A stretch of DNA of 64,000 nucleotides, counting the filler, from Asterionella formosa (taxonomy: Eukaryota), in assembly GCA_002256025.1 (NCBI GenBank). It is 17 parts of 17 records of this genome, joined end to end, with 100 filler letters (N's around TTAATTAATTAA, not from the genome) between each part and the next. Parts side by side here need not be neighbours in the genome. Positions count along the whole stretch, not along the records: positions 37,402 to 39,363 come from NKIB01000757.1; 16 more parts are not named here. One strand, 5' to 3'. This document shows positions 1 to 64,000 of the stretch, piece after piece (positions within the stretch are counted from its first letter, which is position 1; the number at the start of each line of letters is the position of its first letter). The notes below the pieces were generated by a model. It was given only the letters and a program-made list of their open reading frames with translations. It was not told the origin of the DNA and did no database searches. The position numbers were made by a program, and so were the translations under genes.

Positions 1-522
1 AACTCACACTGATCTTCCTCTACATTCAATTGACATTGCAGCAAACCCTTTCAGTGAAGGAGCATTCGCATGCCGTTCCGAATGAGCAGGCTTTATTTCA
101 TTAATGAAACTCTTCAATTTAGTTGAATGAGCTCCAGAAAATTACGTAAACAAATTTAACACATTAAGTGAACTTTATTCTAGAATTATGTGAACGAAAT
201 TACAGAATTACGTGAAGGATTTCAAATAATTATGTGAAGTATTTCAAATAATTATGTGAAGTATTTCAAATAATTATGTGAAGTATTTCAAATAATTATG
301 TGAAGTATTTCAAATAATTATGTGAAGGTGATCACATAATATAGTGATGATCAGGAATGCATGCATGATACTTTGATCAAATATTTAACGTGATGTATTC
401 AGATAATATATAGACATGTTCAACTACGTATTTTGATGTATTCAACTAATTCATGTGATGCATTCAAAATCAACTAGGCTTATTTACGTGATGGTCACTT
501 CACGCAATACGCGGCTTAGATG
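1..522. mobile_element. Terminal part of a DNA transposon of the 'CATCTAAG'-ended family; the element extends left out of the window
   Basis: Bases ~180-522 (ending CGCGGCTTAGATG) are the reverse complement of 29931-~30240. Related termini occur at 35641 and 52721. Subterminal tandem repeats are present. The superfamily is unproven (CACTA/Plavaka-like by inference). Confidence 0.7.
212..327. repeat. 22-bp tandem repeat (GTGAAGTATTTCAAATAATTAT), about 5 copies, subterminal to the transposon end
   Basis: Units start at 212, 234, 256, 278 and 300. The inverted copy near 30127-30175 has about 2 units. Confidence 0.95.
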
Positions 523-704
523 AAGGAACAGGTGGATTTGACTGATTTTTGCTGTGGAGTGACCAGCAGGTCTAACAGTGAATGTTGAGCATGAAAAAGA
601 GTTGAGGAGGTGTAAGCGAAAGAAGCGGCAGTGTCCAAAGAGGACATGGTGACTGAGGAGGGTGTCAGCAGCAGCGCTACAGACTGCCGACGTAGGCTAA
701 GTAC

Positions 705-3152
705 TAAGCAAATAGAGGAAAGTTGGGATTTTAACCCAGAAAGTTCGATGTTGCGATGTTGAGACTATGGAGAATGCATAGCTATAGGACGAAGTAACTT
801 CCGCGACTTGGTTTAAAAATGCATTTGACAATTCTCCTGCATCAGAAAATGGAGTGTTGAAGGCCAGACAGGGTGTTTATTTGTTGCCCTAGCAGTTTTC
901 AGTGATGGTTCACCTATTGATAAACAAATGAAACATTCCGAGCATGCGTTTTTGTTGACGATGTTAAACTTAATGTTAGAAGGAAGGGAAAAAGGTTGAT
1001 GGATGGCAATTGGTATCACTATTGCCAGATATGATTGAAGTCAGTGATCTGGAGAAACAAATGAATAATAAGTTATCTGGTGACAACTTGTCATTTTGTC
1101 GACTCAAATTATACCATTCTGTTACAGGAGTTCTATTGTCGCCTTTCGAAGAGCGATCAAAACAAGTCATACGATGTTTGGTTTCATGATCTTGGTCTGA
1201 CAAAAGTTTATTTCCAGATTGGAATGATCATTGGTGATACAGAAGAGCGCAAAAAAATTCTGGTTTCAGGGGTGGTAATGGATTTTCATATCGACGATAT
1301 GTTTGTTGTGATTGCCTGGTTTCAACAGAAGATGCTGATAATCCCGCCCGATATTGGATGTGAACGTCGTGAAGTGTCAAATGTTAAAAAAATTTTAAAC
1401 AAATTTCTTGACAAAAATGCATATCCCGATGGAAAATTACCATGTATCCCACCTGAGTATCGTGTCTCCCAATCTAATGGCAAATACGCAACAGCAGAAG
1501 AATTATTTGATGCAACTCGCTCCATTTGAGGTTCTTCATCAATTACTACTTGGAATATTAAGTAAATTTTGGAATCATTGTACAATTATCGGACTATCCC
1601 TGAAGAATGGACATTTTTTTTTGAAAGAAAGAAAATCTCTAGATATTCCAGAGAACATCTCTGATCAGAAACGTATCACTGAAACATGCAGATCTGGGAT
1701 GACAGCTTTCTCAAAAATGTCAGGGCAAGAAATTCCCGGATTATGTCTGTTAACTATTTTTTCAATGGGTGGAATGATGGGTTCAGAGAACATGCACCTA
1801 GAAAAGGATTTCACATTGCTGTTATGGTTATGTATTTCTATAATGACACTTTATTCATACCGCAGTATGCATCAACATGTATTGATATTTTAGAGGAAAG
1901 GGTTAAGAGATTTATGTCATGACGAAGATTATGATTGATCCCCAATGGGAAATGATATCTCAAATTGGCTTAGAAATGGCAAAATTTATGGAATGAAACA
2001 TTACCCTCATCTGACTAGGAAGTTCGGATCTCCTCTTAATTTCTTTGGTGGATATTTGGAGTCTTTTTTGAAAGACAAATTGAAACGAGCGACCCAGTAA
2101 GCGTGTCAATGGACAATTACATCGATTAAAGCATGACATTTTGCTTAACAAGGCAGTTTTCCTTGGCACGTAAAATTGTTTTTGCAAGTGATACATTACA
2201 TACAGAAAACAAACAAAAGAAGATGAGTACAGTAGTACATATGAACGTAACTGAGGGTATTTCAACAGGAATTGATTCCGAGGGAATGATTCAAGATACA
2301 AGGATGTTGCCTAGTACGTCACTTGATAATTTGGGAATATCGCCTACCAAGATCCATTCACCAGCCCTTCCTGTTAAAGTTCAATTCTCTGCTTCATCAT
2401 CAAATGGTCTATGGACTATAGCAGGTGTCCCTAATAAGATTGGGCATGTATCACGGAGTAAGGATGCACCCTTCTTGTCTCAATTGGTTCATCCTGATTT
2501 ACCGAAGGGGGCCAACTACGCAAAGAGCATTGCGAATTCAGCAATAGAAGTAGGAAGAATAAAAAGTCTTGAAGATGGGGTTGGGCCTGGCGCTGTTTCC
2601 ATTTTAAGGATTGACTTTTATTATCATGTTATTGAAAGTAACGTTCCCGGCCAAACTAATATTTTCAGATGCCATCAGCCATCCGAAATGGAATAATGAT
2701 TCAAATTCAGGAATGCATCTCTGGTCGTGAGTGGTTTGACTGGGTTGAAGTGGCTGAACTGGGAGAAAGGCGATGGATCAAGTTCCTACACAGTTCCAGC
2801 AAAACTACTTCTTTGGGGAAATGTTATTTTCTCCAACACAACAACCATTCTCTTAGCGTGTATTCGTTCCTTGAAAAGTTCAACTGAAATCATGAAAATT
2901 CATAGACGTATGGTTTTTGCAAGAGGAGACACCTTATGCAATGATACAACTGAATTGAGCGTTGTTGAATTTCATAACATACTTTCGGCAGCATTTGTTG
3001 TTCCTGCTTTGAAACCACAGGAATCAAGGAAATCTCTGAAACCGCAAGAAGTTTTGGAACAGATACGGAAAGATAATTTTTATGTTGCCATGCATCCACA
3101 TCATTTTTGGAAAACAATCGGGTGGGACCAAAAACTAATAAGCGAACGTTGA
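705..3152 (+). pseudogene. Degraded Plavaka/CACTA-like transposase, broken by frameshifts and stops
   Basis: Motifs appear in the expected order across frames: DEVTSATWF, SDGSPIDK, GMIIGDTEE, PFEVLHQLLLG, RSGMTAFSKMSGQE, HGMKHYPHLTRKFGSPLNFFGGYLESFLK, FRCH...WFDWVEV...PAKLLLW. These match my recollection of Plavaka-type (PF18759-like) transposases. Confidence 0.65.
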
Positions 3153-3239
3153 TAAATATACAAGAATAATATAAATAATAGTGATAATATAGTTTCACAT
3201 ACTAGTTAAGCTATTAGAAGGTTATCACAAACTAAAATG

Positions 3240-5490
3240 TCCTGTGGAATGATGAGATTGGATGATCCCAATGGTCCATTATTTGTTCTTTTTCACTCCT
3301 TAAGAACCTAAGATGGTCCTTCTCGTTTCGTCCGAAATTTCTCTTTTCCACTTTTCAACTGCAGTTCGATATGAGCGAATCTGTAAACTTTTTCAATTCG
3401 GTTCCAGAAGGGCTATCATATCATCAGTTACAAAATATTTTTTCAACATTTTGTCAATTTTGATGCATCCAGAAATTTGGCCAAGAGGTGCATGAGTATA
3501 CCATTTAAAGGGAGAAAATTTTTCAATCATTTGTTGAATCATGGCTTTCACGTTGACAACATCATCCTTCTTGAAAGATGAATTGCAAGGAAGTTTTCCA
3601 AATACTTTGTTCAACATTTTTAAATCTGAATAGGTACTCAAAATTTTGTCGATACAAAATTGAAGAACAGTTATTTCCAACTGAAACATATCCTCATGAA
3701 TATTTGTCGTTTTCACTTGAGGCCAAACTGTTCCAAGATGAAAGTATGTTGACTTGGTTGGTGGGTCACATGTAACAGATAACAAATCGTCTGTTCGATC
3801 AGTTGCTACCACCTGACATTTCAAAACATTCCAGGACTCTGTCTCCAAACGGAATTGTGCCCGGTTGCCAAAATATTTGGCTGAATTTGCCATTCCTTTC
3901 TTGTTGCAATAGAGTTTCCAATACTTTCACAATTGTAAATGGTCCACATGACCATGCACTATCATCTTCTGGTTGAAATAACATGGAATAATTTTCTTTG
4001 GCCATAATGATATGCAATGGTGCCGTGCTTTGCTTGGTAACAGTTATAGAAGATTCCGATAAACCAATTTCTTCAGGTGTATGGGATTCTTGTGGAAGAT
4101 ATCCTGTATCGGTGCAAAACAATTCCAATTGTTTCGTGCTTCCAGGGATGATGCAGTACTTCTGGGCAAGGTGAAATACTTGATCATAATGTTCATCCAA
4201 ACTTGCATCTTTTCCTGGATCACGGACTTGACATAATCAATCATTTATAGCAAAAGATAATGCACAAAATGGTTGTTTTCCTCCTCATCTGATCTTTTGC
4301 CATAAAAAATAAGCACATACAGTAGTAGTTACTGTCAAGATGAAGTGGATGACAATCACCTTGGTATATATACGGTTTGTTATTACTCTTTTCTGGGTTC
4401 TCATCCAGATCAAATATAACCTTTACATCAGTTTTATGAAGTTCATGAATTATATAATGGATCGTAGAGGTAATTGTTTCAAGGTCCCAATATGCAAGAT
4501 CTTTAAAGTCTTAAGATGATTTTTTGATACCTTTGACTTCATAAAATACAGTGGCGTGATTGCATATATCTTGTGGGGTATGTGTGTACAAATCTTTCCA
4601 CAATTTTAGTTGTCCATGCGTTTTCGGCAAACTCAAGGAAAATGCAGTTTGCTTTGGCATAATAACTCTACACATTTCACATGCCAAGCGACTCTTCACA
4701 AAAGTAGCTAGCTGCCTTCGGGATTGTTCTCGATGATTTTACAGAGAAATGCTAATCTTTTTCTTCCATGTATGATTTGGAAAAAGATTCAATTTTATGC
4801 TTCAGACTTTGTTCCCGACTCAGTGCATCAACTGCCTTAGCCAGCATCATATGTCTGTCATCATTGATCTTCTTGAATTCGAAGTCTTGATCTAGCTCGG
4901 ACATTTTCTTGAATATCCTTTCTTTTAGAAATGCAATAGTTTCTCTGCTTTAATTATGTTCATCTTGATGTTCTGGACGAATAGTGAGACATATTTCTTG
5001 GTTTTGCAACTTTTCAACCATTTCTACTTCAGAAGTGATGTCTCCGACATTTCCGCCGGTATTTTCATTCATCACATGAACTTGTTCGTCAAATGAATGA
5101 GAATCACTGAGTTATTCTTCATTATCAGCGATTTCAGGAGAATGAGGAGCAAAATACGACACTGGATGGAACTGTGACCCAGTAGGAATAGAGTCTTCAT
5201 CCGCGAAGAACAAGTGTTTGGGTTTCCTCTTCAAAAGCAATCTTTCCTTCTTTTTAATCTCTGCCACTTTTGTATTGACATACTTGCTTCATTATTTTTT
5301 TTGGAGTATTATGAATCTGTTCAAAATCATCTGATCTTTGATTGTATTCAAAGGAATCTTCGATTGATTTCACAAGTTTCTTCATCTTCTTTTCCGAAAA
5401 CATAAAGTCGTGTAGTGTAAACAATGGAAGTAAGTCATGTTTCTTGTTTGACTGATCCTTTCCATGAAATCCGTTAAATGCCATTTGGAA
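3240..5490 (-). pseudogene. Fragmented coding sequence convergent on the Plavaka-like gene; possibly its accessory ORF
   Basis: A chain of overlapping protein-like minus-strand ORFs (3393-3893, 3799-4200, 4044-4244, 4511-4699, 5254-5484). No recognisable domain. Confidence 0.3.
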
Positions 5491-5674
5491 AGCAAGTTGT
5501 CAAAGGGCCAGAAGACTATGATGTAAAACAGTGGAAGGGAAACGCGGAGCTTTTTGCGGCGCTTGTGGAGGTGCAGCTGATGTGATGGTAATCGAGTGTA
5601 GTAATTGTTGAACAGAGAACAGCAGTGTAATATGCATGTTCCGCCAGCGTAGTGTTTACACAATACACATGCCG

Positions 5675-5914
5675 GCATATATATAGCTATAGCAAGGAAA
5701 AACGACATGACAAGGAACATGATGGCTGGTTGTTGAGGATACCGGTATGGTATGTGATATGCTTCAATCCATATCACAAATCATATCATAGTGATGTACA
5801 TATGAACGCATCCGTATACTTAGATCCTATCCACCGTATAATACTATCATATTAACTGTTGGCTTTTACTGTATACATTAGAAGTCGAATTTATATATTA
5901 AGTAACATACTTTA

Positions 5915-5945
<31 letters not shown>

Positions 5946-7058
5946 CTATGATGTATTGATAACACTTGTGTACATATTTTATCATATTTTATTATCATTT
6001 TATTAATTTAACATGATCATATTTTGATCAAAATTATATCATAAACATTTTAAAAAATCATAATAGTTCTATGATCAATGTATCATTGCTATGTGATATA
6101 CTTTATTCAATATTACGTATCATACTTTGGTGATGTATGCATCGATGTAACTCTATTGTGATATCACATTATCATCTTATCAATCATGATGAGATTATTG
6201 GGAACTGTTTTCTGCATTGTACTTTGGAAAATGATATTATTACACGCACTTTTGTTGCTAAGTCACTCCTGTAATGTACACAAGTCGACAGTGCACATAC
6301 ACACACGCTAACCAGGTTTGAGGCAACGGACAGTGGTCCCAACGAGCGAATGACGATACCACGGGTACAAATTTTTCCAGCGGCAAACCGCAATGATGAA
6401 GGAAACTTGTCCCTCTATTGATGAGGATGACACGGACACCGACTTTTCCAGGAGCAAACAACAATGAAGAGAGCCAGGCCACTTGTCGCTCTATTGATGG
6501 TAACAAAGATGCGGACAAGTTCAACAGTGAATAAAAGAACAACATACAAATGAAAACAATAACAAAGATGCGGACAAGTTCAACAGTGAATACAAGAACA
6601 ACATATCAATGAAAATAAGTCGGCAGTGTGTGTACGCACACGCCAAGCAGATTTGAGGCAATGGACAGTTCCACCCGGACAGTTCCAACAAGCAAATGAC
6701 GATATGGATATCAAATATTTCCTACGAGCAACCAACAATAAAGTGAGCCACTTGCTTTCGATCTCTTGATGGCATCAAAGATGCGGACAAGTTCAATAGT
6801 AAAGACAAGTACAGCATGCCAAATGCAGAAACGAGCGACATGAAAAAGAAATTGTAATTAGAATCATTCCATAACTATAGCTATGTGGACAGTAGTCTGT
6901 TACATTTTCGTATCTCCTTCTATGCTGAATCTCAATAGTAGATGTAGTATCATGTGAGAATTGAAAATGTCAACGAGAACAAGTAGAATGTGTTTGGTTA
7001 CGGGATGATTGGCGAAATTGTCATGCTGAAGTCGTCGAAACGGATTTACTTTGTGCGC
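5675..7058 (+). repeat. Dispersed ~1.4-kb non-coding repeat R1, copy 1
   Basis: Colinear with 42086-43422 and with 38260-38863 (inverted). It has an AT-rich 5' half and internally repeated modules such as GATGCGGACAAGTTCAA and TTTGAGGCAACGGACA. Confidence 0.9.
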
Positions 7059-8005
7059 TGTTTGCGGAACCATAACGAGTTCGAATGATTTCTTCTCTGT
7101 AAACTCTTAATTGAATGATTATGAACAAAGGTTCACTGCACATAACAATTACTCAAAGATATAATGATCACTTGACTAACAATTGAAGACGTCGCTATTG
7201 CAAACAATCATTCCACTTGTCATCGCTAGTATTTCGTTGTTGTTGCAAAAATCGGAGTGATGATGGATGGAAATGACGAGCCAAATTACATTACTTTAGC
7301 TGGTACATTATCCTACCAAGAAATTCAAATACAGGAATCTAATAGAAACAATACATACAATAATTAAATATATGTAGTCAAAAGGGTTTCTATTTAAATT
7401 ACAAGGGCATTTATCAAAATTATTACATGATGGTGCAAGGTACCGGTACGTCATTATTGTAAAAAAATGAACGAACAAAATTATTTTTAAGTAATATGAT
7501 AATCTGAACATTGTTATTCATAATTTAATTATACTTGTATCATTTCTAACATGAAAGTATGGTCTGTAATTGATAAAGTCTGATTTCTATATCCTCTACT
7601 TTTGATCTAAGCATATTGATCATATGAAAAAAGATGTCATTTATATGAGAAAATGAAGCATCTAATCATTATTTGATTTGTACCATAAGAAAATGCTTTA
7701 TGGCTCCCGCTAATTGAGGGGCTTAATAAAATCATTGACTTGTAGGTACAATATTTGTTATGGCAAAAATTCAAAACAGTAAATCAGGTCGTGCAAAACA
7801 ATGATATCATCATAAATGGTATGTATTTCAATTTTTAACTGATGATGGTAGTATTCACATGATGTGCAATATAAAGTGTGTTTTGAACTATGCAAGTATT
7901 CAGCTGTATAAAGATAGCATGTTTATAGCCTAGTCGTACTCACCTATTTCTAGACAAGTATTTCATTGTGCTATCTGCTGACAAGACCTGTGCTTCCCTA
8001 GTTTT

Positions 8006-8235
8006 GTTAGTGTAGGCGAGTCCCCAACCGCCTTTCGCGAAAGGTGATAGTCTTAGCCGCAGCATCAGGGCGAAACTCCGACCACCTAGGAAGGCGGTAC
8101 AAGCTGCTCGAAGGGGGAGGGTCAACCCACTATTTCTTGCGCACCAGGCGAGACTGAGCGGGATGGTAAGGAGTGTGGGAGTCGAACCCAACAATTGTTT
8201 CTAATGAAAACTGCGGGGATCGAACCTCACAACCC
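8006..8235. ncRNA. Candidate structured RNA or tRNA-derived SINE (unclassified)
   Basis: GC-rich island in AT-rich DNA with several nested helices. Two B-box-like motifs lie on the minus strand (GGTTCGATCCC and GGTTCGACTCC). No full tRNA cloverleaf. Confidence 0.35.
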
Positions 8236-8349
8236 TTCGAAACCTCATGATGTATGAATTTGTACCTAATCCTATGCTGGTAATATTTTGTGTAGGGATT
8301 ATCATAAAAATCAAGATGAGCCAATCACATCACTCATATGTGTATTGGA

Positions 8350-8612
8350 CCAGAATTATTACAAACATGAAATATTTCTGGACCAAGCAGTCAAAAATGA
8401 TTTGATGAACACTTCCTGCAAGCCAACAGCATCAGGACCATCACCAGCAATTGAGCCTCCAGTAGCATTCAGCTTGACAATCACAGCAAAACAAGCTTGC
8501 TACTTGCAGCTTTGATCAGTATTGAAGTACCTCTCAGACCAAGGATATTGCCATCCCCAATGTCATTGGCATTCCTTGCATTGATGTTCCAAGATTGGTG
8601 ACTGGTCATAAT
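8350..8612 (-). pseudogene. Possible remnant of an endonuclease/exonuclease/phosphatase (APE-like) domain N-terminus
   Basis: Minus-strand translation gives SWNINA followed, after a frameshift, by PDAVGLQEV, resembling the first two EEP motifs. Confidence 0.25.
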
Positions 8613-9209
8613 ATTATTATAGCATAAATTTATTAACAAATATAATAAAATAATATGCTTGTTATTTTTCTGTAGACATTAAATATTTGGGAGTGTTGCG
8701 ACAGATGTACTACATAGTTTGAGTAGTCTTAAAGCACTTAATATCAGTGAAGTTAAATTTTTAATTGATGACCATGACTAGTAGTTACGCGTTGCTTACT
8801 GACTATGACTTGAAGTTTCAGAATAAGTCTAGAAGTTACTAGCTATAACTAGAAGTTTCTGAATAGGACTAGAAGGTGCTGATTGCCAAACCCATTCAGC
8901 AAACTGTCCTCCAGTTGCTGAATATCACTTGGAATTGGTGAACACAATTTGGATTAGCAGAACATGTATGACAAATTACTTAAGCAAGTTTGAAATCAAA
9001 AGCCAGCTTATCTCTTCCAGCAGGCATTGTATGGATCATTGAGAGAAAGTCAAAATTGAAGAGGTCCACATAAACATTTCTTACTGGACCTTCCAGACAA
9101 GTATTATTCCTATTGAGCTATCACTGTAAAGGAAAGACATTAACAACTAAAAACTAACTGACCCATTTTGTTGAACCCCTCACACAAATCCCCATAAAAC
9201 ATCGACATG

Positions 9210-9367
9210 TCTCCACTACACAAAACTTCCTAGAATGTAACGCGCCACAAATATGAACAATCCTCTTGGAAGATGCTACTTGCAGACATCTCCACTATAC
9301 AAAGCTTCCTGGAATGCAACACACCACAAATGTGAACAATTCGCTTGGAAGATGCTACTTGCAGACA
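9210..9367. repeat. 79-bp tandem duplication directly 3' of the lipase stop codon
   Basis: 9210-9288 and 9289-9367 both read TCTCCACTA...TTGGAAGATGCTACTTGCAGACA with scattered substitutions. Confidence 0.9.
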
Positions 9368-9371
9368 CCTT

Positions 9372-12314
9372 TTAACTTGGTGGAACCCAACCAGAGCTTT
9401 CAATCAATGATGCGCACACCTCTTGAAATGTTTCAGTGACCCCTGCCTTTGGCGTGGGTTCAGGGTAACCGAATTCTGTAACACAGTCACAGAGAGCAGG
9501 ACGGTCTCTAGTGCCACATGTGAAAATAATTTCGCATAAAGAGCGTCTTCCATCATGACAACCGGCAAAGTCGTTATTAGGTGCTGTGCAATCGATCTTT
9601 TGGAAAAGGCGGGCAACATCATCCAATCGAGGAACTATGTCTCGATCAGGAATAATGTTGAAGACTACATTGTTCAAAGCTTCAATGGTAAGTGGAGGGT
9701 TAAAAGTGTTGCGGGAGATCAAAGCATTTGGACCACTCAAGGCCACGGCTGGTGTATCTGTCTGGGCACCAGTAATTATGGAGAGACCTCCACCCAAGGA
9801 ATGTCCAGTGATCTGAACGTTGTCATACATACTTGAGTTCTTCAAGTATTGGACAAATGCTGTAGTTTGCTTGTAGAAAGCAACTCGTTCGATTGATGCA
9901 GACTCAAGCCAGGAAACCATTTGGACCATGACGTCGAGGATTGGAGTCCATATTGTACCAAGTGGCAGCAACAAGCGAAGAAATTGAAAAAGGCCAGCAG
10001 AGCTCCAGAGCTGAGCATCAGTGAGAGCGTCCCATGCATTTGTTGTCCCACGGACGGAAACCAAAGCAAGATTCGATGTTGGGAATACGATAAGCTTGTA
10101 AGAGACTGCAGAAGTAACGTCATTCGCGGCGCGATAAGAGTTAACCAAATCTTGCATGTCCACAGCGGTTTCATTGCCTGTACTATTACCAAACCATTGA
10201 TCGAGCTGGCCTTGAGTTATGTTGGGAGCGCGGTCTGAGGAGGAAAACGAATGTTAGAAGTGAAAAAATCAACCAAATAAGCAAATCACCAACTACTCAG
10301 ATCACGCACAGGCAAGAACAGCAACGAAGGCGAAGTCAGCAATGGCCGTTTGGGAGCTTCCAAGAGACTCAATACCCTTGCCAATTGTGCACGTGGGGTA
10401 TGCAAGATCGGCAGCTTGAATGTACTCGAAGTTGGGCATGTAAATGAATTCGAAATCCGACGAAGTGTCAGACTGCTGAGAAATGGCGAGCCCAAAGAGT
10501 CCGAGAAAGGCCAGAAGGAAAATGCAGAGAAGCGAAGTCCACGCCCCCTGGCTACGACTTCGCGAAATATCTTTAATGATTGTGTTAAGGCGAGACTGCT
10601 TCAACCATTTCTCTTGGGATGTCGTTCCACGAATTAAGTCCATGTTCCCAACTTCTTCGAGGACAAGCGCGGCGTTGAGGAATTCCCTGAGACCAGAAAA
10701 TACAGCAACGAAGAGGAAAAGGATTGCAATTGCATAGTTTCCAATGAAAAAGAGGGAAACAGCAGGATAAATAAAAAACAAGAGGCATTCAAAAACATAA
10801 AATAGCCAGCACAACCGTGCTGTGGCGCAAGTTACGCGATAGGTCTCCCAAACTTGATAGACACCTTCGCTAGCGTCTTCTTTGAACTTTCGCACACTTT
10901 CCTCTTCCTCTTCATCGACTTCGTCAGTTTTTTGGTTATTCTTCATCGCAAACGCAATGTCCTTGGTCAATTGATAAATACGGTAAGAAACCCTAAATCC
11001 AGGAATCATTCCAAATATCAGCACGAGCATCACGATTAAAGCTACTCCTCCCGCAGGCAGACCCAACCAAACCAAAGCACCTGCCAACAAGAGCAAAACC
11101 ATCATATTGCCGATGATAGCACAAACAAAGGAAGATCTCATCTGTGAAACGGTTAGAGATTCGGGTCCTTTGATCATCGCCACATATCGAGAATTACGAG
11201 GACGACAATACAACTTCTCCAACGACCAATTTTTGGCAGTCACAAAGGGGCGAACTCCTCGCGCATCTTCGACAGTGTATGTGCGAATAGGCTCTTCGAG
11301 TTTCTTGAACAGACCAAGGCCACCATCCGTCGAAAGGTACTTCGATGTCGTTAACTTGCTAAAGAAGCTCATCGTCGTGTGATGATTGGCTTCAACAAGG
11401 TGGCCACTCTGGTCTTCACCAGCGGAATCCTGAATAGTACCCGAAGCGAGGTACACAGTCTGTTGAGATCCAGAAAATTTGGCAGTTTGACGCAACAACA
11501 CACTTCGTTTGAAGAGCTGTGGATATGAATCATCATCGTCATTGTATCGATTCTTCATGATATCCAAACACGCACGATTCTCAAACCACACAATGGTGGC
11601 AGCAAAGATAAGATAAAAAGCGAAAACGCAGGAAAACCAAGTCAAGGAAGTAATCGACCACCAATAATCATATCCTGAGAACAATGCACCAGCCATGACT
11701 AAAACAGGGATACCAAGAAAGATGAAAAAGGATATCCATTCAGTCAGAACGCCATTGAAACTACCGAACACAAAGCGCTTCACCAACGGATGTCCATTCC
11801 AAGTATCTTTCACGTAGTGGCCCGCAATAACGAGCGCTGAAGCCAAGCCACGCACATAGACAGGAAGCGATAGGAGAACACCAATGGCTCGACTAACGTT
11901 GACGTCAGACTTGTTAGTAGCACCGCATTCAACAGTGAGGTCAATGACGAGAAAGAGAAGCAACTCAAGGCAAAACACGAGGAGAAAGCCAGTGAAGAAC
12001 AGAGTCACCAAGGTATAGGTAGCTCTGAGGCCTTGCAACGCTCCTGAGGTATCATTCATTTTCTTTGCCACAATCGTCCTGTTACCGCTGTTGTCCACGT
12101 CTTCTTCAAGAACAAACTGAGAGGAAGAAGAAGAGAAGACTTTCACAGTATTTTTCGAAGACCGGAATCGAATATTGCTAGACGGCACTTCAAGAGAAAA
12201 ATGGTCTTGAACGCGATGAAGAGCTCGGGAGCCGTGGATTGCTGAGGCCAGAGAATGAGGCGCCGGAGCTGCCTTCTCCACAACCTCAAAGCTTTCCTCT
12301 GGCTCTTGTTCCAT
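9372..12314 (-). CDS. Multi-transmembrane protein with a C-terminal class-3 lipase domain; 2 exons (12314-10310, 10234-9372)
   Basis: A GT..AG intron at 10309-10235 joins the two long ORFs in frame (...VLAY/RAPNITQ...). Lipase motifs VSVRGT, ITGHSLGGG, DIVPRLD and a C-terminal His are present. The N-terminal part has many hydrophobic helices. Confidence 0.9.
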
Positions 12315-12569
12315 TTTCACTATCGCACAAGATAAGTGGTTCAATAAAAACTACGGTTGTAACAACCAACAACAGCAAGGCAGCAAAATCTCAGATTGCT
12401 GGTTGACACCCTAAACGGAAGGATGTATATTTTATGACAGGAGTCGCATACGGTAAATGTTCTCATTTGTCCGTCGCGCTCGTACACCAAATTACCTTCG
12501 TAAAAATGGTATTTGCATAGCAGTACTGTAGACTGTAGAATACCTAAATCCATATACAGGTAATGCCAC

Positions 12570-13245
12570 ACCACCGGTAAGCATGATGTCCCTACCGGTG
12601 GTCCGTTTGACACCTGGTAGGTTGTACCAGGTACCTCATAGTAGCTGAAAGATGTATGCTCAACAGTTCAGTTCCCTGGTATGTGCCGGTAACTGTGCGT
12701 AACATCAATGATGACAAATTAAAAAAAAATTTGAAAACGCAGTAAGAGTTGTACCAGCTGCGTGTTTCTATAAAAAAGCAATTCTGTATGTACACAGACG
12801 AATCTTGTTCCAGTCGCGGCAAATTTAAATGTATAATCAGCCGCCCAGCAGCCAGCCTTGCGGGAATGCGTGCCCAAAATTTGTTAATATCTGGCTGGCT
12901 GTCCTCCTTACCGGTATCCTGTTCCCTGGCTGACGACAGGACCATGGTACTGTACGAGCATGAGCTACCTGGTACTCCTACTACCGGTATACTGCCAGGG
13001 AGTACTGGTGCATGGTAGACTCCATGGTAGCTACCAGGTACCTGGTACCAGGTACTTGTACCTGGAACTCCCAGGTCCCCTGGTGATATAAACCTTGTAC
13101 GGTACCGGTACCAACTGGTACCAGTACCGAGTACCTGGTACCTTGTACCATCCTCAGAGGATACAATTATAAGCTACTGTTCCTGATAGTATCATAGTGT
13201 ATGATACTCCTGCATAGTAATTATAGCCGCTGGTATACCGGTACA
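12570..13245. repeat. Cluster of TACC(A/T)GGTA / TACCGGTA motifs (GGTACC-rich low-complexity tract)
   Basis: Dense runs such as CTACCAGGTACCTGGTACCAGGTAC at ~13030-13055. Similar clusters lie at 15985-16530, 26985-27012, 32120-32165 and 49500-49560. Confidence 0.85.
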
Positions 13246-14130
13246 TAGCTGCCTGCTTGGCTCATTGAAAAAGGACCATGCACAGGAAAACAAACCGGTC
13301 ACGTGTGATCACCATCACTGACACTGCTTCTGAGGCTATTTCTTAGTGTGACACAAAATGCATACACATGAATGATTTTTGTATGTCTGGGCATCAAATA
13401 ACGCAATAAGCTTGCTAAGGCAATGGCTACTACTAAACTCTACAATGATGCCATTTCCATCATTCATGAAAGTGACAAGGATGAGAGGGACAAGGCTACA
13501 AGTGATGATGACTGCAGACTGGTGCTATCATCCAATTCTAGGGAGGATTACCATTCGAAAAGCACAAGTTTTACAGAAAGTACATTGCGTAGCCAACAAA
13601 GAATACTGTGTAAATGAATTTTGCATCGACAACATAAAATAAAAATCGATACCAATTTGGATCCAAATTACCAGTAACGGTTATTTAAACCCTGCCTCGT
13701 TACCTGGTACCCTAAATCCAACAATAAATACCAATTTGGTAGTAAATTTGAAATCGATACAGATAAGGATCCAAATCGGTAGCAACAGATATCGATTGGG
13801 ATCTTAATTGTTATTCCTGCTAAGCTAAATAAATATCTACAAAAAGGCTAATCATATAATTCCAATCATTTGGAACGAAATTTGATGGCCTTCCAAAGTG
13901 ACGATCCTAACAAGCTGTCAACAACAAGCGACTATGAGACTACAGTACCTGGCAGTCTGGCTAGCTAATATAAACAAAGCTTCTAATAGTGTTCCAGTTG
14001 CCTCCCCAGTGGCAATACTGGTAGCAGTATGCATATGAAGGAAAAGGGTCAATGGCGACAGCAAGTGTACCAGTAGGCGTTACAATGCAAACACTTTGTT
14101 TATTCTTAAGATATAAAATTTATCCCCAAG

Positions 14131-15724
14131 CTATTCGCTGTCATCGTCATCATAATCTGGAACGCTGTTGGCATGCCCAGCAAATGAGGTTTGTCGAGAC
14201 TTTCTACCGTTCAACTTTTCAGCCACATCAAAGTCAACTTCTGCAATTCCTTCATTGATTTCGTACATCTCTTCGTCTGACAATGGTCGCCTTGTGATTG
14301 TATTCCATTTCTTCGACGGTCGACCAGTTGACAAGTTGACACGGGATGAAATTGGGAGGTAGGTGGCATCATTCTCCCCTAAAATCACAACAAAGTTCAC
14401 ATGTGGTTCGCCTTCTTCCTTCAATGGGGTCACATCTAAATCATATTGCTGTAAGGCTCTGTACTCATTGCTGCTATTATATCGGCCAGCAGGAATTAAC
14501 AATTGACATGTCATTCTATCATTGGCAAGTTTCTTCTCAACGTGAGCAATGAATGAGTGGGTAAGCTCCTTCAGATCTTCCTCGCTGCAATTCTTGGGAG
14601 AGTTGTCCATCACAACATGCGTATATGCGTATCCCCAATGATTTACTAACGGTAGGAAGGGCATTGCAGAAACAGGTTTAGCGTTCGCATTGGTCGGATG
14701 CTTCAAACTGGTGGTACTTAATTCCCCCAGAAATGTCTTGGAAATAGCTTGAGCCGACCGCGCCACATCCATCACAAGTTGCTTGGAGTGCAAGTCTTGA
14801 ACCGTATCTTTCTTTTTGTCTGCCAAGGATTTGAAGTCATGCACCTTGCGAGAGTAGTCATTAGAGAGGTATGTTGTCTTCTTCATGTAGAAAGGAAGGT
14901 TTTCGTCCAACACACGAGAAAATTCTTTGTTCCCAGCCTTTTTAGTAGGCAAGTAGGATTGTGTGGCCAAGATTGGCACCTTACCGGCCAGAGCAAGACG
15001 AGCCCGTGCTCGCTCATTGTCTCGGTGTTTTTGAAGCTGTTCCGCGGCTGTATCTCCCATTGATCCCTTCCAGTCGAGGAGCGCTAGATCATCAGGATGA
15101 AGTTCCTTTTCTGTAACTAAAGGTTTTTCATAACTATGGAGATTCATGGCAGATGGAGCCAAAGGAACCCCAAGATCAGGTTCTGAATGCAACTTCCAGG
15201 TATAATTGACTTCCACAGCATTTAATGGCTTATATTGACTGGCATCCTGCAACACTCCTTCCAATCCTTGGCCTACAAAACAAGGACCCACTGGAGGCCG
15301 CGGAGGAGCGTTCCGAAAGGCGAAATCGACTTTGAAACCTTGTGCCCTCTGGGCAAAGAGAGCTTCAAAGGCCGATGTTTCTGCGCCGGATTCAGATAAA
15401 GTCTTGTGTTTCTTGTTTTGCTGATTCAACACACGCGCAGCGTGTTCCTTTCGTTTTCGGTCCTTTTCTCGTTGCGAGTCTGACTTTGCCTTTTTTGCTT
15501 CCTGGAGGAATGTAACGAGAGCGGAAAGGAAGAGGATATGAGCAAGGGGGAGCGACGATACAGCGCAACAAGTGCAGTTTTGTTTGTCGTCGCCGTTCCC
15601 TTCACAACTACCGGATACTTTCGGTGCGAGTTCCAGCTAGTCACTGACTCGTACCACTTACCTTTCGCTTAGCCCGGCGCTCAGACTCTTCACGCTTATG
15701 GCGACTTTCTTCGTCTTCTCCCAT
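14131..15724 (-). CDS. PAF1: RNA polymerase II-associated factor 1 (Paf1 complex subunit); 2 exons (15724-15662, 15501-14131)
   Basis: Exon 1 (MGEDEESRHK...) splices in frame via GTAAGT..CAG (15661-15502). Paf1-like motifs FRNAPPRPP, LHSEPDLGVPL, LHPDDLALL, YMKKTTYLS and LKHPT...PFLP are present. Confidence 0.85.
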
Positions 15725-15984
15725 GGTTCACTCAGTGGTTCGTGCAGAGACTTTCAATGTATTAAGTTTCGCCGCCATTCACTGACATTAACCTTCTTCA
15801 TTGTTTTACCCTGCAAGAGGATCGGTTCGAGTGGGCGAAAATTTATTGCCCCCTGCCTTGGTTGTTTACAATACAGTAAATTGCAATTATAAATGTATTT
15901 CTGCAGCATAGAATTAACATAGAAAAAGCCGCACACTATATAGACTTCACGTACATTTTATCTAGTACTTGCCTTGAATTAATA

Positions 15985-16530
15985 TACCGGTACCGGTAGT
16001 CTATCAGGACTGGTAGACTACTACCTGGTACCTTTTTCCTAGGGAGTGCATCTGGTATCGGGGGTCATAGGAACCGTCATACAGGGTACCAGCTACTAGG
16101 TAGGGTACAAGATACCTTATGGCTGACGGTATCTGGTACCTGGTACCAGCAAGTTGCGGTCATTTTGGTTAAATAGACAATTTAATCTGAGATAAAGAAA
16201 GCTAAAGCTTTAGATGAGCAAAATTACCGGTACCAACCACTTGGAGGTCCTGGTACCTGGTACCAGGGTACCAGTACCAGGTACTTGTCCTTGCAACAAC
16301 TGGTACCAGGTACCAGGTACATGCCATCCTTTCTGCCTGTATCATATGATACATATGCTACCGAAGGTAAATGATACATATGTGTATAGCGATACATATG
16401 CTTTCCGGTAGCTACCGGTAGCTCCCTATTACCGGTATATATCCTCCATCATGTTGCTTGTCAGCATATCGATTGTAGAATTCTAACAAACTCATTTCAA
16501 CTACCAGGTACCCCCGGTACCTGGTACCGG
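15985..16530. repeat. Second GGTACC-rich cluster, in the divergent promoter region between PAF1 and the next gene
   Basis: Repeated TACCGGTA, TACCTGGTA and TACCAGGTA units, e.g. 16250-16285 and 16300-16320. Confidence 0.85.
16146..16247. mobile_element. Diverged copy of a ~105-bp MITE-like element
   Basis: TA|CCAGCAAGTTGCGGTCATTT...AATTACCG aligns with the reverse complement of 49556-49662. Confidence 0.6.
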
Positions 16531-16632
16531 AATACCTCACAACCACACTTCATTTCCGTCCATTCTCACCAAGCAGCACGACGAGCTCACATTCCAAAAA
16601 AAATGCGATCGACACATAAACTAGGGATTAAT

Positions 16633-17679
16633 ATGAAGGCCGCCATGTCTATTTGCTTTGCTGTTCTTCCCCAAATTGCATCGTTCTGTATTCCGTTTTC
16701 GCGTTGTCACTCCATGACAATCCTTGCGGTGCCTCGCTATGGTCCTACAACGTCTATCAATGAAGATCCAGAGGAAGAACAAGCCAATTGGGAACGGCAA
16801 GAAACTCAACGAGTGGCTCAGCAAGAGATCAACTTTCAGAACCTCCTTGACAAAGTTCTTTCCACCACCAAGGCGGAGCATTTACCTGGCCTCATGACCA
16901 AGAATTTAGAGCTCCTTTTGCGGATGCGGGGATACGAAGGAGTCGAACTCATTAACAATGCAATCGAAAAGGCACGCGAAACAAAAGGAGAAGAACGAGC
17001 CGAAGAAGTCATGGCTGCAATCGAGTTCATGCTTTCCTTTACTGAAGAATTCGTTGACCAGGCCAAGGCAATGGATGATACCTACAAAGCGCTCTTGGGG
17101 AAGATTATACGTGCCATGACAGACAACAAGGATACACTGTCCGTTCGAGAGCAAGAAGAATATTTTGACCTGGTTATGCAGAGCGAAAAGGATAACTTTT
17201 CTCCTGGGTTCCTTAAACATGTAGACGGGGAGTGTGAAAGAATTTCAAACGCACCGACAATGACGCCTGAGAGTTCCCGACTTCTGGAAATAATACGTAT
17301 CATTCAAACTCGTTTGTTGGAAGAATTGGGAAAGGTGAGTCATCTACTGCGTCATCAATGTTTGGGCTGAATCTCGCACGCATCCATTCGTGATCCATCT
17401 CATTATTTTTCTTTGTACTGAAAGGATATTGGTGAAGGAGCACTCGTTTTAGGTCAATTGATGGGATATGATGACAAAGAGGAGAGACTGGCAGTCCTAG
17501 AAACCGGGTTAACAGTCCGAGGCTTAGATTTTGCGAAAGAGATGGCAGCACTGACTGGAGAGGCACTGAGAGGTTTCCAGACCGTTCCAGGAGGAGCGGA
17601 TCCCGAGTTAGTCGAGCGAATACAAGAAATGGACGACAGAATCCAAGCGTTCATTGACGCGGCAGATGTCCTACAATAG
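16633..17679 (+). CDS. Predicted plastid-targeted helical protein of unknown function; 2 exons (16633-17334, 17425-17679)
   Basis: Signal peptide ending in IASF followed by a transit-like segment. A GTGAGT..AAG intron (17335-17424) joins the ORFs in frame (ELGK/DIGEG). An alternative upstream ATG exists at 16603. Confidence 0.8.
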
Positions 17680-17752
17680 TAGATCCAGTAGTGACAATTT
17701 TGCACTTTCTTGTTCATTAAAGCGTGACAGAAGTAGATACGTTCACTCGATA

Positions 17753-18460
17753 CTAACATCTATTTAACAGTGTCGTCTTGAGCACGTCAGCAACTCGTTG
17801 CGCGTTATCGTCAATCGAATCATTGCCTGGCAAGGTAACATGAGGGAAATCCACAGGAGCAAATTCCCAGTCACTATTAACAGACTTGCTGGCCTCTTCC
17901 TGATCACTATCTAGAGCTGCGTCGGGAGCGCCTTTATAGAAATGTCCTGCTCTTTCGGCTATTCTTTGGTTGGCTTCTTCTTCGCTGATGCTCACCAAGG
18001 CCCAGACTGCACATGGGAACCTGAATCGAAAGATATCACGAAGATCTGTATTGACAAAACTAAAGCTTAGGATACAAGCCAGTGGATGCCTCTCGTTTAT
18101 TTCTTGCTCAATTTTGCTACAGGCTCCCTCAGCAAACTCTCTGCGTTGGTCTGGCGTCGGATAGATTCCCTTTCCAAAGTTATCCTTCATCCACTGAGGG
18201 ACATAGGTGTCCAAATCGAGACCAATAACACTGTTAGATTGATCCAAAAATAATGAGATGACCTTATTAGCAACAGTTGTCTTCCCCGCGCCTGGTCTCC
18301 CGAAGACTATTACTATCGGAACATCAACAGCAGTTCGAGCCTCGTCCCTGGACATGAAACGCTGCATATCGACACCATTTATTTGAGACATGGAAGGCGC
18401 AAGGGATTGAATTGTGGAACTTAGGTAAAGAAAATGGACAAGGGAGGCAGTGATTTTCAT
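17753..18460 (-). CDS. Gluconokinase/shikimate-kinase-like P-loop kinase with an N-terminal targeting sequence
   Basis: Walker A GRPGAGKTT, LDLD, K..GKG.YPT...R and the lid motif RIAERAGHFY, which resembles the GntK-family RxGHF. Confidence 0.8.
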   Translation of the reverse strand: MKITASLVHFLYLSSTIQSLAPSMSQINGVDMQRFMSRDEARTAVDVPIVIVFGRPGAGKTTVANKVISLFLDQSNSVIGLDLDTYVPQWMKDNFGKGIYPTPDQRREFAEGACSKIEQEINERHPLACILSFSFVNTDLRDIFRFRFPCAVWALVSISEEEANQRIAERAGHFYKGAPDAALDSDQEEASKSVNSDWEFAPVDFPHVTLPGNDSIDDNAQRVADVLKTTLLNRC

Positions 18461-18862
18461 CGTGGCGAAGCCATACTAAAAAATGACGACCAAGCACTCG
18501 GCTTTTGTCCTTGCATTGGAACAATGAATTAATTAAATAAAAAATGATTAAGACGTAGGGCGCGCTCTGATAATAAAAAATTATTACATCATGTGTATTA
18601 TTACACAAATCGTTGTACCCATAACCCCAAAATTTGTGTTGGTGTTGACCAAATTTTTTACAGTTATAAATAACAGTGCATTATATAAAAAGATGTTTAG
18701 GCATGAATGACTATATAGAATTTCCCGGAATATTTCAAGACTTGCTTGCTCATACTCAAAATGGCTTGCTCTTTCCAAAATAGGTATGCATGTTGCATAT
18801 CGTTACATATCAATCAACCTCCTCAATACATCGATTGTCATCGCTTTTAGATTTCGACCCCC

Positions 18863-20136
18863 ATGTCTTCATCTTCTTCTGGTCAAAGGAGAGCAGCCAG
18901 GGAGGGCTTCCCTTCCTCTCCAAGGCTGCTTGAACGTCGCCATCACCAACAAGAGCAACAACAGAGGACTCAACCAGAAGAGGAGGAGGAGGAGGAGGAG
19001 GAGGGAGGAAGACAATGACAACAAGAATGAAGATGACACTGGTGCTGATGAGGCCTGAGTTCTTTGCCAGCGATGATGAGGACAGTAGAATGGGTGTTCC
19101 AGGTGTTTCTCAGATTGGTGTTTCTGAGGTTACTCACTCCCCATCAAAGAACAACAACGATTTTTCACGTGCTCCTACTAGTTCAGTTGCAAGAATGGCA
19201 ACTGCTGCCAGGTGACCACCAATGTTTCCAAGGGCTCGCCGAAGCATGCAGAGTCGGGGTCAACAGTTCAGGATCAATGAGATTCTCTCATTGCTGGTGG
19301 ACGCCATTTCTACTCACCTGCCAATTGGGTCCCATGAATGGGAAGTTGTTGCTTCACAGCACAACGAGAATTTCCCAAACAAAGAACGGACATGACCTTC
19401 TTCACTTCGCCGAAAGTTTACACAGCTGCACAAAGTTAAGAAACCAACTGGGGACCCAACATGCCCTGCTGAGGTGACATATGCCAAACAAATTTTTCGA
19501 AGAATTGAGCAATGAGCAGATGCAAGTGCTGAGATTGAATCCACTAACCTTGGAATAGAGAGGGAGTACAATGAGCCCAATATGGATGAGCCAAATGTTG
19601 ATGATGATTTTATAGCAATTTCTGGGGAGAGTGAAGACAATGGTAAAGCAACATCTGCCGCTTATGCTAATTTCTCTGGTTCAAGATTTCCTCGACCTAT
19701 GGTGTCCCCTCGATTTAGAGATAAGGAAGTGTTGAGCAATACTGGGCCTGTTGAGGAAGTGCTTTCTCTTCTTTCGACGCAGTTGCTTCACAAGACTACT
19801 CAAACTGATACTACTGATAACCTGCAGCAGCAATAACACCAACAACAGCAACAGCAACAGAACATGATGAACATGATGATGGTTTCAATCATGGCATCAT
19901 TGTTGAATCATGGGGTATCTCAAACAACCACCTCCACTGACAGTGCTGATCCCATTCAGGCAACCATGAATTCAATTATTGTTGCTTCGAACATGATTTC
20001 AATGCAGCAAACAATGCAAAGCCAAAATCCAGCCTCAACAGCAGGTGCCAATGCACAATAAACTTTGTCTGCCTCAACTCAATGTCAAACACCAAAAAAC
20101 AACAGTGGTACTAGCAGTAGTAGTGATGATGAATAA
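18863..20136 (+). pseudogene. Harbinger Myb/SANT-like DNA-binding accessory ORF, disrupted
   Basis: Translation across stops gives LPIGSHEWEVVASQHNENFP...SLRRKFTQLHKVKKPTGDPTCPAEV.YAKQI (DUF6818-like), followed by acidic and Q/M-rich tails. Confidence 0.7.
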
Positions 20137-20210
20137 CCTTAAATTAATTCATTCTAATATAATATGAAAGAAATGGTGGTAAATAATCATGAATGAATAA
20201 TTTCTTTGAA

Positions 20211-21394
20211 TTACATGGCATATGTATTAGCATTCCTATGCAAATAGGGCATATACACTGAAGTAATTTGGTTCTGACCAACTTTGATAGCACGAAAGAT
20301 GTAGAGCAATACAATTATTTGGAGAATTAATTTTCTCTCACCTTTTTCTTCATAACGAAATTTGTCTTTGATTCTCGGAAATGATCCCTGAAGGCATCGC
20401 ATTCCCCATTCCGACAGCTGTCGGATTGAGGTGGCTTGGCGATTCATACCAAATCTTTGTCGAGGATTACCATTTGCAACAACATTATTTTGATGCGATT
20501 TCAACGTTGCATTTGATTTCTTAGATGCAAATGCTGAATCCACGACTACTTTTTTACCTGTATCCCTGTAAACTGTTTCAATCTGATCATAGATTGATGA
20601 CCAAATTGCCATGGTGGATTCATGTAGAACACCAGGTGCATTGAAATATGAGCAGCAAATTTTGCCATCAGGCGAAAAAAGGAACAAGTTTGTCACATAG
20701 TGTTCATGAGTCCATCCATTGTAGAAGTTGTTCTGCTGTGTTTCATTTCCAGCCCATTGCAGGGTCAGTTTCAGACGATCCATTGATCCCCAAAAATTTG
20801 TTATAAGTGGGTATTTCTGATTGATCATTGTTGCAAACAAGGTGGCTTCGTCTGCAGTACTAGGCAGTCTCACTATGGCATCTTCATGTGTCAGCAGTAC
20901 TTTTAGCTACAATCATTTGCCTTGAAAACCTCAACCAAACACTCAAAGAACCATGCTGAGTGAATCCGAAAATAATCTGAAGAATCATGTAGGAACCACG
21001 AGTCCTGGTCCATGCTAAACCAAGCGCTAGACAACTGATGGAACAGAGGTAGCTATCTTTGCCGACCTTTCTTGGTTGTTGAATTTCTAACAATTAAATT
21101 CTTTATTTTTCCTATAGGGAGTAAAGGAATAAAAGCAAGGTTTGAACAGCAGCTGGTGTAGGAGCTCGAAAGAAACATGGTCAAACCCACACAAGGTAAT
21201 CAGAGCATCATCATGCTTGCTGTTGAAAAAAGTCCAGAATGGACTTGATAATGGATGCTGTAGTGCTGCATGGCGACGAATTTTGCCACTTCGGCTCTTC
21301 TTCTGACCTCATCAACAGTCAAACTTTCCCAGAACGATGGCTTCTTATTTACTGGTGGATAGCACATTGCTAACAGTAGCAACGTAATCATAAT

Positions 21395-21434
<40 letters not shown>

Positions 21435-21457
21435 GGAGATGAGATGAAAGTCGACAT
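20211..21457 (-). pseudogene. Harbinger transposase (DDE_Tnp_4-like), frameshifted
   Basis: Motifs WGSMDRLK, FYNGWTHEHY, NAPGVLHES, VVVDSAF and RQLSEWGM..LQGSFPR. The upstream fragments are in other frames. A poly-Asp N-terminus is encoded by (CAT)n at ~21396-21433. Confidence 0.85.
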
Positions 21458-21739
21458 GGTAAGTGACTGACGATGATGAATGTATAGAACTCCTGCATAT
21501 AATGAACAAGAGGCGGCATAGTAGCATACAAGAGGATGCATCGATATGAAAAATTAACTGCTGAAAATTATAGTTAAAAATATATCTAATGTCAGAGAAG
21601 TAATCTAAAATATCTCTATTATCAGAGCGCAAGGACAATATTATGTAGCAGATCACCAGAATAATTTGTGTTATAATACACACATGATATAATAATTTTT
21701 TAATATCAGAGCGCGCCCATTAAAAAAATTATAATACTA

Positions 21740-22200
21740 CCGTGGTTATACCGGCAATACCCCGCTCCAGTCATCGTCATGACATTTGGGTACTTCTAAG
21801 TAATTTTTCAGGCTCTAAGTAATCATTTCTTAAGTAATTTTGACTTATGGGCAATATGGGGCACATCGAATTTTTCGGCAATAAATATGATATTGCAGAT
21901 CAACAATCAGATTGGTAATCCTACCTATCAATTTTCTTCAGGCAACTTTGTAAATGTTGATGAGATTAACATCAATTTTGACATGTTTAGATCAAGGACT
22001 TTGGCAAACCACAGTGAAAGGACAATTAGGCTTCAAACAATAGGGAACTCAAATCGCTACACCTCTATTTAGGTGTGACAATGAGTTGTGATAACAAGTT
22101 GCCACTATTTATTGTATTTCTAGGAACAAGAGATGGACGCATTGCCAGGCAATTGCAATTATGATAGAAACGTTACCTTTTCTATAAAGATCCCTGTGCT
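21740..22200 (+). mobile_element. pogo/Tigger-like (DDE_1) transposase remnant with a possible TA|CCGT terminus
   Basis: Translation NFVNVDEININFDM..RTL...ERTIRLQTIGNSNR.T...VTMS...KLPLFIVF.G..DGRIAR (with a frameshift) matches the pogo first-Asp region. Confidence 0.6.
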
Positions 22201-23401
22201 TTATCCAATAAATGGGTCCCCTTTCCCCCCTCAGTCAAATAAAAAGTCTGTTTAACAACTTGCGCATAAAACCATTTTCGTCTACATGATTATGATCATT
22301 AAGACATTAAACCCAAGTTTAGCTAAGGTCAAAACGCACATTAGGTGAAGGATGAACGTGATCTGGGTGATTCAATTTTAGATGATTAACACAATATAAA
22401 AGCAGATCCCTCTTTTAAATAAGGAACAGCAGCATTAGTATGAGGACATCTTGCATCCCCCTGTCGATTGTCTTTTGTTACTAAGTATACTGTGGATTTT
22501 GGTAAATTAAGTGCTATCGCAAGCTTGTGATACATTGTGCATTTGCGAAGCAAGTTACAGTGAAGATTACCTCATCATGATTATATTTCTGTGGACAGCC
22601 AGTCATGTATTTGCAGGAAAGCAAAGCAACTATATCACTTTCTTTGAAATAGTATCAGCAAGTGCACAATTCCATTTATGCTATACACTAATTTTTTACA
22701 TCTAACCTACACCACAAGAATTTAATGGTTCTGACTAACAAATCAAGCTGACTATCTATTTTGTCACTTCCTTCAGGTCCTCTTTTGAGGTTCCATTAAC
22801 CATAGTAATCAAGAATCATTTGATTCTCGTCCACTGACAAATCCCCCATCTTATATTTGTTGAGAATAGGAAAAAACTAGGTAGTGGAAAAAAAGGATTC
22901 ATGCATCTCCATTTTGTTCCAGATGGGCAAAAGTGAAAATCGAAAAAGCCCAAATTTTTAAAAAATATAGTTGGCAATTCTAAATTTTACTGTACATACT
23001 GGTAGATATGTTACACACCATAGATTAGTAGCTTTTAGGAATGTGCACATGAGGGTGACTCAGTCGAGAAAATCATTGGAGTCAAAATGGCTTTGGAGAA
23101 ATTCTGGGGACTGTTATCAACCAGAGGGAGTGAGTACCAGCATGTCTTTTACCAGTAAATGGATTATAATCACACAGTACCTTGGCACCTGGCGTCTGGT
23201 ACCTAGATTACTCAAATACCGGTAGTGGATTCGAATATGCGGTATAAGTGGTCCCCATGTTCTTCTATTCTATAAACTGGCAAATCATCATAACATAAGG
23301 AGGCCTTGGAAACATAGCAAGAAAAAAACAAGAGCGAACAGTCGTTACTTTTCCGGTGGACTTCATGTTTGCAATCATCAGTCTAAAAAGTTTAAAATGG
23401 C

Positions 23402-24196
23402 CTACTTCTTGAGGCCAGCAAGAGCAACACCGACACCTCCAAGAGCGACCGACAAAGGGACCAAGAGGAGTCCAAGAAACACGCCAGCAGACAAGCCAAC
23501 GAAAGGAATCTCAACATCATTGACCAACAAATATGCATCCAAACCTCCGGCAGCAGCAGCAGCTAAGAAAAAAGCAGGTGGCCCAACCTCAAGGGCACCA
23601 GCAACAAGAGGCAAGAGAAGGGGGGCTCCTTCAACCACAATAGGGGCGAGACCATTGAGCAGAAGTTGTTGATTATTAGCTGCCAAACTCAAAAGACCGA
23701 GTTCCTCAGCAACAGGAAGGAGTTTCTCCACAGTGGCAAGGTCGACACCATTCTTCTCCAACTTGGAAAGGATACCGTTATCAGCTGTGGCCTTGAGAAG
23801 GTTCAACTCACGCACACGTCTGACGACATTGTACTGCGGTCGACAAAGTGAATAGACACGGCATGTAAGGTACAACAATAATTAAGCGAGAATGGCATAG
23901 ACAACAAATCCCCGACCAAAGTTAATATAAACGAGCCACTCTCTTAGTAAATACCTTCGTATGGTACATACCTGACGGTTCAAGAATGAATTAGCGTCGA
24001 TTTTGTTCACCCATTGCTTGTAGTTGGCTTCTCCAAGGAGCTGATCAGGCGTGTTCTTGTAGGAGTCTTCAGCGAAATCGAATCCGAATGATTCTGAAAG
24101 TGTGGTGGCTGGACGAGCAAATGTGGATGGGGCCACGAATGCCGAAGCAGAACCAGCGGCGACAGCGAGGACAAGGAAGTTGCTAACAGGCGCCAT
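23402..24196 (-). CDS. Plastid-targeted DUF1118 (RIQ-like) membrane protein; 2 exons (24196-23972, 23833-23402)
   Basis: Presequence MAPVSNFLVLAVAAGSASAFVAP carries the ASAF motif. Intron GTATGT..GCAG at 23971-23834. RVRELNLLKATADNGILSKLEKNG...AEELGLLSLA plus hydrophobic C-terminal helices resemble DUF1118. Confidence 0.8.
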
Positions 24197-24991
24197 GGTC
24201 GTCGATTTCGAATTGTTTCGAGCAACGAAACTCTTGGCTTGCCGTACGGGCCGCTCTATATATTTAGATTTCAAGGCAGCCTGCGGATGCGAGGATACAG
24301 TGACGACCTTGAACTCCTGCGCACTTGGATCGCCACGCACTACATGCTGTACTTTCTGAGTGTGGAGCGAGGGACAGGCCGTACCTGTTCCCTACGCACA
24401 CTGCAATACCACTGCTTAAGACGCACTGGGAGGTAAACCGGCATATCCATTGATGAATGATAGTAAGTACCGGTATGATGTTGAAGCAAAACGGACGCCA
24501 GGAATGTGGCAGTACTAATATACCGGTGTACCGTACTGGATTTTTGGGATCCATAAAACAACTTAGAATATGTATATTCATAATAATTTACATACACATA
24601 TACAGAACACCGATGTACGTTTTCTAGTTGTTGTGCGTCTGTGTAACGGTAGTCGTACAAATTTAAAATGAGTTAAAACGTAGAATACCGGTATGCATAT
24701 ACCGGTAGGTGTATCAAACGTACAAATAAATAATAGCAGCCAACAAGGAGAAGAAAATCAATGTCATGATCTGTCATACCGGTATATATCTAAAGTGCCA
24801 ACATCAATGATGCGCATCTCGATGCTTGCATGACTCCTACCGGTAATAACAATCATTGGTCAAAAGCTCTCCTGTTGATTCGATCATCTCGTCTACCGGT
24901 AGACGCTCAAGGAGACATAACGTTAGACAGCTACCGGTATTGGTGGCGCCTAGCTAGCAGAGAATACTTCGTTTTCTCTACCTAAACAACG

Positions 24992-25558
24992 ATGAAGTCT
25001 GTTGTTGCACTCTTGCTATCGCTCCTTCCGGGCACATGGTCTAGATATACCCTTGGAGTCCGAGATTCCATTATGATTGCTCATAGTTTTCATAATCATC
25101 CCTCCTTCGGACCTGCTGGAGGAATGGTACGTTGCTTTGTTACATTCGAGTAGAGTTCATGCAGCTATATCTGACTACAGTAACTACCTTTTAAGAGTAA
25201 CTTTGTACTTTGTTGGATCACCTTCATGTTTCGCTAACCATTTTGTATGCAGCACGGGGCAACCTATACTTGCGATGTCGAATTTGGCTGCAATGACCTC
25301 AACCCAGAGACGAATTGGGTCCTAGATATTGGCCAGGCGTCCCAAGTACTGAGTGAGGTCCTATCCAAATACAATCTAAAGAACATGGACGAGGTATTTC
25401 CCAACGGAGAATTAACAACAACCGAATTCATGGCCAAGAAAATCCACGAGGATATTGCCGCTCGACTGCGAGCTGAATGCAAAGAATTTTCTGGAGATTT
25501 GTGCGTCAAGCTATGGGAATCTCATAACGCGTGGGCCAGTTATTTTGAAAGTATATAG
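24992..25558 (+). CDS. 6-pyruvoyl-tetrahydropterin synthase/QueD (COG0720) family protein with an N-terminal signal peptide; 2 exons (24992-25126, 25253-25558)
   Basis: Spliced product reads YTLGVRDSIMIAHSF...FGPAGGM/HGATY...LDIG...YNLKNMDE...TTTEFMA...VKLWESHNAWASY. The GTACGT..GCAG intron (25127-25252) is phase 0. Confidence 0.88.
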
Positions 25559-25658
25559 CCTTCAGTAATACCCGGTAGGTTGGGAGGGCCTCATGCAATT
25601 CAGACTGCCGGTGTACACGTATTCACCAACTTTTCGTTTCGAACACTTGAATAAACTT

Positions 25659-26882
25659 CTAAAATTCTAAATCTGTTCCTTCGAGAGGCTTATCATGTTG
25701 TGAGTTGTTCAGACGTACCTTGAGAGTCAACAAGACTCGGCACCCGAAAATGTCTTGCAAATCTCGTTGTGCTGCCTCTCTAATCCGTCCTAATGTTAGG
25801 CCACTCGTCCCCAAAACCAACCTTTGATGGCTCTTGGATCGAACCACAAGATCTTGGTCGATTTGGAGTGCTTTCTCGCCCCTGCGCTCATGCATCAAAA
25901 AAACCTGATTGACTTGCTTGACTTGATGAGGTACTTCCCTATGCAGATTCCGGTAAATCTTTTCCCGGAGGATTTCTTCAACACGTTCAATGTCCGACAT
26001 GGACGTTGATTTGTTTGCATCGATCACCCACTGATGACTAGGAGTGGCACGGTCCAATAGATACGTGAGGAGCTCGTCTGTGCCCTCTTTTTCCAACGAA
26101 GAGATATAAAAAATATCTGGAAAGTGCTCTGCCATTGTCTCCGCGGTGGCCTTCTCGCCCGACTTGACTTGAAATCCATCATCAGAAATTATAATTTCGC
26201 CTTTCATCGCCTTTGTTCCTTCCAACAAGACTGCCTCTGCGATTTGGTAAACTTCCTCTGCCACTTGCAGTAAATCACTCTTTGGATTCACCAAATCAAC
26301 CTTATTGAGTACAATAGCAAACTTGTCAGGTGTAGCCTGTGGAGGAGGGATAATGTCGTCATCGAAATCAAGGGTCGCTTCGACTCGTCCTAGCGTCTGA
26401 GTCGACCTCATCATTAACGTGACAAGGGCTTCCCTAAGATCATCTGTTATTCGTCTCGCAGCATCAATCACCAGCAAAGTAAAGTCGACATGTTGCATCT
26501 CATCCTTTGCCGACACCATGAGATCTCGCATGAGGCCTTCTTGTTTGGCATTGAGTGTGTTTAGGAAACCGGGCGTGTCGACAAACACTAGTTGGGTCTT
26601 GTCTATGGTGCGTGCCCCGAGAATTCCTTCTCGAGTTGTATGACGCTTACGCGAGACCGCGGCCACGGCTGAGTTGATCAGTACATTGAGGAGCTGGGAT
26701 TTGCCAGCGTTGGGAGCCCCTACAATGGCAATATCGAGGCGCTTCTTGTCCGTTGGTGGGAGGGCTCGGCTCTCTGTCGATGATATGGGCGGCGCCGACG
26801 AGAAGAGCCTACTAATCCTCGTTGTCTGAAAAGATGCCGTATGACAGAAAAGTCGATGTGATCGGATCATTGGAGACAACAT
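25659..26882 (-). CDS. era: Era-family GTPase, probably organellar (mitochondrial-type presequence)
   Basis: G1 GAPNAGKS, G2 HTTR, G3 DTPG and G4 NKVD, then EILREKI...REVPH and a KH-like C-terminus. The start is chosen at MLSPMIRSHR; the ORF stays open up to 26972. Confidence 0.92.
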   Translation of the reverse strand: MLSPMIRSHRLFCHTASFQTTRISRLFSSAPPISSTESRALPPTDKKRLDIAIVGAPNAGKSQLLNVLINSAVAAVSRKRHTTREGILGARTIDKTQLVFVDTPGFLNTLNAKQEGLMRDLMVSAKDEMQHVDFTLLVIDAARRITDDLREALVTLMMRSTQTLGRVEATLDFDDDIIPPPQATPDKFAIVLNKVDLVNPKSDLLQVAEEVYQIAEAVLLEGTKAMKGEIIISDDGFQVKSGEKATAETMAEHFPDIFYISSLEKEGTDELLTYLLDRATPSHQWVIDANKSTSMSDIERVEEILREKIYRNLHREVPHQVKQVNQVFLMHERRGEKALQIDQDLVVRSKSHQRLVLGTSGLTLGRIREAAQRDLQDIFGCRVLLTLKVRLNNSQHDKPLEGTDLEF

Positions 26883-27261
26883 CTTTTTTAATGGTTGGTT
26901 GATGGTGTTGATGTTTGCTTGATCATACCTTTGTCGTCTTTTCTTTATTATTTTCATGAATACATAATTCATGGTATTTTACAACTGGTACCTGGTACCT
27001 GGTACCTGGTACAGGAACTCCTATCACCCGTGAAAAAACTGTGTTTGATTAGTCTGACTCAATATTGCTTTTAACCCTAGTTTGAGCTAGGCAGGGTTCT
27101 ATCTAATGCAGGAACCAAACTAACAGTAATGGTGTATAATTTTTCATGTCAGACATCCGTTTACAAATACTTGAATCATTCTTGTGTTTGTGCACATACA
27201 TGTATTCGTGGGAGGGACGGGAAGCTTGAAACACATCGAGACTCCTCATTCCGCTTCATAT

Positions 27262-28830
27262 TCAAATGAGAGTGGGTGAAAAGGCAACAAAAGAAAAGAG
27301 ACCAGCAGAAAGGATCACTGCAGAGAAGAAAACCACGACCCAGCCTATACAAACACGGAGCAAGAACAACCACTGTAAGTTCTTACGACCATTGACGAGG
27401 CCAACACCAGCAACTCCGCCAACAATGGCTTGGGTGGATGAGACAGGAATACCCAAGAAAGAGGCAGTGACTACGAAGAGCGATGCAGCAAGCTCAGCGC
27501 AGGCTCCACGGGAAGGGGAAAGGGGAGTAACTTTGAATCCAAGTGACTTCATGACCTTGTATCCATAGAGAGCCAAACCAACGACAATACCAACACCTCC
27601 GTACGCAAGAACCCACTTCTGCACAGGAGACTTGGATTCAAGCTCACCAGTCTGGTATATGAAAACAATTGCACTGATAGGAGCAATTGCATTGGCCACA
27701 TCATTGGCTCCATGTGCGAACGAGTTAAGACAAGCGGTAAACACTTGAATGTAACTAAAAAGTGCTTCAGCATGGGGATCATACATTTCTGCATTGTCCC
27801 ATAGCCTCTTGGCTCCTTTACTCTCGTGCATAGATTGCGACTTGAGATCCTGTCCATATGTAGCATCCTTAATCTTCTGGGCTAAGCTCTTTCTCACTGA
27901 AGTCTCAGGAGCGACGTCTTCTGTTTCAACCTCAACGCTTTTTTCGGTATCGGTAACGTCAGTGTCAACACCTACATTGTCGACGGCCTTGGAAGGTTCT
28001 TCAGTAGCCTTTTCTGGTAGGCCATCCTCAACGTCCACAGGGGCTACTTCAGCTACTTCAGCTTCTGCCTCTTCCTTTGCAATTTGGGCAAGAATTCTTT
28101 TCTTAACTATAGGGCCAAGGATCACAAGCCATACCAATCCACAGAAGGCGCCGATGCCAAAGGCGATAGGGAGCACTTTCTTGAGCTCAAGATTGGACGT
28201 CTTCGATTTGTTGTTCAAGCCCTTGTAGAGGATATAGAAAAGGTCAATTCCGATTCCCACAGTCAAGACAATAGGGAAAGTAAGGACCGCCCTATCAAAT
28301 GCAAATTCACTCTGCAAAATGCCATACTTGACACAACCGAAAAGGACGAAGGAAACTGCACCAGAAACCAACGGAGATGCAACCCAAGAAATGAAGATTT
28401 GCTTCGCAACTTGCCAGTCGATGGAATCGAAGCCCTTGGCGCAAATGGAGAATCCCATGATGCAACCGACAATGGTATGGGTGGTCGAGACTGGGAGGGC
28501 AAAGTGAGTAGCAGTAAGCAACATGAAGGCAGCAACAATAAGCGATGTCATCATGCCCAACATGACAATTTCCGGAATGTCAGCATAGAGCTTGGTGGAG
28601 AAAATCTTTGATCTGATGGTGCTAGTCACAGAAGCTCCAAGGAAGTAGGCTCCGCAGAACTCGAAGATGCTGGCAACAATGACAGCTTGCTTCAAAGTAA
28701 GCGATTTCGCAGCAACAGTGGATGCGAACGCGTTGGCAACGTCGTTGGCTCCGATTCCAAAGGCGTAGACAAAGCCGAAGAAACCGCCGACAATGCACAT
28801 CCATAGAAAATCAGGTAATGCTACCGCCAT
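27262..28830 (-). CDS. PiT/SLC20 (PHO4-family) inorganic phosphate transporter
   Basis: Two GANDVANA signatures plus LPVSTTH and IPVSSTQ, ~12 hydrophobic helices and a central acidic loop. Intronless, 522 aa. Confidence 0.96.
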   Translation of the reverse strand: MAVALPDFLWMCIVGGFFGFVYAFGIGANDVANAFASTVAAKSLTLKQAVIVASIFEFCGAYFLGASVTSTIRSKIFSTKLYADIPEIVMLGMMTSLIVAAFMLLTATHFALPVSTTHTIVGCIMGFSICAKGFDSIDWQVAKQIFISWVASPLVSGAVSFVLFGCVKYGILQSEFAFDRAVLTFPIVLTVGIGIDLFYILYKGLNNKSKTSNLELKKVLPIAFGIGAFCGLVWLVILGPIVKKRILAQIAKEEAEAEVAEVAPVDVEDGLPEKATEEPSKAVDNVGVDTDVTDTEKSVEVETEDVAPETSVRKSLAQKIKDATYGQDLKSQSMHESKGAKRLWDNAEMYDPHAEALFSYIQVFTACLNSFAHGANDVANAIAPISAIVFIYQTGELESKSPVQKWVLAYGGVGIVVGLALYGYKVMKSLGFKVTPLSPSRGACAELAASLFVVTASFLGIPVSSTQAIVGGVAGVGLVNGRKNLQWLFLLRVCIGWVVVFFSAVILSAGLFSFVAFSPTLI

Positions 28831-28909
28831 TTTACTTTAAAGTTGTTGTTTGAATTTCTCAGCAAATGAATCAATACGTTTTATTTGTGATAACAAGATC
28901 TACCACTTC

Positions 28910-28995
28910 GCTTTTTATAATCATCCCAAGGAGGATTGATGGTGATAGCTTGTAACATTACTTCGAAAGACTACTCGAATCTGTAATGAATCTTT
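28910..28995 (-). promoter_or_regulatory. Putative promoter of the phosphate transporter: TATA-like box plus two GAATCT motifs
   Basis: TTATAAAAA on the minus strand at ~28912-28921. CGAATCTG at 28976 and TGAATCTT at 28987 resemble the YGAATCTH motif I recall for the diatom phosphate-starvation regulator PSR. Confidence 0.35.
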
Positions 28996-29930
28996 TCGAA
29001 TTCTTCTTGGGCTTCTCAATCAGTACATAGCAGAAACAGTAGAACTTGATGCTTTTCCTTCATCAAACAAAAGGAGACTTGACATGAACTGGAGATGGCT
29101 GGCTGGGAAAACATGTTCACAACAGATCACGACCGACGGGTGGACTTGCAACGATGATAACTGTACTAGAAAGGCAATGGGACTCGCGTGCGTGACGAAG
29201 CAGCTGGTCTGAATGCGAACTCATAGTCTACAGTAGCTAAACGAGGCGTTTGATCTCCTATGCATACGGCTGAGTGCTCAAACATTTCCTTGGTCGATCA
29301 TAATTGCATCTATCACACTTCTCATCTTTTCTGCCTGCTTCCGCCATCAACTGATGTGCATGCAGCAATCCACTCTGTGACATCATGTTTGTTGATGAGA
29401 CGCATCACACGTGTATGCATTGTACATACAACATGCTTATACGCACAATTTCATATTACAACGCATACATACCATTAGGCACATACATAAGGTAACAGGT
29501 ACTGTCAAGATTTGTTACTGCGTGCATATTAGCTCAGTCGAACTAATCAATCTTGAAAAATATTCCAGCCAAAATCCCGTATTGAAATGCCGTGAGAATT
29601 GGAACAGCATTGATTGCCAAGAACTATATCAGCAAACCAGGGTAAAAATTCGAATGGAGAATGTTCTAAGTAATCAATATTTCAATGAAGGAAAGGTATA
29701 TATGTAATGCAGATAAGATTGAATATTCACAATTGCTCTGACAAGTGAGTGGAGTTGAGGTGTCAGTTGAGAATTGAATGTCTAACAGCAGCCACAATGA
29801 ATATCTTTATACAAATTTGGAAAGAGAACCTTAATAATTGGTCATGTGAATGATTAAAAGATAGATCAAAAAAGCTCACAATAAGGTGGGATTAGAGCAG
29901 AAGGTTTTAATACACTGAGCTTGTCTACTA

Positions 29931-31111
29931 CATCTAAGCCGCGTATTACGTGAAGTGACCATCACGTAAATAAGCCTAGTTGATTTTGAATGGATCACAT
30001 GAATTAGTTGAATACATCAAAATGCTTACTTGAATATATCTATATATTATCTGAATACATCACGTTAATTATTTGATCAGAGTATCATGCATGCATTCCT
30101 GATCATCACTATATTACATGATCACCTTCACATAATTATTTGAAATACTTCACATAATTATTTGAAATACTTCAATTAATTCTGTAATTCAGTTCACATT
30201 GCCTTAAATTTTTGTTCACATAATTCTATAATATAGTTCACATAATTTTTACGTATTTTAAAAGTACTATCAAATAATGTTGATTACTAATTCAACAACC
30301 GGTATTTCACATTACATGGGAAACAAATCTCGATATGCAATCAAACAAAGCTGTTCTATCAGAATGGCATCTTCAGTTTTGAGAAGGCAGGCATTATGAG
30401 ACATCTGCAAGGACATTGCAAGACAAGGAGAAGCCATTCATTCAGAAGGGGGAAATTATTCACTCTTGAACAGGCATCATTCTACGAAGTTGCAACATGA
30501 ATGCATCCTCACACACTGATTTCCTTCTTGTACTTGAAATGACTTCTTCATTGACCTGCAGAGATTTTCAGAACAACAGTGTGTCAGTAATGTATATGAT
30601 AGAACTAGCAACAGCAGAAAGCAACACACAGTTCATTCCAGACCTCATTGTCCCTGCCTGTTGTCAACAACAATGCGTGAGCTGACAAGCCATACTAGCA
30701 TTTAGGTACACAACAAGAACACACTCACCATTCAACTGTATTGCAGAGTTCTTTTATTTGAGTCGAGGATTCAATTGACATTGCAGCAACCTATGCAGTT
30801 ACAGAAACAATGAGAAGGAATGATTTGTTAGCAAGTAGTCATGTTACATTGAAACAACGACACGCAATTCCATCGTATCCTCTTGCTTCACTTACCACAA
30901 ATCAATGCAACTGATGCATAAGTCTGTAATAGTAACTTGTCAGTAAATTCTTGAATAAGTAAGTTTCGGGTATCCAATGTTGTCGAATAAAACTTACCGG
31001 TACATTTTTGTCATCTTAACTTTGAGAGAAGGTAAACGTTTTGTCAGCTTTGTTCCAACAGAAGTGAATAGGTCCAACGAGCGACAAGAGCACTTACGCA
31101 ATTTGGTTTTG
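29931..31111. mobile_element. Second 'CATCTAAG'-family transposon end; the element extends right to the contig end
   Basis: TA|CATCTAAGCCGCG... is an inverted copy of 180-522. Internal sequence near 30770 (TCAATTGACATTGCAGCAA) also recurs at positions 26-44. Confidence 0.7.
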
Positions 31112-31211
31112 NNNNNNNNNNNNNNNNNNNNNNNNNNNNNNNNNNNNNNNNNNNNTTAATTAATTAANNNNNNNNNNNNNNNNNNNNNNNNNNNNNNNNN
31201 NNNNNNNNNNN
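31112..31211. other. Artificial 100-bp contig linker (N-TTAATTAATTAA-N), first of 16; the last is at 62013-62112
   Basis: Identical six-frame-stop linkers. The intervening contigs shrink monotonically from 1964 to 1956 bp, i.e. they are size-sorted unplaced contigs. Confidence 0.98.
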
Positions 31212-32459
31212 GGTGTTACTTTCCCCTTTGCTAAGGGAGTGATAGTGAGGAGGGCAGTATTTTATGTGACTTTTCACTGCTGTTTTCGAAAGGATCCCAC
31301 ACCAACCCGCAGTACCTGTTGTAGAAAATCAAATCAAATGTAATGTAATGTAATGTAATGAAAATGAATTCATTCTCGATCCACAAACTACCACCAGCAT
31401 GATGAAATAGCTTGGTGCTTTGATGAAATTTTGACGTGTTCATTTGCAATGCAGTAGCTTATTCAGAGTCACACGTATAGTCTTCCTTATTTCCATCACA
31501 TGTTGGACAAGTCCAATAATCCTGCGATGCTTGAGTCCCTCTGACAAAATTTGCTTCCATTTCTTTGCCACGACTCTGGGACTTAGAAAACTCTCTCTTG
31601 GGATTTTGACAGAGATAAATAAAAAGTCTTCCTTCATTCCACAACAGCATGGACAACACCAACCATTCTTCATCGTTCGAATCTGAAATAAATCGGCTTC
31701 TATTTCAAGACCACATATCTGGTTATTGGACATGAAATCAGGGATTGGGATTAAAAACATCGTTCATTGGGGTTTTCAACGAGATCAACAGGAAGGAGGA
31801 GAGATGCATTAGCGGCTGCAGCAAAACCCGAAAACGATGAAGGAATTCGCAAAGCATTTCATGTGACGAACCTTGCGAAAGCCACGCTCTCTAAAGCACT
31901 TGTACTTGCCAGGTCCGGTCGGGGTCGGCACGTGATAAATACCATACAATCTTTCCCCAGGCTGTAGTTTGTAATATTGCATTCTTGCGTTGATTATTAA
32001 CAGAACAAAGCAATTGTGAACTTTTGTAACGATGCATACAATGAAATAATTATGATGCTTTTGTAACACATTTGACGAGCGATGTGCTCAATCGATGCGA
32101 ATGCTGAACTATTCTTCGCGTGTGGTACCAGGTACCGTACCAGGTACCGTACCTGGTACCACTGGCACTATACCGTGTATGTGACCCATTGTTACCAAAC
32201 CTGGAGGGAGTTGGGAGTTCCGGGAAAGTCCGAATATTGCGAATATTTGTCTGTAGATGCAGATCGGGTACGGTATATACCGGTAATCAAAAGATATAAC
32301 TGTACATAATATAAATACAGTATATAGGAGTATACCCGAAGTTATTTGGTACACGTATTATGCCTTGTATCGGTACCCCTGGTACCAGGTAACTAAATAT
32401 ATACATACGTAGAGCGCAGCCTCTCAACATGAATATGGATACAGGTTCGTGGTACCAGG

Positions 32460-33175
32460 TGTTGAGGGGAACCTTATCGTGAATAAAGGTGAACTACAAT
32501 ATTATGACTATTCTATTGCTGTTCCAAGTACATCGTTGTCAGCACTCACGCATGTACCTAATCTGGTGGCTGCGCCGGTATGGTTCGTACGGCGCATGTA
32601 TGGAGCATCATATGCAGATATTAACACACCCTCACCAACAGATGCAGGCAGAAGAACAGGAGCGGGGATGGAGATGCTATCAGCATCGGAAGCCAAGCAC
32701 GCATAATAGTTAGGAGGACTAGGGAGGGATGGAGGGCAATGGAGATAGTGCGGGCGCATCAACATATGATGGGAAGCGGGATGATGTTTAGTGAAATAAT
32801 CAGCACGATTCAAACTACCTTTTTTCCAGTATACAAGAAATTGGCCTTGGCGAACCCGATCGCGTACCCAGTAATACCGCATATCCATAGCTTTGGAACG
32901 TTTTTGTCGGACAGTATCATTGGCAATGCCACTGGCAGTGCTATTATCGGTGACAATACGGGTAGAAGGTTGGGGATGACCAAGCTCAGCAAGAATGGTG
33001 CGAATAGCATATGCCTCTTTGCCATTGTGGAATAAAGCAGCTAATTCGGCCTCAGCAGCACTTGATACAACCTCCTTAAGAATTTGACAGTGGACGTAAA
33101 TAGCACCGTTAAGAGGAGGGATGGATGTAGTGAGGCTAGGTGGAGACACGGGTTTACAGCTGAGAAAGTGAATGC
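32460..33175 (-). mobile_element. Ty1/Copia (CoDi-type) 3' end: RNase H, polypurine tract and 167-bp 3' LTR (32626-32460)
   Basis: SSAAEAELAALF...TDNSTA...KAMDMRYYWVRD...ADYFTKHH. On the minus strand GGTGAGGGTG is followed by TGTTAA...TCAACA. Confidence 0.92.
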
Positions 33176-33339
33176 NNNNNNNNNNNNNNNNNNNNNNNNN
33201 NNNNNNNNNNNNNNNNNNNTTAATTAATTAANNNNNNNNNNNNNNNNNNNNNNNNNNNNNNNNNNNNNNNNNNNNTGTTTACAATATTACAATACAACAT
33301 GTGAATGAATTTATCAGTGTGTGTCCTGTGGGTATTCAT

Positions 33340-34060
33340 GTGCATCCTCAAATTCCGAAATCTAAGGGAGCCCGATGTCCTATACATTCTGGTGAATTTC
33401 GTGATCGCATGCAAATTGACTTAATTGATTATCGTGCCAATGAACAAGCACCTGCAATGTTTATGGTCAGTTAATGAGGTGGATTATGGTTGTGAAGGAT
33501 CACTTCACTGGCTTACTATGCTATTTAAGAGCTATTCCAAACAAAAATGCAAAGTATGTCTGATTTGAATTAAACTATGCATCTCTTTGGATTGATTGGA
33601 TATCCGCATATCTTTCACACAGATAATGGTTCTGAGTTCACAGCTGAACAAGTTGTGGGTACGTTGAAAAGGTGGAATCAAACAATACTGACAGTCACTG
33701 GTAGGCCCCACAAGCCCAGTGATCAGGGTTGTGTCAAAATCATCAACAGACTTGTGAAACTTGTAATGAACAGTGTACTTGCAAGTGAAGTTCAAAGGGA
33801 AAACTCCGTCCAACTGGACCAAATACCTTGGAGAAGTTAATTCAATTCTGAATAGACAATGTGGTTGGGCCAAAAATGATGTTTCTGCAAATGAAACCGT
33901 TTTTGGGATTGATTTTGATCCCATTATGCCAGATACCAGAGACAGCAAGAGCAGATGCACAACTATCCAAGAGCGCATGGATGTGGCAGCTAGCAGTAGA
34001 TTCCGTGCTGTTGTGAAATCCATGTATGACTTGTCCTTTAATCCCAGTGACACCAATGAC
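33340..34060 (+). pseudogene. Ginger2/KRBA2-like integrase-type transposase, frameshifted
   Basis: RMQIDLID...VKDHFTG...LRAIPNK...FGLIGYPHIFHTDNGSEF...GRPHKPSDQG...WTKYL...ETVFG across frames. No RT or RNase H nearby. Confidence 0.75.
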
Positions 34061-35338
34061 GCACTCTGTCTCCATGGAGTTGACATTGCCACAGGTTGGC
34101 AATGGCTGTGACTTTTCACAACATTTTGCTGAAATTTTGGAAGGACCTGATGTTAGCAACATTGTTCAAGCTCAATCAACAAATGATTATGAGAAAACCA
34201 GTGATTATGATATCAGCAGCAGCGATGATGAAAAACCTGAGAGAAAAGAGCAGTCTTTCCACGTCTACTGCCACAGTAAAGACAACGAAAATCTGGGTAA
34301 TCACTTATTTCAACAGCTACAGCTAGATTGTGGCACAGACAACTTGCTGCCGTCTTCTTCCATAGGCAACTCAGTCAAAGGCATAGACAAAACGCTACAA
34401 TCTTCTGCCAGTTGCATCACAGAAGAAAAGAAGCCAGATGGGGATTGTATAAGTTATGAAATTATTGCAGTTCCTCCACAAACAAGAAAGAGAAAAATGA
34501 CAACAACAAGAAGAAATGCCTTATCAGTTCAAGAAGCATTGGAATTAGGTGAAGGGTCAATTCATATTTGGGGAGGCCAAAAATTCAAAAGTTATATCCG
34601 ATACCATTTAATCACAGTTTGCAATGAAGCATACTACTCTAAATGTGAGAATACCAATGCCTGGTATGAAACTGATTTTATACCAAGTTTTGCAGCACTG
34701 ATTGCTCACTGGTTCCATTCAATTTTTTCATTGTCTGTTACCGATGGAAAAAGTAGAATCCTCAACTCACCCATCACACATGGAAGCCTGGCTGGCTACC
34801 TATGAAGCTGGCCAGTACCGCCTTAACTATCAAATTTAACGTGACAAGCGCTGGCAGGGCACTATCACCCAGTACCTACCGGTAGTTCGCCGCAACCAAA
34901 CCCGTCACCCTTCCGAACAATCTGATCACCACACTTAAATTACGTGGGGCACCAGAGCAGTGCGACCCACTGACCTCCACACTAGCTGAGTTTATTAAAG
35001 CATGATACTCTCAATTTTTTTCACTATCAGTCCATGTCTACACTGAATCATGACTCTGGATTAGCGTATATTGTTGCACTATCTTTACATGTCAGATCCA
35101 TCGAGTTATTTAGTATCTACTTTAGTTGAGCTCATGGATTAGTTAACATTCCTATGGTTCTGGATAATTATAGCTATTTTTAAGTGGCAAAAAGCAAGAC
35201 TTTGGGGAGCATAATTGTTTAAAAGCAAATAGCTTATTNNNNNNNNNNNNNNNNNNNNNNNNNNNNNNNNNNNNNNNNNNNNTTAATTAATTAANNNNNN
35301 NNNNNNNNNNNNNNNNNNNNNNNNNNNNNNNNNNNNNN

Positions 35339-35641
35339 CCGTTAAAAGTAACCTTTTTACGTGAAGAGTGGCATTAATGCATGTGAAGTACCACATAATT
35401 AACACTCGTACGTAAACGAAATTTCGAAAAGTCAAATGAATTATTTGAAACATCAACTAATTCAGTCTCGCGTTCAAAAGTCATTGTGAAAACTCACATG
35501 AAGCAGTTAAAACTTCACATGAAACCGTTAAAAGTAATCTTTTTTACGTGAAGAGTGGCATAATTGCATGTGAAGTACCACATTATTAACCCTCATACGT
35601 AGACGAAATTTCGAAAAGTGGCGTATTTCGCGTCTTAGATG
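35339..35641. mobile_element. Third 'CATCTAAG'-type terminus (subfamily ending CGCGTCTTAGATG) with a subterminal duplication
   Basis: Ends TCGAAAAGTG...GCGTCTTAGATG, matching the reverse complement of 52721 onward. The segment starting at 35339 is repeated at 35525. Confidence 0.6.
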
Positions 35642-36750
35642 CCGTGTAGGGTGTAGGTGAAAAAATCCTGGCTGTGACATGTAAATGATTAGAAGCATTG
35701 ATCCATTATGAATCAACGGAATACCATCTTATTCGGTACTATCTTCCAATGAGATGAGTGGTTCTTAGGTATTGATTTCTCCAATATTGATGAAGTTATT
35801 GACAAATCAGCAGTGGTAACAATCATCACCGTGTAGGGTGTAGGTGAAAAAATCCGGGCTGTGACATGTAAATGATGTCTGACAATACTTTCAATGGCAC
35901 ACTTCCCACAGAGATTGGACTCTTGACAAGTCTCAATTATCTAGATGCATTCAATGGATCAGTTCCTCAAGATTTCTAAGTACTGATGACATAATAGTGG
36001 TCCATATGTGTTATCCACAGAATGCTACTAGGGTTAGATAAAATATGTAGGCAAGATTGGACTCTTGACAATATTTACTGATCAATATTTGTTGAACAAT
36101 ACTTTCACTGGCACAGGACTATTGACAATTTTTACTGATCTACCGGTATATTTGTTGAACAATACTTTTTTCCTTTGGAGATGTAGCCCCTTGATGTTTT
36201 GGAATTAGAGTCTGAGGGTTCTGTCCTCTATGGCTATGGGTTTGTCTCCCCATGTGATTTGAGACTCTATGTCTGGATTTCTTGTTGTTGCCTGTATCTT
36301 TGATTGTAACCTTTGGCTGGTTGTCTTGCGCTTTTCTGAGTTTTGTTGTGAATTGCTTTGTTATCTTTTGTGATTTGTTTTCTTGGTTTCTCAGTTGTGT
36401 TTTATCTGTGTGTAACCATGGGACCTGCCCTGATTGTGTGTGTTCTGCTACTTGGATCTTAGTCGGTACTATCTTCCAATGAGTTGAGTGTTTCTTAGGT
36501 ATGGATTGCTTCAATATTGATGAAGATATTGACAAATAAGTAGTGGTAAAAATCATCACCGACCGTGTAGGGTGTAGGTGAAAAAATCCGGGCTGTGACA
36601 TGTAAATGATGAGTAGCATTGATCCATTGTATATCAACGGAATACCATCTATTCGGTACTATCTTCCAATGAGTTGAGTGTTTCTGAGGTATGGATTGCT
36701 CCAATATTGATGAAGTTATTGACAAATAAGTAGTGGTAACAATCATCACC
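35642..36750. repeat. Interrupted ~190-bp repeat (CCGTGTAGGGTGTAGGTGAAAAAATCC...) interleaved with LRR-coding scraps
   Basis: Units or partial units start at 35642, ~35829, ~36462 and ~36564. 35881-35978 translates to DNTFNGTLPTEIGLLTSLNYLDAFNGSVPQDF*. Confidence 0.7.
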
Positions 36751-36772
36751 GTGTACTAGTGTGTAGGCGAAA

Positions 36773-37301
36773 TACTGGAAATTCAATTAGGTTAAGACTG
36801 TAACACCTTTCCATGTTGTGGAACAGACCAATTACTTGGGAAAGAGTATAGAACTAGATAATATCCATATCTCTGTCTGGAAACAATAACAAACACCATG
36901 GAACGGTCACCATATCATGTTGTAGCAAAACACACATATTTATAGTGACTGTTTCCACTAGTACTGGAAATTCAATTAGGTTACAACTGTAACACCTTTC
37001 CATGTTGTGGAACAGACCAATTACTTGGGAAAGAGTATAGAACTAGATAATATCCATATCTCTGTCTGGAAACAATAACAAACACCATGGAACGGTCACC
37101 ATATCATGTTGTAGCAAAACACACATATTTATAGTGACTGTTTCCACTAGTACTGGAAATTCAATTAGGTTACAACTGTAACACCTTTCCATGTTGTGGA
37201 ACAGACCAATTACTTGGGAAAGAGTATAGAACTAGATAATATCCATATCTCTGTCTGGAAACAATAACAAACACCATGGAACGGTCACCATATCATGTTG
37301 T
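36773..37301. repeat. 189-bp near-perfect tandem repeat, ~2.8 copies running into the contig end
   Basis: TACTGGAAATTCAATTAGG at 36773, 36962 and 37151. Confidence 0.95.
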
Positions 37302-37401
37302 NNNNNNNNNNNNNNNNNNNNNNNNNNNNNNNNNNNNNNNNNNNNTTAATTAATTAANNNNNNNNNNNNNNNNNNNNNNNNNNNNNNNNNNNNNNNNNNN
37401 N

Positions 37402-38259
37402 TCATCTAGGTCATCTGGCATGTCTACCATGGGAACCGCCATGGTGTCAGCAAACAAAGGGGCAAGGTCTTCAGAGTACTTCAGTGTTTTCCTCACATAT
37501 CCGTCTAGAACTTCTAACGTTTTGGCGTACTGGCGTCTGTCACTTTGTTCTTCATAGCATTCAAATACGTTTCCGTTCATGCCCTCTGTGCTGCCCTTAA
37601 AAATGCCAAAGCTGTTGCTTGTTGCTTGTGTCTTTGCCCGGCCACCACGGCTCCCGCGTGGACGGTTGTCCCTTCGCCCTCGCCCACTGGTGCTGCCGCG
37701 TCCACTCGCTAAGCTGCCGCTTGTCGTTGCGTCTGGGGTGGCGCTCATGGGGTTCGTTGGCTCCTTGATTGGTGGCTGCGGCCTTCAGCTGCGCTACTCG
37801 AATCTATAAAGTGTTCAAAACTTCGATTGAAATGTCGAAACTCCAGCCTTCCATGTGAATGGCTGTTCCTTTTGTTTTATTTTATTTTTATTTTTATCTC
37901 GAAACAATGTTGTAACAACTACCGTATTCGACCGTTTCGTAGGCCTTGAACCTAGTACTGTGTTAATCGAATACAGTTGATGAAATTGATAGCAACGAGG
38001 AAGTTGTCAAACTTAATCTTTCACTTTACTAACTGGATTCTTTCGAGATAATGGTCTCGAAACACTCTTATTACTCACATTACATTTTAACATTTTTTCC
38101 CGACCTCTGATTGCTTTTCCTTGCGTTGTGCCTTTTACCACGTCAGCCCAGGTAAATCTTGGTAGCGGCTGTACGGTTTTAACTGTAGTACTGTTCTCGC
38201 TCGTGTCTACTATACCCTTCACTCCTGTTCTGTGGCAGTCAGCTCGCATTTTTCCAACA
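37402..38259 (-). mobile_element. Ty1/Copia (CoDi-type) 5' end: 352-bp LTR (38259-37908) and start of gag (37748 downward)
   Basis: LTR TGTTGG...CAACA, then a leader, then an RG-rich gag with FKGSTEGMNGNVFECYEE...QYAKTLE. The LTR interrupts repeat R1. Confidence 0.85.
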
Positions 38260-38863
38260 ATCCTCATCAATAGAGAGACAAGTTCTTTCGTTGGAAAAAT
38301 TGGTACCCGTGGTATCATCATTCGCTCGTGGGAACCACTGTCCGTTGCCTCAAACCTGATTAGCGTGTGAGTACCGGCATGTGCACTGTCGACTTTAGTA
38401 CATTACAGGCGGAGTGACTTCGCTACTAAATTGCGTGATATAATAATATACCCTGTAGCACGATGCAGAATACAGTTGCTTCCCAATCATCTCATCATGT
38501 TTGATAAGATGATACCAGGTACCAGGTACTGTGATATCATGATAAGGTTACATCGATTCATACATCACCAAAGTATGATAAGTAATATTGAATAAAGTAC
38601 ATCACAGAACTATGATACACTGATCATAAAATTATGATGATTTTATGTAATAATTATGATATTTTTGTGATCAAAATATGATTATGTTAAAATAATACAA
38701 TGATAATAAAATACGATAAAATATATACGCAAGTGTTACCAAGACATCATAGAAAATAAATCAAGCAATCATAAAGTATGTTAATTAATATATGTGTTTG
38801 TCGTTTAATGTATACAGTTAAAGTCAACAGTTAGCTAATATGATAGTATTATACAGTGGATAG
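38260..38863 (-). repeat. Repeat R1, copy 2 (partial, inverted, cut by the Copia LTR)
   Basis: Reverse complement aligns with ~42232-42833 and ~5828-6428. Confidence 0.9.
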
Positions 38864-39025
38864 CAAGTGTTGGTCGATCAATCGGCGAAATCACTGGAGA
38901 AACAGATGTAATAGGACCCTCTGTGATTAGGCTAGGAGAAGCGACTGGAGATGCAGAAGAAACTGGGGGTGCATCAGGAGGAAGTGTAGCAAGTGTTGGT
39001 CGATCAATCGGCGAAATCACTGGAG

Positions 39026-39363
39026 AAAGCAATGAATTTACCAGGGAAGAGAAGCTCCTCTGTAATAAATTTAGATCCGGTGTAGAGGAACGGAGTGCCA
39101 ATGAGGAGGAAGAACAACGGGTTGATTCTCAACACAGTCGACAAGAGTTCGAAACCAATACTAAGCCAAACACTTGTGAGAACAATATTGGCGGGAAGGT
39201 AGAGAAGATTTGATCTGAATTGGTCTTCTTTCAATGTGACAGTGCAAATTCCAGTGTCGATCTAGCATTTTGGAGATGTTGAGACTGCAAACTTCGATCC
39301 AGTTTCCTTGAGCTCCGTCTTCAATGCGTCAAACTCAGCATCTGGCATCATCGGTTCACCTTT
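39026..39363 (-). pseudogene. PGRL1: PGRL1-like gene fragment (central/C-terminal part) with an in-frame stop
   Basis: KGEPMMPDAEFDALKTELKETGSKFAVSTSPKC*IDTGICTVTLKEDQFRSNLLYLPA...two TM helices...IAF. TAG at 39264-39262. The fragment breaks off before the C-terminal CxxC region. Confidence 0.75.
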
Positions 39364-39463
39364 NNNNNNNNNNNNNNNNNNNNNNNNNNNNNNNNNNNNN
39401 NNNNNNNTTAATTAATTAANNNNNNNNNNNNNNNNNNNNNNNNNNNNNNNNNNNNNNNNNNNN

Positions 39464-41232
39464 AGAAAAAGAAGGAAAGGATGCTGAGTAGCTGACAATA
39501 AGGAATTGAATCCGTTATTTCGTTAAGAAACAGCTGTTGCATATTTCAACCTTGCATGTCGCCGTAGTGAGTCAAAATTGAGATGTGCCACAATGGCCAT
39601 CTCCGTTTCGGAGCAGCTACAAATAGTCTACAGCAATAACTCGAGCAAGTACAATATAGAAAAAGAAGGAAAGGATGCTGAGTAGCTGACAATAAGGAAT
39701 TGAATCCGTTATTTTGTTAAGAAACAGCTGTTGCATATTTTAACATTCAATGCATGTCGCCGTAGTGAGTCAAAATTGAGATGTGCAGCAATGGCCATCT
39801 CCGTTTCGGAGCAGCTACAAATAGTCTACAGCAATAACTCTAGCAAGTACAATATAGAAAAAGAAGGAAAGGATGCTGAGTAGCTGACAATAAGGAATTG
39901 AATCCGTTATTTCGTTAAGAAACAGCTGTTGCATATTTCAACCTTGCATGTCGCCGTAGTGAGTCAAAATTGAGATGTGCTGCAATGGCCATCTCCGTTT
40001 CGGAGCAGCAACAAATAGTCTACAGCGATAACTCTAGCAATTACAATAAAGAAAAAGAAGGAAAGGATGCTGAGTAGCTGACAATAAGGAATTGAATCCG
40101 TTATTTCGTTAAGAAACAGCTGTTGCATATTTCAACCTTGCATGTCGCCGTAGTGAGTCAAAATTGAGATGTGCTGCAATGGCCTTCTCCGTTTCGGAGC
40201 AGCTACAAATAGTCTACAGCGATAACTCTAGCAAGTACCATAAAGAAAAAGAAGGAAAGGATGCTGAGTAGCTGACAATAAGGAATTGAATCCGTTATTT
40301 AGTTAAGAAACAGCTGTTGCATATTTCAACCTTGCATGTCGCCGTAGTGAGTCAAAATTGAGATGTGCCTCAATGGCCATCTCCGTTTCGGAGCAGCTAC
40401 AAATAGTCTACAGCTATAAGTCTAGCAAGTACAATATAGAAAAAGAAGGAAAGGATGCTGAGTAGCTGACAATAAGGAATTGAATCCGTTATTTTGTTAA
40501 GAAACAGCTGTTGCATACTTTAACATTCAATGCATGTCGCCGTAGTGAGTCAAAATTGAGATGTGCTGCAATGGCCATCTCCGTTTCGGAGCAGCTACAA
40601 ATAGTCTACAGCAATAAGTCTAGCAATTACCATAAAGAAAAAGAAGGAAAGGATGCTGAGTAGCTGACAATAAGGAATTGAATCCGTTATTTCGTTAAGA
40701 AACAGCTGTTGCATATTTCAACCTTGCATGTCGCCGTAGTGAGTCAAAATTGAGATGTGCTGCAATGGCCTTCTCCGTTTCGGAGCAGCTACAAATAGTC
40801 TACAGCGATAACTCTAGCAATTACCATAAAGAAAAAGAAGGAAAGGATGCTGAGTAGCTGACAATAAGGAATTGAATCCGTTATTTCGTTAAGAAACAGC
40901 TGTTGCATATTTCAACCTTGCATGTCGCCGTAGTGAGTCAAAATTGAGATGTGCAGCAATGGCCTTCTCCGTTTCGGAGCAGCTACAAATAGTCTACAGC
41001 GATAACTCTAGCAAGTACCATAAAGAAAAAGAAGGAAAGGATGCTGAGTAGCTGACAATAAGGAATTGAATCCGTTATTTCGTTAAGAAGCAGCTGTTGC
41101 ATATTTCAACCTTGCATGTCGCCGTAGTGAGTCAAAATTGAGATGTGCCACAATGGCCATCTCCGTTTCGGAGCAGCTACAAATAGTCTACAGCAATAAG
41201 TCGAGCAAGTACAATATAGAAAAAGAAGGAAA
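39464..41232. repeat. 194/198-bp satellite array, ~9 copies
   Basis: ATGCTGAGTAGC at 39481, 39675, 39873, 40067, 40261, 40455, 40653, 40847 and 41041. The same unit occurs at 53270-53783 and 53884-53960. Confidence 0.98.
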
Positions 41233-41879
41233 GAATGAGTTGCTGTCAACAATTGAATTAGTAAATCAGTAATATTAGTAAAAATTTTGGTTCCTAGTAG
41301 TTCATTTGCCCTTTGACAATAGTCAATTTGTCAAAATTGAAATTCATTTTCACTAAACTGGAGTGAAGTTCAATTGTCTTGCAACTTCTTTCATTGACCG
41401 TTTGAAATACTCATATTCAATCCTNNNNNNNNNNNNNNNNNNNNNNNNNNNNNNNNNNNNNNNNNNNNTTAATTAATTAANNNNNNNNNNNNNNNNNNNN
41501 NNNNNNNNNNNNNNNNNNNNNNNNCCCGCCGTATCAAACGGTTTCGAATAAGAGGAGTTGGAACGAAGAGATGTGACAAGAACTGACCTGACACTTCTGT
41601 CCGACTTGGTCGATGGATGTCTCCCGCTTATTTGTGACTTCCTGCGCAACAAAACTTGCCACAACGACGAATCAAACGGTTTCGAATATGAGGAGTGGTT
41701 GGAACGAAGAGACTTGTCATAAACATGACACTTCTGTCCGAGTCGGTCGATGGAGCAAAAGAAACGACACCAGCGTCCGGTTATTTGCTAATGGCTGTAC
41801 TTGATTAAAAACAAATAACCATTTTGTTAGTAACTATTTATGAGTAAATAAAAATTCTTACTTCCATCTTTCCCCATAG

Positions 41880-42087
41880 AAATCAAGCAAAAACGAAACT
41901 AGTCCTGACGAGGAATACTGTGTCGTCGATCCGGAAAGTGGGGAACTCATTCGTCTCACAGTAGCCGAAAAGGAGCGTATCTTTCTGGACGCGCTTCAGT
42001 CCTACGATGCCACTGGAAGGCAAATGCTCAAGGATGACGAGTTTGACCTATTGAAGGAAGATTTGCAATGGAAGAACGGATCTGAGC
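41880..42087 (+). pseudogene. PGRL1: PGRL1-like gene fragment (N-terminal part of the mature protein), truncated at repeat R1
   Basis: PDEEYCVVDPESGELIRLTVAEKERIFLDALQSYDATGRQMLKDDEFDLLKEDLQWKNGS resembles the PGRL1 motif FLxALQSFY...EFDNLKEELMWEGS. It is preceded by an intron-like pyrimidine tract and AG. Confidence 0.75.
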
Positions 42088-43422
42088 ATATATATAGCTA
42101 AAACAAGGAAAGACGACACAACAATGAACGTGATGGCTGGTTGTTGAGGATACCTGTATGTGATATGCATCAATCCATATCACAAATCATATTATAGTGA
42201 TGTACATATCAACGCATCCGTATACTTAGATCCTATCCACTGTATAATACTATCATATTAAGTGTTGACTTTAACTGTATATATTAAACGACAAACATAT
42301 ATATTAATTAACATACTTTATAACTGCTTGATTTATATTCTGTGATGTATCAATAACACTTGCGTACATATTTTATCGTATTTTATTGTCATTGTACAAT
42401 TTTTACATGATCATATTTTGATCAAAATTATATCAAAAAACATTTTATAAAATCATCATAATTTTATGATGAATGTATCATAGCTATGTTAGGTGCTTTA
42501 TTCAATATTACGTATCATACTTCGGTGATGTATGCATCGATTTAACCTTATCATGATATCACAGTATCATCTTATCAATCATGATGAGATGATTGGGAAG
42601 CAACTGTATTCTGCATCGTGCTACAGGGTATCATATATTATTATATCACGCAATTTAGTAGCGAAGTCACTCCGCCTGTAATGTACTAAAGTCGACAGTG
42701 CACATACCGGGTACCAGTACTCAAACGCTAATCAGGTTTGAGGCAACGGACAGGTTCCAACGAGCGAATTGATGATACCACGAGTACCAATTTTTCCAAC
42801 GAAAGAAGCAACTTGTCTCTCTATTGATGAGGATGACACGGACATGGACACCGACTTTTTCAGGAGCAAACAACAATGAAGAGACCCACTTCGTCTGCGT
42901 CGCTCTATTGATGGAAAAAAAGATGCGGACAAGTTCAACAGTGAATACAAAGAACAACATACCATTGAAAACAAGTCGACAGTGTGTGCACGCACACGCC
43001 AAGCAAGTTTGAGGCAACGGACAATTCCAACAAGCAAATGACGATACAGATATCAAATTCTTCCTACGAGCAAACAACAATGAAAAGAGCCACTTGCTTT
43101 CGCTCTCTTGCTTGATGGTATCAAAGATGCGGACAAGTTCAATAGTTAATTAAAGTACAGTATGCCAAATGCAGAAACGAGCGAGCGATATGAAAATGAA
43201 ATGCGTTCTAATCAGAATCATTCTATAACTATAGCTATGTGGACAGTAGTCTGTTACGCACATTTTCGTATCTCTTTCTATGCTGAATCGAAATTGTAGA
43301 TGTAGTATCATGTGAGAATTGAAAATTTCAACAAGAACAAGTACCGGTAGAATGTGTCTGTTTACGGGTTGATTGGCGAGATTGTCATGCTGAAGTGGAC
43401 GAAACGGATATACTTTGTGCGC
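42086..43422 (+). repeat. Repeat R1, copy 3
   Basis: Colinear with 5675-7058 from GCATATATATAGCT to TTTGTGCGC. Confidence 0.9.
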
Positions 43423-43585
43423 AAAATCGGAAGTTGGTAGGGTTTATAATGTCGTTTATTTCTCCGTTCTGAATGATTGGACCATNNNNNNNNNNNNNNN
43501 NNNNNNNNNNNNNNNNNNNNNNNNNNNNNTTAATTAATTAANNNNNNNNNNNNNNNNNNNNNNNNNNNNNNNNNNNNNNNNNNNN

Positions 43586-45545
43586 CCAGGACAAATCTGA
43601 AACCCATCTATGAATTTCTCACAGCAGCAACCACAAACACACTCCCAGGTGAATTGAATCTCCGATCTGGCTATGCTGGTAATGACTCCTGAGAGAGAGG
43701 TTCCGGTTTTTTTAATCCAAGCGCCATAGTAAACTTTCAACCAGAGACAATCTGCTTTTGAGGGACGCTCGAGGGAGACCGGGTCATTGGATTTCATAAA
43801 AGCTGGGTGGAGAAGGACCCGTACTCTGTAGGATGGGTCAGACAGAAATGTAGTAGGTTTGGGTTAAGTCAGTGGAAGGCATCCTTTGTCCGATTTTTTA
43901 ATCCTTTCAAAGTTCTTGGCCATTGGAAGGATGGCTGTAGTTTCAATAACTCCTTATGGGACCACTTAGAAACTGCTCGAATAGTAGAATCATCATCACA
44001 GATGATTGTAGAGTAGATAACAATGTTTTTCTTTACTGCATCAATCATCATTTCCACACCAGCATCTGGTTCAATTGCTTTCGAACTACCAGTTACATGA
44101 TTCTTTGGACAAACATGTTCCTTCATTGGTTTCTTTTACCATATAGCCCTGTTGCAAACATTACAGACCTTAGATTTCACTCTGTAGTCTAGTATCTTTT
44201 TCGAATACCCGCCAATACAAAAAGCATGTCCACTTACAGAGTTGTAATTATTCCCGCTGGACCGCTGCTGCTGCCAGCCGATATCGTAGTAACTAACAGT
44301 GAGTCGAGGCATATTCAGTACAGGCAAGCAATCCGTACCATTCAAACTGTTCCACCACTGAAAATCACGTCCTTTGTCAGCCCAGTCTCCTCGTATATGC
44401 ACATTGAGTGTCCGATATATTTCCTCCTTACATGCCTCTTTCATTACAAGAACGGTTGAAGTAACTTTAGCGTTTCCTACCAGTTCCTCTACTGCACAAA
44501 AGTTACCTTGCTTGAGTAGACCAAAATCCAAAGGTAAGTGGAAGATTCATTGCGGAGCAGATGATATCTGCATCTGCCAGTCCCATTCCGGCTTTGTGAC
44601 AACCCAAAATAAACTGTTTGTAGATAAAAAATTGTTTTGCTTCTATTGCGTTATTTTTTATCTCATCATTTATTTCTCCATCGCTGTTGCTTCTTGCAGA
44701 TTTGAGTTTAGAAATCAGTTTCTGACAGGTCAAACAGGAGACTTTGAATTCGCTTGCCAAGCCGTAATTTTTGGTAGAGACAAGAATCAACGGTTGTTTC
44801 ATTGTTGAAATCGGAAAGTCAAACACATCCTGCTCCAGAAATGCTTCACATTGCTGTTCAATGGACAGTTTTTGATGTCTATTTGATGTAAAGTAAGTTA
44901 CAAAGTCACGAAGTAATTTTTTGCAATCTTCTTTTACAAATTTATTAACACAGCTTTTGCAATACATACGTCTGCAAATAAAAAGTATCATGCATATAGG
45001 ATCAAGGGTATCGTACGCTAAGTGGCACAGGATTTTCGTATATATGATAATTTTTGGATCAAAATATGATCAAGGTATCTTGTAACTATGATGATTTATT
45101 AATATTTTACCGACCTTAAAGTATAATGATAATAAGAACATTATCATCACACAATGTATATAAACGGATCAACAGCATTTCCCATCAATATCATAAACCT
45201 TCTCATATTATTTTCACTTCTTGTGATTGCCCGATGTAAATTATAAGTACAACGTATCCTAAAACCAGCTCAACTCTATGCTATCATGTGAATTGTTTCA
45301 TCGTAAATCTATCGTAAACATGATCATAATTCTAATCACAAGCATTGTTCAAAATAGATTGAAATGGATCGTAATTTAACTATCAAGTTAAGCAATGCTA
45401 TCTATTAATCTACATGCCAGCGACCCAACGTTTCTCTCTCTACTCAGCTCAATGTATATTGTTCCTGTCTCGCCAATTTCTTCCTCTTTTCTGAATCGTG
45501 TGCGAGACAGTGCCTTACTGATGCTGCGTCTATTTCCCTGCTGTA
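43586..45545 (-). mobile_element. Disrupted PF20700-type DDE transposase (annotated Mutator-like; probably Kolobok-related), copy A
   Basis: LTVSYYDIGWQQQRSSG...SGHAFCIGG..KKILDY..KSKVC..C, HVCPKNH..GSSKA.E and IICDDDST. Reverse complement of 55942-57899. Confidence 0.8.
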
Positions 45546-45645
45546 NNNNNNNNNNNNNNNNNNNNNNNNNNNNNNNNNNNNNNNNNNNNTTAATTAATTA
45601 ANNNNNNNNNNNNNNNNNNNNNNNNNNNNNNNNNNNNNNNNNNNN

Positions 45646-45986
45646 TGATGCTGCCCTGCAAAAGTGTAAAACGTAAAGTAATAAGAAAATAATTTTTGTA
45701 GTATTAACGGAGTAAAAATAAACACGGTTTGGGGGGAAAATATATACATGTACAGATAGAAAAATATGCACTGTAAGCCACCGCTATGCAATAATCTTAG
45801 TGACTTTGGAAAAATTATTTCTTCATGGCTAGATACACTGAATCAAAACTGATTCCTTAATAGTATAGCAGAGAGCATTGTCTAACATAAGCTTTGTACT
45901 TGCGTCAAGTTTTGATCGTTGAATTACATAAATATTTTTAGTCGAAAGATAGAGTAAAATAGCGGTGGCTTACAGTTTTTAAGTGG
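45646..45986. mobile_element. Right end of a CCACTTAAAAACTG-terminated element
   Basis: Homologous to ~49160-49490. Ends CAGTTTTTAAGTGG|TA and is followed by CCAGG TA CCGG TA. Confidence 0.8.
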
Positions 45987-46230
45987 TACCAGGTACCGGT
46001 ATGTATTCCATCACAATTGCATCTTTCCTGAAGGCTGCCCTTTGATCGAGAGGGGTGTCAGTGTGTCGAAATCCAGCTAAACTGTCAGTCCTACTGGTGC
46101 ATAAGTACACACAGTTACAGTACCAGGTACCCCGTCAACAAGTTTTTTGCTTAAGCAAAGACTATGCTAAATATCTCGATTACCGCACCTTCCAGTCGTA
46201 GTCCTAATTTTGCATTCGTTAGCTGTTTTA

Positions 46231-47474
46231 GAGCATCTCCACCGCATCGACCAAATACCAAAGCCAATTGCAGTTGAAAATATCAATACACGTCACTTGG
46301 TCGAGAAATTTTTTATCAATAGTCGAATTTTTCTTTTTTTTTCCCACCGCATCGACCAAATCTTATATTAGTCAAATCTCGCGCCTAAATTATTAGCCAA
46401 TAGAAATAAAGGTAGACTGTAGTTTCGTGTGTATCGCTTTTAATTCATGAAGTAGCCGCATACATACCTTATTCTTAAACAGCTAGCAATACTCCTACCG
46501 GTACTATCTGGTACTGCCCATCAAAAAATATTACAACTATGTACTTGAATATTGTTCGTAGAGAATTGTGGCTTCTTTATTATTACCAATAAATATGACT
46601 TTTGTTTCGACACAGCGAAAATGAGCAATGATAGCGACTCGTCAGATGACGATCGCTTCTTCCACTTCCGCGATATGCGGAAGCAACGCGAGAATGCCAA
46701 GCAAGAAAGAAACAAGGGAGGAGGATCAAAGGTGGGAAAGGCATCCAATCTCAATCGTTTTCGGACAGACTATGACAAGCTTTTGAAAAAGGATTATTTC
46801 GGTGAAAATCCGATTTACTCGTCAGCAATGTTCAGGAGGCGCTTCCGGATGAGACGTTCGTTGTTTGAGAAGATTCTTGATGATTTGGTTTCTTCGGATT
46901 CTTACTTTTCTCAGAAGAAGTATGCCTTGGGTTTACTGGGATTTTCGCCACACCAAAAACTTACCTCGGCGCTTCGCATGGTAGCCTATGGAACATCGGC
47001 TGATCAGTTGGATGATTTAACAAGGATGTCAGAGTCAACAACACTCAACAACTTGCAACACTTCTGTAACGCAATAATCAACAGGTATGGGAAAGAGTAT
47101 CTTAGAGCTCCGACCAAAGAGGACCTTGAGATGATTCTACGTTTGCATGAAGGAAAGGGTTGGCCGGGTCTTCTTGGTTCATTGGATGTCATGCATTGGG
47201 AGTGGAAAAACTGTCCCAAAGCACACAGAGGAGCATATCAAGGAAAAGAAGGAGTGGCGACAATTGCTTTGGAAGCTGCGGTTGATTGTAGACTTTGGTT
47301 CTGGCATGCATGGTTTGGAATGCCCGGGGCAAACAATGATCTTAATATTTTGGATCGTTCACCGTTTTTCCATGATTTGTCAGCTGGAAGGACTCCAAAA
47401 GTACAGTTTGCCATCAACAACCAACAACACAATCTGGGGTATTATTTGGTTGACGGAATCTACCCAAATTGGCA
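46231..47474 (+). mobile_element. Pong/PIF-like element: left TIR plus 3'-truncated Plant_tran (PF04827-like) transposase (ATG 46621)
   Basis: TTA|GAGCATCTCCA terminus. FRRRFRMRRSLF, ALRMVAYG, GSLDVMHWEWKNCP, GANNDLNIL and GYYLVDGIYPNW, after which similarity stops abruptly. Confidence 0.9.
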
Positions 47475-47705
47475 TATGCACACCCACCCTTCCACTTTGG
47501 GGCATCCTTCAAAATTCGCCAACACCCTTCGAACAGGAATTCTCTACCCATTTTCCTTCCTTTTCCCTCTAATTTAAATAGTTCCCTGGCTTCTTCAAGA
47601 TAGTTNNNNNNNNNNNNNNNNNNNNNNNNNNNNNNNNNNNNNNNNNNNNTTAATTAATTAANNNNNNNNNNNNNNNNNNNNNNNNNNNNNNNNNNNNNNN
47701 NNNNN

Positions 47706-48430
47706 ATTCACTAGAATAATGAAGGGATGCTCTTCAACTTTACCAACATCTGGTGGTTCTGTCCTGGACTGAACAATCGTATTCCGGGAAAGGAACTGTA
47801 ACTTTCCATCCTCAACCATTCCTGTTTTTATAATTAAGTATTCTTGTTTGGAACAGGAAGCCAACAGCAAGCACGACACCTCATTTTGAACTTACTTTTG
47901 AAACCCTTTCTGATTGATGTTGAAACAGCATTCCTTTTTTCAGACATAATTTTGTTGATGTCACACTTATATGTGAACCAAAATGATTCAAACTCTTCGT
48001 CAGTACCATTTCTGAGTGATGGGAAATGATAACGAACAGCACCAGCAATGCTGTCGGGTTCCCTAATTTCCAAATCATAATCACCTGTGACGAATTTAAC
48101 TTTTGGAAACAATTCCTCTCTGACCCAGCTAGCCAGAAGGTTTGTCCAATGTTTGCACCGGCCAATTCCACCTACTACTCCAATTTTTAAACGGTTGTTT
48201 TCAGCTGCTAATTCACGTAGGCGCTTGATTTCCTGTGTACTCTCAGACAATAGAATTTGGAGTTTATCTCTTTCTTGTTCAGCCGTCAACCTCCCATCTC
48301 CTTTGACTCTCTCTTCCTATTCATTATACTCCTCAAGTTGATAATCGTCGTATCCATCCGATGCAGGATTGTCTGGTATGGAGTCTGTATCAGACAACGA
48401 TGCAGAATTGTGTCGATTAGCCCACATGGT
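47706..48430 (-). CDS. Partial transposon-associated hypothetical protein, paralog of the 55400-55800 ORF
   Basis: Coiled coil, then GIGRCKHW...WVREELFPKVKF...KRNAVST, compared with GIGRDKHW...WVKLELFPKVK at 55454-55753. Apparent intron after KGFK. Confidence 0.5.
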
Positions 48431-48757
48431 GGTGGATTGGCAAAAGTTAAGTTAACACGTAGTTTGTTAAAACAACAAAATCATCTACTAGTGACAGCAC
48501 TTCTAAGTACTATTGGAGACAATCAATGCTCGTGATGTGTTGATGCACGGCATACCTACCCGGTAGTTATCATAATATTGCTTTTATGAATTTAACTGGC
48601 GCGATAATTAGCCAGGCTGACGAGTTACTACCGGTACCAGGTATTATGTCTACGTCTTTTATCAGCACCTTTAAGTACCACCTACGGTTATGGTGGTACT
48701 ATGTTTTTCCCTATTATTTTCTGTCGCAGCTCTGTATGTCCCAGATCTCACCTGGTA

Positions 48758-49490
48758 CCACTTAAAAACTGTGCACAAGCCACCACTATGATGACTTTTG
48801 AACGGTAAGCCACCGCTAAGCACACAGAGTAAACGCACGGTTTGAACTTGGTTTGCAGATACATTCATTATTGTCACAAAGGAGTTGTTCAGATTTATAT
48901 AGCGAGTAAATACATACAAACTTGTTTTGTTGCATTGTGTAACAACTCAAAGGTTGCTGTTGATGCGAAATTGTAAAAAATGGAAAATTTCATGTTTACT
49001 CTATTGAGCTATCATTGTCTTTTTCTACGAGTGCACTTGTATATGGAGAAATTCATTCCATAGAATTACTTTAGTATTATTAAATGTGTGTACGATGTCA
49101 TTGTGCTTTCGAATACATTATGCATCAAAAGAATTCGGTGATGATGCAAATGCAAAAAGCATACTGCACAAAAAGGTAAAGTAACACGAAAATAATTTCT
49201 GTAGTATAAACGGAGTAAAAATAATCATGGTTTGGGGGGAAAATATACTCATGTATGGCTAGAAAAATATTCACTGTAAGCCACTTCTATGCAACAATCT
49301 TAATGACTTTAAAAAAATTAGATCTTCATGGCTTTATACACTGAATCGAAACTGATTACTTATTCGTTGAGTAGAGTGCATTGTGTTACATACACTTCGT
49401 ACTTGCATCATGTTTCGATTGTAATATTACTTGAATATTTTTAAGTCGGAAGATGGAGTAATATAATGGTGGCTTACAGTTTTTAAGTCG
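48758..49490. mobile_element. 733-bp non-autonomous TIR element flanked by TA
   Basis: TA|CCACTTAAAAACTGT..AAGCCACC ... GGTGGCTTACAGTTTTTAAGTCG|TA. Internal TAAGCCAC sub-repeats. No coding capacity. Confidence 0.85.
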
Positions 49491-49555
49491 TACCCTTTGG
49501 ACGAGGTACCATGGTACCTGGTATATCAGATCTTCGGAGTACGTCGTACCAGGTA

Positions 49556-49662
49556 CCAGCAAGTTGGAGTAATTCTTCGGTAATTGTGCTGAAACTAAAC
49601 GTTTAGCTATCTTTATCCCATATTAAATTGTTTATTTAAGCTAAATGACCGCAATTTGCAGG
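49556..49662. mobile_element. 107-bp MITE with imperfect 10-bp TIRs and TA flanks
   Basis: TA|CCAGCAAGTT...AATTTGCAGG|TA. A second copy lies at 16146-16247. Confidence 0.65.
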
Positions 49663-49765
49663 TACNNNNNNNNNNNNNNNNNNNNNNNNNNNNNNNNNNN
49701 NNNNNNNNNTTAATTAATTAANNNNNNNNNNNNNNNNNNNNNNNNNNNNNNNNNNNNNNNNNNNN

Positions 49766-51424
49766 TAATCTTCCTTTTCATATCTTTAGTGATGCCTCTG
49801 AATATCAATTGGGGTCAGTCATTTTGCAAAATGATCTCCCAGTTGCTTATTATTCTCGCAAATTATCTGCTGCTCAAAAGAATTATACTACTATTGAAAA
49901 AGAATTACTTTCTGTGGTAGAAACCTTCAAAGAATTTCGCTCTATGTTATTGGGTGCAGTTCTAAATGTTCACACTGATCATCGAATCTTATTTATAATA
50001 CTTTGCATACTCAACGTGTTCTAAGGTGGAGACTTAATATTGAAGAATATCATCCTACTTTTCACTATTTGAAAGGAACTGACAATGCTATTGCAGATTC
50101 CATCTCTCGCCTCCTGAGGCTTGAGTCTTTGCTGGGGGATGATATTGGACTGAAATCTCCAGCATCAACATCCATTTCTACCTTTTCAACTGAATTAGAT
50201 GATGAACCTTTGCTTACCTGTTTCCTTAATCATTCAATCTTAACAGACAATATTCAATATCCTCTGGATTATAATTTAATACATGATAGACAATTGCTGG
50301 ATATACAATTGATTCTCAATCAACAAACACATCCGTTAAAATTTCCCTCTATCAATTTTCATGATTTATTTTTAATATGTTTTGTGAAGAATCCAGGAGA
50401 TACTTGGCGTATTGCTATTCCTACATCATTATTGCATTCTATTATTAATTGGTATCATCAGATGTTAGCTCATGTGGGTATGACAAGATTAAATGCTACA
50501 ATTGCTACACATTTTTATCACCCTACATTAAAAGCAAGAGTGGAACATATTGTAAGAGTATGTGAAGCATGTCAACGTACAAAATTACCAGGTACTGGTT
50601 TTGGTGAACTTCCACCCAGGAATGCATTGCTATTACCATGGTCAGAAGTCGCAGTAGATTTAATTGGTCCATGGAAGATAACAGTGGCTACTCAAGCAAT
50701 TGAATTTCGTGCTCTAACTTGTATTGATACGGTCACCAATTTGGCAGAAATTTCATGTATCAATAACAAAACATCAGAATATATTGCAATGAAATTTGAA
50801 AATGATTGGTTAGCCAGATATCCCCGTCCAGAACGTTGTATATATGGCAATGGAGGTGAATTTACTGGTGCTCCTTTCTTACACATGTTGGCGTTGAATG
50901 GAATTAAAGATGTGACTACTACAGTCAAGAATCAACAAGCAAATGCTATCTGTGAACGTTTCTATCATTCTATCAGTAATAGTCTACGAGTTATGTTAAA
51001 GGCTCATCCTCCAAGGAATGAATTTCAAGCCCAAAATATTGTGGATACATGTTTTGCAACTGCATCATATGCAGCTCGAACTACTATTCATAGTATATTA
51101 CGTATTTCACCAGTCGCATGTGTTTTTCAACGTGATATGATATTGAATATTCCATTAATTACAGATTTACAATTGATACATCAACGTTGACAAGTAATAA
51201 TCGACAAACGCTTACGTCGTGTTAATTTCCGTCGTTGATCAAATGATTACAAAGTGGGTGATGAGATTTTGAAACTTTTGGATAATCCTACTACTTTGGA
51301 TGATCGTGGACGAGGTCCTTATACTGTTATTCAAGTACATGCCAATGGTACAGTTACTTTTCAACGCACTAAGCATAATTCAGATTGAATTAATATTCGT
51401 CGTATCAAACCTTTTCATAGGTAA
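49766..51424 (+). mobile_element. Ty3/Gypsy pol fragment (RNase H and integrase), decayed
   Basis: SDASEYQLG...[24 protein letters not shown] zinc finger, AVDLIGPW, NGGEF, NAICER and INIRRIKP. Frameshift near 49990 and stops after 51188. Confidence 0.93.
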
Positions 51425-51824
51425 AAGGTTTTCCCTCAAGTCTAGGAGAGTCTGCGATCCTGCACATCAATACAGATGTATATAGGGTTAGGGTTATATC
51501 AATATATCAGAACTCAACTAACACCTATTGTATACTTTGATGTCAACTTGGGAAACAAGTTGTACATGAGATTAATTAGCTCACCATGAATTCATGAATT
51601 CAACAAATACTCATACTTCTAGTTAGATACTTCACCCCCCTGGTACCTGGAACGCAGTATGATGTTAGAATTTCTTATTATTAGACTATTTCAACAGGTA
51701 TACCGGTATGTCGATAGTCTACTGNNNNNNNNNNNNNNNNNNNNNNNNNNNNNNNNNNNNNNNNNNNNTTAATTAATTAANNNNNNNNNNNNNNNNNNNN
51801 NNNNNNNNNNNNNNNNNNNNNNNN

Positions 51825-51920
51825 TGCGCCATTGCAATTAAGTTGTGCGCCATAATAACTTGTTTATTTAGAGTTGTTTAAGTGCTGGTGCGCCAATCAA
51901 TAAATATTATAACCTAGTGG
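51825..51920. mobile_element. Possible end of another CCACT-terminated element
   Basis: TGCGCCA sub-repeats, then ...AACCTAGTGG|TA CCTGG TA. Confidence 0.4.
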
Positions 51921-52720
51921 TACCTGGTACTGGCATGATAGACTACTAGTAGACCAGCACTGCTGAAATTAAGATCCTTGCGCGAAGGTTTCGACGCAAC
52001 GGAGATTTCCCGGTACCACAAACAAGACAAGCCATACTTACCCGCTTGGGAGAGACCTCACACCGAGGAGACCAGCAGGCGCCAGCAGAAGAGATCAAAA
52101 CTGCTGTGGTTCTTGCTGCGAGTCCAATCCCCCCTATTCTCCCCCCTTGGCCTGGAGTTGACAATTGTGCTGGCACATAAGGGGGAAATTGAAATTCCAG
52201 CCGCACGGCCTTGCATGATTCGGGCAAGGAAGAATATGAAGGGTGGCAGGCTGAGAGGAGAAATATGAAGGAAGCGACGAAACAAGGAGGCGGAAGCGGA
52301 AGCAGAAGCGGAAGCGGAAGCGGAGCAAGGTGGAGAAGCAAACAAGCAATCAAACAAAAAATTCTCGCTTGGTTGACATCTGTCATAGTAGTAATACCAA
52401 ACCAGTAGCCTGATGTAAGCAGAACACTAATTAGTGACGAACGTAAATAATCCCTATATAAATCTTTATCAAACCATCATCAAAACGAATGTAAGTAAGA
52501 TTATTGACACAAAAACTGAAATAATATTTGAGTTAAAAGGCAAACGCATTATTATTTCAGTTTTAAAAAATGAAAACAATTAATAATAAATGGGTAGATG
52601 ATGCAACAGACAAATAATATTGTGGCAGGAAAAAGCTTTAGAGTGAACAATAGGGTAATCGAAACCAGAATTTGAATATAAAATTTTCTTCAGGTACGTA
52701 GTAAAAAATATGTATTGATA

Positions 52721-53783
52721 CATCTAAGACGCCGTTTACGGCACTTTTTCGAATTTATGTGTAAAGTGACGTATTTATGCTACTTTTTTAAAATATTATG
52801 TTACTTTTCTAAAATATTATGTTACTTTTTTGAAATATTATGCTACTTTTTCCCTAATTTATTCGGGTTAAACAAAAATTTATTTCACTTATCGAATAAT
52901 TATGTGATCACACCAATAATTATGTGTGTTCGTGACAATATATGTTGACCAACTAGCCATCGCAACAGTTTAAAAGCGAAATTATGCTGCTCTGCCGCAA
53001 TATTATGCTGCTTTCACCATATAATGAACGAAAGAGTCGCCAATTCCGATACACTTATTATTTTTTCCGCTCCGACATATCACTTTGATCTGAACTGGCA
53101 AAGAATAACACATGCAAGAGGAAGATTCACACTGTAGAATTCAGCACACGTAGTAGTAGTAGTTGATGTTGTAGACACATAATTAAGTCATTGTTGATTG
53201 TAGAGATTACAATAGCCTGCCAGATTGGAAATAAAGCACTGTTGGTCCTCGTTGAGCATCGTTTAGCATTGCATGTCGCCGTAGCTAGTGAGTCAAAATT
53301 GAGATGCGCCGCAATGGCCTTCTCCGTTTCGGAGCAGCTACAAATAGTCTGCAGCAATAAGTCGAGCAAGTACAATATAGAAAAAGAAGGAAAGGATGCT
53401 GAGTAGCTGACAATAAGGAATTGAATCCGTTATTTCGTTAAGAAACAGCTGTTGCATATTTCAACCTTGGATGTCGCCGTAGTGAGTCAAAATTGAGATG
53501 TGCCGCAATGGCCTTCTCCGTTTCGGAGCAGCTACAAATAGTCTACAGCGATAACTCTAGCAAGTACAATATAGAAAAAGAAGGAAAGGATGCTGAGTAG
53601 CTGACAATAAGGAATTGAATCCGTTATTTCGTTCAGAAACAGCTGTTGCATATTTTAACCTTGCATGTCGCCGTAGTGAGTCAAAATTGAGATGTGCCGC
53701 AATGGCCTTCTCCGTTTCGGAGCAGCTACAAATAGTCTACAGCAATAAGTCGAGCAAGTACAATATAGAAATAGAAGGAAAGG
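52721..53783. mobile_element. 'CATCTAAG' terminus with 21-bp subterminal repeats leading into the 194-bp satellite
   Basis: TA|CATCTAAGACGCC. AAATATTATGTTACTTTT units at ~52775-52850. The satellite starts at ~53270 and runs to the contig end. Confidence 0.7.
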
Positions 53784-54078
53784 NNNNNNNNNNNNNNNNN
53801 NNNNNNNNNNNNNNNNNNNNNNNNNNNTTAATTAATTAANNNNNNNNNNNNNNNNNNNNNNNNNNNNNNNNNNNNNNNNNNNNCATCCTTCTTTTTGGAG
53901 CAGCTACAAATACTCGAAAGAGCGATAACTCTAGCAAGTACAATATAGAAAAAGAAGGAAAGAATGAGTTGCTGTCAACAATTGAATTAGTAAATCAGTA
54001 ATATTAGTAATAATTTTGGTTCCTAGTTCATTTGCCCTTTGACAATGGTCAATTCGTCAAAATTGAAATTGATTTTCA

Positions 54079-55841
54079 CTAAACTGGAGTGAAGTTCAAT
54101 TCTCTTCCATCATCTTTCATTGACCGTTTGAAATACTCATATTCACTCCTAGTTTCATTTGCCACCTTGATTCTTTCATCTGTTGTCTCCACTGATTCTT
54201 CGTCTAATTTGCTTTTCTTGAACCTGTAAAAGTCCCTGTGCAACTTTACGTAGATCTTCTTCTTAGCCACTTTGTATTTCCTCTCGCCCTTTGCTGCAAC
54301 CTCCTCGAATTTTTTAATGTAGCTCTCGTCATTCATCATCCCTTCTTTAATTTCATCTCCAAAAAGGTCTGGGGGTGCAATGTTCTGATCAATACAAGCC
54401 TTATAAATTTCACTCTTTTTCTTCATCCGAAGCTCCACATACATCTTTTTCTTCATCTCTTGGAAGTACCAATCTGTGGCACCCTTGACTTGGTCTGGGG
54501 GAAAGTGAATAATCACGTTCAAACTCTTTGTACTCTTTGAACTCTTAGCACTCTTAGTACTACCAGTTGTTATCTTTGAAGTTCTTCCTGAAATAACTTG
54601 TGGAGTCAATCCACTGATAGAAGATGCCGGAGTTGTGCTTACTGGAAGAGAAATGGCCACTAGATCATTACGAACTCTAATGGCAGGCACACTGTTGTTC
54701 CCTGGCGTAACTTCAATGAAAAATTCCATCAGTTAGTCAATATTTTCCATTAACATCAGTTCAACAATTCCACTTTGTTCACTTCCCCGAAGTGACTAAC
54801 CTTGTGGAACTCCGGCCAAAACAAGAAGATTGGACTTAAAGCTGATCTCCAACTGCCTGCTCATGGCAGTTGTCCTTTGATGAACAACTATGTCATACAG
54901 ACTGTTGAACCTGGCATATCCCTTTGCGTTCCCAGCCCCCATATCTCTTTCCCTGTCCTCCAGTACCGGTATAAACGTATTTTGGTGCAGCAGGAGTATC
55001 ATCTTCATGACCTTTTATCATTGCCTTATGCAACCAGACATCCCAACAATTCTCCAAGACCAACAATGAAAAAACCTCGTCAGAAACACTAACAATGTCA
55101 CTGACGTGCTTCTTAGCACACTGTCGTTTCCAAGACAGCTTTCGCCCAACCCTGGAATAAAAGTACTCAACTAGAAGGAATAAAGGATGATTCTTGGTTC
55201 CTTCTCCATCAGCTGTCTCCTGAATAGAAACAGAACGGCTGTTGGAGATGGTATGCTTATTCAGATGAATGTGCATACCATCACGAAAAAGTCCTGAAGT
55301 TTTGCAGATTGGAATGGAATGATTTGTAAGTAGTAAACAATGAGTATATTAACCAAGTCAAGAACAAACCAGGCATACCACCAAGTCAAGTTGTTTACTT
55401 ACTAGCAAAGGCATGTTTGAGAGTGGTAACAACGGCATTTCTTTTCTCAGACATCACTTTATTAATATCATTCTTATATGTCTGCCAAATTGACTCGAAG
55501 TCCTTATCGGTTCCCATGAATAGACTTGGGAAGTGAGCACGAAATGAGAGTGCCAGACTAGTTGGTCCCCTTTCATCAAGTTCAATATCACCTGTGATAA
55601 CTTGACTTTTGGGAAAAGTTCAAGTTTGACCCATTGACCAACATTTCGGTTCCAATGCTTGTCTCTTCCAATGCCATGGCCACCAGAAAGTTGAAGTCTT
55701 TGCTTCTCCGTTACTTCCCGAAGCTCTTCAATCTCTTTTCTACTTTTCTTCAACTCAGATTGAAGAAACTCTAAGGAAAGGTTTGTTTCAATTCCCTTGT
55801 GATCAGAAATAGTCGAAATGTTTTTCTTACCATCAGTTGAT
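54079..55841 (-). pseudogene. Frameshifted transposon-associated gene(s) ending next to the satellite
   Basis: WVKLELFPKVK...; SDEVFSLLVLENCWDVW...PKY...YGGW..KG.ARFNSLY; then the 216-aa ORF 54729-54079. The 3' end is duplicated at 41233-41424. Confidence 0.55.
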
Positions 55842-55941
55842 NNNNNNNNNNNNNNNNNNNNNNNNNNNNNNNNNNNNNNNNNNNNTTAATTAATTAANNN
55901 NNNNNNNNNNNNNNNNNNNNNNNNNNNNNNNNNNNNNNNNN

Positions 55942-57899
55942 TACAGCAGGGAAATAGACGCAGCATCAGTAAGGCACTGTCTCGCACACGATTCAGAAAA
56001 GAGGAAGAAATTGGCGAGACAGGAACAATATACATTGAGCTGAGTAGAGAGAGAAACGTTGGGTCGCTCGCATGTAGATTAATAGATAGCATTGCTTAAC
56101 TTGATAGTTAAATTACGATCCATTTCAATCTATTTTGAACAATGCTTGTGATTAGAATTATGATCATGTTTAAGATAGATTTACGATGAAACAATTCACA
56201 TGATAGCATAGAGTTGAGCTGGTTTTTAGGATACGTTGTAAATATAATTTACATCGGGCAATCACAAGAAGTGAAAATAATATGAGAAGGTTTATGATAT
56301 TGATGGGAAATGCTGTTGATCAGTTTATATACATTGTGTGATGATAATTTTTTTATTATCATTATACTTTAAGGTCGGTAAAATATTAATAAATCATCAT
56401 AGTTACAAGATACCTTGATCATATTTTGATCCAAAAATTATCATAAATACGAAAATCCTGTGCCACTTAGCGTACGATACCCTTGATCCTATATGCATGA
56501 TACTTTTTATTTGCAGACGTATGTATTGCAAAAAATGTGTTAATAAATTTGTAAAAGAAGATTGCAAAAAATTACTTCGTGACTTTGTAACTTACTTTAC
56601 ATCAAATAGACAACAAAAACTGTCCATTGAACAGCAATGTGAAGCATTTCTGGAGCAGGATGTGTTTGACTTTCCGATTTCAACAATGAAACAACCGTTG
56701 ATTCTTGTCTCTACCAAAAATTACGGCTTAGCAAGCGAATTCAAAGTCTCCTGTTTGACCTGTCAGAAACTGATTTCTAAACTCAAATCTGCAAGAAGCA
56801 ACAGCGATGGAGAAATAAATGATGTGATAAAAAATAACGCAATAGAAGCAAAACAATTTTTTATCTACAAACAGTTTATTTTGGGTTGTCACAAAGCCGG
56901 AATGGGACTGGCAGATGCAGATATCATCTGCTCCGCAATGAATCTTCCACTTACCTTTGGATTTTGGTCTACTCAAGCAAGGTAACTTTTGTGCAGTAGA
57001 GGAACTGGTAGGAAACGCTAAAGTTACTTCAACCGTTCTTGTAATGAAAGAGGCGTGTAAGGAGGAAATATATCGGACACTCAATGTGCATAAACGAGGA
57101 GACTGGGCTGACAAAGGACGTGATTTTCAGTGGTGGAACAGTTTGAATGGTACGGATTGCTTGCCTGTACTGAATATGCCTTGACTCACTGTTAGTTACT
57201 ACGATATCGGCTGGCAGCAGCAGCGGTCCAGCGGGAATAAGTACAACTCTGTAAGTGGACATGCTTTTTGTATTGGCGGCTACACGAAAAAGATACTAGA
57301 CTACAGAGTGAAATCTAAGGTCTGTAATGTGTGCGACAGGGCTATACGGTACAAGAAACCAATCAAGGAACATGTTTGTCCCAAGAATCATGTAACTGGT
57401 AGTTCGAAAGCAATGGAACCAGATGCTGGTGTAGAAATGATGATTGATGCAGTAATGAAAAACAATGTTATCTACTCTACAATCATCTGTGATGATGATT
57501 CTACTATTCGAGCTGTTTCTAAGTGGTCCTATAAGGAGTTATTGAAACTACAGCCATCCTTCCAATGGCCAAGAACATTGAAAGGATTAAAAAAATCGGA
57601 CAAAGGATGCCTTCCACTGACTGTACCCGAACCTACATTTCTGTCTGACCCATCCCACAGAGTACGGGTCCTTCTCCACCCAGCTTTTATGAAATCCAAT
57701 GACCCGGTCTCCCTCGAGCGTCCCTCAAAAGCAGATTGTCTCTGGTTGAAAGTTTACTATGGCGCTTGGATTAAAAAACCGGAACCTCTCTCTCAGGAGT
57801 CATTACCAGCATAGCCAGATCGGAGATTCAATTCACCTGGGAGTGTGTTTGTGGTTGCTGCTGTGAGAAATTCATAGATGGGTTTCAGATTTGTCCTGG
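55942..57899 (+). mobile_element. Disrupted PF20700-type DDE transposase, copy B
   Basis: Same motifs as copy A plus FLSDPSHRVR. Stop at ~57182 and a frameshift near 56960-56985. Confidence 0.8.
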
Positions 57900-57999
57900 N
57901 NNNNNNNNNNNNNNNNNNNNNNNNNNNNNNNNNNNNNNNNNNNTTAATTAATTAANNNNNNNNNNNNNNNNNNNNNNNNNNNNNNNNNNNNNNNNNNNN

Positions 58000-59956
58000 G
58001 GAATTGCTTCGTCTCCACTACCGGCTTGGCCATCTGCCCTTCAGCCAACTGCGGAGCATGGCTGCTACCGGATTTCTTCCCAAGAGACTCTTGCAGGCCC
58101 GCATTCCCAAATGCGCTGCCTGCATGTATGGAAAGGCGACTCGAAGGGCGTGGAGGTCAAAAGCACCACCAAGCAAGGTGGGGGGCGGAACGGCGACTTT
58201 CCCTGGGCAGTGCGTCTCCGTGGACCAGATGCAGTCCCCTACACCAGGGCTGATTGGGCAACTCAAAGGAGTTCCCACCACTCAGCGATATATGGCCGCA
58301 ACGATCTTTGTTGACCATTTCAGCCGCCTTTCATTTGTCCACTTGCAGCGATCGCTGACCTCGGATGACACCGTGAAGGCAAAAAGGGCCTTCGAGCGAT
58401 ACTGCGAGTCACACGGCGTGAAGGTGATGCACTACCATGCTGACAACGGTCGATTTGCGGACACGCTGTTCTTGCAGGACATTGCCGAGCAGCGCCAGAG
58501 AATTTCGTATTGTGGTGTCAACGCACATTTTCAAAATGGTGTGGCAGAGAAACGAATTAGGGACTTACAGGACTTGGCGCGTACTGCGTTATTGCACGCC
58601 ACTGCCCGATGGCCACGAGTCATGTCAAATTGTCTGTGGCCATATGCACTGCGTGCGGCTAATGATGCACTTATTAGCGCTCCGCGTCGTGTGGACGGAA
58701 GGTCCACCGCAAGCGTGTTTTCCCGGACTGACGTGTCCCCTAAGTTGGGGTCATTTCGCCGTTTTGGGTGCCCTACGTACGTTCTGACTAACGAGCTGGC
58801 TGCCGGGAAACACATACCTAAATGGTTTAAGAGAGCGAGGGTAGGCTTGTATCTAGGGCAGTCCCCACAGCATGCCCGGTCCGTTGCTCTAGTGTTAAAC
58901 ATATCGACGGGGCTGGTGTCACCGCAATTTCATGTTGCGTTCGACGACCTCTTCGAAACCGTGGGAACCAAGGAGGATGTATATGAGATTGGCTGGCTCT
59001 CCGCCACGCATTTCTCCGAGAAGTCGTCCGGAGCCAAAGGATCACGAGGGCGCACCAAGCCGGTCGTCGTGGACAGTTTAAGTCAAGAGATTTTCCCGCC
59101 CCCTCTCCTCCTCTCCCCACAGGGACCGCCACCCCTGGTTATTCCAGTCGTAAATGAGGATGGGGTCCCACATGAGGCTCTCCTGGATACTTCTGAGGTG
59201 ATGCTGGAGGAAACCGGGGCAGGACTCCCACTCCTTGCGTCACAGGAGTCCGCCTCTTCAGGAGTGCGTTGGTCACAACGACACAAGCCGTCACGCCGGT
59301 TACAAGAGAGTGTTGAACAGGGCCTGCTGTGCAAGGCATCGGCGCTCGAGGATGTGGATGGGGATGAAGAGTATCACCTGCAGGTTATGATGGAAGACCC
59401 AATTGCATTCGCAGCAAGATCATCCGATCCTGATACGTTACGCGCTGACCAGGCTCTAAGGGAGCCAGACAGAAAGCAGTTTATAGCCGCCATGGAAGCC
59501 GAGGTCATGGCGCATCACAATAATCAACATTGGAAGGTGATTCCGAAGTCAGCCGTGCCACTCGGAACTAAAGTTCTGCCATGTGTGTGGGCGATGAAGA
59601 GGAAACGCCGGATAGCCTCAAGGGAGGTGTACAAGTGGAAGGCCAGGCTAAATCTGCATGGCGGGAAACAGGAACATGGGGTGAACTACTGGGAGACCTA
59701 TGCGGCTACCCTGTCATGGCCACCCATCCGCTTTATGTTGGTCCTGTCCTTAATGCATGGATGGAGTACCAGGCAGATAGATTTTACACTTGCGTACCCG
59801 CAGGCCGACGTGGAATGCGACTTATATATGGAAATCCCGCATGGGTTCGAGCTACCGGAGGGGGGTCGAAATGGTCATTGTCTCAAGATTCTGAAGAACA
59901 TTTATGGTCAGAGACAGGCAGGTCGTACTTGGTCCTTGCATTTGACTAAGGGGCTA
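58000..59956 (+). mobile_element. Ty1/Copia (CoDi-type) pol internal fragment: integrase and start of RT, uninterrupted
   Basis: HYRLGH..CAAC, VSVDQ, HADNGRF, NGVAEKRIR, then WAMKRKR...KARLN, QIDFTLAYPQA and IYGQRQAG. The integrase-before-RT order is Copia-type. Confidence 0.96.
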
Positions 59957-60056
59957 NNNNNNNNNNNNNNNNNNNNNNNNNNNNNNNNNNNNNNNNNNNN
60001 TTAATTAATTAANNNNNNNNNNNNNNNNNNNNNNNNNNNNNNNNNNNNNNNNNNNN

Positions 60057-61583
60057 AATAATTGCGCACATGATTGGTTGACCATTGGCTGCAGTGAATC
60101 CTAGGACAGTAAAGTGTGCATCTTTGGTCGAGGCCCGGATTTGAGGACGGCCACCTGCAATGCAAAGAAATTTTTCGCCACCAACGTTGCCATCTTTTGT
60201 TTGGGATGTATTGGAACCAACTTCGTCCACAAAGAGGAGACGGTCAGGTCTGATTAGCTCATATTCACTTGCTAACCCAAACGCTTCCTGCTCCTCAACT
60301 ACTAACCCTTCTTTTGAGTACCATTGTTTGCTTGGGTTTCGTCTTGCAACTCCTCCAGCCACCATTTCTTTATAGACGTCTTTATACATTGACAAGAAGG
60401 ACTGGTAAGTACACCAATCTGCATATTTGCTCTCAAACTTTACTCCCTTCTTTGCTGTAACTAACTGTGCATTTCTTTTCATAAATCCTTTCCAATAGGA
60501 TTTCCCAAGTTCAGGCTTTTTGTTGATTTGGAATGGAATGCAATTTGTTTCTCTCCAATTGTTCACCTTTGCCATAGTTTCAGTACCAGCAATCAAAGAG
60601 TTGGCAAGCATCAGTCCATCAGAAACAGAGATTGGGACCCTCATTTTTGCAAGTTGTTGAATGAGTCCAACAAGATAAGGTTCAATCTCATTCATTGGTG
60701 ATTGATGTCCATGTTTGCTAATATGATGCTGACCATTCTGAACCTCACCACTCTTCTTTATTTTGATTGCTGCTCTGCTTCTGACTGTTTCAAAACTAAT
60801 CTTCACATTAGCAGGTATTCCATTCCTTTCCTTGGCAGCATCAATGTTCAAAGAAATTGTTCCTTTGGAGGTACGTTTGTTGTTATTTTTGCTGTCTAGC
60901 ATTTTATTCATGTACTCATCTGTTGCTTCACTCAATGCTTTTTGCATCTGGGATTTTTTGCTAATGGTGGCAGCAATGGTGGCACCTTTGGGCCGTCCAC
61001 CAACAGTTGTATTACTCATGTCCTCCTTGTTTGTTTTCGTTGTGTTTGTATTTGCCTCCAAACTTCCCCAGGTAAGCACACCATTGTTTCCAGTTTCATA
61101 TGCCAAAGTGCCCATTGTAAACTGACTATTATAATGCTCACTCACACCTTCATTGTTGTCATCTTCTTCCTCCTTGACAATTTCATATGAATTATGAATG
61201 AGATTGCTGGGAAATAACAAGGCAAAGCTTCCATCAGCATTCAAGAATTAGGTTTTAGTAGGGCCACAATGGTCAGGTTTCAATGTAGACACCATGGTTG
61301 CAGTTGATGGTTGAAAGAGGGACGAACCAGAAGTAGTATACATAGTAGTACTAGACTTAACTTCTAGTTTAGCACTTCGTTTTAGTTCATTCTTCACTTG
61401 GTTAACAGATATCCAAGGGAAAATGCATTGCTTAGCTGATACTGTCCTAGAAATAGCACCATAAGGCATTTTTCCACCATTGTTAGCCTTCTTAGCTTCT
61501 AGCTCCCTAATCACATTGTTAAGACAAATCTGAACACTGACCAACTCTTCAGGAGACAATTTCTGCCTTTCGAGGCAAGACAT
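60057..61583 (-). mobile_element. pogo/Tc1-mariner-like transposase 5' part (HTH plus first Asp of DDE), with one in-frame stop
   Basis: IEPYLV..I.QLAKMR.P, YWKGFMKRN, LFVDEVGSN and HFTVLGFTAANGQPIMCAII. The ORFs 61583-61248 and 61244-60057 are in the same frame. Confidence 0.8.
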
Positions 61584-62779
61584 TGCCTTGTCGAGGCGCT
61601 TTCGAGGTCATGATGTTGGTATTGTGATGGGTGATGGGTGACTTTTGTGTGTTTGCATTTAATTTTTGTATTCATAATTCGGGCGCGCCAGGAATTCCTA
61701 TTTGACGTTTTCCATTAGTGAATTTATCTCTTTATTATGGCGCACGAGCGAAAGCGCAATGACGTCGTAGCCATATTGAATAAATTTTAGAGGATACTAA
61801 ATTAGTTTTCTAGCGGAGGAATATTATGATAGCTGCATACGTATATAAAAGGTGATGCTTGCTCAATCGAGTAAACGTGAAAATATCCAATTTTCGCAAT
61901 TTCACGTCGACAGCAACCTTTGGGCGATAATACCTAATTAACAATGTACACAATGCAACAATACAAGTACGGAAGTATTTACTCGCTATATAAATCTGAA
62001 CAACTCGTTCGTNNNNNNNNNNNNNNNNNNNNNNNNNNNNNNNNNNNNNNNNNNNNTTAATTAATTAANNNNNNNNNNNNNNNNNNNNNNNNNNNNNNNN
62101 NNNNNNNNNNNNTTATCACCCCACATCCACGGACCATGTCGTAGGCATCACCGGATCAATTAGATCCAAGATTAAAATTCCTATGTTTTGTACTCCGAGT
62201 ACTCACCAAACAACAAGCATCTTAAAATCAGGAACACGATATAAACGTAAGCATGAATGATTTTAAGCTTTTAAAACAACACCCACATTTTCAATCAGTT
62301 CTGATGATATCAATTCAGCGATGTGGGTTTCACATGTATTCATGCATAAGTATATCACATTTGCATCATTGTAGTTTTCATAATATTTATCCTATTTCCT
62401 ATGTGTGCACATGTATTAATATGTAATTACAAGTAGTTCAAACCCGAAGCAGGTATCCCTGCGCTCTGAATGAGATCCCGTATCTTGCTATGTAACTACC
62501 GGTACATGTGCTCGGAGTACCTGGTACACACTCTCTATCACATAAAAATAGATACCCAAATCACGTTGTTCTGCTTCACCAGCTCGTTTGCCAGCCCCTG
62601 AGGCTGCGCCAACTTAATCTGTCAACGATCCCCTTCACTCAGTTTTCGTGTTCTCTCTTCTTTCTGATCGTACTGTATAATATACTTCGGTAAAACAATG
62701 TATTCTCCAAGAATATGAATCTTTATCAGTCACAAACCTAACACCAATTTTGACCAATGCCATTTGCCACTATAAACCC

Positions 62780-64000
62780 ATGAATGAAACCTCGAGCAAC
62801 GTTGCAACAACGATGCCGTCATCGTTACGGGAGAGGCGAAAAGCCATCGCCAGAAAGAAGGATAGCGCGCAAACATTAGCGACGACAATATCGTCATGCG
62901 ATACAAGCTATTGCACGGAATCTTCCTTACCACGTGATCACATAGCAGAAAATTACGGTCAACCTCCTGTTGGACGCATCTACCGGCAAGCTAGTGCAGG
63001 ACCTTCACTCAACAGTTCCAGCCTAACTCTTCCTCCTCGACTCTCTCGAGAATCATCTTCAGAATCATCTGGATCTGCAGCTCGAAAGAGGTCCATTGGC
63101 GGCACGCACAAGTTACATTACGACTACGAAAAGCAGAACTGCCGTGATGACAGCGACCTTGAGCTGATTCGACAACAACACGAAATCATGGAGCAGATAC
63201 AACAAGAACAGGAAGCTTTCATCAGAGTCAATGAGCAGTACGAGTGCTCAGCTTCGCTTAAGAACACACCTTCCGGGAAGGAATACCACTTTCCGTCATT
63301 GCCACCTCGCTGGTCACCAATGCGTACAACACCAACGAGGCCGGACAAACCAGTTTTGTCTTCCACACGACCGCCGACTGACAATGAAAACATTTTAGAC
63401 ATGTACATTGATGATCCATCCATTATACATGAACAACAACGCATCATGGATGAAATTCTCCGGCAGCAGCGACCAAAAGATGCGCCATCACGACACGATC
63501 ATGTTCTGTCACCCAGCAGATCCGCCATCGCCGCTGCTGCTATTGCTAAGCGTGCTGCTTTGGCGGTGACCGTTACCAGCGAGGGGAATAGTACCCAAGG
63601 ATTTCGTCAATGCCAATCCAGAAGTATGCATGTGCCTGCTTCAACAGTAGCTCGTCATCCGGAAGCGCCCTTACCATTTGCCTCTGTGAAACTACCAGCT
63701 GTCGAATATTCTGCAAACAACCGATCAAGCAAGAACACTAGGCAGAATACGAACAATGATCACGACGACGTCTTGGTAACTCTGCATGGTCAAAAAAAGT
63801 CCCTTCGAATCAAGGGCACTCGTCATACGTGGAAAGCTATTGAAGAGGGCAGAGCTACGCTTGTCCAATGCCTCAATTGTTTAACTATCCTTCAAATAGG
63901 TCGAATGGCGGAATTTGTTTTTTGTACCAAATGTGAAGAAGTTTCTCCTATCGTTCAAGTTGATGGCAAGAGCACAAGTGATGACGGACAAATCGCTCGA
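62780..64000 (+). CDS. Low-complexity protein with a C-terminal LSD1-like zinc ribbon; runs off the window
   Basis: Open frame from ATG 62780 to the window end, absent from the ORF track because it has no stop. It ends ...LRIKGTRHTWKAIEEGRATLVQCLNCLTILQIGRMAEFVFCTKCEEVSPI. Confidence 0.8.
   Translation, partial: MNETSSNVATTMPSSLRERRKAIARKKDSAQTLATTISSCDTSYCTESSLPRDHIAENYGQPPVGRIYRQASAGPSLNSSSLTLPPRLSRESSSESSGSAARKRSIGGTHKLHYDYEKQNCRDDSDLELIRQQHEIMEQIQQEQEAFIRVNEQYECSASLKNTPSGKEYHFPSLPPRWSPMRTTPTRPDKPVLSSTRPPTDNENILDMYIDDPSIIHEQQRIMDEILRQQRPKDAPSRHDHVLSPSRSAIAAAAIAKRAALAVTVTSEGNSTQGFRQCQSRSMHVPASTVARHPEAPLPFASVKLPAVEYSANNRSSKNTRQNTNNDHDDVLVTLHGQKKSLRIKGTRHTWKAIEEGRATLVQCLNCLTILQIGRMAEFVFCTKCEEVSPIVQVDGKSTSDDGQIAR

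Follow-up and report, generated by a model that had tools for sequence, protein, structure and literature searches.

The window analysed here is a 64,000-nucleotide stretch of DNA from Asterionella formosa. It has a G+C content of ~40%, and its long open reading frames (ORFs) are poor in introns. Positions 1-31111 are a single contig. From 31112 onward, there are 16 unplaced contigs of ~2 kb each, strung together by 16 linkers of the form N44-TTAATTAATTAA-N44, which lie between 31112 and 62112 at a spacing of ~2060 bases. Since the second half of the window consists of joined unplaced contigs, distances and neighbourhoods in it are not real. The ORF products include a PHO4 transporter, a Paf1-like protein, an Era-like GTPase and a lipase. 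The transposable elements include Copia, a Gypsy-type integrase, PIF/Harbinger and Mutator-like elements. Positions 12000-21999 are matched by sequencing runs labelled as algae, freshwater and lake-water metagenome.

The window also holds several repeats. A 3.1-kb PIF/Harbinger element at 18558-21718 has 39-nt terminal inverted repeats that are 95% complementary and a DDE_Tnp_4 ORF at 20211-20906. In four runs, it is covered several hundred times more deeply than the flanking genes and thus belongs to a very high-copy family. High-copy repeats occupy 18000-22000 and 29100-31100, and the depth of the examined stretch peaks at 29800-31100 (millions vs. ~800). The gene-bearing part of the contig is flanked by an inverted repeat pair, 140-525 and 29928-30247, that is 94.5% identical over 254 bases and contains 22-base tandem sub-repeats. 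On the unplaced contigs, there is a 194-base satellite at 39464-41237 (9.1 copies) and at 53286-53783 (2.6 copies), with 95-96% matches, and a 189-base tandem repeat at 36773-37301. Two further unplaced contigs, 43586-45545 and 55942-57899, are 97.8% identical in opposite orientation. Both contain fragments of Mutator-like transposases, and the pair must be either haplotigs or copies of recent origin.

The words that stand out most in the window are short palindromes flanked by TA. With satellites masked, and counting both strands against an order-1 Markov background, TACCGGTA is observed 60 times where 0.55 are expected, and TACCWGGTA (TACCAGGTA or TACCTGGTA) is observed 32 times where 0.25 are expected. 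An earlier, sequence-only reading of this DNA took these motifs to be stacked footprints of transposon excision and asked for a count of this kind; the two motifs rank first by over-representation among 8-mers and 9-mers, with an excess of ~100-fold. The best 25 8-mers listed all belong to the same TA-palindrome family, except for TTAATTAA, a word found in the linkers. The string TACC(N)GG is closed directly by TA in 130 of 168 instances in the window (both strands) and in 1654 of 2032 instances in 468 kb of related loci among the matches listed. The units form 56 TA(CC[N]GGTA)n arrays in the window, of which 47 have a single unit, 7 have two and 2 have three. The main clusters and arrays are collected in Table 1, together with the sites at which copies of a repeat differ by such units.

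Half of the window is made up of small unplaced contigs, which is the one circumstance that might suggest a library or assembly artefact as the source of the motifs. We give this explanation almost no credence. Contigs from four runs, belonging to four studies, reproduce the motif clusters, so the motifs are present in independent reads; an X2 contig that covers 11500-13473, for instance, does so with 4 differing letters and 0 gaps. In all four runs, the bins that hold arrays have 10-150 times the depth of their neighbours, which makes the arrays a genome-wide repeat and not an artefact. Arrays of the same kind are also found in the metagenome contigs described below. The strain contigs show gap totals of 6, 7, 13 and 15 letters over motif regions, which match the unit sizes; these are totals only and are not counted as evidence here.

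Table 1. TA-flanked motif clusters, arrays and filled or bare sites, with positions counted along the whole window.
Positions	Strand	Feature	Remarks
5740..5747	+	TACCGGTA in copy A of repeat R1	copy C is 5 bases shorter, with a substitution also present; ambiguous case
6298..6299	+	bare TA in copy A	counterpart of 42705-42719
6984..6985	+	bare TA in copy A	counterpart of 43342-43349
12593..13243		cluster of ~20 units, single and arrayed	upstream of 682-aa ORF 10302-12350 (minus); depth ~12-fold that of neighbouring bins in X1
15985..16526		cluster between divergent ORFs	Paf1-like 14131-15636 (minus) and 16390-17370 (plus)
24468..24939		seven isolated TACCGGTA	between divergent DUF1118 and PTPS ORFs
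26989..27011		array TA(CCTGGTA)x3	immediately upstream of GTPase ORF 25659-26978 (minus)
32126..32391		cluster on unplaced contig	with 12-base period GTACCAGGTACC
38372..38379	-	one decayed unit TGCCGGTA in copy B	counterpart of 42705-42719; point change
38513..38528	-	filled site in copy B, TA(CCWGGTA)x2	14 additional bases missing from A and C
42565..42566	+	bare TA in copy C	counterpart of 38513-38528
42705..42719	+	filled site in copy C, TACCGGGTACCAGTA	TA-CCGGG-TA-CCAG-TA; two variant units
43342..43349	+	filled site in copy C, TACCGGTA	
45987..46001	+	array TACCAGGTACCGGTA	closes a 320-base repeat
48557..48643		further units TACCCGGTA, TACCGGTACCAGGTA	
49490..49523	+	paralogous array with TACCATGGTA (full 3+3 junction, CCATGG)	extra CCTGG unit; 9-base filler between CC and AGG

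Repeat R1 is found in three copies, of which B and C are 87% identical to each other, while A is 80-83% identical to either. Copies B and C sit on separate small contigs, so the distance between them in the window is meaningless. The sequence-only reading had described three small insertions at TA dinucleotides among these copies, and our alignment of A, B and C returns all three exactly as written, along with the decayed TGCCGGTA of copy B at 38372-38379, which that reading does not mention. The clearest of them is at 38513-38528, where the minus strand of copy B reads CACAG-TA-CCTGG-TA-CCTGG-TA-TCATC; copy C reads CACAG-TA-TCATC and copy A reads CACAT-TA-TCATC. Since B and C are sisters while A and C are both empty at this position, the extra bases are a gain in B. 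The site thus polarises as an insertion; it is the one polarised filled/empty case, and the polarity of the other R1 sites is not fixed.

R1 has 10 sites with indels of at least 5 bases. By our own count from the alignment rows, clean motif units account for 3 of the 10, with a fourth (5744) open to argument; the others comprise a TTTA microsatellite, small tandem duplications and gaps that we cannot explain. The indels at TA measure 6, 7, 13 and 14 bases in the R1 alignment and 6 and 7 bases in the metagenome alleles below, lengths that correspond to the motif minus one TA. A full motif opposite a gap of 6 or 7 bases forces a TA at the empty site by construction, and the independent fact is the gap length. 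In both sets of alignments, as had been proposed, the units arise as whole insertions that share a TA with the flank. The opposite view would be that the motif-bearing state is ancestral and that the empty sites are precise deletions between TA copies. In principle, 2-base repeats could mediate a deletion, and three of the four filled/empty cases come without an outgroup, but at 38513 the site is empty both in A, the outgroup, and in C, the sister copy, and deletion would leave the 100-fold excess of the motifs unexplained. We regard an ancestral motif state as very unlikely.

Metagenome contigs were scanned for three consecutive CCWGG units, which returned at least 124 stretches from many projects. 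The locus set, drawn from the matches listed, comprises 126 loci (648 kb), three viral matches included. Among the loci of this set, 38 long ones (380 kb, G+C 42-47%) come from a second, diatom-like organism, a gene-dense, intron-poor eukaryote that is distinct from the organism of the window. Its genes encode a furin-like protease, zf-CW/PHD proteins, an EF-hand single-domain ion channel, a plastid-type sigma factor and DUF6824. Viral contigs were considered as motif carriers and set aside, as only 3 matches to a two-and-a-half-unit pattern were found, a number that we estimate to be at chance level. A 52.8-kb contig from a viral-contig collection (L001/L002; 40.6% G+C) has two TACCGGTA and two TACCWGGTA within 6 kb; it is filed as viral and could come from an alga or from a virus that infects algae.

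Three of the metagenome loci, L045, L112 and L111, are contigs of different assemblies that represent allelic versions of a single locus and differ by 0-3 substitutions in ~1.15 kb. All 4 of the 4 indels among them are motif units. Three are gains or losses of 7 bases in or beside arrays, and one is isolated, with GG-TA-GG in one allele and GG-TACCGGTA-GG in another. Four unit indels against 0-3 substitutions indicate that the process is ongoing and outpaces point mutation at such loci. In a separate difference between L045 (~1137-1142) and L112 (alignment columns 1078-1082), CCTGGTT stands opposite CCAGGTA, so that a flip of the centre base and a change in the flanking TA fall within 5 bases; this could be a re-visited site or a conversion between units.

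Differences of whole units between the arrays of different alleles are also a feature of ordinary micro- or minisatellites, and replication slippage alone, acting on units of 6-7 bases, has to be weighed as the origin of the motifs. Adjacent CCWGG units have the same centre base in 161 of 251 cases (64%; p = 9e-6 vs. 50%), and TRF reports 7-base arrays. However, the centre base differs in the other 90 of 251, and slippage alone cannot produce such neighbours. Growth from identical tandem copies does not describe the data either: 47 of the 56 window arrays are single units, which is beyond slippage, and single units emerge at bare TA sites that offer no local template. We hold slippage as the sole process to be extremely unlikely, but the 161 same-centred pairs imply that slippage or duplication also acts. 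The earlier proposal that arrays are built one unit at a time consequently survives for the units that differ in centre base and not as a full account of the arrays, to which slippage or duplication contributes.

The placement of the arrays was counted using ORFs of at least 200 aa as gene proxies. In the second organism, there are 0.05 arrays per kb in coding sequence, 0.75 in convergent spacers, 1.49 in tandem spacers and 2.45 in divergent spacers; on the window contig, the corresponding figures are 0 in coding sequence, 2.5 in tandem spacers and 7.6 in divergent spacers. By these ORF proxies, the arrays are enriched upstream of genes. Motif density is biased to promoters, yet a large excess persists where no promoters are expected. 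This climb (0.75, 1.49 and 2.45 per kb) as more promoters adjoin the spacer, in motifs that are palindromic, speaks for an explanation by selection, in which they are sites for a dimeric transcription factor and their excess is due to function instead of mutation, as proposed for TACATGTA (M93) and TACCGGTA (M94) of Phytophthora. Excerpts of the literature lend it some precedent: TACCGGTA is given as a 'high-confidence' promoter motif in P. infestans (PMC3597505), and TACATGTA as bound by PsMyb37 (PMC11134190).

Several other properties of the motifs run against such sites. Exact insertions of 6-7 bases are found, also within repeat copies. Motif units are the chief difference between near-identical alleles (4 of 4 indels), and the paralogous arrays at 45987-46001 and 49490-49523 differ unit-wise, so positions are not conserved between alleles or paralogues. 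There are still ~0.75 arrays per kb between convergent ORFs, the spacing of the half-sites is variable (CCGG vs. CCWGG), and arrayed units overlap through their common TA. The trimmed forms, described next, have a CCA/TGG polarity that would not be expected of a symmetric site. Finally, decay is distributed over all positions: one-mismatch copies amount to ~0.35-0.4 of perfect ones, every position is affected and transitions are commonest, which looks like neutral decay of fairly young insertions. We consider selected factor sites a poor and rather improbable explanation of the motifs, though factor binding to them after their formation is possible. Going by the sequence comparisons, the motifs are a mutational product and not merely a conserved site. 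The 3.1-kb Harbinger copy at 18558-21718 is free of any TACC(N)GGTA unit, so the targeting is not uniform.

The result that weighs most lies in the trimmed forms of the motif, which carry information on the ends from which it would have been made. All words of the form TA + prefix + suffix + TA were tabulated, observed against expected, in a prefix/suffix matrix for the 38 loci (380 kb). The dominant class is CCA+GG and CC+TGG, with 505 observed for 2.1 expected; CC+G stands at 137/25.7 and CC+GG at 66/5.4. The forms with one full triplet are strongly unequal. CCA+G (TACCAGTA) occurs 184 times and CCT+G (TACCTGTA) 25 times, where 9.8 of each are expected, and this asymmetry is present in 33 of the 38 loci, with same-unit tandems at just 5 of the 184 sites. 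Likewise, CCA alone (TACCATA) is at 100/37.8 vs. 18/41 for CCT alone (TACCTTA), and CCA+TGG (TACCATGGTA) is at 12/0.6 vs. 0/0.4 for CCT+AGG (TACCTAGGTA). The GG..CC controls are flat, with no enrichment. In the window, CCA+G and CCT+G number 8 and 3. The centre base of CCWGG has no strand bias, the counts of A and T being 17 and 15 for the window, and 358 and 352 for the loci. CC+GG (60) is roughly as frequent in the window as CCWGG (32+32), while in the second organism CCWGG prevails.

Two other derivations of these forms do not fit. Random loss of one base from a symmetric palindrome predicts equal numbers where 184 and 25 are seen. The mirror model, with ends CCT...AGG, fails on CCT+G (25/9.8), CCT alone (18/41) and CCT+AGG (0/0.4). 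The asymmetry implies that CCA and TGG are retained as blocks, and the spectrum fits two joined TA-CCA-3' ends, as judged from word counts, and not a symmetric palindrome. The matrix agrees with a single element whose two ends each leave their last 2-3 nt behind, trimmed to varying extents, where the ends are deduced from the scars and not read from an element. Of the two paralogous arrays of Table 1, the first has CCGG where the second has CCATGG; such unit-wise differences look like variable end joining. The idea of footprints left by elements with CC...GG ends thus gains in that the spectrum fits a single end pair, which we refine to 5'-CCA...TGG-3', and falls short in that no TA-flanked element of this description was found in the sequences searched (see below).

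Our preferred reading, to which we assign a probability of about 0.6, is that the TA-flanked palindromes are excision repair scars of a TA-targeting cut-and-paste element of the Tc1/mariner kind with ends 5'-CCA...TGG-3'. The transposon origin of the constant ends, the superfamily and the repair route are all proposed from the scars. Insertion of the element would duplicate the target TA. On excision, the transposase would cut the 3' strand at the element end and the 5' strand 2-3 nt inside, leaving flanks that keep TA and a CC(A)-3' overhang. Joining of the overhangs would then give CC+GG (TACCGGTA), CCA+GG or CC+TGG (TACCWGGTA) and, more rarely, CCA+TGG, CCA+G and others; a one-base overlap of two CCA overhangs would give CCWGG with a random A or T at the centre. 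Each scar would bring a new TA that could be targeted again, and, together with slippage, this could build arrays with periods of 6-7 bases. Scars would accumulate in non-coding DNA, chiefly upstream of genes, and then decay through point mutation. The density is ~1 scar per kb, for which this reading would require very many excisions, a point against it, as is the uneven targeting noted for the Harbinger copy.

The donor element was sought at the level of both transposase and ends. No Tc1/mariner transposase was found in the 81 ORFs of the window, or in the 210 ORFs (130-520 aa) taken from the related metagenome loci among the matches listed (0.65 Mb). The DNA transposases met were PIF/Harbinger and Mutator-like only, with one PIF/Harbinger among the 210 locus ORFs; Copia and integrase domains were met as well. 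The target duplication of PIF/Harbinger is the 3-base TWA, which would not yield a 2-base TA, and the copy at 18558-21718 ends in GGGCGC...GCGCCC and not in CCA...TGG, so this family was dropped as the scar source. No donor with CC...GG ends and TA flanks was found in the 64-kb window or the 0.65 Mb of loci. The 38 'open' TACC(N)GG of the window have no common extension. In the loci, the extensions that do recur proved to be decayed or variant units instead of element ends, and the TACCWGGTGC and TACCWGGCAC classes proved to be arrays with a TA-to-TG or TA-to-CA transition. Scans for terminal inverted repeats returned 5 rows and 8 rows with no genuine element, the 8 rows of the TA-CC...GG-TA scan being all motif arrays, trinucleotide repeats or R1 copies. 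A hairpin-like 23-27-mer at 12593-12619, akin to two sites in L009, was found nowhere else and was dropped. The 320-base repeat (45964-45986 at its end; also 49171-49494) ends in ...AAGTGG right before TA and the scar array, and its other strand starts with CCA; no inverted partner of it was found in the window, and it was set aside as an unproven element end. Since a low-copy cut-and-paste element is easily missed in 0.7 Mb, the absence of a donor is weak evidence against the scar reading.

The second organism has another TA-flanked palindrome, TACTCGAGTA, seen 50 times where 0.5 are expected (for example, at L036 4277, L043 12623 and L075 6010). Its one-sided forms are also in excess (CTC or GAG, 169/42.5; CTC+G, 54/7.9), and a second element family, with CTC...GAG ends, would leave scars that match these words. 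The spacers of this organism are also rich in TAGTA and TACTA words (2875/659) and in TACTAGTA words (460/9.3).

With no donor or Tc1/mariner transposase found in ~0.7 Mb, it is fitting to ask if a mobile element is needed at all. Some other TA-directed enzymatic process could add the constant bases, such as a domesticated transposase or nuclease making staggered breaks at TA, or a nucleotidyltransferase of the CCA-adding type acting on the 3' ends of breaks, followed by end joining; CCA addition is a suggestion of our own. The spectrum requires two joined TA-CCA-3' ends and leaves the source of the CCA unspecified. However, this explanation needs two separate steps, a TA duplication and a constant triplet, where the known chemistry of a transposon covers both (excerpts of PMC2642840), and CCA addition does not fit the second palindrome TACTCGAGTA with its own one-sided forms, which suits a CTC...GAG family. 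We take an element-free process to be a serious but unlikely alternative to excision scars.

A literature search over a limited collection, supplements excluded, returned no report of such scars in diatoms and none in which diatoms, mariner elements and excision footprints are relevantly combined. Searching by motif string returned primers and barcodes only. Nor was a printed account found in this collection, again without supplements, of footprints that are the top over-represented words of a genome, arrayed and concentrated upstream of genes. As a tentative extension that we would not bet on, low-copy and very active mariner-type elements in diatoms, and perhaps in stramenopiles generally, would have written much of the intergenic and promoter DNA as stacked scars, supplying raw material for palindromes bound by transcription factors, including TACATGTA (CA+TG) and TACCGGTA (CC+GG) of Phytophthora. 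On that view, transposons would drive the making of both cis-regulatory sequence and simple repeats. If the scar reading itself is right, cut-and-paste transposons would shape genomes through scars as well as insertions. The scars would be dense enough to be the commonest words of non-coding DNA, would seed 6-7 base repeats and would alter promoters faster than point mutation does, as the four unit indels against 0-3 substitutions at one locus illustrate. The TA-x-TA prefix/suffix matrix would be a simple test for reading past and present element ends from any genome. The question of where oomycetes got their TA-NNNN-TA promoter motifs would be reopened, and motif-discovery work in these organisms should then handle such palindromes cautiously.

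Excision footprints of Tc1/mariner elements are textbook knowledge, and that of Sleeping Beauty, TAC(A/T)GTA, has A or T at its centre at random. Like the footprints of Mos1, Tc1, Sleeping Beauty and Osmar/Stowaway, the units described here have a duplicated TA and would derive from a donor site that keeps TA, a few terminal bases and TA; their random A/T centre parallels Sleeping Beauty. The likeness extends to the cut and the end sequence. According to excerpts of PMC2642840, the 5' break in mariner chemistry falls two or three nt within the element; a primer table there gives the Mos1 5' repeat as TA and then CCAGGTG. The trimmed CCA...TGG spectrum is the outcome to be expected of a mariner whose ends resemble the CCAGG of Mos1 and are cut 2-3 nt inside. 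Unlike these units, known scars are rare and lie at single donor sites. Here, they are the top over-represented words at ~1 per kb, stacked in arrays and concentrated upstream of genes, and their donor was not found in ~0.7 Mb.

The closest resemblance in sequence is to Phytophthora, another stramenopile. In P. infestans, TACATGTA (M93) and TACCGGTA (M94) are abundant promoter palindromes (Roy et al. 2013, excerpts of PMC3597505). Both have the TA-NNNN-TA form and are abundant upstream of genes, and M94 is the identical 8-mer. A footprint origin has been discussed there too: TACATGTA is a Tc1 footprint in C. elegans, as cited in excerpts of PMC3520976, where Seidl et al. 2012 rejected such an origin for it on grounds of its conservation and abundance. 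In the sections of these papers on which we draw, the Phytophthora motifs are reported as conserved, and TACATGTA is protein-bound, by the Myb-related factor PsMyb37 (PMC11134190), in contrast to the insertion polymorphisms and the spectrum of repair junctions seen here. A third comparison is with transposon-seeded microsatellites, in which the origin of a simple repeat is likewise tied to a DNA transposon. In these systems, of which microsatellite-associated MITEs (PMC8449440) are an example, the repeat lies within the element or grows out of its tail, whereas here the unit would be the scar itself.
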